Source: Dendrobates tinctorius (lineage: Eukaryota). From it: 64,000 nucleotides of DNA. Where the stretch lies: the NCBI RefSeq assembly GCF_039654945.1, contig NW_027361869.1, forward strand, positions 2,976,001 through 3,040,000, written 5' to 3'. The position numbers were made by a program, and so were the translations under genes. Under the pieces are notes generated by a model that did not search any database, was not told where the DNA came from, and was given only the letters and a program-made list of their open reading frames with translations. Shown here one piece after another: positions 1-64,000 of the stretch (within the stretch, counting starts at the first letter, position 1; each line of letters opens with the position of its first letter).

Positions 1-3000
1 TAGTCCAGTGGCTCTGGCTGATGGGACGATGTGGGTTTTTATGTGTAGTAGTCCGGTAACTCTGGCTGACGGGATGATGTGGGATATTATGGGTAGTAGT
101 CCGGTATCTCTGGCTGACGGGATGATGTGGGATATTAGTGGTAGTAGTCCGGTGACTCTGGCTGACGGGATGATGTGGGATATTAGTGGTAGTAGTCCCG
201 TGGCTCTGGCTGATGGGACAATGTGGGATATTAGGGGTAGTAGTCCGTTGGCTCTGGCTGACGGTATGATGTGGGATATTAGTGGTAGTTTCCTGTGGCT
301 CTGGCTGACAGGAGGATGTGGGATATTAGGGGTAGTAGTCCGGTAGCTCTGGCTGACGGGATAATGTGGGATATTAGAGGTAGTAGGCCGGTGGCTCTGG
401 CTGACGGGATGATGTGGGATATTAGGGGTAGTAGTCCGGTAACTCTGGCTGACGGGATGATGTGGGATATTAGTGGTAGTAGTCCGGTGGCTCTGGGTGA
501 CGGGATGATGTGGGATATTAGTGGTAGTTGTCCAGTGGCTCTGGCTGACGGGATGATGTGGGATATTATGGGTAGTAGTCCGGTAGCTTTGGCTGACAGG
601 ATGAGGTGGGATATTAGTGGTAGTTGTCCGGTGGCTCTGGCTGACAGGATGATGTGGGATATTAGTGGTAGTAGTCCGGTGGCTCTGGCTGACGGGATGA
701 TGTGGGATATTAGTGGTAGTAGTCCGGTAGCTCTGGCTGACGGGATGATGTGGGATATTAGTGGTAGTAGTTCGGTAGCTCTGGCTGACGGGATGATGTG
801 GGATATTAGTGGTAGTAGTCCGGTGGCTCTTGCTCACGGGATGATGTGGGATATTATGGGTAGTAGTCCGGTAACTCTGGCTGACGGGATGATGTGGGAT
901 TTTAGTGGTAGTAGTCCGGTAGCTCTGGCTGACGGGATGATGTGGGATATTAGTGGTAGTTGTCCAGTGGCTCTGGCTGACTGGATGATGTGGGATGTTA
1001 GGGGTAGTAGTCTGGTGGTTCTGGCTGACGGGATGATGTGGGATATTATGGGTAGTAGTTTGGTAGCTCTGGCTGACGGGATGATGTGGGATATTAGTGG
1101 TAGTAGTCCGGTGGCTCTTGCTCACGGGATGATGTGGGATATTATGGGTAGTAGTCTGGTAGCTCTGGCTGACGGGATGATGTGGGATATTAGTGGTAGT
1201 AGTCCGGTGGCTCTTGCTGACAGGATGATGTGGGATATTTAGGGTAGTAGTCCGGTAACTCTGGCTGACTGGATGATGTGGGATTTTAGTGGTAGTAGTC
1301 CGGTAGCTCTGGCTGACGGGATGATGTGGGATATTAGTGGTAGTTGTCCAGTGGCTCTGGCTGACGGGATGATGTGGGATATTCTGGGTAGTAGTCCGGT
1401 GGCTCTGGGTGACGGGATGATGTGGGACATTATGGGTAGTAGTCCGGTAACTCTGGCTGACGGGATGATGTGGGATTTTAGTGGTTGTAGTCCGGTAGCT
1501 TTGGCTGACGGGATGATGTGGGATATTAGTGGTAGTTGTCCAGTGGCTCTGGCTGACGGGATGATGTGGGATATTCTGGTTAGTAGTCCGGTAGCTCTGG
1601 CTGACGGGATGATGTGGGATATTAGTGGTAGTAGTCCGGTGTCTCTGGCTGATGGGATGATGTGGGATATTAGTGGTAGTAGTCCTGTGGCTCTGGCTGA
1701 TGGGACAATGTTGGTTTTTATGGGTAGTAGTCAGGTAACTCTGGCTGACGGGATGATGTGGGATATTATGGGTAGTAGTCCGGTAGCTCTGGCTGACGGG
1801 ATGATGTGGGATATTATGGGTAGTAGTCCGGTATCTCTGGCTGACGGGATGATGTGGGATATTAGTGGTAGTAGTCCGGTGACTCTGGCTGATGGGATGA
1901 TGTGGGATATTAGTGGTAGTAGTCCCGTGGCTCTGGCTGATGGGACGATGTGGGATATTAGGGGTAGTAGTCCGGTAGCTCTGGCTGACGGGATAATGTG
2001 GGATATTAGAGGTAGTAGGCCGGTGGCTCTGGCTGACGGGATGATGTGGGATATTAGGGGTAGTAGTCCGGTAACTCTGGCTGACGGGATGATGTGGGAT
2101 ATTAGTGGTAGTAGTCCGGTGGCTCTGGGTGACGGGATGATGTGGGATATTAGTGGTAGTTGTCCAGTGGCTCTGGCTGACGGGATGATGTGGGATATTA
2201 TGGGTAGTAGTCCGGTAGCTTTGGCTGACAGGATGAGGTGGGATATTAGTGGTAGTTGTCCGGTGGCTCTGGCTGACAGGATGATGTGGGATATTAGTGG
2301 TAGTAGTCCGGTGGCTCTGGCTGACGGGATGATGTGGGATATTATGGGTTGTAGTCCTGTAGCTCTGGCTGACGGGATGATGTGGGATATTAGTGGTAGT
2401 AGTCCGGTGGCTCTGGCTGACGGGATGATGTGGGATATTAGTGGTAGTAGTCCGGTGGCTCTGGCTGACGGGATGATGTGGGATATTAGTGGTAGTAGTC
2501 CGGTAGCTCTGGCTGACGGGATGATGTGTGATATTAGTGGTAGTAGTTCGGTAGCTCTGGCTGACGGGATGATGTGGGATATTAGTGGTAGTAGTCCGGT
2601 GGCTCTTGCTGACAGGATGATGTGGGATATTTGGGGTAGTAGTCCGGTGGCTCTTGCTGACAGGATGATGTGGGATATTTGGGGTAGTAGTCCGGTAGCT
2701 CTGGCTGACGGGATGATGTGGGATATTAGTGGTAGTTGTCCAGTGGCTCTGGCTGACGGGATGATGTGGGATATTCTGGGTAGTAGTCCGGTGGCTCTGG
2801 GTGATGGGATGATGTGGGATATTCTGGGTAGTAGTCCGGTGGCTCTGGCTCACGGGATGATGTGGGATATTATGGGTAGTAGTCCGGTAACTCTGGCTGA
2901 CGGGATGATGTGGGATATTTGTGGTAGTTGTCCAGTGGCTCTGGCTGACGGGATGATGTGGGATAATATGGGTAGTAGTCTGCTAGCTCTGGCTGACGGG

Positions 3001-4600
3001 ATGATGTGGGATATAAGGGGTAGTAGTCCAGTGGCTCTGGCTGACGGGATGATGTGGGATATTATGGGTAGTAGTCCGGTAGCTCTGGCTGACGGGATGA
3101 TGTGGGATATTAGTGGTAGTAGTCCGGTGGCTCTGGCTGACGGGATGATGTGGGATATTAGTGGTAGTAGTCCGGTGGCTCTGGGTGACAGGATGATGTG
3201 GGACATTATGGGTAGTAGTCCGGTAACTCTGGCTGACGGGATGATGTGGGATTTTAGTGGTAGTAGTCCGGTAGCTTTGGCTGACGGGATGGTGTGGGAT
3301 ATTTGTGGTAGTTGTCCAGTGTCTCTGGCTGACGGGATGATGTGGGATATTAGTGGTAGTAGTCCAGTGGCTCTGGCTGACGGGATGATGTGGGATATTA
3401 GTGGTAGTAGTCCGGTACCTCTGGCTGACGGGATGATGTGGGATATTAGTGGTAGTTGTCCGGTGACTCTGGCTGATGGGATGATGTGGTATATTATGGG
3501 TAGTAGTCCGGTAGCTCTGGCTGACGGGATGATGTGGGATATTATTGGTAGTAGTCCGGTAGCTCTGTCTGACGGGATGATGTGGGATATTAGTGGTAGT
3601 TGTCCAGTGGCTCTGGCTGACGGGATGATGTGGGATATTAGTGGTAGTTGTCCAGTGGCTCTGGCTGGCGGGATGATGTGGGATATTAGGGGTAGTAGTC
3701 AGGTGGCTCTGACTGACGGGATGATGTGGGATATTAGGGGTAGTAGTCCAGTGGCTCTGGCTGACGGCATGATGTGGGATATTAGTGGTAGTAGTCCGGT
3801 AGCTCTGGCTGACGGAATGATGTGGGATATTAGTGGTAGTTGTCCAGTGGCTCTGGCTGACGGGATGATGTGGGATATTCTGGGTAGTAGTCCGGTAGCT
3901 CTGGCTGACCGGATGATGTGGGATATTAGTGGTAGTAGTCCGGTACCTCTGGCTGACGGGATGATGTGGGATATTAGTGGTAGTTGTCCAGTGGCTCTGG
4001 CTGACGGGATGATGTGGGATATTAGTGGTAGTTGTCCGGTGGCTCTGGCTGGCGGGATGATGTCGGATATTAGGGGTAGTAGTCCGGTGGCTCTGACTGA
4101 CGGGATGATATGGGATATTAGGGGTAGTAGTCCGGTAGCTCTGGCTGACGGGATGATGTGGGATATTTGTGGTAATAGTCCGGTAGCTCTGGCTGACCGG
4201 ATGATGTGGGATATTTGTGGTAGTAGTCCGGTAGCTCTGGCTGACTGGATGATGTGGGATATTAGTGGTAGTAGTCCGGAGGTTCTGGCTGACGGGATGA
4301 TGTGGGATATTAGTGGTAGTGGTCCGGAGGTTCTGACTGACGGGATGATGTGGTTTATTTTGGGTAGTAGTCCGGTAGCTCTGGCTGACGGGATGATGTG
4401 GGATATTAGTGGTAGTAGTCCGGTAGCTCTGGCTGACGGGATGATGTGGGATATTATGGGTAGTAGTGCGGTAGCTCTGGCTGACGGGATGATGTGGGAT
4501 ATTATTGGTAGTAGTCCAGTGGCTCTGTCTGACGGGACGATGTGGGATATTATGGGTAGTAGTCCGGTGGCTCTGGCTGACGCGATGATGTGGGATATTA
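1..4600. repeat. 48-bp minisatellite array (about 95 units; runs off the left edge)
   Basis: Unit GACGGGATGATGTGGGATATTAGTGGTAGTAGTCCGGTGGCTCTGGCT repeats in tandem with scattered substitutions. The DGMMWDISGSSPVALA ORFs are its translation. Confidence 0.95.
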
Positions 4601-4734
4601 TAGTGAATGTGGCTATGTGGAATGGGCGGTGCTCTACACTCAGCCTTATATATATATAGAAATAATCATTAAAATTTGTTATAACTAACCGTAGTTAGTT
4701 ACTATGCCCGGGCAGCGCCCTGCTCTTCAGCTAG
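4600..4734 (+). mobile_element. Helitron-type 3' end of a non-autonomous element that carries the 48-bp array
   Basis: GC-rich hairpin GCCCGGGCAGCGCCCTGC (about 4706-4723), then TCTTCAG-CTAG followed by T. The same end occurs inverted at 45985-46045, again followed by a minisatellite. Confidence 0.6.
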
Positions 4735-5229
4735 TATATTGTAAAGAAGCAAAGCAAGGATGTGCAAAATAAATGGTCTCAAAACCGTGGCTTTTGTAGC
4801 TATTGTGCCACTACCACCCTCAGCATACTGTGAATAGTGGTTTTACAAGTAGAACTTGGAGACCACTCCTGTTATACAGAAATCATCAAATGAGGATCAA
4901 GTCTTTGGCCAAACATGGGATAAAGGTGGCCACAGACTTAAATAATTGGCCAGTGGAGAGGAGTAATTTGGTTTTCATTGTTCTGGTCCGGCGTCCTCTA
5001 CGGCAGTTATTCATGTTGGCCAACATTGTATGAGGCTTTTTCCCCAAGCTTCAGGTCACTTTGGGACGCGAGGACATCACAGGGCCCAATAAGCACCAGA
5101 GGCACCAAGGATAAGATAGGCTACCATGGAGTTTTGCAGTGGATGTTGGACCAAATTGAATTGCTTATACAATATATACTGGTCAGCCATCTTCCTCCAT
5201 TTTGGTATTACTAGGAGATGAGGGGACAC

Positions 5230-6345
5230 CGTAGGGAGGACAAGGATCAGAAATGTATTAGACAAAGCTCTGATGGATCAAAGGAATAATGTATGCCTTT
5301 TTTTTTCCAGGGGATGGAGAAGATGATGAGACAGAAGAACACGCCGGAGATGATGGGATTCAGACCAAACCAGTACTCTCTAAGGCAGAGCGAAGCCATA
5401 TTATTGTATGGCAAGTCTCCTACGTCCCTGAATGAATGCAACCTTAGCCTTCTCCCCATAATGCCAAGACGCCTCCTGCTTCCCTGCAACCCGCTGGAAG
5501 TACCAAACTGGAACAGTGACACAATTCTGCGCAATTTCTCAGCCCGTGTTTTGCTGGTCTTCTCTCATCTACTTTTAATTCAACCTTCTGATGTGCCCAA
5601 TACCTAGAAAACTCCAGAACATGGCAGCATATCCACAAACTCCTGGAGACTCACGTTCAAAACTAATTCTCATGTTTCTTCTTCAAAAGCCTAAGTATGA
5701 TGGACTGGTAGATTAAATATCACCTCTGCCAGGTCGGCATCAAGGTCCGATCATCCAGGCTGGCGCTGAAATGTTTGGCGGGTTACACTATGGATCGCAG
5801 GGGACTGAATTTAAGGAAGTTCAGGGCTAGGCTGCGTCTGAGGATCAAGTTTTTGTGTTCTTTTTCTTCTCATGCCAAATCGTTCTGGGTATTATGAGAA
5901 GTTAATTAGCACCTACTTCATGCTAAGGCTGAACACATCTATCAGTATTGGTGTATTGCATTATTTTTACATCCATCTATGGTAAGATAGATCAAAATCA
6001 AATTAATAAAATTGCACTGAAAGAAAAAAATTGTAACGCAGGAGCTCATCGGTTGCCTGCGAGCAATAAGACTTAGTCGCATCACCATTAGGGAAGAACT
6101 ACATCTCCCATCTTGCAGTTCCAAAGCTGGAAATGAGAGGGTGTAGGTTATAGATAGTGGAGATTATGTGACCGTTGACATTTCAGAACAAGTCTTAGAG
6201 TTTTGACACCCCCAAAAAAACCCGTAGATATCTTAAAATATTTGCTTGACGGAGCTGCAACAACACACACAGCCTGTAGATATGGGTGGCGCTGTTCTAG
6301 GAAGAGAGCAACCGTATTTTCATACAGAAATAAAATTACATCCAT
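5230..6345 (-). mobile_element. Highly degenerate L1/Tx1-like LINE ORF2 fragment (endonuclease region)
   Basis: Broken minus-strand frames give LINE-like remnants such as 'NVNGHIISTIYN' near 6185 and '[12 protein letters not shown]'-like near 5460 (cf. W-x-A-x-K-A-x-x-R-G). Many stops and frameshifts; boundaries approximate. Confidence 0.35.
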
Positions 6346-6352
6346 GATTTAA

Positions 6353-6411
6353 AGGGATTGTCCAGAGCCGCTCACTTCTTCATTGAAGACCGGCAGTACT
6401 GGATAACCCCT
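6353..6411. mobile_element. Very short internally deleted T2/Kolobok-type MITE
   Basis: TTAA|AGGGATTGTCCAG ... CTGGATAACCCCT|TTAG terminal inverted repeats. Confidence 0.4.
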
Positions 6412-7539
6412 TTAGGGTGGATAAGTGCTCGTTCAGTCGAAAGCTCTTCCTCCATACACATGAAGGTTGGACTCAGTCGAGCGCTCATGTGTTTTCAAAA
6501 GAGAGCGGAGTAAGTGCCGGCCGGAAACCTCTGCTGGAGGACTTGAATTCAGCATGGCCAATCCTTCTCTCCTACGCCAGATAACCCCTCTAAATTTAAA
6601 GAGCAGGCTCAAGTAGGGGTAAAACTGCCATCCTCTTTTAGGATCAATTTGGCTAATAGACACCACTTATATACAGCTTTAAGGAGGAAGTATAGCACCG
6701 ATAACTCTCCTAGGACTGCCAATATTGGGGCAAGGGGTATAAAGACAGCACCAGGAGGTAGGCCTTATATCACTATGGTGCCTGGTCCACTTGGGCTGAT
6801 GTATGTATAACTTACCATATTGACCTGCTAGCCTCAACAGCATTCACAATGGGGCAAATGGACTCGCTCAGCCTGAAGGCCGAAAAAAAACAACCTGTAT
6901 TCTAAGTTACTCCATACATATCTCCTAATTCAATGACCAGTGGTAATCCCGCGCCTGACCAAACTAATCTAACAATCGCTATTTCCCCAGACGACTTCCC
7001 TGCATGTGTGCCTGTTGCTCCCGCACTGCCTCCAATACTCAGCGTTGCAGGATTTTCTGGGAGTTCAGGGATTAAACCAGAACAAAAAAAAAAAGCACAT
7101 TACTAAGCAGCCAGCAAGGTATAAAGTGCTCGGCTCTAACAGCTCGTTCTACCTACAGCGACGACGTGTAAAGAACGTGTCACAAGGGGGGCTCTAACGT
7201 GTCTGTTCCAAAAAAAAAGAAAAATGCTTGTAAACTCCGCAGTGTGCCCCGTCCGTCCTCTGGTCTAATCGGTGGCATTATGTAAAGACAGCTGTATGAA
7301 TACCGCTCTGCTTCCTCTCCTCCTTGTGACATGATCACCATGTAATTGTTATGTATGTAATAAATGTATTACAAAATGAATGCTAGACGCCGGTGTTGTG
7401 TGGTGGTGACGGCCCCTGTGGGTCAGGACACAGACGTGTGGAGAGCTTATAGACAGGACATCCCAACAGAATTTGAAGGATCTGACAGCAAACATCCAAG
7501 GGCTAATGAAGATTACAGCCTCAAGTCACGGCCGACTAA

Positions 7540-7857
7540 GGCTGTGTGCACACGCTGCGGTTCCGCAGCGGATTTGGCCGCTGCGGACCCGCAGCAGTTT
7601 CTGCTGCGGTGTACAGTACCATGATTTCCTTTGGGAAATCAAAAACCGCAGTGCAGACCGTGCGGAATTTTCCGCACGGATTATCTGTGGTTTTCAATCC
7701 GCAGAAAGAATTGACATGTCAATTCTTTCTGCGGATTCTGCTGCGGATTGCCATCTCCTCCATTGAGGAGATGAAAAACCGCAGAGCAATCCGCAGGTCT
7801 TTTGACCTGCGGTTTCACCTGCGGATTTTACAAAATCCGCAGCGTGTGCACACAGCC
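7540..7857. mobile_element. PIF/Harbinger (Tourist-like) MITE
   Basis: TIR GGCTGTGTGCACACGCTGCGG ... CCGCAGCGTGTGCACACAGCC, TAA duplicated on both sides, internal TGCGGA/TCCGCA motifs. Confidence 0.85.
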
Positions 7858-8245
7858 TAAGTCTGGTAACTGAAGCTATCAGTATGGTCGGCATATATGA
7901 GGCTTCACTCGTTCTGAAACTTGGGGCCAAAATACGTAGGAGAAAATATCACTGTAATATTGATTGTATGAACTAGCCCTAATGTCTATAGGGCTGAGCT
8001 GCAAAAGGGACACCGGGCACAGGTAAGAACCAATATACAAACTCTTTTTGACAATATTACAGAACACCCTTTGGACGGGGCAGCTAAAGACCGCCATGAC
8101 ACACTGTGATATTACATCTAATGATTATCAATGGGGGGTCAAGTTGCAGCTGTTGCCAAAAAAATCCCAAACCTGTTGACTTTTCAGTTGGAAGTCACAT
8201 ATGTTTAGTTTGCATTAAAGCTTTTTTTTTTTTTTTAAAGCTAAA

Positions 8246-8550
8246 AGGGTTATTCCCATCTCCAAGATCCTATCCCTATAGTAGGTGTAAATATATTATC
8301 AAATATCTCCAATTAGAAATGTAGTATAGTTTTTCAGATTAGCTATGTCTCTTTCCTCATGTGCAAGGGCATTGCAGTAACTTAGATATCAACCGTAACC
8401 ATGGATACCTAAGCTACTGCAATGCCTTGCACATGGGGAAAGTGATATAGCGAATTAGAAGAACTATACTACATTTTTAATTGGAGGTATTTGCAAATAT
8501 TATTACATCTACTACATATTGGGATAAGCTCCTGGAGATGGAAATAATCC
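8246..8550. mobile_element. Palindromic T2/Kolobok-type MITE
   Basis: AGGGTTATTCCCATCTCCAAG ... CTGGAGATGGAAATAATCC. The whole element is an imperfect palindrome centred near 8398. Confidence 0.7.
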
Positions 8551-10518
8551 AAGTTGAGCAACAGCACATTGCACAAAGGTTTTTTTTGTTCCCTGACAGG
8601 TCAGACACCTGCTGAAACTTTATTACCATTAAAATGGGGAAGATGTGGCACATACATTGATCTCTTGCACTTTTGTTGGATTTTTGTTTAGATTACTGCA
8701 AAGATATTTCCGCTATAGGAAATGGCTGTTGGGTTGTTACATTGTCCTGTAATATTAATCACAGGTCTAAAGGCCTCCAAATCAGACTGAAGGTGGAAGC
8801 ATCTGAAGATCTAATGTCTAAGGGAACCTCCTGACTCTCCCCAAGAGGCCATGTCAGGATGAGAGTAGAGTGGGGCAGATGAAAATCAATACAGGGGAGT
8901 GGGAAGAGACCGCCGTCAGCTATGGCATGTGTGTGGCCAGTCCAGCTTCATAGGGTCAGTATTGTTCCAAAAACTATATAATCCAACAGTAAAGCTAACA
9001 AACCTGCGGTAAGAAGTGGATTTATGGATTTTCAGACAAGTTACTAGTAAATTGAAGAAAACACAAAATGTCTTTTTTTTTATTACAAAAAGAGAACAAG
9101 AAGCAGTACAAAACATTGTTTTACCCTCATCCTGTAAACAGATTATCCACTTAGTATTGACCCACTGTGCTCAACATTTTTTCAACTGGACATGATGAAC
9201 AAAAATGTAAACTTCAGACGTTTATCTGTTCGTACGTTCCCACAAAGAAAAAATGCAGCGAAGTCTGAGATTTTAAGAAGTCTTACTGCAAAAAGTATCT
9301 GTAGCGTAAATGAACAAAGCCTTTAGATAAGCAGCACATCAATTTATGGCTGCTGGTGACCGTGGGACACGAAAGGTGAAATGTGCGACTCCCCCCACAC
9401 GTTCTTCACATCCGCTATGGATATCAACTTTGTGAGGTCCGAATTTAATAAGTTCTGTTGAAATGTACCCTAAAAGAACCTGACCCCGGAGTGTGAACTC
9501 CTTACCCTTCCCACAATTTAAGGTCATGGAAAAGATCACCCCGACAGCATGGACTGCTAACATGGCACAAAAGTGAACATTCAAGACGACTTTTAGATAG
9601 TGCGTGTCATTCTTTAAACAGTGCATTCATTTTCTGGACCACAATTGTCCTTTCCAGCTGAATGTCAGGTTCGGTGAATAGGCCTCAAGTTTTGGTAATT
9701 GACATTTACTGGTTTAACATTTTATGACCATCTTATATCTCCCTTACTTAAGGTCTCCTTCACGTTAAACATAATTTGTTGACTTCCACATGCTGACCAT
9801 GGAAGATAAGTAAAGATGGGTGTGAATGAGAAAAACATGATCGGGTCTGGATAAATCAAGCACCAATGTGGGATCTGCAGGTGTCATGCACGGCCAGCAG
9901 GTTTCTGTTAATTAGAATAGGAAATGTGCACGAGACCTGCAGCTACCCGGCAAGTGGCCACTGAGCCCCACGTCATTAGCCCCCTTTACCTCCCGATGCT
10001 AAAGTGAGTTGCGGATAGGGGCCATTCTCAGGCAGAACTTTGCATTTTTTGGACAGAATTACTGCAATACAATGACCAGGTGTAGAGTAGAGCTCATAGG
10101 TAGGGCTGCAGTCAGTCTGGTCAGGACGACAAAAATGGCAACAATCAAGTAGGGGACAAGACCCTGACGTAAACATCATTAATGCTCAGTGTTAGAAGTG
10201 CTGCGTAGGGTTAGATCCCCAAGCAATATCTCTGGGTATTTAGAGTTAAAAGAAGCCTTTAATCTCCAGCAGAAATGGGCAGTGGTACATGGATGATCAA
10301 GATGTGTATTTCTCATCAGGCTGGGGCTGCATGCCAACTTTGGACTTGAACGCATAAAATCGCAGTATCGGGGATACTACAATAGAAAATAACGAAATCA
10401 AATATTATTGTGACCTGCAAGTTGACACAAATCAAAATCTGCATCACAATACTGCGATCTCTGGAGGCGCAACATGCGTCTAAAGTTGTGTTACAGCTCC
10501 AGCCTAAATGTACATTAA

Positions 10519-10908
10519 AGGTGCTGTCCAGGATTGGGGCTCAAGTCTGCAGTTACTCTATGTGACCTCAGACTTGTAATTCGCACAGTGGACACTGTCA
10601 GGATTCTCCAATGTCAGGAGTTGGCGGTAACATAACCACAAGTAGGTCGTTTGCATACTTCTGGCCACATTCTGACTAGACGTGCCAGGCCCTGATTAAT
10701 TCACTTGTACTGAGCAAGGCCAGATCTGTCTAGTCTGCATGTGACTGCAAGTATGCAAATCGGATACTTTTCGTTCAGGTGCCCATCTGCTTTCAGGACC
10801 TAAGAATCCTGACAGCGAACACACTGCATGCCACACTGTGAGGATTCACAAGTGTGCAGTCACAGAGTGAGTGCAGACTTGAGAGCCAAACCTCAACAAC
10901 TTCTTCCT
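10519..10908. mobile_element. Palindromic T2/Kolobok-type MITE
   Basis: TTAA|AGG ... CCT|TTAG with long internal inverted arms (CTCAAGTCTGCA / TGCAGACTTGAG). Confidence 0.65.
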
Positions 10909-10989
10909 TTAGACTGTGTAGAAATCTTTACTATGTGATGAACAGAAGTGTTCACTCAAGTAATAGATTATCATATGTAAAGGGTGTAC

Positions 10990-11626
10990 TAGTGACGAGC
11001 AAATGTGCTCGGATAGCGTCTTATCCAGGCATCCCTGGGTGATATCTGTGTATCTCGGGCGTGCTCGTATATTATGTTTGAGTCCCTGCGGCTGCATGAT
11101 TTTCAGCTGTTAAGACAGCCTGAACACATGCAGGGATTGCCTGTTTGTTAGAGAATCCCCGCATGTTCACCCTAATGGTGTGTGCACACGTTGCGGATTC
11201 TGCTGCGGATTTCTCCGCGCAGATTTGTCTAAATCCGCAGGTCAAAAGACCTGCGGTTTATCTGCGGATTTATTGCGGTCTTCTCCTGCAGTTTGACACC
11301 TGTCATGGAGCAGGTGCCAAACCGCTGCGGAATCCGCACAAAGAAGTGACATGCTGCGGATTTAAAACTGCAGCAAATCCACGCGGAAAAATCCGCACCG
11401 TGGGCACTGCGTTTTTCATTTTGCATTGACTTAAGTGGTACTGTACACTGCAGCAGAAACTGCTGCGGATCCGCAGCAGAATCCGCAACGTGTGCACACA
11501 CCCTAACAGCCACAAATCATGCAGATGCAGTCACTTGAACATAATGTACGAGCACGCCCAAGATACACAGATAACACCCGAGCATGCTTGAATAAAACGT
11601 TATCAGAGCACGTTTGCTCATCACTA
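10990..11626. mobile_element. Non-autonomous hAT MITE
   Basis: TIR TAGTGACGAGCAAA ... TTTGCTCATCACTA; degenerate 8-bp TSD GGGTGTAC/GTCTGTAC; hosts a nested Harbinger MITE. Confidence 0.75.
11176..11503. mobile_element. PIF/Harbinger MITE, same family as 7540-7857, opposite orientation, nested in the hAT MITE
   Basis: TIR GGTGTGTGCACACGTTGCGG ... CCGCAACGTGTGCACACACC with TAA TSD at 11173-11175 and 11504-11506. Confidence 0.85.
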
Positions 11627-12340
11627 GTCTGTACACCTTCCTCATTCAGAAAGCAATATTGTTCCCAGTTTATATTGTGAATCTAACCCTCGAGACACGA
11701 CAAGGTTATAACGAACATACACCATGATAGTGCTGCAAATTCTGCACAACCTCACAGAATCCCAGTGGTACATGCAAAATACGGTGTTAGCCCAGAGCAC
11801 AATACGCCCATCTGATTGATGCTGCACACACACCCTGTACATATTTTCTCTAGGAGACTGAAGGATCAGTTTACATTTGACCAGGACGCAATGCTACACA
11901 CACCAGAAATGATATAAGTGCAGTTTGGACGGAATATGGACTTCATGCCTTGGGCTCAATATGACCTCCAAATAAAAGTTCAGGACCTGAACGGTCCTGT
12001 AAACCTCCTCCTACCTGCAACATCCCCAATCTGTAGATTGCTGGCACATCATGCGAGCGTCACACAGAAATATAAAGGATATCATGGCAAACTGCTAATC
12101 AAAAGAGGCATCGGGGATCTAGCAGATAGTAGGAAGCTTGCAGTGGTTTGGTAGCCACAGACTACCAATGCGGTCATCTGACCAGGGTGCTGCAAATTTA
12201 TTTTTTTTAAATCAACTCTACAGAAAACCATTCACATCCATGTTTCGCTCACCGTCTTTTGTTTGATAGTTGGAACAAAGAAAAAAAAGAAAAAGAAGCC
12301 CTGTGATAAGGGTAACAGCTCCAAATCTTTCCCACACCTT

Positions 12341-14041
12341 TTACTCGTAGATCCATGTCTCAGCATGGTCCTGCCAACAGACAATCTCATCTGGTCTGAA
12401 CCAGAGAGAAATCTCACGCTGGGCGCTCTCTCTAGAGTCACTTCCGTGGATCACATTCCTGAACAAAAAAAAAGAAGAAAATTTAATCATGTAGTCAGAA
12501 TGCTGAGATATCAACCGTAAAGTTAACGCCATCAACAAGGGACGGGTACTGATATGGGGCTGACAACACAAAGGACGTGCGCTGCGCAGCCTCGGAGGAA
12601 TGTCTGCTCCGCTGCCCTCACTGTTGGGTTGCACGCCCTGCGATCACTCCACCTATATCTGTTAGGAAGTGACTGCAAAGGATTTCGTGCTGTGTCAGTG
12701 GACTAGTGTCATGTAAATGTGAACCATACAGTCCATTCATTTGCATTTTACCTGCTGACATCCACACCAAAATCTCCACGAATAGTGCCCGGTAAGGAGT
12801 CCACGGGGTTGGTCTCGCCGAGCATTAGGCGGGCTGTCTTCACCACGTCCAGGCCCTGCCAGACCTTCATAAAATCAGAACGTTAGGCTACAGTAAAGAA
12901 GAACCAAGTATAATCATCAGAAGGGGTAATCTCACCAATGGCGGCACTCACCATGGCTACCACAGGTCCGGAACCCATATACTTCACCAGGCGATTATAG
13001 AACGGGCGGTCCCGCAGAGCAATGTAGTGCTCCTTTAAGAGGGTCTCTGATGCCTGTGGCGAGAAAAGACAGCCAAACTGAGAAACACAAGACTTGGGTA
13101 GTCTCCGGCGGCCATGTTTCTTTATCGTGGGATTCATAAAACCATTAAAGGAATGTTTATCGGGGGGAGAGGGGCCTAATCGCTGAGACCCCCAATGGAT
13201 CAATCTCCTCGACTTTCTCTGATAACACTACTAGGAATCTAGTAGCAAATGCGGCAATCACGACAGGTTGGATTTACAAAGAGAGCAATGGTCCACGGCA
13301 AAGTCTGCATGTCTAATGCCGGGGTCACACGGCCGATTACCTCTCACCCATGAAAATCGATGCGGTTATGCTGATCAGACCCCTCCTCATGCGGGGTGCG
13401 AGTGGCTGCTTATGGGAAGCCCACCACAGAGGATCACCATCCTACCAACATGGGAAAGAAAAGCTGCACCACAACATTAGAGCGATTATCCTGCAGATGG
13501 CGCAGGCGGACCCCCACACAGGGTCACAGCTCGCACGTCGCCCACCTGCATCAATTTCATTGCGATCAGTCGGAAGCCCTTTCTCTCGAAACGCCGGACG
13601 ATCTCGCCCACCAGGCGCCGCTGACACCCGTCAGGCTTCACCGCTAGGAAGGTGCGTTCATTCACCCCCGTCCACGCTGTAAGAGAAGACACAAAGTCAG
13701 TGGGGGGCAACATGGAAACTGCGACAAGCGGCTCACAGCAGGGTCCTGAGGGGCTCCACCAGATCTGCACAAGACCCCAACTGTGCCCACCGAGGGCCAG
13801 GCCTCACATGGCAGGAAAGCCACCGAGACCACTAATGGGCAATCCTCTGTGCGCCAGCCCTCAGCGTGCAATGCAGGGAGAACTACAACTCCCAGCAGGC
13901 TGAGAGCAGTAGTACCGCGACACAGCCCGGCAGGACCAAAGCGTGGGCCTCCTCCACGTCACGTCCATACACTGCACGCCACAGACGCTTCTCACCGGAG
14001 GGGAAAATGTGCGCGAAGATGGTCAGCGCCAGGCAGATCAT
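12341..14041 (-). CDS. NME3: Nucleoside diphosphate kinase 3, 5 coding exons: 14041-13996, 13676-13546, 13053-12952, 12864-12752, 12458-12341 (510 nt, 169 aa)
   Basis: Spliced protein begins [32 protein letters not shown] and ends [21 protein letters not shown]...WIYE*. The hydrophobic N-terminus is diagnostic of NME3 and the catalytic HGSD is present. All introns are GT-AG and the exon sizes 46/131/102/113/118 keep frame. Candidate minus-strand AATAAA near 12197-12202. Confidence 0.96.
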
Positions 14042-14066
14042 GACGGGAGCAGGAGGGAAAGCTGGT

Positions 14067-14142
14067 GCCGCGCACGTCATCAGGGCCGGCAACGCCGGGG
14101 CCGCGCACGTCATCAAGGCCGGCAACGCCGGGGCCGCGCACG
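14067..14142. repeat. 33-bp tandem repeat (2.3 copies) in the NME3 5' leader/promoter
   Basis: GCCGCGCACGTCATCAGGGCCGGCAACGCCGGG x2 plus a partial copy. Each full copy has a TGACGT half-CRE and an ATG on the minus strand. Confidence 0.85.
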
Positions 14143-14319
14143 GAGTGTATGGTGAGCTGCACTGGCCGCGGCCTCTGAATTTTCCCCTAGCAACCAATAA
14201 GATGACTTCTTCCATGAAAAACTGTCACAAGAAATGAAAGCTGAATTCTTATTGGATGCTATGGGGAAGTCTCCACAGTATAATTATCTATCTTCTATAT
14301 TTTTGTGTATATTTCTATC

Positions 14320-15266
14320 TATTAGGGCCGGCGGAACGCACCAAATAATAAGGTGCATTCGCAGCCCAGGGGTCCACCGTGCAGGAGTGGTAACCTGCTG
14401 CTCAGTAATGGCGGATGCTATATGGCGGTATACTATAAAAACACGCGGGTTATCGTCACCCGGTGTGTACGGGGGCGGACTCTGTTGCTTCACAGAGCCG
14501 CGCTACCGCTGAACATAAACGCCGGAGCGTGTTCGTGCTCACAGAGCTCGGCTAAAAGCGCACAGTGTACAGCCACAGAACGCTACCCCAAGGACACGGA
14601 GTTAGAGTCCCTCTAGGCCCAATGAGCGCACGGCGTCGCAGCCACGAGCGCCGCTAAAGACGCTGGCAGTGGAATGTGGAGCGCGTGCACTCAGGCGTGC
14701 TGGTTCACTGGTGAGGACCAATGTCTGACTCAAACCCTGAGCTACCTAATCCTGGGCGCTAGCAGGCTAGGCTGCACAACACATGCGCACCAAGGGTAGG
14801 GGTTTCTTAATGAGTCAGTCACCAGAGACATTCATACGTGCATTCATCACTCACTCCTTATAGTCAGAAAATACAGTCTATCGTAGCGCATGGCCGAGCG
14901 GCCATGCAAACCTTTTATAGCCGCGGGTGTCCGGGACCTTCCTGGCTTCTCGGATGGGCCAATCCAAACACGAGCAGGACCTGAGCACGTGACCCTCGAT
15001 CTCCAATGGGAGATCACTCCACGGGCATGCTCAGTGGCCCGATATGAGGACTTAGTCCCTGAAGAATCTCGCTGCTGAGCAGCATGCATTGTCATAGCTG
15101 TGCCAGAGGTGGCAGCAGCAAGCAAACCCACGGAGTTGGTCTGGGCAGAGCGCTGGGACTGACTAATCTGCTGCGCAGGCTCCACTGTGGCCAAAGAAGA
15201 ATGGGAGACCGCTGGTGCAAGGCTCTGGATTCCTGCTGTGCAGTGGCAGGAACCCGACGCCTAACA
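14320..15266 (-). mobile_element. 3' LTR of a Gypsy (chromovirus-type) retrotransposon
   Basis: Minus strand starts TGTTAGG at 15266 and ends CCTAATA (degenerate CA) at 14320. Homologous to the LTR at 55105-56465. TATA-like GGCTATAAAAGG near 14911-14922. Confidence 0.8.
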
Positions 15267-15389
15267 TTACCTGCCCCCTCTCCTCTGAGCCTCACTACGC
15301 TCAAATGCCGCAATGAGGAGCAGAGCGTGGATGGTCTCCGCTGGGTCCGAGCCTCTGGACCCTGACCCTTCCAATCCACCAAATAAAAC
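15267..15389 (-). pseudogene. Gypsy integrase C-terminal chromodomain remnant plus polypurine tract
   Basis: Minus strand reads FYLVDWKGQGPE (chromodomain YLVxWKGY-like), then PPT GAGGAGAGGGGGCAGG just before the LTR. Cut off by the hAT end at 15390. Confidence 0.75.
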
Positions 15390-15727
15390 TAGAGTTGAGC
15401 AAAACGGGTTGAAAAAATTCAAAAGTCACCGACTTTCGCCAAAATCAGGTTTCATGAAACAAAACCTGAACTTAGCATGAGGTTGGCGACCATCACGTTT
15501 CAAAAGATGCTTTAGCGCCCTTTTTCAGCCAATCAGGAAGAACGGACACTGTGGGCAACGTGATGACATAGGCAGCGGTTACCATCATGTTTGTGAAGAG
15601 CATGCAAGTGATTGGCTTGCTTTGTGTGGCGTCACAGGGGGTATAAAAGGGCGTGCACGCCGACCGCCATGTTACTTATGCTGATCTCAGAATAGGGAGA
15701 GCTGCTGTTGCTGCTGATTCTGTAGGG

Positions 15728-15889
15728 CAGAGTTTCCCAACTCCAGTCCTCAAGGCCCACCAACAGATCATGTTTTCAGGATTTCCTTTGTATTGCACAG
15801 GTGATGCAATTATCACCTGAGCAATACTAAGGAAATCCTGAAAACATGATCTGTTGGTGGGCCTTGAGGACTGGAGTTGGGGAACCCTG
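15728..15889. mobile_element. 162-bp palindromic hAT (Charlie-like) MITE nested in hAT copy A
   Basis: TIR CAGAGTTTCCCAACTCC ... GGAGTTGGGGAACCCTG, perfect 8-bp TSD CTGTAGGG. The equivalent site in copy B (about 30806-30813) is empty. Confidence 0.9.
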
Positions 15890-16650
15890 CTGTAGGGAGA
15901 GCGTTAGGCAGGGAAGAAGATACAAAAAACTGCTTCTGCTGCTAGCGATTTTGCCTGTACAACACACCAGTCACTGTGTGTGCAGTGCAAGGGGAGGCTA
16001 TATTTCGGTGCATCAGCTCTGTTGGTTATTAGGCTGCCTTATAAGGCTCCCTGATAGCTGCATTGCTGTTTTCACACTGCTGAGCAAACTGCTTTTTTCA
16101 AAGCAATACAAATTTTATTGTTTTGTCCTGGTGAGTTACTGAGCGTTCATTTTTTCACACACCGTACAGTGGTGTATGCTCCTCACACAGTACCGTGTAC
16201 GGCTGTTATCACGGCCAAATTGAAGCTATCTACGTGTGTGACTCTGTAAGGAAAAGTCAAGGAGTTTGTCCGTTCTTACAGACCTACACTCTAGGAAGAT
16301 TCCAATTCTGCCCAATTCTATATACACCTTGTAGTTAGTCATACACTAGGCAATTTCTGCCTGTCACATTGCGGTGTAATCTGTCCTGGGCCTGAGACAA
16401 TAGTTCAGCGTCCTCCAATCTACAGTGAGATTAAAATTCTCACCACTACTTTATACAGCTTTTGCCTTCTCATACACCAGCCAATTTCTGCCTGTCACAT
16501 AGCGGTGCAATCTATACTGGGCCTGAGACAATAGTTCAGCGTCCTCCAATCTACAGTGAGATTCAAATTCTCACCAATACTCTATAGACCCTTTACCTTG
16601 TTTTACAGTACCATATAGCTGTTGTTATTTTGGGTACCTTTTTCAAAAAA

Positions 16651-19413
16651 ATGAAGAAGTATGGTGGAAGATGCCGTGGAAGTGGGCGAGGGTTGCCAGC
16701 TGGTCCTGATGGTGGTGTTGGTGGTGGTGCTTCTGCTGGTTGTGGCAAAAGCACAATAGCACCTAAGGCAGGAGGTGGTGAGCTGCCTTCATTGTCTGGC
16801 TCCACAAGGCCTCGTAGGCTCCCTTTTCTGGGAGTAGGTAAACCGCTTTTAAAGCCGGAGCTTCAGGAACAAGTTTTGGCTTACATTGCTGACACAGCCT
16901 CCAGCTCTATCGCCTCCTCTTCTGAAGTTTCAAAAAATAAAAGCACTGCGTCGTCAGTGGAGGCTCCTGATCAGGAACAACACCTTTCCTTGTGTCCTTC
17001 ACCCCAACCAAAAGTGAAGGATGTGGCAGGCCACACAACAGATTACTCCATGGAGCTGTTTTCTCATACCATGCCTGGGTTATCAAGTCAATTCATGAAT
17101 TCCCCAGTCCAAGATGAATCTGACATGGAGTGCAGTGATGCACAGCCACTGCTAGATTTATCTGCTGGTACATTCACTCAGAGCACTACATTGTCCTCGC
17201 AGTGTACTGAGCCAGAATCTGACCCTGATGAAACGCAGGTGCCTCTTCCCGCATACTATACCACCTTACATGGTGACACAGAGGAAGGTGCACATGACAT
17301 TGAAGAGGAGGTGATGGATGACCCAGTTGTTGACCCAGATCGGCATCCTTTGGGGGAAGAGGGTGCCGCTGCCAATAGCTCAGAAGAGGAAGAGGAGCAT
17401 CCGCAGCAGGCATCGACATCGCAACAGCTGTTATCTGGCAGGCCCGGAGCAGTCCAAAAATGGGTTACAAAAAGCAAAAGAGTTGCAGGACAGCTTGGCC
17501 AGAAGGTCAAATTAGCACAGCGTGCAAGGACTCAAAATGTCTTCCATAGTAGGAAGAGTGCAGTGTGGCACTTTTTTGAACAAAATCCTAATGATCAGGC
17601 AAAGGTTATCTGTAAGAAGTGCGCAAAGACCTTTAGCCGAGGGAAAAATCTGAGAAATTTGAATACCAGTTGCATGCTAAGACATTTAACCACCATGCAC
17701 TTGCAAGCGTGGACGGACTACCAAACCTCACATACCACATGTGCAACTACTCCCAAAGAAGGTAGTCAGCAACACTACATTGTTTCCCCCACTGTAAGCC
17801 CACCGTTTAGCACAGCAGCAAATGTTGAGGTGTCCTTGCAAGGCCAAAGCAGTCAGGGAATCACAATGTTATATCAACGAAAGACTGAATCTAGGCCATC
17901 TGAAAGAACACCAACTCCATCACCATCATCAACCCTCTCTCAGTCGGCCATGTCCACCGCTAGTTCCATCATATGCAGCTCTCAAGTCCAGCTCACCTTA
18001 CCAGAGACTATGAGTAGGACAAGAAAATACTCATCCTCTCATCCGCGTACACTGGGTTTGAACGCCCACATTGCCAAACTAATCTCGTTAGAGATGATGC
18101 CCTACCGGTTAGTTGAAAGCGCAGCTTTCCGCGATCTCATGGCCTATGCAGTACCACGCTATGACCTACCTAGTCGCCACTTTTCTCGCAAAGCCATCCC
18201 AGCCCTCCACCTTCATGTGAAAGACCGCATTGTCCATGCACTCAAGCAGTCAGTGAGTGGAAAGGTGCACCTCACAACTGATGCATGGTCCAGTAGGCAT
18301 GGCCAGGGCCGTTACGTGTCCATCACTGCGCACTGGGTTAATTGTGTGGATGCAGGGTCCACAGGGGACAGCGGAGGTGGGACAGTGCTGCCTAGCCCAC
18401 GGTATAGGAAACAGTTGGCTGTAGGCGTTCGACCCTCCTCCTCCTCCTCCAGAAGCGAAAGCTCATCCACAGAGCGCAGTCGCACGAGCACTCCATCCGC
18501 AGCTGCCAGTGTTGCACACGAGGTGTCCCCCTATCGATCAGCTAGTGGAAAGCGTCAGCAGGCTGTGTTGCAGATGATGTGTTTGGGCGACAGACACACC
18601 GCGGATGTACTGGCCGACTACTTTCAGCGACAAACTGAGTCATGGCTGGGCAGTCTACATCTTGAGGCAGGCAAGGTAGTTAGTGATAACGGCCGGAAAT
18701 TTGTGGCAGCCAAAGCCCTTTCAAAACTCAGACACATACCTTGCCTGGCTCACACCTTGAAACTGGTGGTGCAGTGCTTCCTCAATAATTATTCGGAGTT
18801 AACAGGCTTGCTCCATAAGGTTCGAAGACTGTGCTCGCACATCCGCCAGTACACTCCAGTCGTATGCAGAAGCTGCAGCGATTGCTCCACCTTCCCAAGC
18901 ACTGCCTAATTATCGACGTTGCAACAAGGTGGAACTCCACCCTGCACATGGTTGAGCGGCTGTGGGAACAGAGGCAGGCCGAAATGCATTTGTGGGAGGA
19001 TACACGGCCAGGCACTTTGAGAGCAGACATGGAGTTGACAGGTGTGCAGTGGTCGAAGCTGAAAGACCTCTGTAAAGTCCTTCAGTGTTTTGAGGAATGC
19101 ACACGGCTGGTAAGCGCAGACGACGCCATCCTAAGCATGAGCATCCCACTTATGCGTCTGCTCATGCAAACTTTGACGCACATTAAGGAGCAGGCATCTG
19201 CAGCCGAGGTAGATGAGGAGGAAGAGGAGGAGGGAAGCCTTGATGACAGTCAGCCAATTTCTGCTCCGGGACCACTCCTGGACGAGGTGGAGGAAGAGGA
19301 GGATGATGATGGTGATGATTATTTAGGGGAGGAGGATGCATCTCGTGGGGCAAGAGAAAATGTTGGCGTGGCAAGGTCTGCTACAGGGTTTGTGCGTGAC
19401 TGGAGGGATGTGT
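16651..19413 (+). pseudogene. hAT transposase pseudogene (BED finger, DDE), frameshifted near 18850 and lacking the C-terminus
   Basis: SAVWHFF..CKKC..LRHLTTMH BED finger, LTTDAWS, VSDNG, CLAH, TRWNST. A short deletion relative to copy B shifts the frame, and the third catalytic E is missing. Confidence 0.9.
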
Positions 19414-21895
19414 AATCCCTGCAGAGCTGTATGATCAGTACCACCACCTTGTCCCCGCAAACCTGTGTGATCAGTGCAACCACCTCCTCCCTACAGAGCT
19501 GTATGATCACTGCCACCACCTCATCCCTGCAGAGCTGTATGAGCAGTGACACCACCTCGTCCCCGCAACGCTGTATGATCAGTGTCACCACCTTGTCCAC
19601 GCAGAGCTGTATGATCTGTACCACCACCTCCTCCCCGCAAAGCTGTATGATCAGTGCCACCACCTTGTCCACGCAGAGCTGCATAATTAGTGCCACCACC
19701 TCATCCCTGCAGAGCTATATGATAAGTGCCACCACCTCATCGTTGCAGAGCTGTATGATCAGTGCCACCACCTCATCCCTGCAGAGCTGTATGATAAGTG
19801 CCACCACCTCATCATTGCAGAGCTGTATGATCAGTGCCACTACCTCATCCCTTCAGAGCTGTATGATTAGTGTCACCACCTCATCCCTGCAGAGCTGTAT
19901 GATCAGTGCCACCACCTCCTCCCTGCAGAGCCGTATGATCATTTCCACCACCTCATCCCTGCAGAGCTGTATGATAAGTGCCACCACCTCATCCCTGCAG
20001 AGCTGTATAATTAGTGCCACTACCTCATCCCTGCAGAGCTGTATTTTCAGTGCCACCACCTCATCATTGCAGAGCTGTATGATCAGTGCCACCACCTCAT
20101 CCCTGCAGAGCTGTATGATCAGTGCCACTACCACATCCCTGCAGAGCTGTATGATCAGTGCCACCACCTCATCCCTGCAGAACTGTATGATCACTGCCAC
20201 CACCTCATCCCTGCAGAGCTATATGATCAGTGCCACCACTTCCTCACTGCAGAGCTGTATGATTAGTGTCACCACATCATCCCTGCAGAGCTGTATGATA
20301 AGTGCCACCACCTCATCCCTGCAGAGCAGTATGATTAGTTTCACCACCTCATCCCTGCAGAGCTGTATGATAAGTGCCACCACCTCATCCCTGCAGAGCT
20401 GTTTGATTAGTGCCACCACCTCATCCCTGCAGAGCTGTTTGATTAGTGCCACCACCTCATCCCTGCAGAGCTGTATGATTAGTGTCACCTCCTCATCCCT
20501 GCAGAGCAGTATGATCGGTGCCACCATCTCATCCCTGCAGAGTTGTATGATCGGTGCCACTACCTCATAACTGCAGAGTTGTATGATCGCTGTCACCACT
20601 TCATCCCTGTGGAGCTGTATGATCAGTGCCTCCACCTCCTCCCTGCAGAGCCGTATGATCATTTCCAACACCTCATCCCTTCAGAGCTGTATGATAAGTG
20701 CCACCACCTCATCCCTGCAGAGCTGTATGATTAGTGCCACTACCTCATCCCTGCAGAGCTGCATTTTCAGTGCCACCACCTCATCGTTGCAGAGCTGTAT
20801 GATCAGTGCCACCACCTCATCACTGCAGAGCTGTATGATAAGTGCCACCACCTCATCCCTGCAGAGCTGTATAATCACTGCCACCACCTCATCATTGCAG
20901 AGCTGTATGATCAGTGCCACTACCACATCCCTGCAGAGCTGTATGATCAGTGCCACTACCACATCCCTGCAGAGCTGTATGATTAGTTCCACTACCCCAT
21001 CCCTGCAGAGCTGTATGAGCAGTGCCACCACCTCATCCCTGCAGAGCTGTATGATCAGTACCACGACCTCATCCCTGCAGAGCTGTTTGATTAGTGCCAC
21101 CACCTCATCCTTGCAGATCTATACGATTAGTGTCACCTCCTCATCCCTGCAGAGCTGTATGATCGGTGCCACCCTCTCATCCCTGCAGAGTTATATGATC
21201 GGTGCCACTACCTCATAACTGCAGAGCTGTATGATCGCTGTCAGCACCTCATCCCTGTAGAGCTGTATGATCAGTGCCTCCACCTCCTCCCTGCAGAGCC
21301 GTATGATCATTTCCACCACCTCATCCCTGCAGAGCTGTATGATAAGTGCCACCACCTCATCCCTGCAGAGCTGTATGATTAGTGCCACTACCTCATCCCT
21401 GCAGAGCTGTATTTTCAGTGCCACCACCTCATCGTTGCAGAGCTGTATGATCAGTGCCACCACCTCATACCTGCAGAGCTGTATGATAAGTGCCACCACC
21501 TCATCCCTGCAGAGCTGTATGATCACTGCCACCACCTCATCATTGCAGAGCTGTATGATCAGTGCCACTACCACATCCCTGCAGAGCTGTATGATTAGTG
21601 CCACCACCTCATCCCTGCAGAGCTGTATGAGCAGTGCCACCACCTCATCCCTGCAGAACTGTATGATCAGTACCATGACCTCGTCCCCGCAAAGCTGTAT
21701 GATCAGTGCCACCACCTTGTCCACGCTAAGCTGTATGATCCGTACCACCACCTCCTCCCCGCAAAGCTGTATGATCAGTACCACCACCTTGTCCACGCAG
21801 AGCTGCATGATTAGTGCCACCACCTCATCCCTGCAGAGCTGTATGATAAGTGCCACCACCTCATCCCTGCAGAGCTGTATGATTAGTGTCACCAC
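19414..21895 (+). repeat. 36-bp minisatellite derived from the histone 3'-processing signal, left segment (about 69 units)
   Basis: Unit AGTGCCACCACCTCATCCCTGCAGAGCTGTATGATC; matches 35/36 the sequence starting at the 3' arm of the H1 stem-loop (54678). Confidence 0.95.
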
Positions 21896-22741
21896 TAGAG
21901 TTGAGCGACTTTTGGTTTTTTAGGCTCGCGTTTCGTTTCGTGAAACCCGACTTTTCCAAAAGTCGGGTCGAGCAAGATCGTCCGATTATAGGGAAAAGTC
22001 GGGGTCGTCCCGAAACACGAAACCCAATGTAAGTCAATGGGGAATAAAAGTCGGCAGTGAGAGGAGGACAGGAAACACACCTACAGTGCCCATTTGAATG
22101 CCAAAAGCATCAATTCTTCTTTCTTAAGCTTGTCAACCTTAATTAACTTCATAATACAAGTTACGCACTGAAAAATGGGGGTTATTTGGCTACAAACTGT
22201 GGGGGGGAGGGCTGGCTCCAGGTTTTCATGTGCCCTGGGCGAAAGAGCGCCCCTTTAACACATACCACAACTCATCATGCTCCGATACGGCAGAGAAATA
22301 GCGGTATAGTCCAATGAAAAATACCTCACTTTTTACATCTCATGACGAGGCCCATCTATTTCTCCATACAGAATCATTGGTCCCATATAATGTTTGAAAC
22401 AGTATATGATGAGCTCCACATAATGCTACAGTATATGATGGTCCCCATGGATGAAGCTCCACTGTCTTATGGGCCCAAATAATGCTCCAAACATAATGGG
22501 CCCCATTTCTAATGCTCTAGTGTATAATGGGCCCTGTAAATGCTGCTCCAGTGTCTGATGTCCACCTTTGGAATGTTCCAGTGTATGGTGGGCCCCATCT
22601 ATCATTCTCCAGAGTATAGTGCTCCCCAAAAATTGCTGTCCCAACATTGAAAACAATCAAATAAGTCTCCTCGCTAGGGAATCCCTGTACTTGTCTGGAC
22701 AGGTGCTGTAGCTTGCTTAACAGCTCGCCAGCCGTTCTCAC

Positions 22742-23770
22742 GCCCAGTATGGATTACACGTGATTGCACAAAGGTGAGAAAGGGTACCGTATCCCCAGAT
22801 AACATGTATGGATAGCGTACACATTCAAAATATATGTCTCAGGAGGCAGGCTCAGACGGTGTTAGGCCCAGTATGGATTGCACGTGATTGCACAAAGGTT
22901 AGAAAGGGTACCGTATCACCGGATAACATGTATGGATAGCGTACACATTCAAAATATATGTCTATACAGCATGAGGCAGGCTCAGACGGTGTTAGGCCCA
23001 GTATGGATTGCACGTGATTGCACAAAGGTTAGAAAGGGTACCGTATCCCCAGATAACATGTATGGATAGCGTACACATTCAAAATATATGTCTCAGGAGG
23101 CAGGCTCAGACGGTGTTAGGCCCAGTATGGATTGCACGTGATTGCACAAAGGTTAGAAAGGGTACCGTATCCCCGGATAACATGTATGGATAGCGTACAC
23201 ATTCAAAATATATGTCTATACAGCATGAGGCAGGCTCAGATGGTGTTAGGCCCAGTATGGATTGCACGTGATTGCACAAAGGTTAGAAAGGGTACCGTAT
23301 CCCCAGATAACATGTATGGATAGCGTACACATTCAAAATATATGTCTCAGGAGGCAGGCTCAGACGGTGTTAGGCCCAGTATGGATTGCACGTGATTGCA
23401 CAAAGGTTAGAAAGGGTACCGTATCCCCGGATAACATGTATGGATAGCGTACACATTCATAATATATGTCTATACAGCATGAGGCAGGCTCAGACGGTGT
23501 TAGGCCCAGTATGGATTGCACGTGATTGCACAAAGGTTAGAAAGGGTACCGTATCACCGGATAACATGTATGGATAGCGTACACATTCAAAATATATGTC
23601 TATACAGCATGAGGCAGGCTCAGACGGTGTTAGGCCCAGTATGGATTGCACGTGATTGAACAAAGGTTAGAAAGGGTACCGTATCACCGGATAACATGTA
23701 TGGATAGCGTACACATTCAAAATATATGTCTATACATCAGGAGGCAGGCTCAGACGGTGTCAGGCACAGT
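22742..23770. repeat. 124/130-bp tandem repeat inside hAT copy B (about 8 units)
   Basis: Unit GGATTGCACGTGATTGCACAAAGGTTAGAAAGGGTACCG..., with 6-bp length variants. The same array is at 58460-60605. Confidence 0.9.
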
Positions 23771-24195
23771 ATGGATTTGACGGCCCGGATTACACAGCGG
23801 AGGAGCAGGGAGAGGTAAAGATTGCAAATGCTGGGGCCCTGCCCAAGCAAGGGGGGCCCACTCGTGGGCGTCGGTACTGGCACTGGGCCCCTCATAGTAC
23901 AGCGGTGTGTCTGACGGCGGGTGTGCACCACCACCGTCAGAGACACTTGATTGCACTATGAGGGACCCTGTGCCAGTGCCCGCGCCCAAGAGTCGGCCTA
24001 CCCACCCGTCCAGGGCAATGGCACTCGCACGGTGTCGTGCGCTAGGTGGTGACCCCGGCCATGGGGGGGAGGCAGCACAGTTAGGGAGTTTTAGAAAGTG
24101 GCATATGTTGATGTTGGACATTCAGCTGATGCAAAAGGCGAAATAGGTGAAGTACCAGGAAGAGGTGGACCAAAGCAAGCCATTTTTCTGTCACC

Positions 24196-27100
24196 CTATG
24201 TGTCATCAGGGGAAGGTGGGACAAAATCCTTGGAAACCCATGCGTGGTTCATTTTAATGAAGGTTAGATCATCCACATTTTGGGTTGACAGACGGGTCCT
24301 TTTTTCTGTCAGGATTGATCCAGCTGCACTGAAGACTCTTTCCAATAGCACACTTGCAGCTGGGCAAGCGAGCTCCTGTAAGGCATATTGGGCCAATTCA
24401 GGCCAGGTGTCCAGTTTAGCGGCCCAATAGTCAAAGGGGAATGACCTGTGTGGGAGAACATCGATATGGGAGGAAAAGTAGTTTGTAACCATAGTTGACA
24501 ACTGCTGTCTCCTGTCACTTTCCATCGATGCAGTATTACCAGTTGTGTGAGCGGTATTTGAAAAATCAGTCCACAACATTGTCATGAAACCCCTGTCTCC
24601 AACGCCACTTCTGCTGTGTGCACCACGAACACCTCTGCCAAGCTGCCCCCGGCCCGTACGGCTCGTGTGAGAACCATCACCGCTGCTGTGTGCTGGGAAT
24701 GCCTCAAGCAACCGATTTACCAGAGTTGCTTGTTTATTAGCCAATATTAGGTCAAGGTTCTCCTGTGGCATGATGTTTTGTAATTTGCCTTTATAGCGTG
24801 GATCCAGGATGCTGGCCAACCAGTAGTCGTCATCGTTCATCATTTTGGCAATGCGGGGGTCCCTTTTTAGGATCCGCAAGGCATAATCTGACATGTGGGC
24901 CAATGTTCCCGGTGTCAATGATGCACTGCGAGTGCTGGGTGGAGGAGCACTTTCTGGCAAATCCACATCCCTCCAGTCACGCACAAACCCTGTACCAGAC
25001 CTTGCCACGCCAACATTTTCACTTGCCCCACGAGATGCATCCTCCTCCCCTAAGTAATCATCCCCATCATCATCCTCCTCCTCCTCTTCTTCCTCCACCT
25101 CGTCCAGGAGAGGTCCCTGAGCAGACAATGGCTGAATGTCATCAAGGATTCCCTCCTCCTCTTCCTCCTCATCAACATTGGCTGCAGAGGCCTGCTCCTT
25201 AAGGTGCGTCAAAGTTTGCATGAGCAGACGCATAAGTGGGATGCTCATGCTTAGGATGGCGTCGTCTGCGCTTACCAGCCGTGTGCATTCCTCAAAACAC
25301 TGAAGGACTTTACAAAGGTCTTTCAGCTTCGACCACTGCACACCTGTCAACTCCATGTCTGCTCTCAAAGTGCCTGGCCATGTATCCTCCCACAAATGCA
25401 TTATGGCCTGCCTCTGCTCGCACAGCCGCTCCACCATGTGCAGGGTGGAGTTCCACCTTGTTGCAATGTCGATAATGAGGTGGTGGTTGGGAAGGTGGAG
25501 CAATCGCTGCAGCTTCTGCATACGAACGGAGTGTACAGGTGACCGGCGGATGTGTGCGCACAGTCTTCGCACCTTATGGAGCAGGGCTGTTAACTCCGGA
25601 TAATTTTTGAGGAAGCACTGCACCACCAGGTTCAAGGTGTGAGCCAAGCAAGGTATGTGGCTGAGTTTTGAAAGGGCTATGGCTGCCACAAAATTACGGC
25701 CGTTATCACTAACTACCTTGCCTGCCTCAAGATGTACACTGCCCAGCCATGACTCAGTTTGTCGCTTCAAGTACTCGGCCAGCACCTCGGCGGTGTGTCT
25801 GTCGCCCAAACACATCATCTGCAACACAGCCTGCTGACACTTTCCACTAGCTGCTCGATAGGGGGACACATCGTGTGCAACAGTGGCAGCTGCAGATGGA
25901 GTGCTCGTACGACTGCGCTCTGTGGACGAGCTTTCGCTTCTGGAGGAGGAGGAGGAGGGTCGAACGCCTACAGCCAACTGTTTCCTATACCGTGGGCTAG
26001 GCAGCACTGTCCCACTACCGCTGTCCCCTGTGGACCCTGCATCCACCACATTAACCCAGTGCGCAGTGATGGACACGTAACGGCCCTGGCCATGCCGACT
26101 GGACCATGCATCAGTTGTGAGGTGCACCTTTCCGCTCACTGACTGCTTGAGTGCATGGACAATGCGGTCTTTCACATGATGGTGGAGGGCTGGGATGGCT
26201 TTGCGAGAGAAGAAGTGGCGACTGGGTAGGTCATAGCGTGGTACTGCATAGGCCATGAGTTCGCGGAAAGCTGTGCTTTCCACCAACCGAAAGGGCATCA
26301 TCTCAAACGAGATTAGTTTGGCAATGTGGGCGTTCAAACCCAGTGTACGCGGATGAGAGACTGAGTACTTTCTTGACCTACTCATAGTGTCTGGGAGGGT
26401 GAGCTGGACTTGAGAGCTGCATATGGTGGAAGTAGCGGTGGACAGGGCGGACTGAGAGAGGGTTGATGATGGTGATGGAGTTGGTGTTCTTTCTGATGGC
26501 CTAGAATCAGTCTTTCGTTGATATAACAGTGGGATTCCCTGACTGCTGTGGTCTTGCAACGACACCTCAACATTTGCTGCTGTGCTAACCGGTGGGCTTA
26601 CAGTGGGGGAAACAATGTAGCGTTGCTGACTACCTTCGTTGTGATCAGTTGCACATGTGGCACTTGAGGTTTGGTGTTGTGTCCACGCTTGCAAGTGCAT
26701 GCTGGTTAAATGTCTAAGCATGCAACTGGTATTCAAATTTTTCAGATTTTTCCCTCGGCTAAACGTCTTTGCGCACTTCTTACAGATAACCTTGGCCTGA
26801 TCATGAGGATTTTGTTCAAAAAAGTGCCACACTGCACTCTTCCTACTTTGGCAGACATTTTGCGGCCTAGCACGCTGTGATCTTTTGACCCTCTGGACAA
26901 GCTGTCCAGCAACTCTTTTGATGTTTGGAACCTGTCTTTGGAGTGCTCCGGGCCTGCCAGATAACAGCTGTTGCGATGTCGATGTCTGCTGTGGATGCTC
27001 CTCATCTGAGCTATTGGAAGCAGCACCCTCTTCCCCCAATGGATGCCAATCTGGGTCAACAACTGGGTCATCCATCACCTCCTCTTCTATGTCATGTGCA

Positions 27101-27732
27101 CCTTCCTCTGTGTCACCGTGTATGGTGGTATAGTGTGCGGGAAGGGGCACCTGAGTCTCATCAGGGTCAGAATCTGGCTCTGTACACTGCGAGGACAATG
27201 TAGTGCTCTGAGTGAATGTACCAGCAGAATCATCCATCAGCGGCTGTGCATCAGTGCACTCCATGTCAGATTCATCTTGGCCTGGGTAATTCACCATTTG
27301 ACTTGATAATCCAGGCATGGTATGTGAAAACAGCTCCATGGAGTAATCAGTAGTATGGCCTGCGTCATCCTTCAATCTTGGTTGGGGTGAAGGACACAAG
27401 GAAAGGTGTGGTTCATGAACATGAGCCTCCAATGACGACTCAGTGCTTTTACTTTTTACAACTGAAGAAGAGGAGGCGATAGAGCTGGAGGCTGAGTCAG
27501 CAATGTAAGACAAAACTTTTTCCTGATGCTCTGGCTTTAAAAGCGGTTTGCCAACTCCTAGAAAACTAAGCGTTCGAGGCCTTATGTAGCCAGACAATGA
27601 CGCAGGGTCAGCACCTCCTGCATTCGGTCCTATTTTGCTCTTGCCACTACCATCAGATCCACCACCAACACCATCATTACCAGCTGCCAACCCCCGCCCA
27701 ATTCCACGGCCTCTTCCACGAGCCTTCCTCAT
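24196..27732 (-). CDS. hAT transposase, ZBED-like, intact, 1178 aa from ATG 27732 (MRKARGRGRG...)
   Basis: Uninterrupted ORF with basic N-terminus, BED zinc finger, D (LTTDAWS), D (VSDNGRN), CxxH (CLAH), TRWNST, acidic insert and the C-terminal hAT dimerisation region (WPELAQYALQELACPAASVLLERVFS) with the catalytic E. Confidence 0.93.
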   Translation of the reverse strand: MRKARGRGRGIGRGLAAGNDGVGGGSDGSGKSKIGPNAGGADPASLSGYIRPRTLSFLGVGKPLLKPEHQEKVLSYIADSASSSIASSSSVVKSKSTESSLEAHVHEPHLSLCPSPQPRLKDDAGHTTDYSMELFSHTMPGLSSQMVNYPGQDESDMECTDAQPLMDDSAGTFTQSTTLSSQCTEPDSDPDETQVPLPAHYTTIHGDTEEGAHDIEEEVMDDPVVDPDWHPLGEEGAASNSSDEEHPQQTSTSQQLLSGRPGALQRQVPNIKRVAGQLVQRVKRSQRARPQNVCQSRKSAVWHFFEQNPHDQAKVICKKCAKTFSRGKNLKNLNTSCMLRHLTSMHLQAWTQHQTSSATCATDHNEGSQQRYIVSPTVSPPVSTAANVEVSLQDHSSQGIPLLYQRKTDSRPSERTPTPSPSSTLSQSALSTATSTICSSQVQLTLPDTMSRSRKYSVSHPRTLGLNAHIAKLISFEMMPFRLVESTAFRELMAYAVPRYDLPSRHFFSRKAIPALHHHVKDRIVHALKQSVSGKVHLTTDAWSSRHGQGRYVSITAHWVNVVDAGSTGDSGSGTVLPSPRYRKQLAVGVRPSSSSSRSESSSTERSRTSTPSAAATVAHDVSPYRAASGKCQQAVLQMMCLGDRHTAEVLAEYLKRQTESWLGSVHLEAGKVVSDNGRNFVAAIALSKLSHIPCLAHTLNLVVQCFLKNYPELTALLHKVRRLCAHIRRSPVHSVRMQKLQRLLHLPNHHLIIDIATRWNSTLHMVERLCEQRQAIMHLWEDTWPGTLRADMELTGVQWSKLKDLCKVLQCFEECTRLVSADDAILSMSIPLMRLLMQTLTHLKEQASAANVDEEEEEEGILDDIQPLSAQGPLLDEVEEEEEEEDDDGDDYLGEEDASRGASENVGVARSGTGFVRDWRDVDLPESAPPPSTRSASLTPGTLAHMSDYALRILKRDPRIAKMMNDDDYWLASILDPRYKGKLQNIMPQENLDLILANKQATLVNRLLEAFPAHSSGDGSHTSRTGRGQLGRGVRGAHSRSGVGDRGFMTMLWTDFSNTAHTTGNTASMESDRRQQLSTMVTNYFSSHIDVLPHRSFPFDYWAAKLDTWPELAQYALQELACPAASVLLERVFSAAGSILTEKRTRLSTQNVDDLTFIKMNHAWVSKDFVPPSPDDT

Positions 27733-27799
27733 TTTTGGTAGAAATGTAGACAAAATCCAACAAACTATATAGTAATGTAAAACAAGGTACAAGGTGTCT

Positions 27800-30270
27800 A
27801 TAGGACAGGGGAGATTTTGAATATCTGCACACACTTTTGGACACTGGACACTTTTGGATTGTGTGAGGCCCAATGAATATCTCAGCGCTATGTGACAGGC
27901 TCGATGGCACTGCTGTGACAAAAGTGACTAGAGGATAAGGGAGATTTTGAATATCTGCACACACTTTTGGACACTGGACACTTTTGGATTGTGTGAGGCC
28001 CACTGATATCTCAGCGCTATGTGACAGGCTCGATGGCACAGCTGTGACAAAAGTGACTAGAGGATAAGGGAGATTTTGAATATCTGCACACACTTTTGGA
28101 CAGTGGACACTTTTGGATTGTGTGAGGCCCACTGTTATCTCAGCGCTATGTGACAGGCTCGATGGCACTGCTGTGACCTAAGTGACTAGAGGATAAGGGA
28201 GATTTTGAATATCTGCACACACTTTTGGACACTGGACACTTTTGGATTGTGTGAGGCCCACTGATATCTCAGCGCTATGTGACAGGCTCGATGGCACTGC
28301 TGTGACAAAAGTGACTAGAGGATAAGGGAGATTTTGAATATCTGCACACACTTTTGGACACTGGACACTTTTGGATTGTGTGAGGCCCACTGATATCTCA
28401 GCGCTATGTGACAGGCTCGATGGCACTGCTGTGACAAAAGTGACTAGAGGATAAGGGAGATTTTGAATATCTGCACACACTTTTGGACAGTGGACACTTT
28501 TGGATTGTGTGAGGCCCACTGTTATCTCAGCGCTATGTGACAGGCTCGATGGCACTGCTGTGACCTAAGTGACTAGAGGATAAGGGAGATTTTGAATATC
28601 TGCACACACTTTTGGACACTGGACACTTTTGGATTGTGTGAGGCCCACTGATATCTCAGCTCTATGTGACAGGCTCGATGGCACTGCTGTGACAAAAGTG
28701 ACTAGAGGATAAGGGAGATTTTGAATATCTGCACACACTTTTGGACACTGGACACTTTTGGATTGTGTGAGGCCCACTGATATCTCAGCGCTATGTGACA
28801 GGCTCGATGGCACTGCTGTGACAAAAGTGACTAGAGGATAAGGGAGATTTTGAATATCTGCACACACTTTTGGACACTGGACACTTTTGGATTGTGTGAG
28901 GCCCACTGATATCTGAGCGCTATGTGACAGGCTCGATGGCACTGCTGTGACAAAAGTGACTAGAGGATAAGGGAGATTTTGAATATCTGCACACACTTTT
29001 GGACACTGGACACTTTTGGATTGTGTGAGGCCCACTGATATCTCAGCGCTATGTGACAGGCTCGATGGCACTGCTGTGACAAAAGTGACTAGAGGATAAG
29101 GGAGATTTTGAATATCTGCACACACTTTTGGACACTGGACACTTTTGGATTGTGTGAGGCCCACTGATATCTGAGCGCTATGTGACAGGCTCGATGGCAC
29201 TGCTGTGACAAAAGTGACTTGAGGATAAGGGAGATTTTGAATATCTGCACACACTTTTGGACAGTGGACACTTTTGGATTGTGTGAGGCCCACTGTTATC
29301 TCAGCGCTATGTGACAGGCTCGATGGCACTGCTGTGACCTAAGTGACTAGAGGATAAGGGAGATTTTGAATATCTGCACACACTTTTGGACACTGGACAC
29401 TTTTGGATTGTGTGAGGCCCACTGATATCTCAGCGCTATGTGACAGGCTCGATGGCACTGCTGTGACAAAAGTGACTAGAGGATAAGGGAGATTTTGAAT
29501 ATCTGCACACACTTTTGGACACTGGACACTTTTGGATTGTGTGAGGCCCACTGATATCTCAGCGCTATGTGACAGGCTCGATGGCACTGCTGTGACAAAA
29601 GTGACTAGAGGATAAGGGAGATTTTGAATATCTGCACACACTTTTGGACACTGGACACTTTTGGATTGTGTGAGGCCCACTGATATCTCAGCGCTATGTG
29701 ACAGGCTCGATGGCACAGCTGTGACAAAAGTGACTAGAGGATAAGGGAGATTTTGAATATCTGCACATACTTTAGGACACTGGACACTTTTGGATTGTGT
29801 GAGGCCCACTGATATCTGAGCGCTATGTGACAGGCTCGATGGCACTGCTGTGACAAAAGTGACTAGAGGATAATTGAGATTTTGAATATCTGCACACACT
29901 TTTGGACACTGGACACTTTTGGATTGTGTGAGGCCCACTGATATCTCAGCGCTATGTGACAGGCTCGATGGCACTGCTGTGACAAAAGTGACTAGAGGAT
30001 AAGGGAGATTTTGAATATCTGCACACACTTTTGGACACTGGACACTTTTGGATTGTGTGAGGCCCACTGATATCTCAGCGCTATGTGACAGGCTCGATGG
30101 CACTGCTGTGACAAAAGTGACTAGAGGATAAGGGAGATTTTGAATATCTGCACACACTTTTGGACACAGGACACTTTTGGATTGTGTGAGGCCCAATGAA
30201 TATCTGAGCGCTATGTGACAGGCTCGATGGCACAGCTGTGACCAAAGTGACTAGAGGATAAGGGAGATTG
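27800..30270. repeat. 129-bp tandem repeat (about 19 near-identical units) between promoter and transposase ATG in copy B
   Basis: Unit GTGACTAGAGGATAAGGGAGATTTTGAATATCTGCACACACTTTTGGACACTGGACAC...; source of the 43-aa repeat ORFs. Confidence 0.95.
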
Positions 30271-30849
30271 GATTGCTTTTAATAAAGCAGTTTGCGGAGC
30301 AGTGGGTAAACAACAATGCCAGCCTGTCAGGAAGCCTTAAAAGGCAGCCCAACAACCAACACCACTGATACACCACTTTATAGCCTCCCCTTGCACTGCA
30401 CACACAGTGACTGGTGTGTTGTGCAGGCCAAATTGCTATCAGCAGCAGAAGCAGTTTTTTTTTTCTTCTCAGCAGGACAAAAAAAAAAAATTGGGATTGC
30501 TTAAGCAGTTTGAGGCCCAATGAATATCTGAGCGCTATGTGACAGGCTCGATGGCGCAGCTGTGACCAAAGTGACTAGAGGATAAGGGAGATTGGATTGC
30601 TTTTAAAAAAGCAGTTTGCGGAGCAGTGGGTAAACAGCAATGCCAGCCTGTCAGGAAGCCTTAGAAGGCAGCCCAACAACCAACACCACTGATACACCAC
30701 TATATAGCCTCCCCTTGCACTGCACACACAGTGACTGGTGTGTTGTGCAGGCCAAATCGCTAGCAGCAGAAGCAGTTTTTTTGTCTTCTTCCCTGCCTAA
30801 CGCTCTCCCTACAGAATCAGCAGCAACCTCTCCCTATGCTAAGATCGGC

Positions 30850-31005
30850 AGAAGTAAGATGGCGGTCGGCGTGCACGCCCTTTTATACCCCCTGTGACGC
30901 CCACCAAAGCAAGCCAATCACTTGCATGCCCTTCTGAAAGATGGTGGTGACCCGTGCCTATGTCATCACGTTGCCCACAGTGTCCGTGGATCCTGATTGG
31001 CTGAA
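30850..31005 (-). promoter_or_regulatory. Putative transposase promoter of hAT copy B
   Basis: Minus-strand GGGGTATAAAAGGGCG near 30876-30891, CCAAT/ATTGG boxes near 30914 and 30996, YY1-like AAGATGGCGG at 30856-30865. Conserved in copy A (about 15525-15670). Confidence 0.55.
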
Positions 31006-31162
31006 AAAGAGCGCAAAACAAACTTTTGAAACGCGACTTTGGCGCGTAAGTCGCCGACCTCGTGGCCGACCTCATCCTAGGGTCGGGTTTCGTTTCATGA
31101 AACCCGACTTTGCCAAAAGTCGGCGACTTTTGAATTTTTTCGACCCGTTTCGCTCAACTCTA

Positions 31163-34100
31163 GTCACCACCTCATCCCTGCAGAGCTGTATGATAAGTGC
31201 CACCACCTCATCCCTGCAGAGCTGTATGATTAGTGCCACTACCTCATCCCTGCAGAGCTGTATTTTCAGTGCCACCAACTCATCCCTGCAGAGCTGTATG
31301 ATCACTGCCACCACCTCATCATTGCAGAGCTGTATGATCAGTGCCACTACCACATCCCTGCAGAGCTGTATGATTAGTGCCACCACCTAATCCCTGCAGA
31401 ACTGTATGATCACTGCCACCACCTTATCCCTGCAGAGCTATATGATCAGTGCCACCACTTCCTCACTGCAGAGCTGTATGATTTGTGTCACCACATCATC
31501 CCTGCAGAGCTTTATGATAAGTGCCACCACCTCATCCCTGCAGAGCAGTATGATTAGTTTAACCACCTCATCCCTGCAGAGCTGTATGATAAGTGCCACC
31601 ACCTCATCCCTGCAGAGCTGTTTGATTAGTGCCACCACCTCATCCCAGCAGAGCTGTATGATCGGTGCCACCATCTCATCCCTGCAGAGTTGTATGATCG
31701 GTGCCACTACCTCATAACTGCAGAGCTGTATGATCGCTGTCACCACCTCATCCCTGCAGAGCTGTATGATAAGTGCCACCAACTCATCATTGCAGAGCTG
31801 TATGATCAGTGCCACTACCACATCCCTGCAGAGCTGTATGATTAGTGCCACCTCATCCCTGCAGAGCTGTATGATATGTGCCACCACCTCATCATTGCAG
31901 AGCTGTATGATCAGTGCCACTACCACATCCCTGCAGAGCTGTATGATTAGTGCCACCACCTCCTCCCCGCAAAGCTGTATGATCAGTGCCACCACCTTGT
32001 CCACGCAGAGCTGCATGATTAGTGCCACCACCTCATCCCGGCAGAGCTGTATGATAAGTGCCACCACCTCATCCCTGCAGAGCTGTATGATTAGTGTCAC
32101 CACCTCATCCCTGCAGAGCTGTATGATAAGTGCCACCACCTCATCCCTGCAGAGTTGTATGATCGGTGCCACTACCTCATAACTGCAGAACTGTATGATC
32201 AGTGCCACCACCTCCTCCCTGCAGTGCCGTATGATCATTTCCACCACCTCATCCCTGCAGAGCTGTATGATAAGTGCCACCAACTCATCCCTGCAGAGCT
32301 GTATGATTAGTGTGACTACCTCATCCCTGCAGAGCTGTATTATCAGTGCCATCACCTCATCGTTGCAAAGCTGTATTATAAGTGCCACCACCTCATCCCT
32401 GCAAAGCTGTATAATCAGTGCCACCACCTTGTTCACACAGAGCTGTATGATTAGTGCGACTACCTCATCCCTGCAGAACTGTATTATCAGTGCCTCCACC
32501 TCATCGTTGCAGTGCTGTATGATCAGTGCCACCACCTCATCCCTGCAGAGCTGTATGATAAGTGCCACCAACTCATCCCTGCAGAGCTGTATGATTAGTG
32601 TGACTACCTCATCCCTGCAGAGCTGTATTATCAGTGCCATCAGCTCATCCCTGCAAAGCTGTATAATCAGTGCCACCACCTTGTTCACACAGAGCTGTAT
32701 GATTAGTGCGACTACCTCATCCCTGCAGAACTGTATTATCAGTGCCTCCACCTCATCGTTGCAGAGCTGTATGATCAGTGCCACTACCTCATCCCTGCAG
32801 AGCTGTATGATTAGTGCCACCACCTCCTCCCCGCAAAGCTGTATGATCAGTGCCACCACCTTGTCCACGCAGAGCTGCATGATTAGTGCCACCACCTCAT
32901 CCCGGCAGAGCTGTATGATTAGTGTCACCACCTCATCCCTGCAGAGCTGTATGATAAGTGCCACCACCTCATCCCTGCAGAGTTGTATGATCGGTGCCAC
33001 TACCTCATAACTGCAGAGCTGTATGATCACTGTCACCACCTCATCCCTGTAGAGCTGTATGATCAGTGCCACCACCTCCTCCCTGCAGTGCCGTATGATC
33101 ATTTCCACCACCTCATCCCTGCAGAGCTGTATGATAAGTGCCACCAACTCATCCCTGCAGAGCTGTATGATTAGTGTGACTACCTCATCCCTCCAGAGCT
33201 GTATTATCAGTGCCATCACCTCATCGTTGCAAAGCTGTATTATAAGTGCCACCACCTCATTCCTGCAAAGCTGTATAATCAGTGCCACCACCTTGTTCAC
33301 ACAGAGCTGTATGATTAGTGCGACTACCTCATCCCTGCAGAACTGTATTATCAGTGACTCCACCTCACCGTTGCAGTGCTGTATGATCAGTGCCTCCACC
33401 TCATCATTGCAGAGCTGTAGGATCAGTGCCACTACCTCATCCCTGCAGAGCTGTATGATTAGTGCCACCACCTCATCCCTGCAGAGCTGTATGATTAGAG
33501 CCACTACCCCATCCCTGCAGAGCTGTATGATCAGTACCACGACCTCGTCCCCGCAAAGCTGTATGATCAGTGTCACCACCTTGTCCACACAGAGCTGTAT
33601 GATCCGTACCACCAACTCGTCCCCGCAAAGCTGTGTGATCAGTGCCACCACCTTGTCCACGCAGAGCTGCATGATTAGTGCCACCACCTCATCCCTGCAG
33701 AGCTGTATGATAAGTGCCACCACCTCATCCCTGCAGAGCTGTATGATCACTGCCACCACCTCATCGCTGCAGAGCTGTATGATCATTGCCACTACCTCAT
33801 CCCCGAGAGCTGTATTATCAGTGCCACCACCTCATCCCTGCAGAGCAGTATGATTAGTGTCACCAGCTCATCCCTGCAGAGCTGCGTGATAAGTGCCACC
33901 ACCTCATCCCTGCAGAGCTGTATGATCGGTGCCAACTCATCCCTGCAGAGTTGTATGATCGGTGCCACTACCTCATAACTGCAGAGCTGTATGATCGGTG
34001 CCACTACCTCATAACTGCAGAGCTGTATGATCGCTGTCACCACCTCATCCCTGTAGAGCTGTATGATCAGTGCCACCCCCTCCTTCCTGCAGAGCCGTAT

Positions 34101-37100
34101 GATCATTTCCACCACCTCATCACTGCACAGCTGTATGATAAGTGTCACCACCTCATCCCTGCAGAGCTGTATTATCAGTGCCACTACCTCATCCCTCCAG
34201 AGGTGTATGATCAGTAACACCACCTTGTCCCCAAAGAGCTGTATGATCAATGTCACCACCTCCTCACTGCAGAGCCGTATGATCATTTCCACCACCTCAT
34301 CCCTGTAGAGCTGTATGATTAGTGCCACTACCTCATCCCTGCAGAGCTGTATTATCAGTGCCACCACCTCTTCCCTGCAGAGCTGTATGATCGGTGCCAC
34401 ATCTCATTCCTGCAGAGCTGTATGATCAGTACCACCACCAAGTCCCCGCAAAGCTGTCTGATCAGTGCCACCAACTTGTCCACGCAGAGCTGCATGATTA
34501 GTGCCACCACCTCATCCCTGCAGAGCTGTATGATCATTTCAAACAACTCATCCCTGCAGAGCTGTATAAGTGCCACCATCTCATCCCTGCAAAGCTGTAT
34601 GATCACTGTCACCACCTCATCCCTGCAGAGCTATATGATCAGTGCCATTTCCTTTTCCCTGCAGAGCTGTATGTTCAGTGCCACCACCTCCTCACTGAAG
34701 AGCTGTATGATTAGTGTCACCACCTCGTCCCTGCAAAGCTGTATGATCAGTGCTACCACCTTGTCCACACAGAGCTGTATAATCGGTGCCACTACTTCAT
34801 CGTTGCAAAGCTGTATGATCAGTGCCACCACCTCCTCCCTGCAGAGCTGTATGATCAGTACAACCAACTCTTCCCTGCAAAGCGGTAAGCCACCACCTTG
34901 TCCACACAGAGCTGTATTAGTGCCACCACCTCATCCCTGCAGAGCTGTATGATCAGTACCACCACCATGTCCCCGCAAAGCTGTATGATCAGTGCCACCA
35001 CCTCCTCCCTAGAGCCGTATGATCATTTCCACCAACTCTTCCTTGCAGAGCTGTATGATCACTGCCACCATCTCATCGCTGCAGAGCTGTATGATCAGTG
35101 CCACATCTTATCCCTGCAGAGCTGTATGATTGCTGTCACCACCTCATCCCTGCAGAGCTGTATGATCAGTGCCATCACCTCATTCCTGCAGAGCTGTATG
35201 ATCAGTACCACCACCTCGTCCCCGCAAAGCTGTATGATCAGTGCAGAGCTGTATGATTATTGTCACCACATCATCCCTGCAGAGCTATATAAGTGCCATC
35301 ACCTCATCCCTGCAGAACTGTATGATCAGTGCCACCACTTCCTCCCTGCAGAGCCGTATGATCATTTCAAACAACTCATCCCTGCAGAGCTGTATGATAA
35401 GTGCCACCATCTCATCCCTGCAGAGCTGTATGATCACTGTCACCACCTCATCCCTGCAGAGCTATATGATCAGTGCCATTTCCTCTTCCCTGCAGAGCTG
35501 TATGATCAGTGCCACCACCTCCTCACTGAAGAGCTGTATGATTAGTGTCACCACCTTGTCCCTGCAAAGCTGTATGATCAGTGTTACCACCTTGTCCACG
35601 CAGAGCTGTATGATCGGTGCCACTACTTCATCGTTGCAAAGCTGTATGATCAGTGCCACCACCTCCTCCCTGCAAAGCGGTAAAATCAGTGCCACCACCT
35701 TGTCCACACAGAGCTGTATGATTAGTGCCACCACCTCATCCCTGCAGAGCTGTATGATGAGTGCCACCACCTCATTCCTGCAAAGCTGTATGATCAGTGC
35801 CACCACCTCCTCCCTACAGAGCCGTATGATCATTTCCACCAACTCATCCCTGCAGAGCTGTATGATCAGTGCCATCACCTCATTCCTGCAGAGCTGTATG
35901 ATCAGTACCACCACCTCGTCCCCGCAAAGCTGTATGATCAGTGCAGAGCTGTATGATTATTGTCACCACATCATCCCTGCAGAGCTATATGATAAGTGCC
36001 ATCACCTCATCCCTGCAGAGCTGTATGATCACTGCCATCACCTCATCCTTGCAAACCTGTGTGATCAGTACCACAACCTCGTCCCCGCAAAGCTGAATGA
36101 TCAGTGCCACCACCTTGTCCACGCAGAGCTGTAAGATCGGTGCGATCTCCTCATCGTTGCAGAGCTGTATAATCAGTACCACCACCTTGTCCCCGCAAAG
36201 TTGTATGATCAGTGCCACCACCTCCTCCCTGCAGAGCCGTATGATCATTTCCACCACCTCATCACTGCAGAGCTGTATGATAAGTGCAACCACCTAATCC
36301 CTGCAGAGCTGTATGATAAGTGCCATCACCTCATCCCTGCAGAGCTGTATTATCAGTGCCACCACCTCATCCCTGCAGAGCTGAATGATTAGTGTCACCA
36401 CCCCATTGCTGCAGAGTTGTATGATCGGTGCCATTACCTCATAACTGCAGAGCTGTATGATCGCTGTCACCACCTCATCCCGGTAGAGCTGTATGATCAG
36501 TGTCACCACCTTGTCCACGCAGAGCTGTATGATCAGTACCACCACCTCCTCCCCGCAAAGCTGTATGATCACTGTAACCACCTTGTCCACGCAGAGCTGT
36601 ATGATTAGTGCCATCACCTCATCCCTGCAGAGCTGTATAATCAGTGCAAGCACCTCATCCCTGCAGAGCTGTATTAGTGCCACTCCCTCATCCCTGCAGA
36701 GCTGTATGATCAGTACCACCACCTTGTCCCCGCAAAGCTGTATGATCAGTGCCACCACCTCCTCCCTGCAGAGCGGTATGATCATTTCCACCTACTCATC
36801 CCTGCAGAGCTGTAAGATAAGTGCAACCACCACATCCTTGCAGAGCTGTATGATCACTGCCACCACCTCAACCCTGCAGAGCTTTATGATTAGTGCCACT
36901 ACCTCATCCCGGTAGAGCTGTATAATCAGTACCACCACCTCGTCCCCGCAAAGCTGTATTATCAGTGCCACCACCTTGTTCACGCAGAGCTCTATGATCG
37001 GTGCCACCACCTCATCCCTGCAGAGCTGTATGATCACTGCCACCACCTCATCGTTGCAGAGCTGTAATAATAATAATACATTTTATTTTTATAGCGCCGC

Positions 37101-37335
37101 CATATTCCGCAGCACTTTACATTTCAGAGGGGATTTGTACAGACAATAGACATTACAGCATAACAATAATCTCATACAGTAGATTATAACAAATACCAAG
37201 AGGAAAGAAAGCCCTGCTCACAAGCTTACAGTCTATGAGGAAATGTATTATCAGTGCCACTACCTCATCCCTGCAGAGCTGTATTATCAGTGCCACTACC
37301 TCATCCCTGCAGAGCTGTATTATCAGTGCCACCAC
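31163..37335 (+). repeat. 36-bp minisatellite derived from the histone 3'-processing signal, right segment (about 165 units)
   Basis: Continues in phase after the hAT TSD. More diverged toward the right end; interrupted at 37065-37242. Confidence 0.95.
37065..37242 (-). mobile_element. Retroposon fragment with an L2-type 3' tail
   Basis: Minus strand ends GTAAAGTGCTGCGGAATATGGCGGCGCTATAAAAATAAAATG followed by a (TAT)n tail, typical of L2 LINE and L2-dependent SINE tails. Confidence 0.65.
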
Positions 37336-38158
37336 CCCTAGATCAGATGCTGTTACACAGTGTCAATATTTACTGCCATTAAAAAGAATAAATAGTTTAC
37401 CAACTTGGATTACAATCTCCTCCACAGATCAGTATACATGGCTCTATGCACACATATATGTATGAGCTTCAATGCTCTGTTGAAGCTTCTGATGGAAACG
37501 GTGGAAAAACTTTCAGAAATGATACTCATTATTACTGAATTACACTTCAAGTTATTCTATGCAGTGCTCGGCACGGATACATATAATGGTTACTTCTCTA
37601 CACATCAGACGTTACAGAATTATTTTTAGAAGCTAAGGAAACTACAAAGTGCAGGAAATTCAAAATTCCGATCCGTCCTTGTGTTCAGCCAATCAGCAGA
37701 AGGGGGAGGAGCTAATGTTAACCGTTAACGAATGTGAAGTTCGCGCTCAGTGGCTGATGACTTTCCCGTCCTTTGTCTTCCTGAAGTTTGAGGACAGATA
37801 GCTGGAAACGTGTGTTGAGCCATCAAAGGTCGCTTCTGTTCCATGCAGGAGTCTGCCGATCTCTATATCCGCTTTCTATAATACCAGGAGCATAAGTTTA
37901 CCTGCCTCTATCCACTGTGACTCCGTCATACCATCCATATTCCTAGGACGGAGAATATAAAGAAACGAGGTCCTGCAGTTTACAGAGAACCTTAATAGAA
38001 GTAGGTGGAGGAGTCTCTAAAATGCTGATTAATATTATCTAGGCAGCCAACTATAGAACAGTAATTACACTCCTGCAGGGAAATGAATAACGTGACCCTG
38101 ATACATGATATAATGTGGCTGATGTCAGGAATTCGCTCGTCTTGAGGGAGGATTTGGG

Positions 38159-38174
38159 GGCTCTGAAAAGAGCC
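38159..38174 (-). terminator. Histone 3' stem-loop (H3)
   Basis: GGCTCTTTTCAGAGCC on the minus strand. Confidence 0.93.
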
Positions 38175-38203
38175 TGTGTTGCAGTCAGGTGGGCAGAACA
38201 GAT

Positions 38204-38726
<523 letters not shown>

Positions 38727-39446
38727 TTATTTTGTAGAATGTGGGCATACAATAGCATGCGAATCACTGCACAGAGAAGGCTCAGCTTGACTCCCTGTAA
38801 CCCCGCCCTCTACGCGAGGGGGCGTGGCCTCTGCTAGTCACATTTATCCCTAAAGTAGAAAAAAGTGTTGGAACAAGAACGAAAAGATGCTTCAGCCCCT
38901 AGAGAAGAAAAATCCACTTTATAGTAATATTTTAAAATAAATGTTGAAAGCAACATAATAGGAACCAACCAAAAACTATCTCTTTGTGATGGCTGCCCGG
39001 GATTCTTTGAGGAAGTCGGAAAGTTATTTTATCGGCTACAAATAGAAACACGGTCACATTCTGTGCACATGCGGCTTCTACAACAGGAGTCTCCGAGGTT
39101 TATATTTCTATATATCCAGTACACGGAACTGTACAGCGGCTCCTCCATCATCACTCACATCAGTGCGACCCCCTCACACATCCTCCTCCATAATACAGAG
39201 GGCAGGTGATGTATTAGGATGATGGAACCAGTGACAGGATTTCTGGGGGACATCGGCCCCTTCCGTCCATTAATGACGCTATACTGTCACTTGCAAAACC
39301 GCTGTCCGAATCTGACCCGATGACAGGACTGTTGTGGTCAGGACACAGCGCCGCTCTCTGCGAACATGTAGAAAAAGTCACTATAACGCTATTCTGCTGC
39401 TCCCTGTACACAATATCATTTAGAAGAGTCAGTAGATATACGGGTT

Positions 39447-40989
39447 CTGATCTTACAGATCTGCCGGGGACAAGGTGGTGACTGATCACACAGATCTGCC
39501 GGGGACAAGGTGGTGACTGATCACACAGATCTGCCGGGGACAAGGTGGTGACTGATCACACAGATCTGCCGGGGACAGGGTGGTCACTGATCACACAGAT
39601 CTGCCGGGGACAGGGTGGTCACTGATCACACAGATCTGCCGGGGACACGGTGGTGACTGATCACACAGATCTGCCGGGGCCAATGTGGTGACTGATCACA
39701 CAGATCTGCCGGGGACACGGTGGTGACTGATCACACAGATCTGCCGGGGACATGGTGGTCACTGATCACACAGATCTGCCGGGGACAAGGTGGTGACTGA
39801 TCACACAGATCTGCCGGGGACAAGGTGGTGACTGATCACACAGATCTGCCGGGGACATGGTGGTCACTGATCACACAGATCTGCCGGGGACAGGGTGGTC
39901 ACTGATCACACAGATCTGCCGGGGACAAGGTGGTCACTGATCACACAGATCTGCCGGGGACAAGGTGGTCACTGATCACACAGATCTGCCGGGGACACGG
40001 TGGTGACTGATCACACAGATCTGCCGGGGACATGGTGGTCACTGATCACACAGATCTGCCGGGGACATGGTGGTCACTGATCACACAGATCTGCCGGGGA
40101 CAGGGTGGTCACTGATCACACAGATCTGCCGGGGACAAGGTGGTCACTGATCACACAGATCTGCCGGGGACACGGTGGTGACTGATCACACAGATCTGCC
40201 GGGGACAGGGTGGTCACTGATCACACAGATCTGCCGGGGACAGGGTGGTCACTGATCACACAGATCTGCCGGGGTCAATGTGGTGACTGATCACACAGAT
40301 CTGCCGGGGACAGGGTGGTCACTGATCACACAGATATGACGGGGACACGGTGGTGACTGATCACACAGATCTGCCGGGGACATGGTGGTCACTGATCACA
40401 CAGATCTGCCGGGGACACGGTGGTGACTGATCACACAGATCTGCCGCGGACATGGTGGTCACTGATCACACAGATCTGCCGGGGACACGGTGGTGACTGA
40501 TCACACAGATCTGCCGGGGACATGGTGGTCACTGATCACACAGATCTGCCGGGGACACGGTGGTGACTGATCACACAGATCTGCCGGGGACATGGTGGTC
40601 ACTGATCACACGGATCTGCCGGGGACACGATGGTGACTGATCACACAGATCTGCCGGGGACATGGTGGTCACTGATCACACAGATCTGCCGGGGACACGG
40701 TGGTGACTGATCACACAGATCTGCCGGGGACAGGGTGGTCACTGATCACACAGATCTGCCGGGGCCAATGTGGTGACTGATCACACAGATCTGCCGGGGC
40801 CAATGTGGTGACTGATCACACAGATCTGCCGGGGACAGGGTGGTCACTGATCACACAGATCTGCCGGGGACACGGTGGTGACTGATCACACAGATCTGCC
40901 GGGGACACGGTGGTGACTGATCACACAGATCTGCCGGGGACATGGTGGTCACTGATCACACAGATCTGCCGGGGACCAGGTGGTGACTG
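39447..40989 (-). repeat. 35-bp minisatellite (about 44 units), inverted relative of the 36-bp family
   Basis: Plus unit ACTGATCACACAGATCTGCCGGGGACAAGGTGGTG; reverse complement CACCACCTTGTCCCCGGCAGATCTGTGTGATCAGT. Confidence 0.93.
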
Positions 40990-41896
40990 GAGCTGCTGAT
41001 GGATAAAGTCGGTCATTTCCCTGGACTCAGCCGTACATAAGATCATCAAAAGGAAGCCGCTTCTTTGGGATTCAGGTTTTGCTAAGGAAATGTAGGATCA
41101 CGTTCAATCACAAACCTCCTGGCTGACTCTGTGGAATTAATCTCTACCTAGATTGTAGGAATAAAATACTGGGGAGATGATCGGGAAAACATGGAGGGAT
41201 CAGCTCAGTTAAGTAGATGAATTCGTCTCGCCCGAAATGTCCCTTATAGGTTATTTCCCGGGCCAGTACATCGCCCAAAATACTGAAAATGTAGCAGTCT
41301 CCAGGTCAGACACATGGGGCACATTCCAGTATATGACTAATGCGGGTTCACTCTAAACATCTATGGGGGGCTTCTGGTGTAACTGGTGGATACTGATCCC
41401 CTTAACCAGAGACACCCAGAGGCTCCTGTATGGAAGGAAGGCAAGAGACCCTTAATCATTCATCATCCCAAGACTCCTGTGTTATATAAAGACAATCCGC
41501 GTAAGGAGAAAACATCAATCAGTACAAAGTTACAAGAGCAAAGATCTAACTGGAAATATCAGATGACATTAACTGCAGCAATCGACCACTGTTAACTCTT
41601 CACTGATACCATGTTCCAGAACTATGCGATTACTCCATGGTATACAAAAGCTGCTCCGTCGGTGATCACACACCAATGCGTCAACGGTTGGAGAACACAT
41701 CGCTTTCACCAGAGCAGAGATCAGCCTCAAGACATTAGAATCACTTCGAAAATGTGGGCGACATTGAGCCTGGTACTAATCAGCGCCTGATAAGGAGGAA
41801 TATCTTAGATACCGATAATTAACCTGGATTCAGAAAGCTTCTGGAACCAGAGAACATAAATCGGGAATCGTAGCCTCTCAGGTAGAAGATGTGGGT

Positions 41897-41912
41897 GGCT
41901 CTGAAAAGAGCC
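41897..41912 (-). terminator. Histone 3' stem-loop (H4 copy 1)
   Basis: GGCTCTTTTCAGAGCC then ACCCA, with a GAGAGGCT HDE-like element downstream. Confidence 0.93.
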
Positions 41913-41942
41913 TTTGGGTTGTCAGCACAGAAGAGAATACAA

Positions 41943-42365
<423 letters not shown>

Positions 42366-44141
42366 TTACAGAGTCCACATGAGCTCCTCCCTTCCTCTGC
42401 TGTTTGGCTGAGCACAGAACTGTTGGAGAGTTTGAATTTCCCGCTCATTGTTCAGTTTCCCTTTTCTTTCCAGCTTGTAATATAATGTCACTTCTTCCCC
42501 TGTGATGAGAATTATTCCAGATTCAGCCTATAGATAAATGGGCAGCACAAATAGAGGGGAGCAGACACGGCCCCAGTATATGTCAGGACAGAACAGACTG
42601 TAACCACAGATATTACAGGCAGCCGCCCAGGGGATCTCACACCGGTAGATACACTGCCTGATATAAGGCTCAGTCCTCAGTAATCACAGGATCTCCGGTT
42701 TTCATAGAGAATATTACATTTATATTAACCCCAGGGCTAAGCCCTCTCTGCCTTTATTCAGGTCTTATATTCCCGCATTAGGGACATTTGTGCTATGATA
42801 GGAGTCATCATTACTTCGGGCAATTATGACACTATTGTCCTTATATTTGTGTTTTCTTCTTCCCCTGGCAATGATTCTTTTTTCCACCACATCATAGCTC
42901 ACATTGCTGCAGAGTAGGGACCTGCTGTCAGCTACAATTAATTAGGAAAAACAATTATTAACATAATGACAGAAAAGGCTGAAAATCAGAGCTCAGCAGT
43001 GATCCTGACTGATCCCAGCCGCCAATATCGCCCCATATCCTGCAGTAATTATTTAAAAAACATCTGTGAGGAGGATGTGATGGGAGATGATGTCATGACA
43101 TGTCTGACCTAGAGGATCCTGACATCACAGTGTAATGTATTGTGCACTGAGCTCTCGGCAATCTTCTCTACATGATCGCACATTTCCCATCACAGACCTC
43201 CTGCCTGGAGCTGCAGGTGGGATCTGCTTGGAAGAGCAGAATTGGTCTCCCCTGAAATGTCTCTTGTAGGATACATCTCTAGCCAATATATTGTCTCCAC
43301 AATACGGATTATGACGAGAAAGGGAGATGTGATCGCCTGCAGGTCAGACACACGGGGCATCACAGCATCTGCCTAACGCGGATTCATTCTCTAACCAGGA
43401 ACAGCTGCAGACTCCTGTATGGGATGTAAGCGACCAGCGACCTCTCAACACCTGCAGATTCCCCGACATCGCTCCGTCCTGGGACCGCGCGTTATATGGA
43501 GACAAAGAACAGAAAAAGCGGGAGCTGCAAACGTGTCAACCATTGGGAACATTAGCTCCTCCCCTCCCTCTGCGGATTGGCTGAACACAGGACGGTTAGG
43601 GGGTTTGAATTTCCCGCTGCTTCTAAAATGTCGTCACCGCTTCCCTTTACAGTGAAGACTCCAGCATAATCTCTAGATAAAACTGCACCGACTACAAATG
43701 TCTCCTGTTATTTGAGAAAAACACGAGAATCATGAACTAAGTGTTGAAAGAGTTAAGCTAGTCAGCTCACGGAGAGTCTGGTACTGCGTGGGGGAGGAAA
43801 TTCACGCTCAAAGCATCCCGGCTTAGAAGGTGTTTTTAGTCATCATGGTGTATCATGAACTAAACCGAATCATGTTTCACCAAATGAAGGAGACCCCAGA
43901 ATATCGAGACCTGTGGAGCAAACGGTTAAATAAGAAATCCCTGAACAGAGCAACTCACCGAGAAATAACCAGATTATTACTGATGTTTCCCACCATCTCC
44001 GTCATTAGCATTAATCACCTCTACTTCCATCACCTGCAATTTCCCATCACTAGACGCAGAGACCCAGGCGGTGGAGCAGACACCTCAGGGAGATGAGAGA
44101 GAACACAGGAGCAACCATAGCTCTGATGGAGACGGGGTGGT

Positions 44142-44157
44142 GGCTCTTAGAAGAGCC
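44142..44157 (-). terminator. Histone 3' stem-loop (H2B)
   Basis: GGCTCTTCTAAGAGCC ACCAC ... CAGAGCTAT (HDE). Confidence 0.92.
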
Positions 44158-44192
44158 TTTGGGAGTGATGGCGGAGCAGCAGACTGAGCAGA

Positions 44193-44877
<685 letters not shown>

Positions 44878-45269
44878 ATGTCTGGACGTGGCAAACAAGG
44901 AGGCAAAGTCCGAGCTAAGGCCAAGACACGCTCATCCCGGGCAGGACTCCAGTTCCCAGTCGGCCGTGTGCACAGGCTTCTCCGCAAGGGCAATTATGCC
45001 GAGAGAGTTGGCGCCGGCGCTCCGGTGTATCTGGCCGCTGTGCTGGAGTATCTGACGGCTGAGATTCTAGAATTGGCCGGCAATGCTGCCCGGGACAACA
45101 AGAAGACCCGCATCATCCCCCGTCACCTGCAGCTGGCGGTGCGCAATGACGAGGAGCTCAACAGGCTGCTGGGTGGGGTGACCATTGCCCAGGGGGCCTC
45201 CTGCCCAACATCCAGGCCGTGTTGCTACCAAAGAAGACTGAGAGCAGCAAGGCGAGCAAGAGCAAGTGA
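44878..45269 (+). pseudogene. H2A: Histone H2A with a -1 frameshift in a G-run near 45192-45196 (pseudogene or sequence error)
   Basis: [44 protein letters not shown]...GGVTIAQG. Adding one G restores [24 protein letters not shown] with TGA at 45267-45269. The 158-aa ORF is the frameshifted reading. Confidence 0.93.
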
Positions 45270-45303
45270 GCGCCGCTCCTCCACATCTGTCCACACAACC
45301 AAA

Positions 45304-45319
45304 GGCTCTTCTAAGAGCC
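45304..45319 (+). terminator. Histone 3' stem-loop (H2A)
   Basis: GGCTCTTCTAAGAGCC ACCCA ... TAAGAGC (HDE). Confidence 0.92.
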
Positions 45320-45984
45320 ACCCACATCCTCCTCATAAGAGCCGACACCGCTGAGATCAGTGGATGGTGCACACTTGTGTCTGCACCAGGTGGTATATAG
45401 AGGTCATTCTATACACGATCCGTGCTCCATTGTACTGCGGTCACCACGGAGCAGAGATTCATGGCGAGAAATGAGTGATCCGTCTCCATGTTACTGACAT
45501 TACACACAGGAGGGATCTAGCAATGACCTCACAGCCTTCTACGCTGCATGGTTTACACTCCTGGCACCGCTGAGCAGCCGCTTACTGGATCTATGGGGAG
45601 AGAACCATTATCTGTCCCGATCACTGCACAGAGTCCTACTTCACTGAGGGCTAATTTCCAGCTATCTGCCGATGATTCTGACGCTGGTTCCGCCAGTGAC
45701 ACCCAACCCCCTCTCCTGGGCTTCTCCCTCCATCTACACATGCAGGAGGCTCCTCACTCACCCACTGATTATTCTGGGCGGATTCCCTGTGGGGTCAGCG
45801 CTGCACCGATCACAGATGGACGTCTTAGTATGAAGCCTGATCTGTTCTGGCAGGAGCCTGATGTGAGCGCTGCCGGGTCTCGGGTGGGGAAGTCGCCGCT
45901 TCTGTAAAGCAAGTGTGTAGTGGGGATCAGCAGATACACGGCCACTAAGGGGTTAAATGAAGGCGGATATACTTGTATCTGGTA

Positions 45985-46378
45985 CTAGCTGAAGAGCCCG
46001 GCGCTGCCCGGGCATAGTAACTAACTGGTTAGTTATAGCAAATTATAATTATCCTCCATCCCATAGGCCCGTGCCCATATACCCATCATACATATCCTCC
46101 ATCCCATAGGCCCGTGCCCATATATCCATCATACATCCTTCATCTCATAGTCCCGTGCCCATATACCCATCCTCCATCCCATAGTCCCGTGCCTATATAC
46201 CCATCATACATATCCTCCATCCCATAAGCCCGTGCCCATATATCCATCATACATCCTTCATCTCATAGTCCCATGCCCATATACCCATCCTCCATCCCAT
46301 AGTCCCGTGCCTATATACCCATCATACATATCCTCCATCCCATAGTCCCGTGCCCATATACCCGTCAAGCATATCCTC
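45985..46378 (-). mobile_element. Non-autonomous Helitron-type element: 3' end plus internal 32-43-bp minisatellite
   Basis: A|CTAGCTGAAGAGCCCGGCGCTGCCCGGGCATAGTAACTAAC is the reverse complement of the 4680-4734 end. It is followed by CCTCCATCCCATAGTCCCGTGCCCATATACCCAT repeats (46052-46378). Confidence 0.6.
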
Positions 46379-47189
46379 TCGGTCATTGGCTGATTACAGA
46401 TCCGTTGGTGATTTTGAATTTCCCGCTCACTCTTTGTCCGTCGGATTATTGCCGGCTCCTCTGCTTGTAGCGGCGATCGCTGTGTATACCGGTGGGGGCA
46501 GCTCTACCTCACCGATAATATAGGGTCCTGTCTGCCCCCTAACACGGTGATCGTTCTCCTGAGCGGCCGGCATTATTATTCTGGTGAAGGTTATACTTCA
46601 GAGGCGCCATCCATCCGAGACTTCAGTGCCACGACGCGGCGATCACATAGGAGTCTACAGAACCGGTACACAGTGCGCCCATCTATCCAGCGGCAGGACC
46701 GGAGGTTTCTACACAGAAAATCAACCTAGATTTATAAGAGACAGACAGGGAAGCAGACACGGCACCAGGAGATTCCAGGACTCGGGATAAAGTGGGATCT
46801 GCGTGGGAAAGCAGATTGATCTTTCCTGGTTAGGGTATGCTCCACAAAACTGTGTAAAAGACCCTAACTCCAGATCACACTGCGGCACATCCCAGTACCT
46901 GGATAATGCGGCTTCAATTATACCCATTGACCGGAGCCAATCTTGCTGAACCCCGGGTCTTCTATCAAAATGAGTTTCTCCTTAGCAGGGAAGCCGAGAT
47001 AATCTAGAGGCACTAAACCAAAAGATGGGAACCCGGAGCCGCGAATCGGCGCTAGAGAATCTGTAGAGAGCGGCGGCCGCCAATTGTAACTACAGTACGA
47101 GAAAACTATACCAAGAAAACAAAACCACCAACAGAAGACGTCACATCCCAGCACAGACAGGTGTAGCCTCTCAGGTAGAAGATGTGGAT

Positions 47190-47205
47190 GGCTCTGAAAA
47201 GAGCC
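47190..47205 (-). terminator. Histone 3' stem-loop (H4 copy 2)
   Basis: GGCTCTTTTCAGAGCC on the minus strand. Confidence 0.93.
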
Positions 47206-47237
47206 TTTGGGTTGTCAGGACAGAGAAGAGAATACAA

Positions 47238-47597
<360 letters not shown>

Positions 47598-47840
47598 TTA
47601 TATACAGTAGCGATGGACCAGAGAGAGAACTGCAGAGATGACGCGCCCCAGGGCGGGGCTTACAGAATCTACATTAGCTCCTCTCTTCATCTGCTGATTG
47701 GCTGAACACAGAACTGTTGGGAAGTTTGAATTTCCCGCTGATTGTTCAGTTTCTGCAGCTACTTTTCCAGGTCCTACTATAGGTAATTTCTTTCCTTCTG
47801 ACTGAAGGTATCCCAAGTATTCCAGATCATGGTGGATTAA

Positions 47841-48059
47841 CTCCTTCATGACCGGAGGTTTTTTTGATTTTTGATTTTTCGCTCCCTTCCTAGAGCCATA
47901 ACTTTTTTATTTTTGCGTAAATATGGCCATGTGAGGGCTTATTTTTTGCGGGAAAAGTTGTACTTTTGAACGACATCGTTGGTTTTAGCATGTCGTGTAC
48001 TCGAAAATGGGAAAAGATTCCAAGTGTGGTGAAATTGCAAAAAAAAAAGTGCAATCCCA
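47841..48059. mobile_element. End of a TTAA-targeting (piggyBac-like) non-autonomous element leading into the 21-bp minisatellite
   Basis: TTAA|CTCCTTCATGACC start resembles frog TTAA|CCCCTTC..GACC elements. Matching other end not found. Confidence 0.45.
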
Positions 48060-48487
48060 CACTGTATACTGTACACACTGTTTTATATACTGTACACACT
48101 GTTTTATATACTGTACACACTGCTCTATATACTGTACACACTGCTCTATATACTGTACACATGGCTGTATACACTGTACATACTGCTCTATACACTGTAC
48201 ACACTGCTCTATATACTGTACACACTGCTCTATATACTGTACACTTGGCTGTATATACTGCACACACTGCTCTATATACTGTACACACTGCTCTATACAC
48301 TGTACACACTGCTCTATATACCGTACACTTGGCTGTATATACTGCACACACTGCTCTATATACTGTACACACTGCTCTATATACCGTACACTTGGCTGTA
48401 TATACTGCACACACTGCTCTATATACTGCACACACTGCTCTATATACTGTACACACTGCTCTATATACTGTACACACTGCTCTATAT
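48060..48487. repeat. 21-bp minisatellite, left part
   Basis: (CTCTATATACTGTACACACTG)n. Confidence 0.95.
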
Positions 48488-49061
48488 TAAAAAAAAAGTT
48501 CAAAACCTTCATAACTGTCAGACGTGGTCAGGAACCAGTTAAACAACAATACAGTAATAGTTCCCCCACCAAAAATGAGGACTAGTTGAATAATAGTGGA
48601 GTACTCCCAATATCATGCAATTAGAGAAGAAAATAGAGTAACCATAAACCACAATATAATGTAGAAAAGATAAAATATAAATCTTTATTTTCACATATTT
48701 AAAAACATATCAGACATTTGTAGATACATATAATAGGTAAATATAGAAGGAATAATCCCAGTGTAGCACAAGGTAATCATCCCTACATATAAGGTGACCG
48801 CAAACAAGAAAACCATATGCTGCAAATACAAATAGAGATAATCCAAGCACCAAAATGTACTGTGCAACTATCCAGAGACAATGTCTCTATACTTAGACCA
48901 TAAACATAAAGGTGCTATATATCACATAGTGCCAAAGGAGTATAGGCAGCTTATGGATCAGAGGAATATATCAATCAATTCCGGGATCATACCCAGTATC
49001 CATAATGCTCATGCCACTTACCCATAAAGGGATAATAATGCAGGGGAGATACCGCGCTCAA

Positions 49062-49097
49062 CCCCGACGCGCGTTTCGCCTTGGCTTTCTCAAGGGG
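49062..49097 (-). ncRNA. Minimal type I hammerhead ribozyme (U3-A8 core variant)
   Basis: Minus strand CCCC-UUGAGAA-A-GCCAAGGC-GAAAC-GCGC-GUC-GGGG. Confidence 0.7.
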
Positions 49098-50712
49098 AGG
49101 TGCCTATCTATACTCAAGCACCCATATATAAATGCAGCATTCCAGGTGTTGTTGATCAAAAGCGGCGAATGCCCGGTGAGGCCGCAGGGTAACCGCGCGA
49201 TGACCCGCCGCCATCAGTGAGCAGCACGCATGTGGTGAAAAAACACCACTAGATGTCATCAACATGCACGCGACCCACAGTGTGATGACCGGAGCATCGC
49301 GACCAGTGACGGGCACACCGCGCATGCGCACAGGATCAGCGCCATTTTCTCAGAGACTCACTGCGGACAGCCATAATAATGGTGTCTAACAAATCATCAG
49401 GCCGCTAACAGACACGTAGTGGAAGGGGAGAGGGTAACATAAATGATATTAGGGTATCAATCCATAATTTTTAAAACAAGGGGATCCGTAAAACCCCCCA
49501 ATATATAATTATGACAATATATGTTTGGTCTCATAAATAAAGTGAGGTACAATAATATGGCGCCATATTAGAAGGAACCAAATCTAAGTGAGCTCGCTAA
49601 AGTAATAAAAGTGGTGCTGTACATAGATCATAAACAACTTCCACCATCATAAAGTACACTCTAAGGGGAAAAACATCTTAAATACACATACATATTGGGA
49701 TTAAATCGACAATTATATCCATATATCCCAAAATACAATAAACAAGACTTATAGCCCCAATTCTATGACAACTATAATAACGCACAAATTCAGTGCTAAT
49801 ATAAAGGTAGCATGTCATAACCAATATTAATCAATATTATCAATCAATCGAGCACATACTATCTAAAAAAAGGGGTGCCCCAGATCATAAATATAAATGG
49901 CATTAATGATACATATTGTTTAATATCAAACTTAAAATACAATAGATACCATAATATGTAATACTAGAGAGCACCATAAAATTACTATAAATAACAATAC
50001 ATCAATGAACAAATCTCTCTTTAATATCTGGGCACACTGAGACCAACAATATATGAGACCCCCCCCAATATATACTTTGGGATATATGGCTAAAATTGTC
50101 GATTTAATCCCAATATGTATATGTATTTAAGATGTTTTTCCGCTTAGAGTGTACTTTATGATGGTGGAAGTTGTTTATGATCTATGTACAGCACCACTAT
50201 TATTACTTTAGCGAGCTCACTTAGATTTGGTTCCTTCTAATATGGCGCCATATTATTGTACCTCACTTTATTTATGAAACCGGACATATATTGTCATAAT
50301 TATATACTGGGTTTTTTTTCGGATCCCCTTGTTTTAAAAATTATGGATTGATACCCTAATATCATTTATGTTACCCTCTCCCCTTCCACTACGTGTCTGT
50401 GAGCGGCCTGATGATTTGTTAGACATCATTATTATGGCTGCCCGCAGTGAGTCTCTGAGAAAATGGTGCTGATCCTGTGCGCATGCGCGGTGTGCCCATC
50501 AAAGGTCGCGATGCTCCGGTCATCACACTGTGGGTCGCGCACATGTTGATGACGTCTAGTGGTGTTTTTTCACCACACATGCGTGCTGCTCACTGATGGC
50601 AGCTGGTCATCGCGCGGTTACCGTGCGGCCTCACCGGGCATGCACCGCTTTTGATCAACAACACCTGGAACGCTGCATTTTTATATGGGTGCTTGAGTAT
50701 AGATAGGCACCT

Positions 50713-50748
50713 CCCCTTGAGAAAGCCAAGGCGAAACGCGCGTCGGGG
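50713..50748 (+). ncRNA. Minimal type I hammerhead ribozyme (U3-A8 core variant)
   Basis: CCCCTTGAGAAAGCCAAGGCGAAACGCGCGTCGGGG: stem I CCCC/GGGG, stem II GCC/GGC, palindromic stem III ACGCGCGT, predicted cut after GUC (50744). Confidence 0.7.
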
Positions 50749-51195
50749 TTGAGCACGGTATCTCCCCTGCATTATTATCCCTTTATGGGTAAGTGGCATG
50801 AGCATTATGGATACTGGGTATGATCCCGGAATTGATTGATATATTCCTCTGATCCATAAGCTGCCTATACTCCTTTGGCACTATGTTATATGTAGCACCT
50901 TTATGTTTATGGTCTAAGTATAGAGCCATTGTCTCTGGATAGTTGCACAGTACATTTTGGCGCTTGAATTATGTCTATTTGTATTTGCAGCATATGGTTT
51001 TCTTGTTTGCTGTCACCTTATATGTAGGGATGATTACCTTGTGCTACACTGGGATTATTCCTTCTATATTTACCTCTTATATGTATCTACAAATGTCTGA
51101 TATGTTTTTAAATATGTGAAAATAAAGATTTATTTTTTTATCTTTTCTAAATTATTTTGTGGTTTATCGTTACTCTATTTTCTTCTCTAATTGCA

Positions 51196-53335
51196 CACAG
51201 CTCTATATACTGTACACTGCTCTATATACCGTACACTGCTCTATATACCGTACACTGCTCTATATACTGTACACACTGCTCTATATACTGTACACTGCTC
51301 TATATACTGCACACACTGCTCTATATACTGTACACTGCTCTATATACTGTACACACTGCTCTATATACTGTACACATGGCTGTATATACTGCACACACTG
51401 CTCTATATACTGTATACACTGCTCTATATACTGTACATGCTGCTCTATATACTGTACATGCTGCTCTATATACTGTACACTGCACTATATACTGTACACT
51501 GTTCTATATACTGTACACACTGCACTATATACCGTACACTTGGCTGTATATACTGCACACACTGCGCTATATACTGTACACATTGCTCTATATACTGTAC
51601 ACACTGCTCTATATACTATACACTGCACTATATACTGTACACTGCACTATATACTGTACACACTGCACTATATACTGTACACATGGCTGTATATACTGCA
51701 CACACTGCTCTATATACTGTACACACTGCTCTATATACTGTACATGCTGCTCTATATACTGTACACGCTGCTCTATATACTGTACACATGGCTGTATATA
51801 CTGCACACACTGCTCTATATACTGTACACACTGCTCTATATACTGTACATGCTGCTCTATATACTGTACACTGCACTATATACTGTACACTGTTCTATAT
51901 ACTGTACATACTGCACTATATACCGTACACTTGGCTGTATATACTGCACACACTGCGCTATATACTGTACACATTGCTCTATATACTGTACACACTGCTC
52001 TATATACTGTACACTGCTCTATATACTGTACACTGCACTATATACTGTACACACTGCTCTATATACTGTACACATGGCTGTATATACTGCACACACTGCT
52101 CTATATACTGTACACACTGCTCTATATACTGTACACACTGCTCTATATACTGTACACTGCTCTATATACTGTACACTGCTCTATATACTGTACACACTGC
52201 ACTATATACCGTACACTTGGCTGTATATACTGCACACACTGCTCTATATACTGTACACTGCACTATATACTGTACACTGCACTATATACTGTACACTGCA
52301 CTATATACTGTACACTGCTCTATATACTGTACACACTGCTCTATATACTGTACACACTGCTCTATATACTGTACACTGTTCTATATACTGTACACACTGC
52401 ACTATATACCGTACACTTGGCTGTATATACTGCACACACTGCTCTATATACTGTACATGCTGCTCTATATACTGTACACTGCTCTATATACTGTACACAC
52501 TGCTCTATATACTGTACACGCTGCTCTATATACTGTACACTGCTCTATATACTGTACACTGCTCTATATACTGTACACACTGCTCTATATACTGTACACT
52601 GCTCTATATACTGTACACTGCTCTATATACTGTACACTGCTCTATATACTGTACACACTGCTCTATATACTGTACACTGCTCTATATACCGTACACTGCT
52701 CTATTTACTGAACACACTGCTCTATATACTGTACACTGTTCTATATACTGTACACACTGCACTATATACCGTACACTTGGCTGTATATACTGCACACACT
52801 GCTCTATATACTGTACATGCTGCTCTATATACTGTACACTGCTCTATATACTGTACACTGCTCTATATACTGCACACACTGCTCTATATACTGTACACAC
52901 TGCTCTATATACTGTACACACTGCTCTATATACTGTACACTGCTCTATATACTGTACTCTGTTCTATATACTGTACACTGCTCTATATACTGTACTCTGT
53001 TCTATATACTGTACTCTGTTCTATATACTGTACACACTGCTCTATATACTGTACACACTGCTCTATATACTGTACACTGCTCTATATACTGTACTCTGTT
53101 CTATATACTGTACACTGCTCTATATACCGTACACTGCTCTATTTACTGAACACACTGCTCTATATACTGTATACACTGTCCTATATACAATACACACTGC
53201 TCTATATACTGTACACTGCTCTATATACTGTACTCTGTTCTATATACTGTACACTGCTCTATATACTGTACACACTGCTCTATATACTGTATACACTGTC
53301 CTATATACAATACACACTGCCCTATATACAGTACA
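51196..53335. repeat. 19/21-bp minisatellite, right part
   Basis: Mixed (CTCTATATACTGTACACTG) and (CTCTATATACTGTACACACTG) units; source of the ALYTVHT/CSIYCTH ORFs. Confidence 0.95.
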
Positions 53336-53809
53336 CCCTCCTCTATTATCAGTGACACTTATGAGGCTGCTCACACTTATGCCAACTCATCCCTGCAGAG
53401 CTGTGAATACTCCGCACATACGGGGTACAGGGAGGTCACAGGTCAGGGAGGCGGCAGTCAGCGGAGCCATCGCCTGTGTTACCCTTCTGGGCTCTCAGCA
53501 GCTCCAGGTCGTCCCCACATCGTACAATCAGCGTCCTGTACGATAGACATTGTAGTAAAGATCCCTGTGATGGTGACAGGAGCCGGGAACAGGAGGAACG
53601 AGTTCCCCCAGCAGATGTATCTTCCCGGATACACAGCGATGTGCAGATCTGGAGGACGACGGCGATGATCCCGGGACCTCCTCTCCGCTCTTCCCCGGCG
53701 TCTCTGCTAGTGACAGCTACAGACGGTCGGTGGAGAAGATGGCGAAGAAGAAGCGGCGGAGGAAGCGCGCTCTGCTGTCCGGTGTCAGCCGGTAAAGGGC
53801 TTTTATTAC

Positions 53810-53955
53810 GGGCAGGGAAGCACAAGGGGAGAGCGGAGCTTCACTCGTTCTCAGCTGGGAAGAGGCGGGGCATGTATGCAGTGTCAGCCAATAGATGCTC
53901 AGGACGGTGTAGCTCAGCAGCCAATCAGTGCACAGTAAGCCTGTACATATAACAG
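53810..53955 (+). promoter_or_regulatory. Histone H1 promoter
   Basis: AAGCACA (H1/AC-box-like, about 53818), GC box GGCGGGG near 53863, CCAAT near 53888 and 53921, CATATAA near 53946. Confidence 0.65.
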
Positions 53956-54023
53956 ACTCCTCCAGCTCCGGCCTTAGTGTTTTCCTATCGGGAGATTTTT
54001 GTGTTTTGGCTCCGTAGCACAGG

Positions 54024-54638
54024 ATGGCAGAGACCGCGCCAGCCGCCGCTCCCCCTCCCGCAGAACCGGCTGCCAAGTCCAAGAAGCAGCCAAAGAAATC
54101 CGCCGCCAAGAGCAGCAAGAAATCCTCCGGTCCTGGCGTCTCCGAGCTGATCGTGAAAGCCGTGTCAGCCTCTAAGGAGCGCAGTGGGGTGTCTCTGGCC
54201 GCCCTGAAGAAGGCGCTGTCTGCCGGAGGGTACGATGTAGAGAAGAACAACAGCCGCCTGAAGCTGGCCGTCAGGTCTCTGGTCACCAAGGGCACCCTCC
54301 TCCAGGTGAAGGGCAGCGGCGCCTCCGGGTCCTTCAAACTCAACAAGAAGCAGGAGACTAAAGTGGCCAAGAAGTCAGCAGCCAAGCCCAAGAAACCCGC
54401 TGCTGCCAAGAAAGCCACCAAATCTCCGAAGAAGCCCAAGAAGGTTCCGACCGCGGCCAAGAAGAGCCCGAAAAAGGCCAAGAAGCCCGCAGCTGCCAAG
54501 AAAGCGGCCAAGAGCCCGAAAAAGCCGAAAGCCGCTCCCAAGCCTAAGAAGGTGACGAAGAGTCCGGCTAAAAAGGCGGCCAAACCTAAAGCTGCCAAGA
54601 AGGCGGCTAAAGCCAAGAAGCCCGCGGCCAAGAAATAA
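54024..54638 (+). CDS. H1: Histone H1 (somatic, replication-dependent), 204 aa
   Basis: [15 protein letters not shown]..., globular domain [77 protein letters not shown]-rich tail with SPKK motifs. Confidence 0.97.
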
Positions 54639-54667
54639 GAGGAGCCGCTCTGTCCACATGCTACAAA

Positions 54668-54708
54668 GGCTCTTTTCAGAGCCACCACCTCATCCCTGCA
54701 GAGCTGTA
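54668..54708 (+). terminator. H1 3' processing signal: stem-loop 54668-54683, ACCAC, HDE AGAGCTGTA 54700-54708
   Basis: AAA GGCTCT TTTC AGAGCC ACCAC CTCATCCCTGC AGAGCTGTA. Confidence 0.93.
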
Positions 54709-55104
54709 TGATCAGTGTCACCACCTCCTCCCTGCTGAGTTATATGATCAGTGCCATCACCTCTTCCCTGCAGAGCTGTATGATTAGTACCACCACATCT
54801 TCCCTACAGAGCTGTATGATCGGTGCCACATCTCATTCCTGCAGAGCAGTATGATCAGTACCACCTCGTCCCCGCAAAGCTGTATGATCATTTCCACCAC
54901 CTCATCCCTGCAGAGCTGTATGATCAGTGCCACTACCTCCTCCCTGCAGAGCCGTATGATCATTTCCACTACCTCCTCCCTGCAGAGCCATATGATCATT
55001 TCCACCACCTCATCCCTGCAGAGCTGTATGATCAGTGCCACTAGCTCTTTCCTGCAGAGGTGTATTATCAGTGCCACCACCTCATCTCTGCAGAGCTGTA
55101 TAAG
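54678..55104 (+). repeat. 36-bp minisatellite (about 12 units) starting inside the H1 stem-loop
   Basis: First unit AGAGCCACCACCTCATCCCTGCAGAGCTGTATGATC, followed in phase by AGTGTCACCAC... Interrupted by an LTR at 55105. Confidence 0.95.
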
Positions 55105-56635
55105 TGTTAGGCATCAGATTCCTGACACTGCACAGCGGGAATCCAGAGCCAGACATCCAGCAGTCTCCCATTATCCTCCGACCGCTTCGGGTGTTGCTCA
55201 GCAATAACAGCAAGCCGAGCCAGGCGTGCTGCTTAGACTTGCTCTGACAGCCTGGATGTTGCTGCCACCTCTGGTGCAGCAATGGTAGCGCAACCTGTTC
55301 TGCAGGGAACCGCTCCAGAGGCTAAGTCCTTGTGCCGTACTACTGGGCATGTCTGCAAGGTGACCTCTCACTGGAGAGCAGGGGTCACATGCTCAGGTCC
55401 TGCGTCGGATCTGATTGGTCCTTTCCAGGGTTTTGGAAGGTCCCGGAAGCGCATGGTTATAAAAAGCCCACATGGCGGCTCGGCCATGCGCTAGTGTAGC
55501 ATATTATGCTGTGTGTGAATGGTGATGGATGCATGGACTGGTGACTGTCACCATTCGTATTATCAGAGGGAAGGGGTTTCATAATAAGTCAGAGTGTTGG
55601 TTAGTCAGCTCCAGATTGTGGCAATCTACACTCCACTGTGCCTCCTGCACTGCCCACTAGCGTCCGAAGGTGCTCGGTCTTCTGGCGCCATCGTCCAGCG
55701 GCTTTAGTTATTGACGGGCTGTGGTAGCAGCGTCCCTTGGCGGTTGCGGCTGCAACCCCACCCGCTGAGCTTCCTGTGAAGCTAACAGGGCCAGCGTCTT
55801 TATATTTATTACTGCCAGGTGACTCTGTGTCTGAACAGAGCCGCTCTTAGGCCTCTTTCACACTTCAGTTTTTTACAATCAGTCACAATCCGCCAGGTTT
55901 TGAAAAAAACGGATCCTCAATTTTCTTTTGAGGATCCGTTTTTTTTCCCCATTGACTTGCATTAATGGCGGATTGTGACGGATTGCTGTCCGTTGCATCC
56001 GTTTTTTTGAGGATCCGCCAAAAGTTGCTGTCCGTCACCATCCTCAAAGATTTCAAAACGGAGCTTGCAACGTTTTTTCTCTGGTGGATCCTCCAGACAC
56101 TCATTTAACCAACAAGAAAAATCTCTCTCTCTCTCCCTCTCCCTCTCCCTCTCTCCTTCCCGGCCAGCAGTTCCTTTATTTCCTCATTTTCAGGATCCGT
56201 CTGAAAACGGATCCTGTGCCATCCGTTCACATCAGTTGAGAACGGATCCGCTTCTCTGACTTTTTCGCGGATATGAACTGATGCAAAAAACTGAAGTGTG
56301 AAAGAGGCCTTAGCGTTCGGGTGACGTTAACCCGAGCACAGTACTTCACCTTCTGGTGCATCTGCCATTGTCCAGCAGCGGTGTTTCCATCTACCGCATG
56401 GTGGACCCCGGGAGGCGAACGCACCTTCTATTATTTATATCTGGTGCGTTCCGCCGACCCTAACATTACACTAGCGCCAGGGTCTGGCTGGCAATGGCAG
56501 ACAGACGTGCAGCAGTTGCAGCGCTAAATTCGGCAGCTGGAGAGCAGGTTGGTGGCTATTGAGAGCGCCAACTCAGCTGCGAATACCGCGCTAACTGCTG
56601 CTCAGACAGTTGCTGAGACTCTCACGTGTGCCCAC
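55105..56635 (+). mobile_element. Gypsy retrotransposon 5' LTR (55105-56465) plus start of internal region
   Basis: TGTTAGG ... CCTAACA termini, TATA GTTATAAAAAG near 55456, homology to 14320-15266. Followed by a short internal leader and a decayed gag-like start; interrupted by hAT copy C. Confidence 0.8.
55850..56309. mobile_element. PIF/Harbinger MITE nested in the LTR
   Basis: TIR GGCCTCTTTCACACTTCAGTTTTT ... AAAAACTGAAGTGTGAAAGAGGCC, TTA TSD, internal ACGGATCC motifs. Confidence 0.88.
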
Positions 56636-57877
56636 TAGAGTTGAGCGACTTTTGGTTTTTTAGGGTCGCGTTTCGTTTCGTGAAACCCGACTTTTCCAAA
56701 AGTCGGGTCGAGCAAGATCGTCCGATTATAGGGAAAAGTCGGGGTCGTCCCGAAACACAAAACCCAATGTAAGTCAATGGGGAATAAAAGTCGGCAGTGA
56801 GAGGACAGGAAACACACCTACAGTGCCCATTTGAATGCCAAAAGCATCAATTCTTCTTACTTAAGCTTGTCAACCTTAATTAACTTCATAATACAAGTTA
56901 CGCACTGAAAAATGGGGGTTATTTGGCTAAAGTTGTGGGGGGGGAGGGCTGGCTGCAGGTTTTCATGTGCCCTGGGCGAAAGAGCGCCCCTTTAACACAT
57001 ACCACAACTCATCATGCTCCGATACGGCAGAGAAATAGCGGTATAGTACAATGAAAAATACTTCACTTTTTACATCTCATGACGAGGCCCATCTATTTCT
57101 CCATACAGAATCATTGGTCTCATATAATGTTTGAAACAGTATATGATGAGCTCCACATAATGCTACAGTATATGTTGGTCCCCATGGATGAAGCTCCACT
57201 GTCTTATGGGCCCAAATAATGCTCCAAACATAATGGGCCCCATTTCTAATGCTCTAGTGTATAATGGGCCCTGTAAATGCTGCTCCAGTGTCTGATGTCC
57301 ACCTTTGGAATGTTCCAGTGTATGGTGGGCCCCATCTATCATTCTCCAGAGTATAGTGCTCCCCAAAAATTGCTGTCCCAACATTGAAAACAATGAAATA
57401 AGTCTCCTCGCTATGGAATCCATGTACTAGTCTGGACTCCTCGTCGTCCCCATCTTCCATCTCACTGCACAGTATTTCAACCTTGCAAGTGCTGTGATCC
57501 TGAGCAAGCAGGGGGGGCCCACTCGTTGGCGACAGCACTGGCACAGGGCCCCTGATAGTACGGTGGTGTGTCTGACGGCGGGTGGGCCGAACCTGCACTT
57601 TCATCTGCAGCTTCCTCTTTGTCACCGTGTAAGATGGAACTGTGTATGGGAAGGGTAACCTGAGTTTCATCAGGGTCAGATTCAGGCCATGTAGCATGCG
57701 AGGGGAATGTAGTGGTCTGGGTCAATGTACCAGCAGATTCATCGAGCAGTGGCTGGGCATCAGTGCACTTGTGTCGCCCCCAGGAGTACGATCGCCACAG
57801 TGGCATTACCTTCCTCCTAGGGAGTGTGATGTCATGCTTGGGAGCAACGAACGATCTCTCTAGCAGGTTAACTGATT

Positions 57878-58349
57878 GGGCGGCGTTATTCCCACGAGTC
57901 ATGACCCTCCAAACAGCGTTCATGAAGGCAAAGTGTTTGTTTTACGTGGGCAGTATGGTTGCAAAGCTGAACCTTAAAGGAATGTCCAGAAGGGCACCAC
58001 CAGGAGTGGAGCCTACGGTTAAATTCGACTCCACCTGGGAACCTCAAACATGCCAGCTACAGAACAGATGCACACATTGCAAGCTTAATTCCGTTAACGA
58101 ACGAGACTCCGTCATGCCCCGCGGTCCGAGTCCGGCTTACTAGAGGGACACGTGAGCCTCTGGCACATGAGATTGGCCAATAACTGGTGTGTCATGCCCT
58201 TACATGTCCGTGGCTGCATGTGCGCTACACTGAAAAGGCCAGCATTTGTCGCTTACAGGTGCAGATAACCCACTGAACAACGTTAGTGATGGGGATCACT
58301 GATTACAATTATTACCCGCGAACAATGATTTCCCAGTAAGTGCAGGTCA
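57878..58349 (+). pseudogene. Degenerate 18S rRNA fragment (3' half, internally deleted) inside hAT copy C
   Basis: Colinear 18S landmarks: GGCGGCGTTATTCCCA, AGTATGGTTGCAAAGCTGAAcCTTAAAGGAAT, GAAGGGCACCACCAGGAGTGGAGCCT, TTAATTCCGtTAACGAACGAGACTC, TAGAGGGACA, CAATAACtGGT, ATGCCCTTAcATGTCCG, GCGCTACACTGA, GTGATGGGGATC, TTCCCAGTAAGTGCaGGTCA. Confidence 0.9.
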
Positions 58350-58459
58350 ACTGCAGTTCCGGAATTAGGCCTAACCGTCATTCCTGAAAAAATGAAAAAT
58401 TTACGTGTGCAAACCACAGGTGCTGTAGCTTGCTTGACAGCTCGCCAGCCGTTCTCACG

Positions 58460-60605
58460 CCCAGTATGGATTACACGTGATTGCACAAAGGTGAGAAAGG
58501 GTACCGTATCCCCAGATAACATGTATGGATAGCGTACACATTCAAAATATATGTCTCAGGAGGCAGGCTCAGACGGTGTTAGGCCCAGTATGGATTGCGC
58601 GTGATTGCACAAAGGTTAGAAAGGGTACCGTTTCCCCGGATAACATGTATGGATAGCGTACACATTCAAAATATATGTCTATACATCAGGAGGCAGGCTC
58701 AGACGGTGTTAGGCCCAGTATGGATTGCACGTGATTGCACAAAGGTTAGAAAGGGTACCGTTTCCCCGGATAACATGTATGGATAGCGTACACATTCAAA
58801 ATATATGTCTCAGGAGGCAGGCTCAGACGGTGTTAGGCCCAGTATGGATTGCACGTGATTGCACAAAGGTTAGAAAGGGTACCGTATCCCCAGATAACAT
58901 GTATGGATAGCGTACACATTCAAAATATATGTCTATACATCAGGAGGCAGGCTCAGACGGTGTTAGGCCCAGTATGGATTGCACGTGATTGCACAAAGGT
59001 TAGAAAGGGTACCGTTTCCCCGGATAACATGTATGGATAGCGTACACATTCAAAATATATGTCTCAGGAGGCAGGCTCAGACGGTGTTAGGCCCAGTATG
59101 GATTGCACGTGATTGCACAAAGGTTAGAAAGGGTACCGTATCCCTGGATAACATGTATGGATAGCGTACACATTCAAAATATATGTCTATACATCAGGAG
59201 GCAGGCTCAGACGGTGTTAGGCCAAGTATGGATTGCACGTGATTGCACAAAGGTTAGAAAGGGTACCGTATCCCCAGATAACATGTATGGATAGCGTACA
59301 CATTCAAAATATATGTCTCAGGAGGCAGGCTCAGACGGTGTTAGGCCCAGTATGGATTGCACGTGATTGCACAAAGGTTAGAAAGGGTACCGTATCCCCA
59401 GATAACATGTGTGGATAGCGTACACATTCAAAATATATGTCTCAGGAGGCAGGCTCAGACGGTGTTAGGCCCAGTATGGATTGCACGTGATTGCACAAAG
59501 GTTAGAAAGGGTACCGTATCCCCGGATAACATGTATGGATAGCGTACACATTCAAAATATATGTCTCAGGAGGCAGGCTCAGACGGTGTTAGGCCCAGTA
59601 TGGATTGCACGTGATTGCACAAAGGTTAGAAAGGGTACCGTATCCCTGGATAACATGTATGGATAGCGTACACATTCAAAATATATGTCTATACATCAGG
59701 AGGCAGGCTCAGACGGTGTTAGGCCAAGTATGGATTGCACGTGATTGCACAAAGGTTAGAAAGGGTACCGTATCCCCAGATAACATGTATGGATAGCGTA
59801 CACATTCCAAATATATGTCTCAGGAGGCAGGCTCAGACGGTGTTAGGCCCAGTATGGATTGCACGTGATTGCACAAAGGTTAGAAAGGGTACCGTATCCC
59901 CAGATAACATGTATGGATAGCGTACACATTCAAAATATATGTCTCAGGAGGCAGGCTCAGACGGTGTTAGGCCCAGTATGGATTGACGTGATTGCACAAA
60001 GGTTAGAAAGGGTACCGTATCCCCAGATAACATGTATGGATAGCGTACACATTCAAAATATATGTCTCAGGAGGCAGGCTCAGACGGTGTTAGGCCCAGT
60101 ATGGATTGCACGTGATTGCACAAAGGTTAGAAAGGGTACCGTATCCCCAGATAACATGTATGGATAGCGTACACATTCAAAATATATGTCTCAGGAGGAA
60201 GGCTCAGACGGTGTTAGGCCCAGTATGGATTGCACGTGATTGCACAAAGGTTAGAAAGGGTACCGTTTCCCCGGATAACATGTATGGATAGCGTACACAT
60301 TCAAAATATATGTCTCAGGAGGCAGGCTCAGACGGTGTTAGGCCCAGTATGGATTGCACGTGATTGCACAAAGGTTAGAAAGGGTACCGTATCCCCGGAT
60401 AACATGTATGGATAGCGTACACATTCAAAATATATGTCTCAGGAGGCAGGCTCAGACGGTGTTAGGCCCAGTATGGATTGCACGTGATTGCACAAAGGTT
60501 AGAAAGGGTACCGTATCCCCGGATAACATGTATGGATAGCGTACACATTCAAAATATATGTCTATACATCAGGAGGCAGGCTCAGACGGTGTCAGGCACA
60601 GTATG
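58460..60605. repeat. 124/130-bp tandem repeat inside hAT copy C (about 17 units)
   Basis: Same unit as 22742-23770. Confidence 0.93.
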
Positions 60606-61027
60606 GATTTGACGGCCCAGATTACACAGCGGAGGAGCAGGGAGAGGTAAAGATTGCAAATGCTGGGGCCCTGCCCAAGCAAGGGGGGCCCACTCGTGGG
60701 CGTCGGTACTGGCACTGGGCCCCTCATAGTACAGCGGTGTGTCTGACGGCGGGTGTGCACCACCACCGTCAGAGACACTTGATTGCACTATGAGGGACCC
60801 TGTGCCAGTGCCCGCGCCCAAGAGTCGGCCTACCCACCTGTCCAGGGCAACGGCACTCGCACGGTGTCGTGCGCTAGGTGGTGACCCCGGCCATGGGGGG
60901 GAGGCAGCACAGTTAGGGAGTTTTAGAAAGTGGCATATGTTGATGTTGGACATTCAGCTGATGCAAAAGGCGAAATAGGTGAAGTCCCAGGAAGAGGTGG
61001 ACCAAAGCAAGCCATTTTTCTGTCACC

Positions 61028-64000
61028 CTATGTGTCATCAGGGGAAGGTGGGACAAAATCCTTGGAAACCCATGCATGGTTCATATTTTGGGTTGACAGA
61101 CGGGTCCTTTTTTCTGTCAGGATTGATCCAGCTGCACTGAAGACTCTTTCCGATAGCACACTTGCAGCTGGGCAAGCGAGCTCCTGTAAGGCATATTGGG
61201 CCAATTCAGGCCAGGTGTCCAGTTTAGCGGCCCAATAGTCAAAGGGGAATGACCTGTGTGGGAGAACATCGATATGGGAGGAAAAGTAGTTTGTAACCAT
61301 AGTTGACAACTGCTGTCTCCTGTCACTTTCCATCGATGCTGTATTACCAGTTGTGTGAGCAGTACTTGAAAAATCAGGCCACAACATTGTCATGAAACCC
61401 TGTCTCCAACGCCACTTCTGCTGTGTGCACCACGAACACCTCTGCCAAGCTGCCCCCGGCCCGTACGGCTAGTGTGAGAACCATCACCGCTGCTGTGTGC
61501 TGGGAATGCCTCAAGCAACCGATTTACCAGAGTTGCCTGTTTATTAGCCAATATTAGGTCAAGGTTCTCCTGTGGCATGATGTTTTGTAATTTGCCTTTA
61601 TAGCGTGGATCCAGGATGCTGGCCAACCAGTAGTCGTCATCGTTCATCATTTTGGCAATGCGGGGGTCCCTTTTTAGGATCCGCAAGGCATAATCTGACA
61701 TGTGGGCCAATGTTCCCGGTGTCAATGATGCACTGCGAGTGCTGGTTGGAGGAGCACTTTCTGGCAAATCCACATCCCTCCAGTCACGCACAAACCCTGT
61801 ACCAGACCTTGCCACGCCAACATTTTCACTTGCCCCACGAGATGCATCCTCCTCCCCTAAGTAATCATCCCCATCATCATCCTCCTCCTCCTCTTCTTCC
61901 TCCACCTCGTCCAGGAGAGGTCCCTGAGCAGACAATGGCTGAATGTCATCAAGGATTCCCTCCTCGTCAACATTGGCTGCAGACGCCTGCTCCTTAAGGT
62001 GCGTCAAAGTTTGCATGAGCAGACGCATAAGTGGGATGCTCATGCTTAGGATGGCGTCGTCTGCGCTTACCAGCCGTGTGCATTCCTCAAAACACTGAAG
62101 GACTTTACAGAGGTCTTTCAGCTTCGACCACTGCACACCTGTCAACTCCATGTCTGTTCTCAAAGCTCAAAGTGCCTGGCCGTGTATCCTCCCACAAATG
62201 CATTATGGCCTGCCTCTGCTCGCACAGCCGCTCCACCATGTGCAGGGTGGAGTTCCACCTTGTTGCAATGTCGATAATGAGGCGGTGGTTGGGAAGGTGG
62301 AGCAATCGCTGCAGCTTCTGCATACGAACGGAGTGTACAGGCGACCGGCGGATGTGCGCGCACAGTCTTCGCACCTTCTGGAGCAGGGCTGTTAACTCCG
62401 GATAATTTTTGAGGAAGCACTGCACCACCAGGTTCAAGGTGTGAGCCAAGCAAGGTATGTGGCTGAGTTTTGAAAGGGCTATGGCTGCCACAAAATTACG
62501 GCCGTTATCACTAACTACCTTGCCTGCCTCAAGATGTACACTGCCCAGCCATGACTCAGTTCGTCGCTGAAAGTACTCGGCCAGCACCTCGGCGGTATGT
62601 CTGTCGCCCAAACACATCATCTGCAACACAGCCTGCTGACGCTTTCCACTAGCTGCTCGATAGGGGGACACATCGTGTGCAACAGTGGCAGCTGCAGATG
62701 GAGTGCTCGTACGACTGCGCTCTGTGGACGAGCTTTCGCTTCTGGAGGAGGAGGGTGGAACGCCTACAGCCAACTGTTTCCTATACCGTGGGCTAGGCAG
62801 CACTGTCCCACCACCGCTGTCCCCTGTGGACCCTGCATCCACCACATTAACCCAGTGCGCAGTGATGGACACGTAACGGCCCTGGCCATGCCGACTGGAC
62901 CATGCATCAGTTGTGAGGTGCACCTTTCCGCTCACTGACTGCTTGAGTGCATGGACAATGCGGTCTTTCACATGATGGTGGAGGGCTGGGATGGCTTTGC
63001 GAGAGAAGAAGTGGCGACTGGGTAGGTCATAGCGTGGTACTGCATAGGCCATGAGTTCGCGGAAAGCTGTGCTTTCCACCAACCGAAAGGGCATCATCTC
63101 AAACGAGATTAGTTTGGCAATGTGGGCGTTCAAACCCAGTGTACGCGGATGAGAGAGTGAGTACTTTCTTGACCTACTCATAGTGTCTGGGAGGGTGAGC
63201 TGGACTTGAGAGCTGCATATGGTGGAAGTAGCGGTGGACAGGGCGGACTGAGAGAGGGTTGATGATGGTGATGGAGTTGGTGTTCTTTCTGATGGCCTAG
63301 AATCAGTCTTTCGTTGATATAACAGTGGGATTCCCTGACTGCTGTGGCCTTGCAACGACACCTCAACATTTGCTGCTGTGCTAACCGGTGGGCTTACAGT
63401 GGGGGAAACAATGTAGCGTTGCTGACTACCTTCATTGTGATCAGTTGCACATGTGGCACTTGAGGTTTGGTGTTATGTCCACGCTTGCAAGTGCATGCTG
63501 GTTAAATGTCTAAGCATGCAACTGGTATTCAAATTTTTCAGATTTTTCCCTCGGCTAAAGGTCTTTGCGCACTTCTTACAGATAACCTTGGCCTGATCAT
63601 GAGGATTTTGTTCAAAAAAGTGCCACACTGCACTCTTCCTACTTTGGCAGACATTTTGCGGCCTAGCACGCTGTGATCTTTTGACCCTCTGGACAAGCTG
63701 TCCAGCAACTCTTTTGATGTTTGGAACCTGTCTTTGGAGTGCTCCGGGCCTGCCAGATAACAGCTGTTGCGATGTCGATGTCTGCTGTGGATGCTCCTCA
63801 TCTGAGCTATTGGAAGCAGCACCCTCTTCCCCCAATGGATGCCAATCTGGGTCAACAACTGGGTCATCCATCACCTCCTCTTCTATGTCATGTGCACCTT
63901 CCTCTGTGTCACCGTGTATGGTGGTATAGTGTGCGGGAAGGGGCACCTGAGTCTCATCAGGGTCAGAATCTGGCTCTGTACACTGCGAGGACAATGTAGT
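61028..64000 (-). pseudogene. hAT transposase pseudogene of copy C (5' part outside the window)
   Basis: Near-identical to the copy B protein but with a nonsense codon near 63473-63476, a CTCAAAG duplication frameshift near 62160, a -1 frameshift near 61397 and an in-frame deletion near 61085. Confidence 0.93.

What the first reader, a model, noticed from the sequence alone, without database searches (positions are those of the whole stretch)
19414..37335. 8.4-kb array of about 235 HDE/cleavage-site units as the spacer at the cluster edge, with no H1 in front
Seen: the same 36-bp unit, same strand as H1, forms about 2.5 kb plus 5.9 kb around hAT copy B and ends about 820 bp from the convergent H3 stem-loop. 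One unit has the stem-arm form AGAGCC (about 33497). Diagnostic variants (CTCATAACTGCAGAG near 20565, 21213, 31712, 32177, 33005, 33972, 36438; GAGCCGTATGATCATTTCC) recur in blocks on both sides of the transposon, so there is higher-order structure that predates the insertion. Established: in the newt Notophthalmus, histone clusters are separated by satellite tracts that are read through on lampbrush loops at sphere loci. Inference: this is the H1-to-H3 spacer of a tandem histone repeat whose upstream H1 was lost, and a frog analogue of that arrangement built from the processing signal itself.
Basis: partly seen in the sequence, partly recalled or inferred. Interest (0 to 1): 0.8.

Follow-up and report, generated by a model that had tools for sequence, protein, structure and literature searches.

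The report
Orphan tract of histone-H1-signal satellite
This is a real 8.4-kb tandem repeat whose 36-base unit was copied from the signal that ends histone H1 messenger RNA, a satellite found only in poison frogs and their closest relatives. This copy is a rearranged, transposon-split leftover, and nothing shows that it does anything.

Summary
About 237 co-oriented 36-bp units lie at 19415-21895, 31163-37066 and 37244-37336. A 9.27-kb hAT transposon with a perfect 8-bp target duplication splits them, and the last unit ends 822 bp from the H3 stem-loop.

The unit is the sequence that follows the H1 stem-loop: the ACCA cleavage site plus the U7-pairing element AGAGCTGTA. New here is the direction of origin. 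Rhinoderma and Leptodactylus carry this sequence once behind H1. Anomaloglossus, Phyllobates and Ranitomeya imitator, like this genome, carry it as arrays that start at the H1 stem-loop.

Array-between-H1-and-H3 is the usual layout in Phyllobates and Anomaloglossus. This array differs:
- Its left edge is a breakpoint fused to a truncated hAT.
- It meets a frameshifted H3 tail to tail.

Multi-unit block duplications predate the hAT insertion, but there is no regular higher-order repeat. The U7 site shows no clear selection. This scan has already reported the same satellite several times elsewhere in this genome.

The parts
15390..19414 (+). hAT copy A. It is intact at its outer end (TAGAGTTGAG at 15390) and cut off internally at a point matching position 3069 of copy B. 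It is about 90% identical to copy B, and its broken end is fused to the array.
19415..21895 (+). Left part of the 36-bp array, 69 units. It starts at unit position 9, so this is not a natural array start.
21896..31162 (-). hAT copy B, 9267 bp. It has 13-bp inverted ends, an intact 1241-aa transposase ORF (24196-27921, minus strand) and internal arrays of about 130 bp. The target duplication GTCACCAC lies at 21888-21895 and 31163-31170.
31163..37066 (+). Right part of the 36-bp array, 166 units. It becomes more decayed and richer in indels towards H3: identity to the consensus falls from 0.92 to 0.84-0.88.
37067..37243 (.). 177-bp non-array insertion inside the array tail. It has no other copy in the window.
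37244..37336 (+). Last 2.6 units, 98% alike (a recent local triplication).
37337..38158 (.). 822-bp flank between the array and the H3 3' end. It contains an orphan copy (37638-37717, + orientation) of the CCAAT module found 120-200 bp upstream of H4 genes in all the frogs compared.
38159..38615 (-). Histone H3 gene with its stem-loop (38159-38174), convergent with the array. The reading frame shifts by +1 after ...REIAQDF, so this is a pseudogene or an assembly indel.
39447..40989 (-). 35-bp satellite, 44 copies, of the same family on the minus strand. It lies upstream of H3 and is co-oriented with it. It keeps the ancestral CCTTGTCCCCGG stretch, but its U7-pairing core has changed to AGATCTGTG.
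54024..55101 (+). Reference case in the same window: the intact H1 gene, its stem-loop at 54668-54683, and the 12-unit seed array at 54676-55101 that begins inside the 3' arm of the stem.

Best explanation
The tract is an orphaned, rearranged piece of a satellite specific to poison frogs and their sister family (Dendrobatoidea).

Origin. The satellite arose when the 36 bp that follow the histone H1 stem-loop were duplicated in tandem in place. Those 36 bp hold a remnant of the 3' stem arm, the ACCA cleavage site, a short spacer and the U7-pairing downstream element AGAGCTGTA.

Growth. The array grows and shrinks by unequal exchange or slippage. This leaves multi-unit block duplications and very different lengths from locus to locus.

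History of this copy (the events are shown; their cause is inferred):
1. A rearrangement removed whatever lay upstream and fused the array interior to an internally truncated hAT element.
2. Block duplications occurred within the array.
3. A young hAT element inserted and made an 8-bp target duplication.
4. The H3-side end decayed, and it now abuts the 3' end of a frameshifted H3 in a non-canonical, convergent arrangement.

Function (inferred). The units are passengers, not working processing signals. None has a stem-loop, the U7-pairing site is not measurably protected from mutation, and sister arrays have fixed variants that destroy the pairing.
For: Unit equals the H1 3' flank:
- This is seen at the intact H1. 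The AGAG core sits at the same offset as in the other five histone genes of the window.
- AGAGCUGUA pairs with 9 consecutive bases of the U7 5' region as printed in PMC7026596.
- 63% of units have a predicted duplex of -12 kcal/mol or stronger, against 3% of shuffled units.

Direction of origin:
- The sequence is single-copy behind H1 in Rhinoderma (L007) and Leptodactylus (L009).
- It is tandem in Anomaloglossus, Phyllobates (two loci) and Ranitomeya imitator, always starting at the H1 stem-loop.
- The alignment of these H1 3' ends is A2; families were checked in the taxonomy.

Rearranged orphan:
- hAT A is cut at the point matching position 3069 of copy B and is joined to unit position 9.
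- There is no H1 remnant upstream.
- The left end is less decayed than the right end.

Order of events:
- hAT B has a perfect target duplication and perfect inverted ends, and the array stays in phase across the site.
- A 95.5% identical block spans the insertion site.

Neutrality:
- Mismatches between young block paralogs fall in the HDE core 17 times against 23.5 expected (p=0.15); adjusted for base composition, p=0.3.
- In R. imitator and Phyllobates arrays the core is no better kept than the rest (0.982 vs 0.982 and 0.951 vs 0.949).
- The 35-bp array of this window and the Phyllobates consensus have duplex energies of -6.8 and -7.3 kcal/mol, at the shuffled level.
Against: - Across the whole array, unit positions 15-29 (the HDE) are the best-kept stretch, at about 95% against about 87% elsewhere. 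The two Anomaloglossus arrays lean the same way. A weak constraint is therefore not excluded.
- Consensus units of four genera keep the HDE and cleavage site and differ mostly in the spacer. This could reflect constraint, or homogenisation against the selected first copy.
- No read or RNA evidence could be obtained, so both the left junction and the transcriptional silence are unverified.
- U7 pairing was scored with the mammalian U7 5' region. The frog's own U7 was not available.
Confidence: 0.72

Rival explanations
1. The tract is the in-place H1-to-H3 spacer of a tandem histone unit that lost only its H1. As with the newt histone-cluster satellite, it is transcribed by read-through from histone promoters.
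For: - Array-between-H1-and-H3 is the layout in Phyllobates and Anomaloglossus.
- The array has the orientation of the window's H1.
- The left edge is a breakpoint.
- The polarity of decay fits an H1 on the left.
- Read-through from histone genes into satellite is on record for Notophthalmus and Xenopus oocytes (PMC11602149, its references 75 and 76).
Against: - H3 is convergent with the array, not co-oriented, and it is frameshifted.
- H3 has its own co-oriented upstream array of another subfamily.
- The right flank carries an H4-type promoter module, not the H3 promoter.
- With H1 gone, no histone promoter points into the array. Only the truncated hAT ORF does.
- No RNA data are available.
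Confidence: 0.15
2. The arrays are used. Sense transcripts carrying hundreds of U7 sites could act as a fail-safe processing or termination zone behind H1, as a U7 snRNP sink, or as a scaffold for the histone locus body. This tract would be a relic of such a device.
For: - About 147 of 234 units keep a U7 duplex as strong as those of the window's working H2A and H4 signals.
- Arrays are kept behind H1 in four dendrobatoid genera.
- The HDE is the best-kept part of the unit in this array.
- Substrates with a strong U7 duplex can be processed without SLBP (PMC7026596).
Against: - No unit has a stem-loop.
- Nine paired bases is the level at which processing was severely reduced in PMC7026596.
- There is no significant deficit of recent mutations in the HDE.
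- Whole arrays have fixed HDE-breaking variants.
- Array length ranges from 0.4 to more than 5.5 kb between loci.
- One R. variabilis H1 lacks the array altogether.
- Co-orientation with H1 follows from in-place duplication and is not evidence of use.
Confidence: 0.1
3. The tract did not lose a local H1. It reached the cluster edge by segmental duplication or inversion from the main histone region several Mb away, or from the neighbouring unit.
For: - The big array shares no block with the local H1-proximal array beyond the 86% background.
- The neighbourhood is a mosaic: an orphan H4 module, an inverted 35-bp array, and inverted promoter-like copies bracketing the block.
- Unchecked scan notes place far larger arrays 4-5 Mb away.
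Against: No donor sequence could be examined. The truncated hAT at the junction fits a simple deletion equally well.
Confidence: 0.2
4. Part of the picture is an assembly artefact, either a false join at 19414/19415 or a wrong array length.
For: Long satellite arrays and multi-copy transposons are error-prone in assembly. The junction could not be checked with reads.
Against: - The join is not at a sequence shared by the two partners.
- The hAT B junctions are biologically exact: target duplication, inverted ends and array phase all fit.
- Independent runs of the same organism hold 53-59% of the sampled words of the right flank.
Confidence: 0.08

Closest known systems
Newt (Notophthalmus viridescens) histone-cluster satellite, transcribed by read-through on lampbrush loops (Diaz & Gall 1985, as cited in PMC11602149)
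   Same: A satellite fills the space next to histone gene clusters, downstream of a histone gene whose termination could fail.
   Different: The newt satellite is not known to derive from the processing signal. Here the unit is the H1 cleavage-site/HDE segment itself. Transcription is shown in the newt and is untested here. This tract has histone genes on one side only.
Canonical replication-dependent histone 3' processing signal (stem-loop, ACCA cleavage site, HDE pairing with U7 snRNA)
   Same: Every unit carries the cleavage-site motif and the HDE at the native spacing from each other. The first unit behind an H1 is that gene's working signal.
   Different: Array units lack the stem-loop that binds SLBP, and only 9 bases pair with U7. 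They are hundreds of tandem copies with no gene in front.
The same 36-bp satellite reported by this scan at other places in this genome (s1-366787, s1-369525, s1-369533, s1-376824, s1-382821 and others)
   Same: Same unit, same inferred origin, and the same conclusion that decay looks neutral.
   Different: This tract has no H1 and is split by a hAT element. It is bounded by a truncated hAT and is convergent with H3.
Higher-order-repeat satellites such as primate alpha satellite
   Same: Multi-unit blocks recur at higher identity (92-96%) than single units (81-86%).
   Different: There is no fixed higher-order period. Block offsets are 18, 24, 26 and 54 units, and each block occurs only two or three times.

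Membership tests
Dendrobatoid H1 3'-signal satellite | The unit is homologous to the sequence directly after the H1 stem-loop. | tested here: met
   The consensus unit differs from the first unit at the window's H1 by 1 base. The cross-species alignment is A2.
Dendrobatoid H1 3'-signal satellite | The array starts at an H1 stem-loop and is co-oriented with that H1. | tested here: not met
   The array is on the same strand as the window's H1, but no H1 or stem-loop lies in front of it. It starts at unit position 9, against a truncated hAT.
Dendrobatoid H1 3'-signal satellite | The array is followed by a co-oriented H3. | tested here: not met
   H3 is convergent with the array. The canonical layout is seen in L003, L004 and L006, and in this window for the 35-bp array.
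Functional histone 3' processing signal | A stem-loop lies 5' of each HDE. | tested here: not met
   Rfam finds stem-loops only at the histone genes. The only + strand match to the exact H1-type stem-loop motif (GGCTCTTTTCAGAGCC) is at 54668, and the wider pattern scan adds only the H2A stem-loop at 45304 on the + strand, so none lies in the array.
Functional histone 3' processing signal | The HDE is complementary to the U7 5' end. | tested here: inconclusive
   The consensus has 9 contiguous pairs and a predicted duplex of -14 kcal/mol. 63% of units reach -12 or stronger. This was scored with the mammalian U7 sequence from PMC7026596, not the frog's own.
Functional histone 3' processing signal | The HDE is under purifying selection. 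| tested here: not met
Newt-type histone spacer satellite with read-through transcription | The satellite lies between histone gene clusters. | tested here: inconclusive
   Histone genes lie on the right only. To the left are a truncated hAT and an NDK gene.
Newt-type histone spacer satellite with read-through transcription | The satellite is transcribed from histone promoters. | not testable with these tools
   No run is on record as RNA.
Regular higher-order repeat | A fixed multi-unit period runs across the array. | tested here: not met
   Mean identity by lag is flat at 0.81-0.83, with small bumps at 18, 24 and 64 units. Blocks have differing offsets.
hAT transposon (the interrupting element) | Terminal inverted repeats, an 8-bp target duplication, and a transposase with BED finger and hAT dimerisation domains. 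| tested here: met

The most novel reading that the evidence does not exclude
In dendrobatoid frogs, read-through transcripts from H1 run into these arrays. Their many U7-pairing sites then recruit U7 snRNP and histone-locus-body factors, or trigger repeated cleavage. This would give a natural built-in fail-safe terminator or scaffold at histone loci. Orphan tracts such as this one would be discarded pieces of that device.
Probability: 0.1. Interest if true: 0.8.

Novelty: new variant of a known kind. Interest (0 to 1): 0.45.

Why it matters
A satellite whose unit is a known RNA-processing signal is a rare case in which both the birth of a satellite and its direction (signal to repeat) can be shown. 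The signal is single-copy in two outgroup families and tandem in four dendrobatoid genera.

It also places hundreds of potential U7 snRNA sites at histone loci. That makes an old question testable: do histone-cluster satellites matter for read-through, termination or the histone locus body?

This particular tract mainly shows that such arrays persist, rearrange and take up transposons without a gene in front. That argues for passive DNA.

Tried and rejected
- RNA and read evidence. The look-up of sequencing runs found only assembled contigs and no run on record as RNA. No coverage, strand or junction check was therefore possible.
- Transcript contigs for H1. The listing of cluster members showed no transcript-assembly members for the H1 proteins.
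- Regular higher-order repeat: rejected.
- Selection on the U7 site: not supported.
- Recent kinship between the big array and the H1-proximal array: none beyond the 86% background.
- Homology between the right flanks of the two arrays: none.
- The AGAGCC unit at 33497 as an ancestral stem remnant: rejected as uninformative, being 1 of 216 units.
- Literature. Searches by topic and by unit sequence found no description of this satellite.
- A scan note calling this genome cane toad. The nearest H1 proteins are dendrobatid, and the one Bufo bufo H1 locus examined has another HDE and no array.
- The N run at 44336-44472 was left untouched.
Full report
**What is there**

Tandem Repeats Finder reports one 36-bp repeat at 19415-21895 (68.9 copies), 31165-37066 (164.7 copies) and 37244-37336 (2.6 copies). 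A fourth, short array lies at 54676-55101. A fuzzy scan with the consensus unit finds 234 units in the first three stretches. All are on the + strand, and none is on the - strand at 9 or fewer mismatches. A tiling parse gives 68 + 166 units, 216 of them exactly 36 bp long. The stem-loop is at 38159-38174 on the minus strand.

**What the unit is**

The window's only H1 gene (54024-54638; Linker_histone) ends in a stem-loop at 54668-54683 (Rfam Histone3). The unit follows it directly. It consists of ACCACC (the cleavage site), a pyrimidine-rich spacer, GCAGAGCTGTATGAT and a tail. The tail, TCAGTGCC, resembles the 3' arm of the stem, TCAGAGCC. In the other five histone genes of the window the purine core AGAG sits at the same offset from the stem.

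AGAGCUGUA is complementary to nine consecutive bases of the U7 snRNA 5' region as printed for human and mouse in PMC7026596. With that sequence as a stand-in, the consensus unit gives a predicted duplex of -14 kcal/mol. That is stronger than the window's H2A and H4 signals. 63% of units reach -12 or stronger, against 3% of shuffled units.

**Where the repeat came from**

The window lies in NCBI assembly GCA_039654945.1. Its H1 is closest to dendrobatid H1 proteins. I fetched the H1 loci of related frogs.
- In Ranitomeya imitator (L005), Phyllobates terribilis (L003, L006) and Anomaloglossus baeobatrachus (L004, family Aromobatidae), the H1 stem-loop is followed at once by a co-oriented array of the same unit. 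The arrays have 152, 19, about 30 and 42 copies. The Anomaloglossus unit is 35 bp.
- In the outgroups Rhinoderma darwinii (L007) and Leptodactylus fuscus (L009), the same sequence follows the H1 stem-loop once. Homology then ends where the dendrobatoid second unit begins.
- The one Bufo bufo H1 locus examined has another downstream element and no array.

So a conserved single-copy H1 signal was amplified in the common ancestor of poison frogs and their sister family. This gives the direction of the event.

**The transposon and the block structure**

The interruption is a 9267-bp hAT element at 21896-31162.
- It has 13-bp inverted ends.
- Its 1241-aa ORF is intact, with BED-finger and hAT dimerisation domains.
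- Its 8-bp target duplication GTCACCAC is perfect. Removing the element and one copy of the duplication restores the 36-bp phase.

Within the rejoined array, multi-unit blocks recur at 92-96% identity, against 81-86% for random unit pairs.
- A block of about 1 kb recurs at an offset of 18 units.
- A block of 0.8 kb recurs at an offset of 24 units.
- A 626-bp block at 19854-20479 matches, without gaps and at 95.5%, a block that spans the insertion site.

There is no fixed higher-order period.

**The left edge**

The array begins at unit position 9. It is joined to a second hAT copy (15390-19414, + strand, about 90% identical to the first). That copy is intact at its outer end and cut at an internal point inside the transposase ORF. 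This is a rearrangement breakpoint, not a natural array start. No H1 or H1 remnant lies upstream. Further left are a promoter-like segment and a nucleoside diphosphate kinase gene.

The left end is less decayed than the right end: identity to the consensus is 0.90-0.94 against 0.84-0.88. In two of three intact arrays of other species, the end far from H1 is also the most decayed. This fits an H1 once lying to the left, but it does not show it.

**The right edge does not fit the simple spacer model**

In Phyllobates (two loci) and Anomaloglossus (two consecutive units), the array lies upstream of a co-oriented H3, 320-450 bp from its start codon. Rhinoderma has H1 followed by H3 without an array. 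In this window four things differ.
- The big array faces the 3' end of H3.
- The H3 reading frame shifts by +1 after ...REIAQDF, which means a pseudogene or an assembly indel.
- The 822-bp flank holds an orphan copy of the CCAAT module found upstream of H4 genes in every frog compared.
- The position upstream of H3 and co-oriented with it is taken by the 35-bp satellite at 39447-40989 on the minus strand.

That 35-bp satellite is the same family: 29 of 36 positions match, with an alignment score of 19 against a maximum of 9 for shuffles. It keeps the ancestral CCTTGTCCCCGG stretch seen in the outgroups. At least one further rearrangement is therefore needed to explain the layout, and its order relative to the left-edge event is not resolved.

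**Is the U7 site kept by selection?**

Across the whole array, unit positions 15-29 are the best kept. However, old variants amplified by block duplication inflate such profiles.
- Counting only mismatches between young paralogous blocks (63 unit pairs, 94 mismatches), the HDE core has 17 against 23.5 expected (p=0.15). With base composition allowed for, p=0.3.
- In the R. imitator and Phyllobates arrays the core is no better kept than the rest. The two Anomaloglossus arrays lean slightly towards the core.
- The 35-bp array of this window and the Phyllobates consensus have fixed changes in the core that bring the predicted U7 duplex down to the shuffled level.
- No unit has a stem-loop.
- Nine paired bases is the level at which processing was severely reduced in PMC7026596.

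I conclude that the units are most likely passengers.

**What could not be done**

No sequencing run is on record as RNA for this stretch. Transcription, strand and the junctions are therefore untested. The N run at 44336-44472 was left alone.

**Prior art**

This scan has already reported the same satellite several times elsewhere in this genome, with the same origin and the same neutral-decay verdict. Those notes are unchecked AI notes. I re-tested origin and decay here. I could not test their statements about 29-45-kb arrays between clusters. One note calls the genome cane toad; the H1 relatives found here are dendrobatid.

Full-text searches by topic and by the unit sequence found no published description. 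Read-through from histone genes into satellite DNA is on record for Notophthalmus and Xenopus oocytes (PMC11602149).

**Verdict**

The tract is a real but orphaned and rearranged piece of a lineage-specific satellite born from the H1 3' signal. The origin story is solid and appears unpublished. Nothing supports a function for this tract.

Noticed in passing
window 39447-40989 (minus strand): The 35-bp satellite (44 copies, 94% matches) between H4 and H3 is an inverted subfamily of the same H1-signal satellite. It is co-oriented with H3 and upstream of it, keeps the ancestral CCTTGTCCCCGG stretch, and has a weakened U7 match.
   Followed up: yes
window 38204-38615 (minus strand): The H3 gene next to the array has a +1 frameshift after ...REIAQDF. 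The remainder reads correctly in the next frame. This is either a pseudogene or an assembly indel.
   Followed up: partly
window 37638-37717 (also 43548-43617, 47671-47753 and about 42330-42400): A conserved CCAAT-box module of about 70 bp lies 120-200 bp upstream of H4 genes in this window and in Phyllobates, Anomaloglossus and R. imitator. An orphan copy sits in the flank right after the big array, with no H4 behind it. A longer stretch (37636-37854) is 75% like a segment 2.2 kb upstream of an H1 in R. variabilis (L002 27526-27760).
   Followed up: partly
window 55105-55543 and 14884-15266: A promoter-like segment (CCAAT plus TATAAAAAG) starts exactly where the H1-proximal array ends. It has an inverted copy, about 70% identical, upstream of the NDK gene at the left. 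A second shared block lies at 56358-56463 and 14322-14418. The histone block is thus bracketed by inverted copies of one segment.
   Followed up: partly
window 15390-19414, 21896-31162 and 56636-64000: Three copies of one large hAT family lie within 64 kb, all in or near arrays of the satellite. Copy C is 97% identical to copy B and copy A about 90%. Rfam finds an 18S rRNA-like piece at 57948-58378 inside copy C.
   Followed up: partly
window 37067-37243: A 177-bp non-repeat insertion in the array tail has TGTA on both sides and no other copy in the window. It is probably a transposon fragment.
   Followed up: no
window 1-4600: A 48-bp satellite (96 copies, 90% matches, strong GC skew) runs off the left end of the window.
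   Followed up: no
L002 (Ranitomeya variabilis) 29988-30720: An H1-like gene has a stem-loop followed by an H3-type downstream element (ACCAAATCC...GACGAGCTG) and no array. Not every dendrobatid H1 carries the satellite.
   Followed up: no
window 48065-48487 and 51194-53346; L005 8659-8878; L002 27922-28201: The 21-bp satellite upstream of H1 is shared with both Ranitomeya species at the same relative position.
   Followed up: no

What the first reader, a model, noticed from the sequence alone, without database searches (positions are those of the whole stretch)
54668..55104. A minisatellite born from the histone mRNA 3'-processing cassette: tandem U7-binding sites behind H1
Seen: the 36-bp array starts inside the H1 stem-loop. 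Unit 1 is AGAGCC (3' arm of the stem), ACCAC (cleavage site), CTCATCCCTGC, AGAGCTGTA, TGATC. Later units are the same with AGAGCC changed to AGTGCC, so the hairpin cannot form but the cleavage-site motif, spacer and downstream element remain. The H2B 3' flank has the same layout in single copy (GCCACCACCCCGTCTCCATCAGAGCTAT). Established: replication-dependent histone pre-mRNAs are cut about 5 nt after the stem-loop, guided by U7 snRNA pairing to the HDE. The vertebrate U7 5' end contains UACAGCUCU, the exact complement of AGAGCUGUA (9 contiguous pairs). Inference: H1 read-through RNA would present a polymer of SLBP-less U7 sites. It could act as a fail-safe cleavage/termination track, a U7 snRNP sponge, or a scaffold for histone locus bodies.
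Basis: partly seen in the sequence, partly recalled or inferred. Interest (0 to 1): 0.92.

Follow-up and report, generated by a model that had tools for sequence, protein, structure and literature searches.

The report
Satellite copied from histone H1 3′ signal
Behind a frog-type histone H1 gene lies a 36-bp tandem repeat whose unit copies the signal that normally cuts histone mRNA; the origin is well supported and appears unreported, but nothing yet shows that the extra copies do anything.

Summary
A 12-unit, 36-bp array (54678-55104) begins inside the 3' arm of the H1 stem-loop. Its unit is stem 3' arm + ACCAC + pyrimidine spacer + AGAGCTGTA + 5 nt. All six histone genes in the window share this layout. 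A random 36-mer would show it with probability about 7e-8. AGAGCUGUA is the exact complement of UACAGCUCU in published human and mouse U7.

The array is not special to this H1. The same unit forms one 8.4-kb array (19415-37336, about 236 units). That array is split by a hAT transposon with an 8-bp target duplication, has no H1 in front, and is antisense to the neighbouring H3. The two arrays share derived variants, so they are one satellite family.

The functional claims are unsupported:
- The core is only nominally better conserved (p about 0.04), and rare variants show no depletion.
- The duplex is 9 bp (-14 kcal/mol), whereas SLBP-independent cleavage needs 15-16 bp.
- The antisense strand pairs equally well by energy.
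- RNA contigs hold satellite pieces, but none bridges H1 into the array.

Verdict: a gene-signal-derived satellite, most likely a neutral expansion in which only unit 1 works. Unchecked first-stage notes report similar arrays at other histone clusters of this genome.

The parts
54024..54638 (+). Histone H1 gene (204 aa), apparently intact
   Evidence: ORF; Pfam Linker_histone E 5.6e-22; chordate H1 clusters in the atlas
54668..54683 (+). H1 mRNA 3' stem-loop, 29 nt after the stop codon
   Evidence: Exact match to the 16-nt consensus; Rfam RF00032 34.3 bits at 54663-54709; the only stable hairpin in the RNA fold
54678..54713 (+). Unit 1: stem 3' arm + ACCAC + pyrimidine spacer + AGAGCTGTA (HDE core) + TGATC. 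It is the H1 gene's own processing cassette and also the first repeat unit.
   Evidence: 35/36 identical to the satellite consensus; U7 duplex -14.0 kcal/mol, 9 contiguous pairs
54678..55104 (+). 36-bp minisatellite, 12 units, behind H1; units 2-12 lack the stem 5' arm and loop
   Evidence: TRF; unit table; DNA-like run X18 holds exact contigs for 54755-54912 and 54935-55020
19415..21895 (+). Left part of the large array of the same 36-bp unit (about 70 units); its left edge abuts a truncated hAT transposase ORF
   Evidence: TRF; junction read; units
21896..31162 (-). 9,267-bp hAT transposon inserted into the array. It has 13-bp terminal inverted repeats and an intact 1,241-aa transposase at 24196-27921.
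   Evidence: TIRs and phase restoration; zf-BED and hAT dimerisation domains
21888..21895 (.). Left copy of the 8-bp target-site duplication GTCACCAC (right copy at 31163-31170)
31163..37066 (+). Right part of the large array (about 166 units)
37067..37243 (.). 177-bp unrelated insertion in the array
   Evidence: Read; the array resumes in phase-like form at 37244
37244..37336 (+). Last 2.6 units of the large array, about 820 bp from the H3 stem-loop on the opposite strand
15389..19414 (+). Truncated hAT copy whose transposase ORF is cut at the array edge
   Evidence: TIR at 15389; homology to the right end of the intact copy; ORF ends at 19415 where the intact copy continues
38159..38174 (-). 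H3 stem-loop; any H3 read-through would enter the large array in antisense
55105..55493 (+). Repeated element directly downstream of the H1 array, with a TATA-like box near 55455; its 55247-55500 part is present in RNA contigs
   Evidence: 70% inverted relative at 14884-15266; RNA contigs over 55247-55500 in runs X1, X22, X2

Best explanation
This is a satellite DNA family whose 36-bp monomer copies the replication-dependent histone 3' processing cassette, without the stem's 5' arm and loop. It most likely arose by tandem duplication (slippage or unequal exchange) of an H1 3' flank. It then expanded and was homogenised by unequal crossing-over inside the multi-copy histone cluster. At this H1 gene, unit 1 together with the stem-loop is the working processing signal: SLBP binds the hairpin, U7 pairs with AGAGCUGUA, and cleavage follows ACCA(C). 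Units 2-12, and the 8.4-kb array elsewhere, are by-products of repeat expansion. In read-through RNA each would offer only a 9-bp U7 match with no SLBP site, making it at best a weak, inefficient U7 site. Shown here: the anatomy, the cassette layout, the family relationship between the arrays, and the hAT insertion. Inferred: the duplication mechanism, that unit 1 is functional, and that the other units are neutral.
For: - The array starts in the stem's 3' arm, and unit 1 is 35/36 identical to the consensus.
- All six histone 3' flanks in the window share the layout: stem-loop, ACCCA/ACCAC, an 11-12 nt pyrimidine spacer, then AGAG at +17/18.
- Chance of both features in a composition-matched 36-mer at that spacing is about 7e-8.
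- The U7 5' end contains UACAGCUCU (PMC7026596).
- The same unit forms an 8.4-kb array that predates a hAT insertion with an intact TSD and restored phase.
- The arrays share linked variants and a 2-unit block.
- Rare variants are not depleted in the core (2.0 vs 2.56 per site, p 0.31).
- The array RNA folds no better than shuffles (z 0.24).
- SLBP-independent cleavage needs 15-16 bp, and even a 21-bp duplex alone recruits U7 snRNP poorly. Here the duplex is 9 bp at -14.0 kcal/mol, against -24.1 for a 16-bp reference.
Against: - The AGAGCTGTA core lies in the best-conserved block of the unit: mean identity 0.947 vs about 0.89, rank 2 of 36 windows, nominal p 0.037. Some constraint could produce this.
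- Satellite pieces occur in RNA libraries of two organisms, so the arrays may be transcribed.
- Unchecked notes say such arrays recur behind H1 at other clusters of this genome. Recurrence could mean retention by selection, or simply co-amplification with the cluster.
- This species' own U7 sequence was not obtained.
Confidence: 0.62

Rival explanations
1. Fail-safe processing and termination track. Polymerases that miss the H1 stem-loop site transcribe a run of HDE-plus-cleavage-context units. U7 snRNP binds one of them and, through its molecular-ruler geometry, cuts about 11 nt upstream. This triggers 5'-3' degradation and termination before the downstream promoter-like element.
For: Each intact unit keeps ACCAC and the core at native spacing: 5 of 12 units here and 78 of 230 in the large array. 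Mammalian U7 snRNP can cleave without SLBP when pairing is strong, and it follows a ruler mechanism. The core sits in the best-conserved block. A TATA-like, transcribed element lies just downstream.
Against: Pairing is only 9 bp, far from the 15-16 bp that supports SLBP-independent cleavage, and a 21-bp duplex alone holds U7 snRNP poorly. Most units in the window sit where no histone gene reads into them in sense. No RNA contig bridges H1 into the array. Rare variants are not depleted in the core.
Confidence: 0.2
2. Multivalent U7 snRNP platform. Array transcripts (nascent, on lampbrush loops or in S phase) concentrate or titrate U7 snRNP. They would act like an architectural repeat RNA that helps build the histone locus body, or as a sponge.
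For: There are hundreds of units per cluster with -14 kcal/mol U7 complementarity. The units have very high summed word depth in run X18. Amphibian oocyte histone loci carry U7-containing bodies (PMC12046345). Repeat-rich architectural RNAs are an established concept (PMC7151548, listed).
Against: There is no direct evidence of transcription strand or level. [quoted passage not shown] The antisense strand pairs as well by energy, so the energy argument is unspecific. The -14 kcal/mol value lies only near the 1st-2nd percentile of random window 36-mers.
Confidence: 0.08
3. An unrelated, pre-existing satellite was joined to the H1 3' end by microhomology at GCCACCAC, and its resemblance to a processing cassette is coincidental.
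For: The large array has no H1 in front, and its left edge is an abrupt junction with a truncated transposon. The junction at H1 lies within a shared GCCACCAC.
Against: The unit carries both a 10/11 match to the stem arm plus ACCAC and, at the native spacing, a 9-nt U7 complement; the joint chance is about 7e-8. Its spacer is pyrimidine-rich like those of the five paralogous flanks.
Confidence: 0.04
4. The repeat encodes a 12-residue repeat protein (36 = 12 codons; long ORFs occur on both strands), or it is an assembly artefact.
For: There are ORFs of up to 784 aa through the array. Pfam gave whole-protein hits for the repeat ORF.
Against: Every frame has 61-191 stops in about 2,790 codons. 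The Pfam hits have no single stretch that passes, typical of low-complexity repeats. Independent short contigs reproduce array segments exactly. The clean TSD and phase restoration argue for real DNA.
Confidence: 0.02

Closest known systems
Canonical replication-dependent histone pre-mRNA 3' processing signal (stem-loop + ACCCA + histone downstream element paired by U7 snRNA)
   Same: Unit 1 with the H1 hairpin has every sequence feature: the 16-nt stem-loop, ACCAC, an 11-nt spacer, and a purine core complementary to U7.
   Different: Units 2-12 and all units of the 8.4-kb array lack the stem's 5' arm and loop, so they cannot bind SLBP. The signal is present hundreds of times in tandem, not once per gene.
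PcP190 satellite of hyloid frogs, derived from the transcribed region of 5S rDNA (PMC11675491, PMC4201667)
   Same: It is a frog satellite whose monomer descends from a functional segment of a multi-copy gene family. Transcription is reported for PcP190 and possible here.
   Different: The source here is a 36-bp cis-acting mRNA-processing signal, not an RNA gene body. The arrays stay inside the histone cluster and one remains fused to its source gene.
Newt histone clusters separated by satellite DNA, with read-through transcription of satellites on lampbrush chromosomes (Gall laboratory; read-through mentioned in PMC2114352 and PMC12046345; the satellite 1 details are from my own knowledge)
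   Same: These are amphibian histone genes embedded in tandem repeats, and read-through from upstream gene promoters into satellite DNA is documented.
   Different: To my knowledge the newt satellites are not derived from the histone processing signal. Read-through is not demonstrated here.
Architectural or sponge repeat RNAs that bind a factor through tandem short motifs (review PMC7151548, listed)
   Same: It would work like these if array RNA bound U7 snRNP multivalently.
   Different: No binding, localisation or even strand of transcription is known here.

Membership tests
Histone 3' processing signal | Conserved 16-nt stem-loop (6-bp stem, 4-nt loop) 25-60 nt after the stop codon | tested here: met
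   Met for unit 1 only: exact consensus at 54668-54683, 29 nt after the stop; Rfam 34.3 bits against gathering 34. Units 2-12 have no 5' arm or loop.
Histone 3' processing signal | ACCCA-type cleavage context directly after the stem | tested here: met
   ACCAC after the stem, as in H2B of the same window. ACCAC is intact in 7/12 local units and 139/230 large-array units.
Histone 3' processing signal | Purine-rich downstream element about 10-15 nt past the cleavage site, complementary to the U7 5' end | tested here: met
   AGAGCTGTA lies 11 nt after ACCAC, giving 9 contiguous pairs with the human/mouse U7 printed in PMC7026596. The species' own U7 was not available.
Histone 3' processing signal | U7- and SLBP-dependent cleavage in vivo or in vitro | not testable with these tools
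   The RNA contigs have no strand or end information and none spans 54602-54655.
Satellite / minisatellite DNA | Head-to-tail tandem units forming arrays at more than one place, with shared subvariants | tested here: met
   TRF arrays at 19415-21895, 31165-37066, 37244-37336 and 54676-55101; 160 near-consensus units, all on the + strand; shared linked variants.
Gene-derived satellite (PcP190-like) | Monomer homologous to a functional gene segment beyond chance | tested here: met
   Layout shared with six histone flanks; joint chance about 7e-8; one array is still fused to H1.
Architectural / sponge repeat RNA | Array is transcribed and its RNA binds the factor | tested here: inconclusive
   Short satellite contigs occur in RNA libraries of organisms A (depth 2-4) and B (summed depth up to about 590), but DNA carry-over cannot be excluded and binding is untestable.
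hAT transposon (the element splitting the large array) | Terminal inverted repeats, 8-bp target-site duplication, BED finger and hAT dimerisation domain | tested here: met
   13-bp TIRs, TSD GTCACCAC, 36-bp phase restored on removal; Pfam PF02892 and PF05699.

The most novel reading that the evidence does not exclude
Array transcripts made by read-through from H1 (sense) present hundreds of stem-less U7 sites. These act together as a fail-safe cleavage/termination track, or as a multivalent platform that concentrates U7 snRNP at amphibian histone loci. The satellite would then be a functional part of histone locus body biology and not junk.
Probability: 0.12. Interest if true: 0.9.

Novelty: new variant of a known kind. 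Interest (0 to 1): 0.55.

Why it matters
Satellites derived from gene segments are known, for example from 5S rDNA. My literature searches found no satellite whose monomer is an mRNA 3'-processing signal with a defined trans-acting partner.

It gives a clean, datable example of how a satellite is born from a functional cis-element inside a tandem gene cluster. It also offers a natural multimer of stem-less U7 sites. Such a multimer could be used to test how much HDE pairing alone can do in vivo, in amphibian oocytes whose histone loci carry U7-rich bodies and where satellite read-through is classical. If the units prove inert, the finding remains a tidy case of repeat evolution.

Tried and rejected
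- **Frog U7 sequence.** I looked for this species' or any frog U7 sequence. The U7 survey (PMC5054213) gives only accession numbers in its text, PMC46907 is not held, and a search for 'Xenopus U7' found nothing. I used the published human/mouse 5' end instead.
- **Metagenome scans.** Two scans, one for the unit junction and one for stem-loop + N11 + core, found nothing.
- **Duplex energy as a test of U7 specificity.** Rejected as uninformative. Antisense units average -12.5 kcal/mol and the consensus antisense reaches -14.9, against -14.0 for sense. Random window 36-mers reach -14.4 at the 1st percentile.
- **Coding repeat.** Rejected because of the stop counts in every frame.
- **Structured RNA in the array.** Rejected (z 0.24).
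- **Other H1 remnants near the large array.** None found by blastn or tblastn.
- **Relationship of the arrays' right flanks.** The right flanks of the two arrays are not related to each other, so a simple 'array of the preceding cluster repeat' model is not directly supported here.
- **Failed simulation.** A brute-force simulation of chance timed out and was replaced by an analytic estimate.
- **Species identity.** Not obtained; the atlas says only chordate H1.

Full report
**Observation**

The window carries a histone cluster:
- H3 (minus strand, stem-loop 38159-38174)
- H4 (41943-42254, minus)
- H2B (44193-44573, minus, partly masked)
- H2A (from 44878, plus)
- a second H4 (47238-47558, minus)
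- H1 (54024-54638, plus)

H1 is a linker histone by Pfam.

Twenty-nine bases after the H1 stop lies a perfect 16-nt histone stem-loop at 54668-54683 (Rfam Histone3). Tandem Repeats Finder reports a 36-bp array of 11.9 copies at 54676-55101.

A wrap-around alignment puts 12 units from 54678. Unit 1 begins with the 3' arm of the stem (AGAGCC) and continues ACCAC, an 11-nt pyrimidine spacer, AGAGCTGTA and TGATC. The following units start with AGTGCC or close variants.

**What the unit is**

The 3' flanks of all six histone genes in the window share one design. It consists of the stem-loop, ACCCA/ACCAC (H3 has CCCAA, the second H4 ATCCA), an 11-12-nt pyrimidine-rich spacer, and a purine-rich AGAG block starting at +17 or +18. 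The repeat unit reproduces that design in full.

For a composition-matched random 36-mer:
- a 10/11 match to stem arm plus ACCAC in any phase has probability about 6.5e-4
- a 9-nt complement to the first 20 nt of U7 at the right spacing has probability about 1e-4
- the joint probability is about 7e-8

The human and mouse U7 sequences printed in PMC7026596 both contain UACAGCUCU, the exact complement of AGAGCUGUA. I conclude that the monomer descends from a histone 3' processing cassette. Unit 1, together with the hairpin, is the H1 gene's own signal.

**The wider picture in the window**

The same unit, always on the plus strand, occurs only at 19415-37338 and 54696-55083. The stretches 19415-21895 and 31163-37066 were once continuous. 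Between them lies a 9,267-bp element with:
- 13-bp terminal inverted repeats
- the 8-bp duplication GTCACCAC
- a 1,241-aa transposase carrying BED and hAT dimerisation domains

Removing this element restores the 36-bp phase exactly. A 177-bp insert separates the last 2.6 units.

This 8.4-kb array holds about 236 units, some 95% of all units in the window. Three points about its setting:
- It has no H1 in front. Its left edge is an abrupt junction with a truncated hAT transposase ORF.
- No H1 remnant exists elsewhere in the window.
- It lies about 820 bp downstream of H3 but in the opposite orientation, so H3 read-through would make antisense RNA.

The H1 array shares with the large array a linked derived variant (AGAGCC[A/G]TATGATC followed by ATTTCC). 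It also shares a block of two consecutive units, including the same 1-nt deletion. The two arrays therefore belong to one family that diversified before they separated. The 12 units behind this H1 are not where the satellite was born.

**Tests of function**

Conservation:
- In 230 large-array units, the AGAGCTGTA core has mean identity 0.947, against 0.886-0.906 for the other segments.
- The best-conserved block is GCAGAGCTGTATGAT.
- The core window ranks 2nd of 36 cyclic windows, with a nominal one-sided p of 0.037.
- Rare variants, the best proxy for recent independent mutations, are not depleted in the core (2.0 vs 2.56 per site, p 0.31).

Pairing with U7:
- The consensus unit pairs with U7 nt 1-20 at -14.0 kcal/mol through 9 contiguous pairs. 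This is stronger than the other five HDEs of the window (-8.3 to -12.9).
- It is far from a 16-bp reference duplex at -14.0 vs -24.1 kcal/mol.
- Published work shows SLBP-independent cleavage for duplexes of 15-16 bp. It also states that even a 21-bp duplex alone recruits U7 snRNP poorly (PMC7026596 and PMC5435866).
- As a control, the G-rich antisense strand reaches -14.9 kcal/mol, and random 36-mers of the window reach -14.4 at the first percentile. Energy alone says little.

Other checks:
- The multimer RNA has no structure beyond the H1 hairpin (z 0.24).
- All reading frames are full of stops.

**RNA and DNA reads**

- *Organism A, RNA libraries (X1, X22).* Both show only trace satellite contigs (depth 2-4), similar to their trace H1 signal.
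- *Organism B, RNA library (X2).* One run holds an H1-like contig (54059-54600, about 95% identical). It also holds satellite contigs of 85-114 nt with 6-7 differences, and summed depth up to about 590. The satellite is therefore shared with a relative and present in RNA libraries.
- *No bridge from H1.* No RNA contig covers 54602-54655, there is no strand information, and DNA carry-over cannot be excluded.
- *Organism A, DNA-like run (X18).* It reproduces array segments exactly and shows very high summed depth for both H1 and the units, consistent with a high-copy cluster. The tool warns that such depths are not copy numbers.

**Comparison with the known**

My literature searches found no satellite built from a histone downstream element. 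The closest analogues are:
- the 5S rDNA-derived PcP190 satellite of frogs
- amphibian histone clusters embedded in satellites, with lampbrush read-through (plus my own knowledge of the newt satellite 1 work)
- as a 'works like' analogue for the speculative reading only, repeat-rich architectural RNAs

Unchecked first-stage notes report similar 36-bp and 30-bp arrays at other histone clusters of this genome, some behind H1 and some next to H3. These are leads, not evidence.

**Verdict**

The feature is real, and an origin from the histone 3' cassette is well supported. It is best filed as a new variant of gene-derived satellite DNA. The most likely mechanism is ordinary repeat expansion, with only unit 1 functional. 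A role as back-up U7 sites is possible but unsupported, and a role as a U7 platform is speculative.

Noticed in passing
window 44878-45354 (+): The H2A ORF is 158 aa. After ...GVTIAQG its frame departs from the canonical H2A tail (judged from my own knowledge of H2A), and the ORF runs through its own stem-loop at 45304-45319. It may be a frameshifted or variant H2A.
   Followed up: no
window 44142-44157 (-), 45304-45319 (+), 38159-38174 (-): The H2A and H2B stem-loops carry loop TCTA instead of TTTC. The H3 stem-loop is followed by CCCAA, has the weakest U7 pairing (-8.3 kcal/mol), and falls below Rfam's gathering score.
   Followed up: partly
   Followed up: partly
window 56636-64000: A third hAT copy starts at 56636 (same TIR, flank GTGCCCAC, 97.5% identical to the left end of the copy in the array). 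It contains an 18S rRNA-like fragment at 57948-58378 (Rfam 94.7 bits).
   Followed up: partly
window 55105-55493 (+) and 14884-15266 (-): A repeated element directly after the H1 array has a 70% identical inverted relative next to the truncated hAT. It has a TATA-like box near 55455, and RNA contigs of two organisms cover 55247-55500.
   Followed up: partly
window 37651-37719, 43548-43617, 47671-47753: A CCAAT-containing block like the H4 promoter region recurs three times, once between the large array and H3 with no gene behind it.
   Followed up: no
window 1-4600; 39447-40989; 48065-48487 and 51194-53346: Three further unrelated satellites (48-bp, 35-bp and 21-bp units) lie in or beside the histone cluster. 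Arrays of 124-130-bp units sit inside the hAT copies (22742-23777, 27794-30269, 58459-60609).
   Followed up: no
window 19415-37336, antisense strand: The G-rich antisense strand of the unit can pair with almost the whole U7 5' end, through G-U wobbles, at -14.9 kcal/mol. This matters because H3 read-through would produce that strand.
   Followed up: partly
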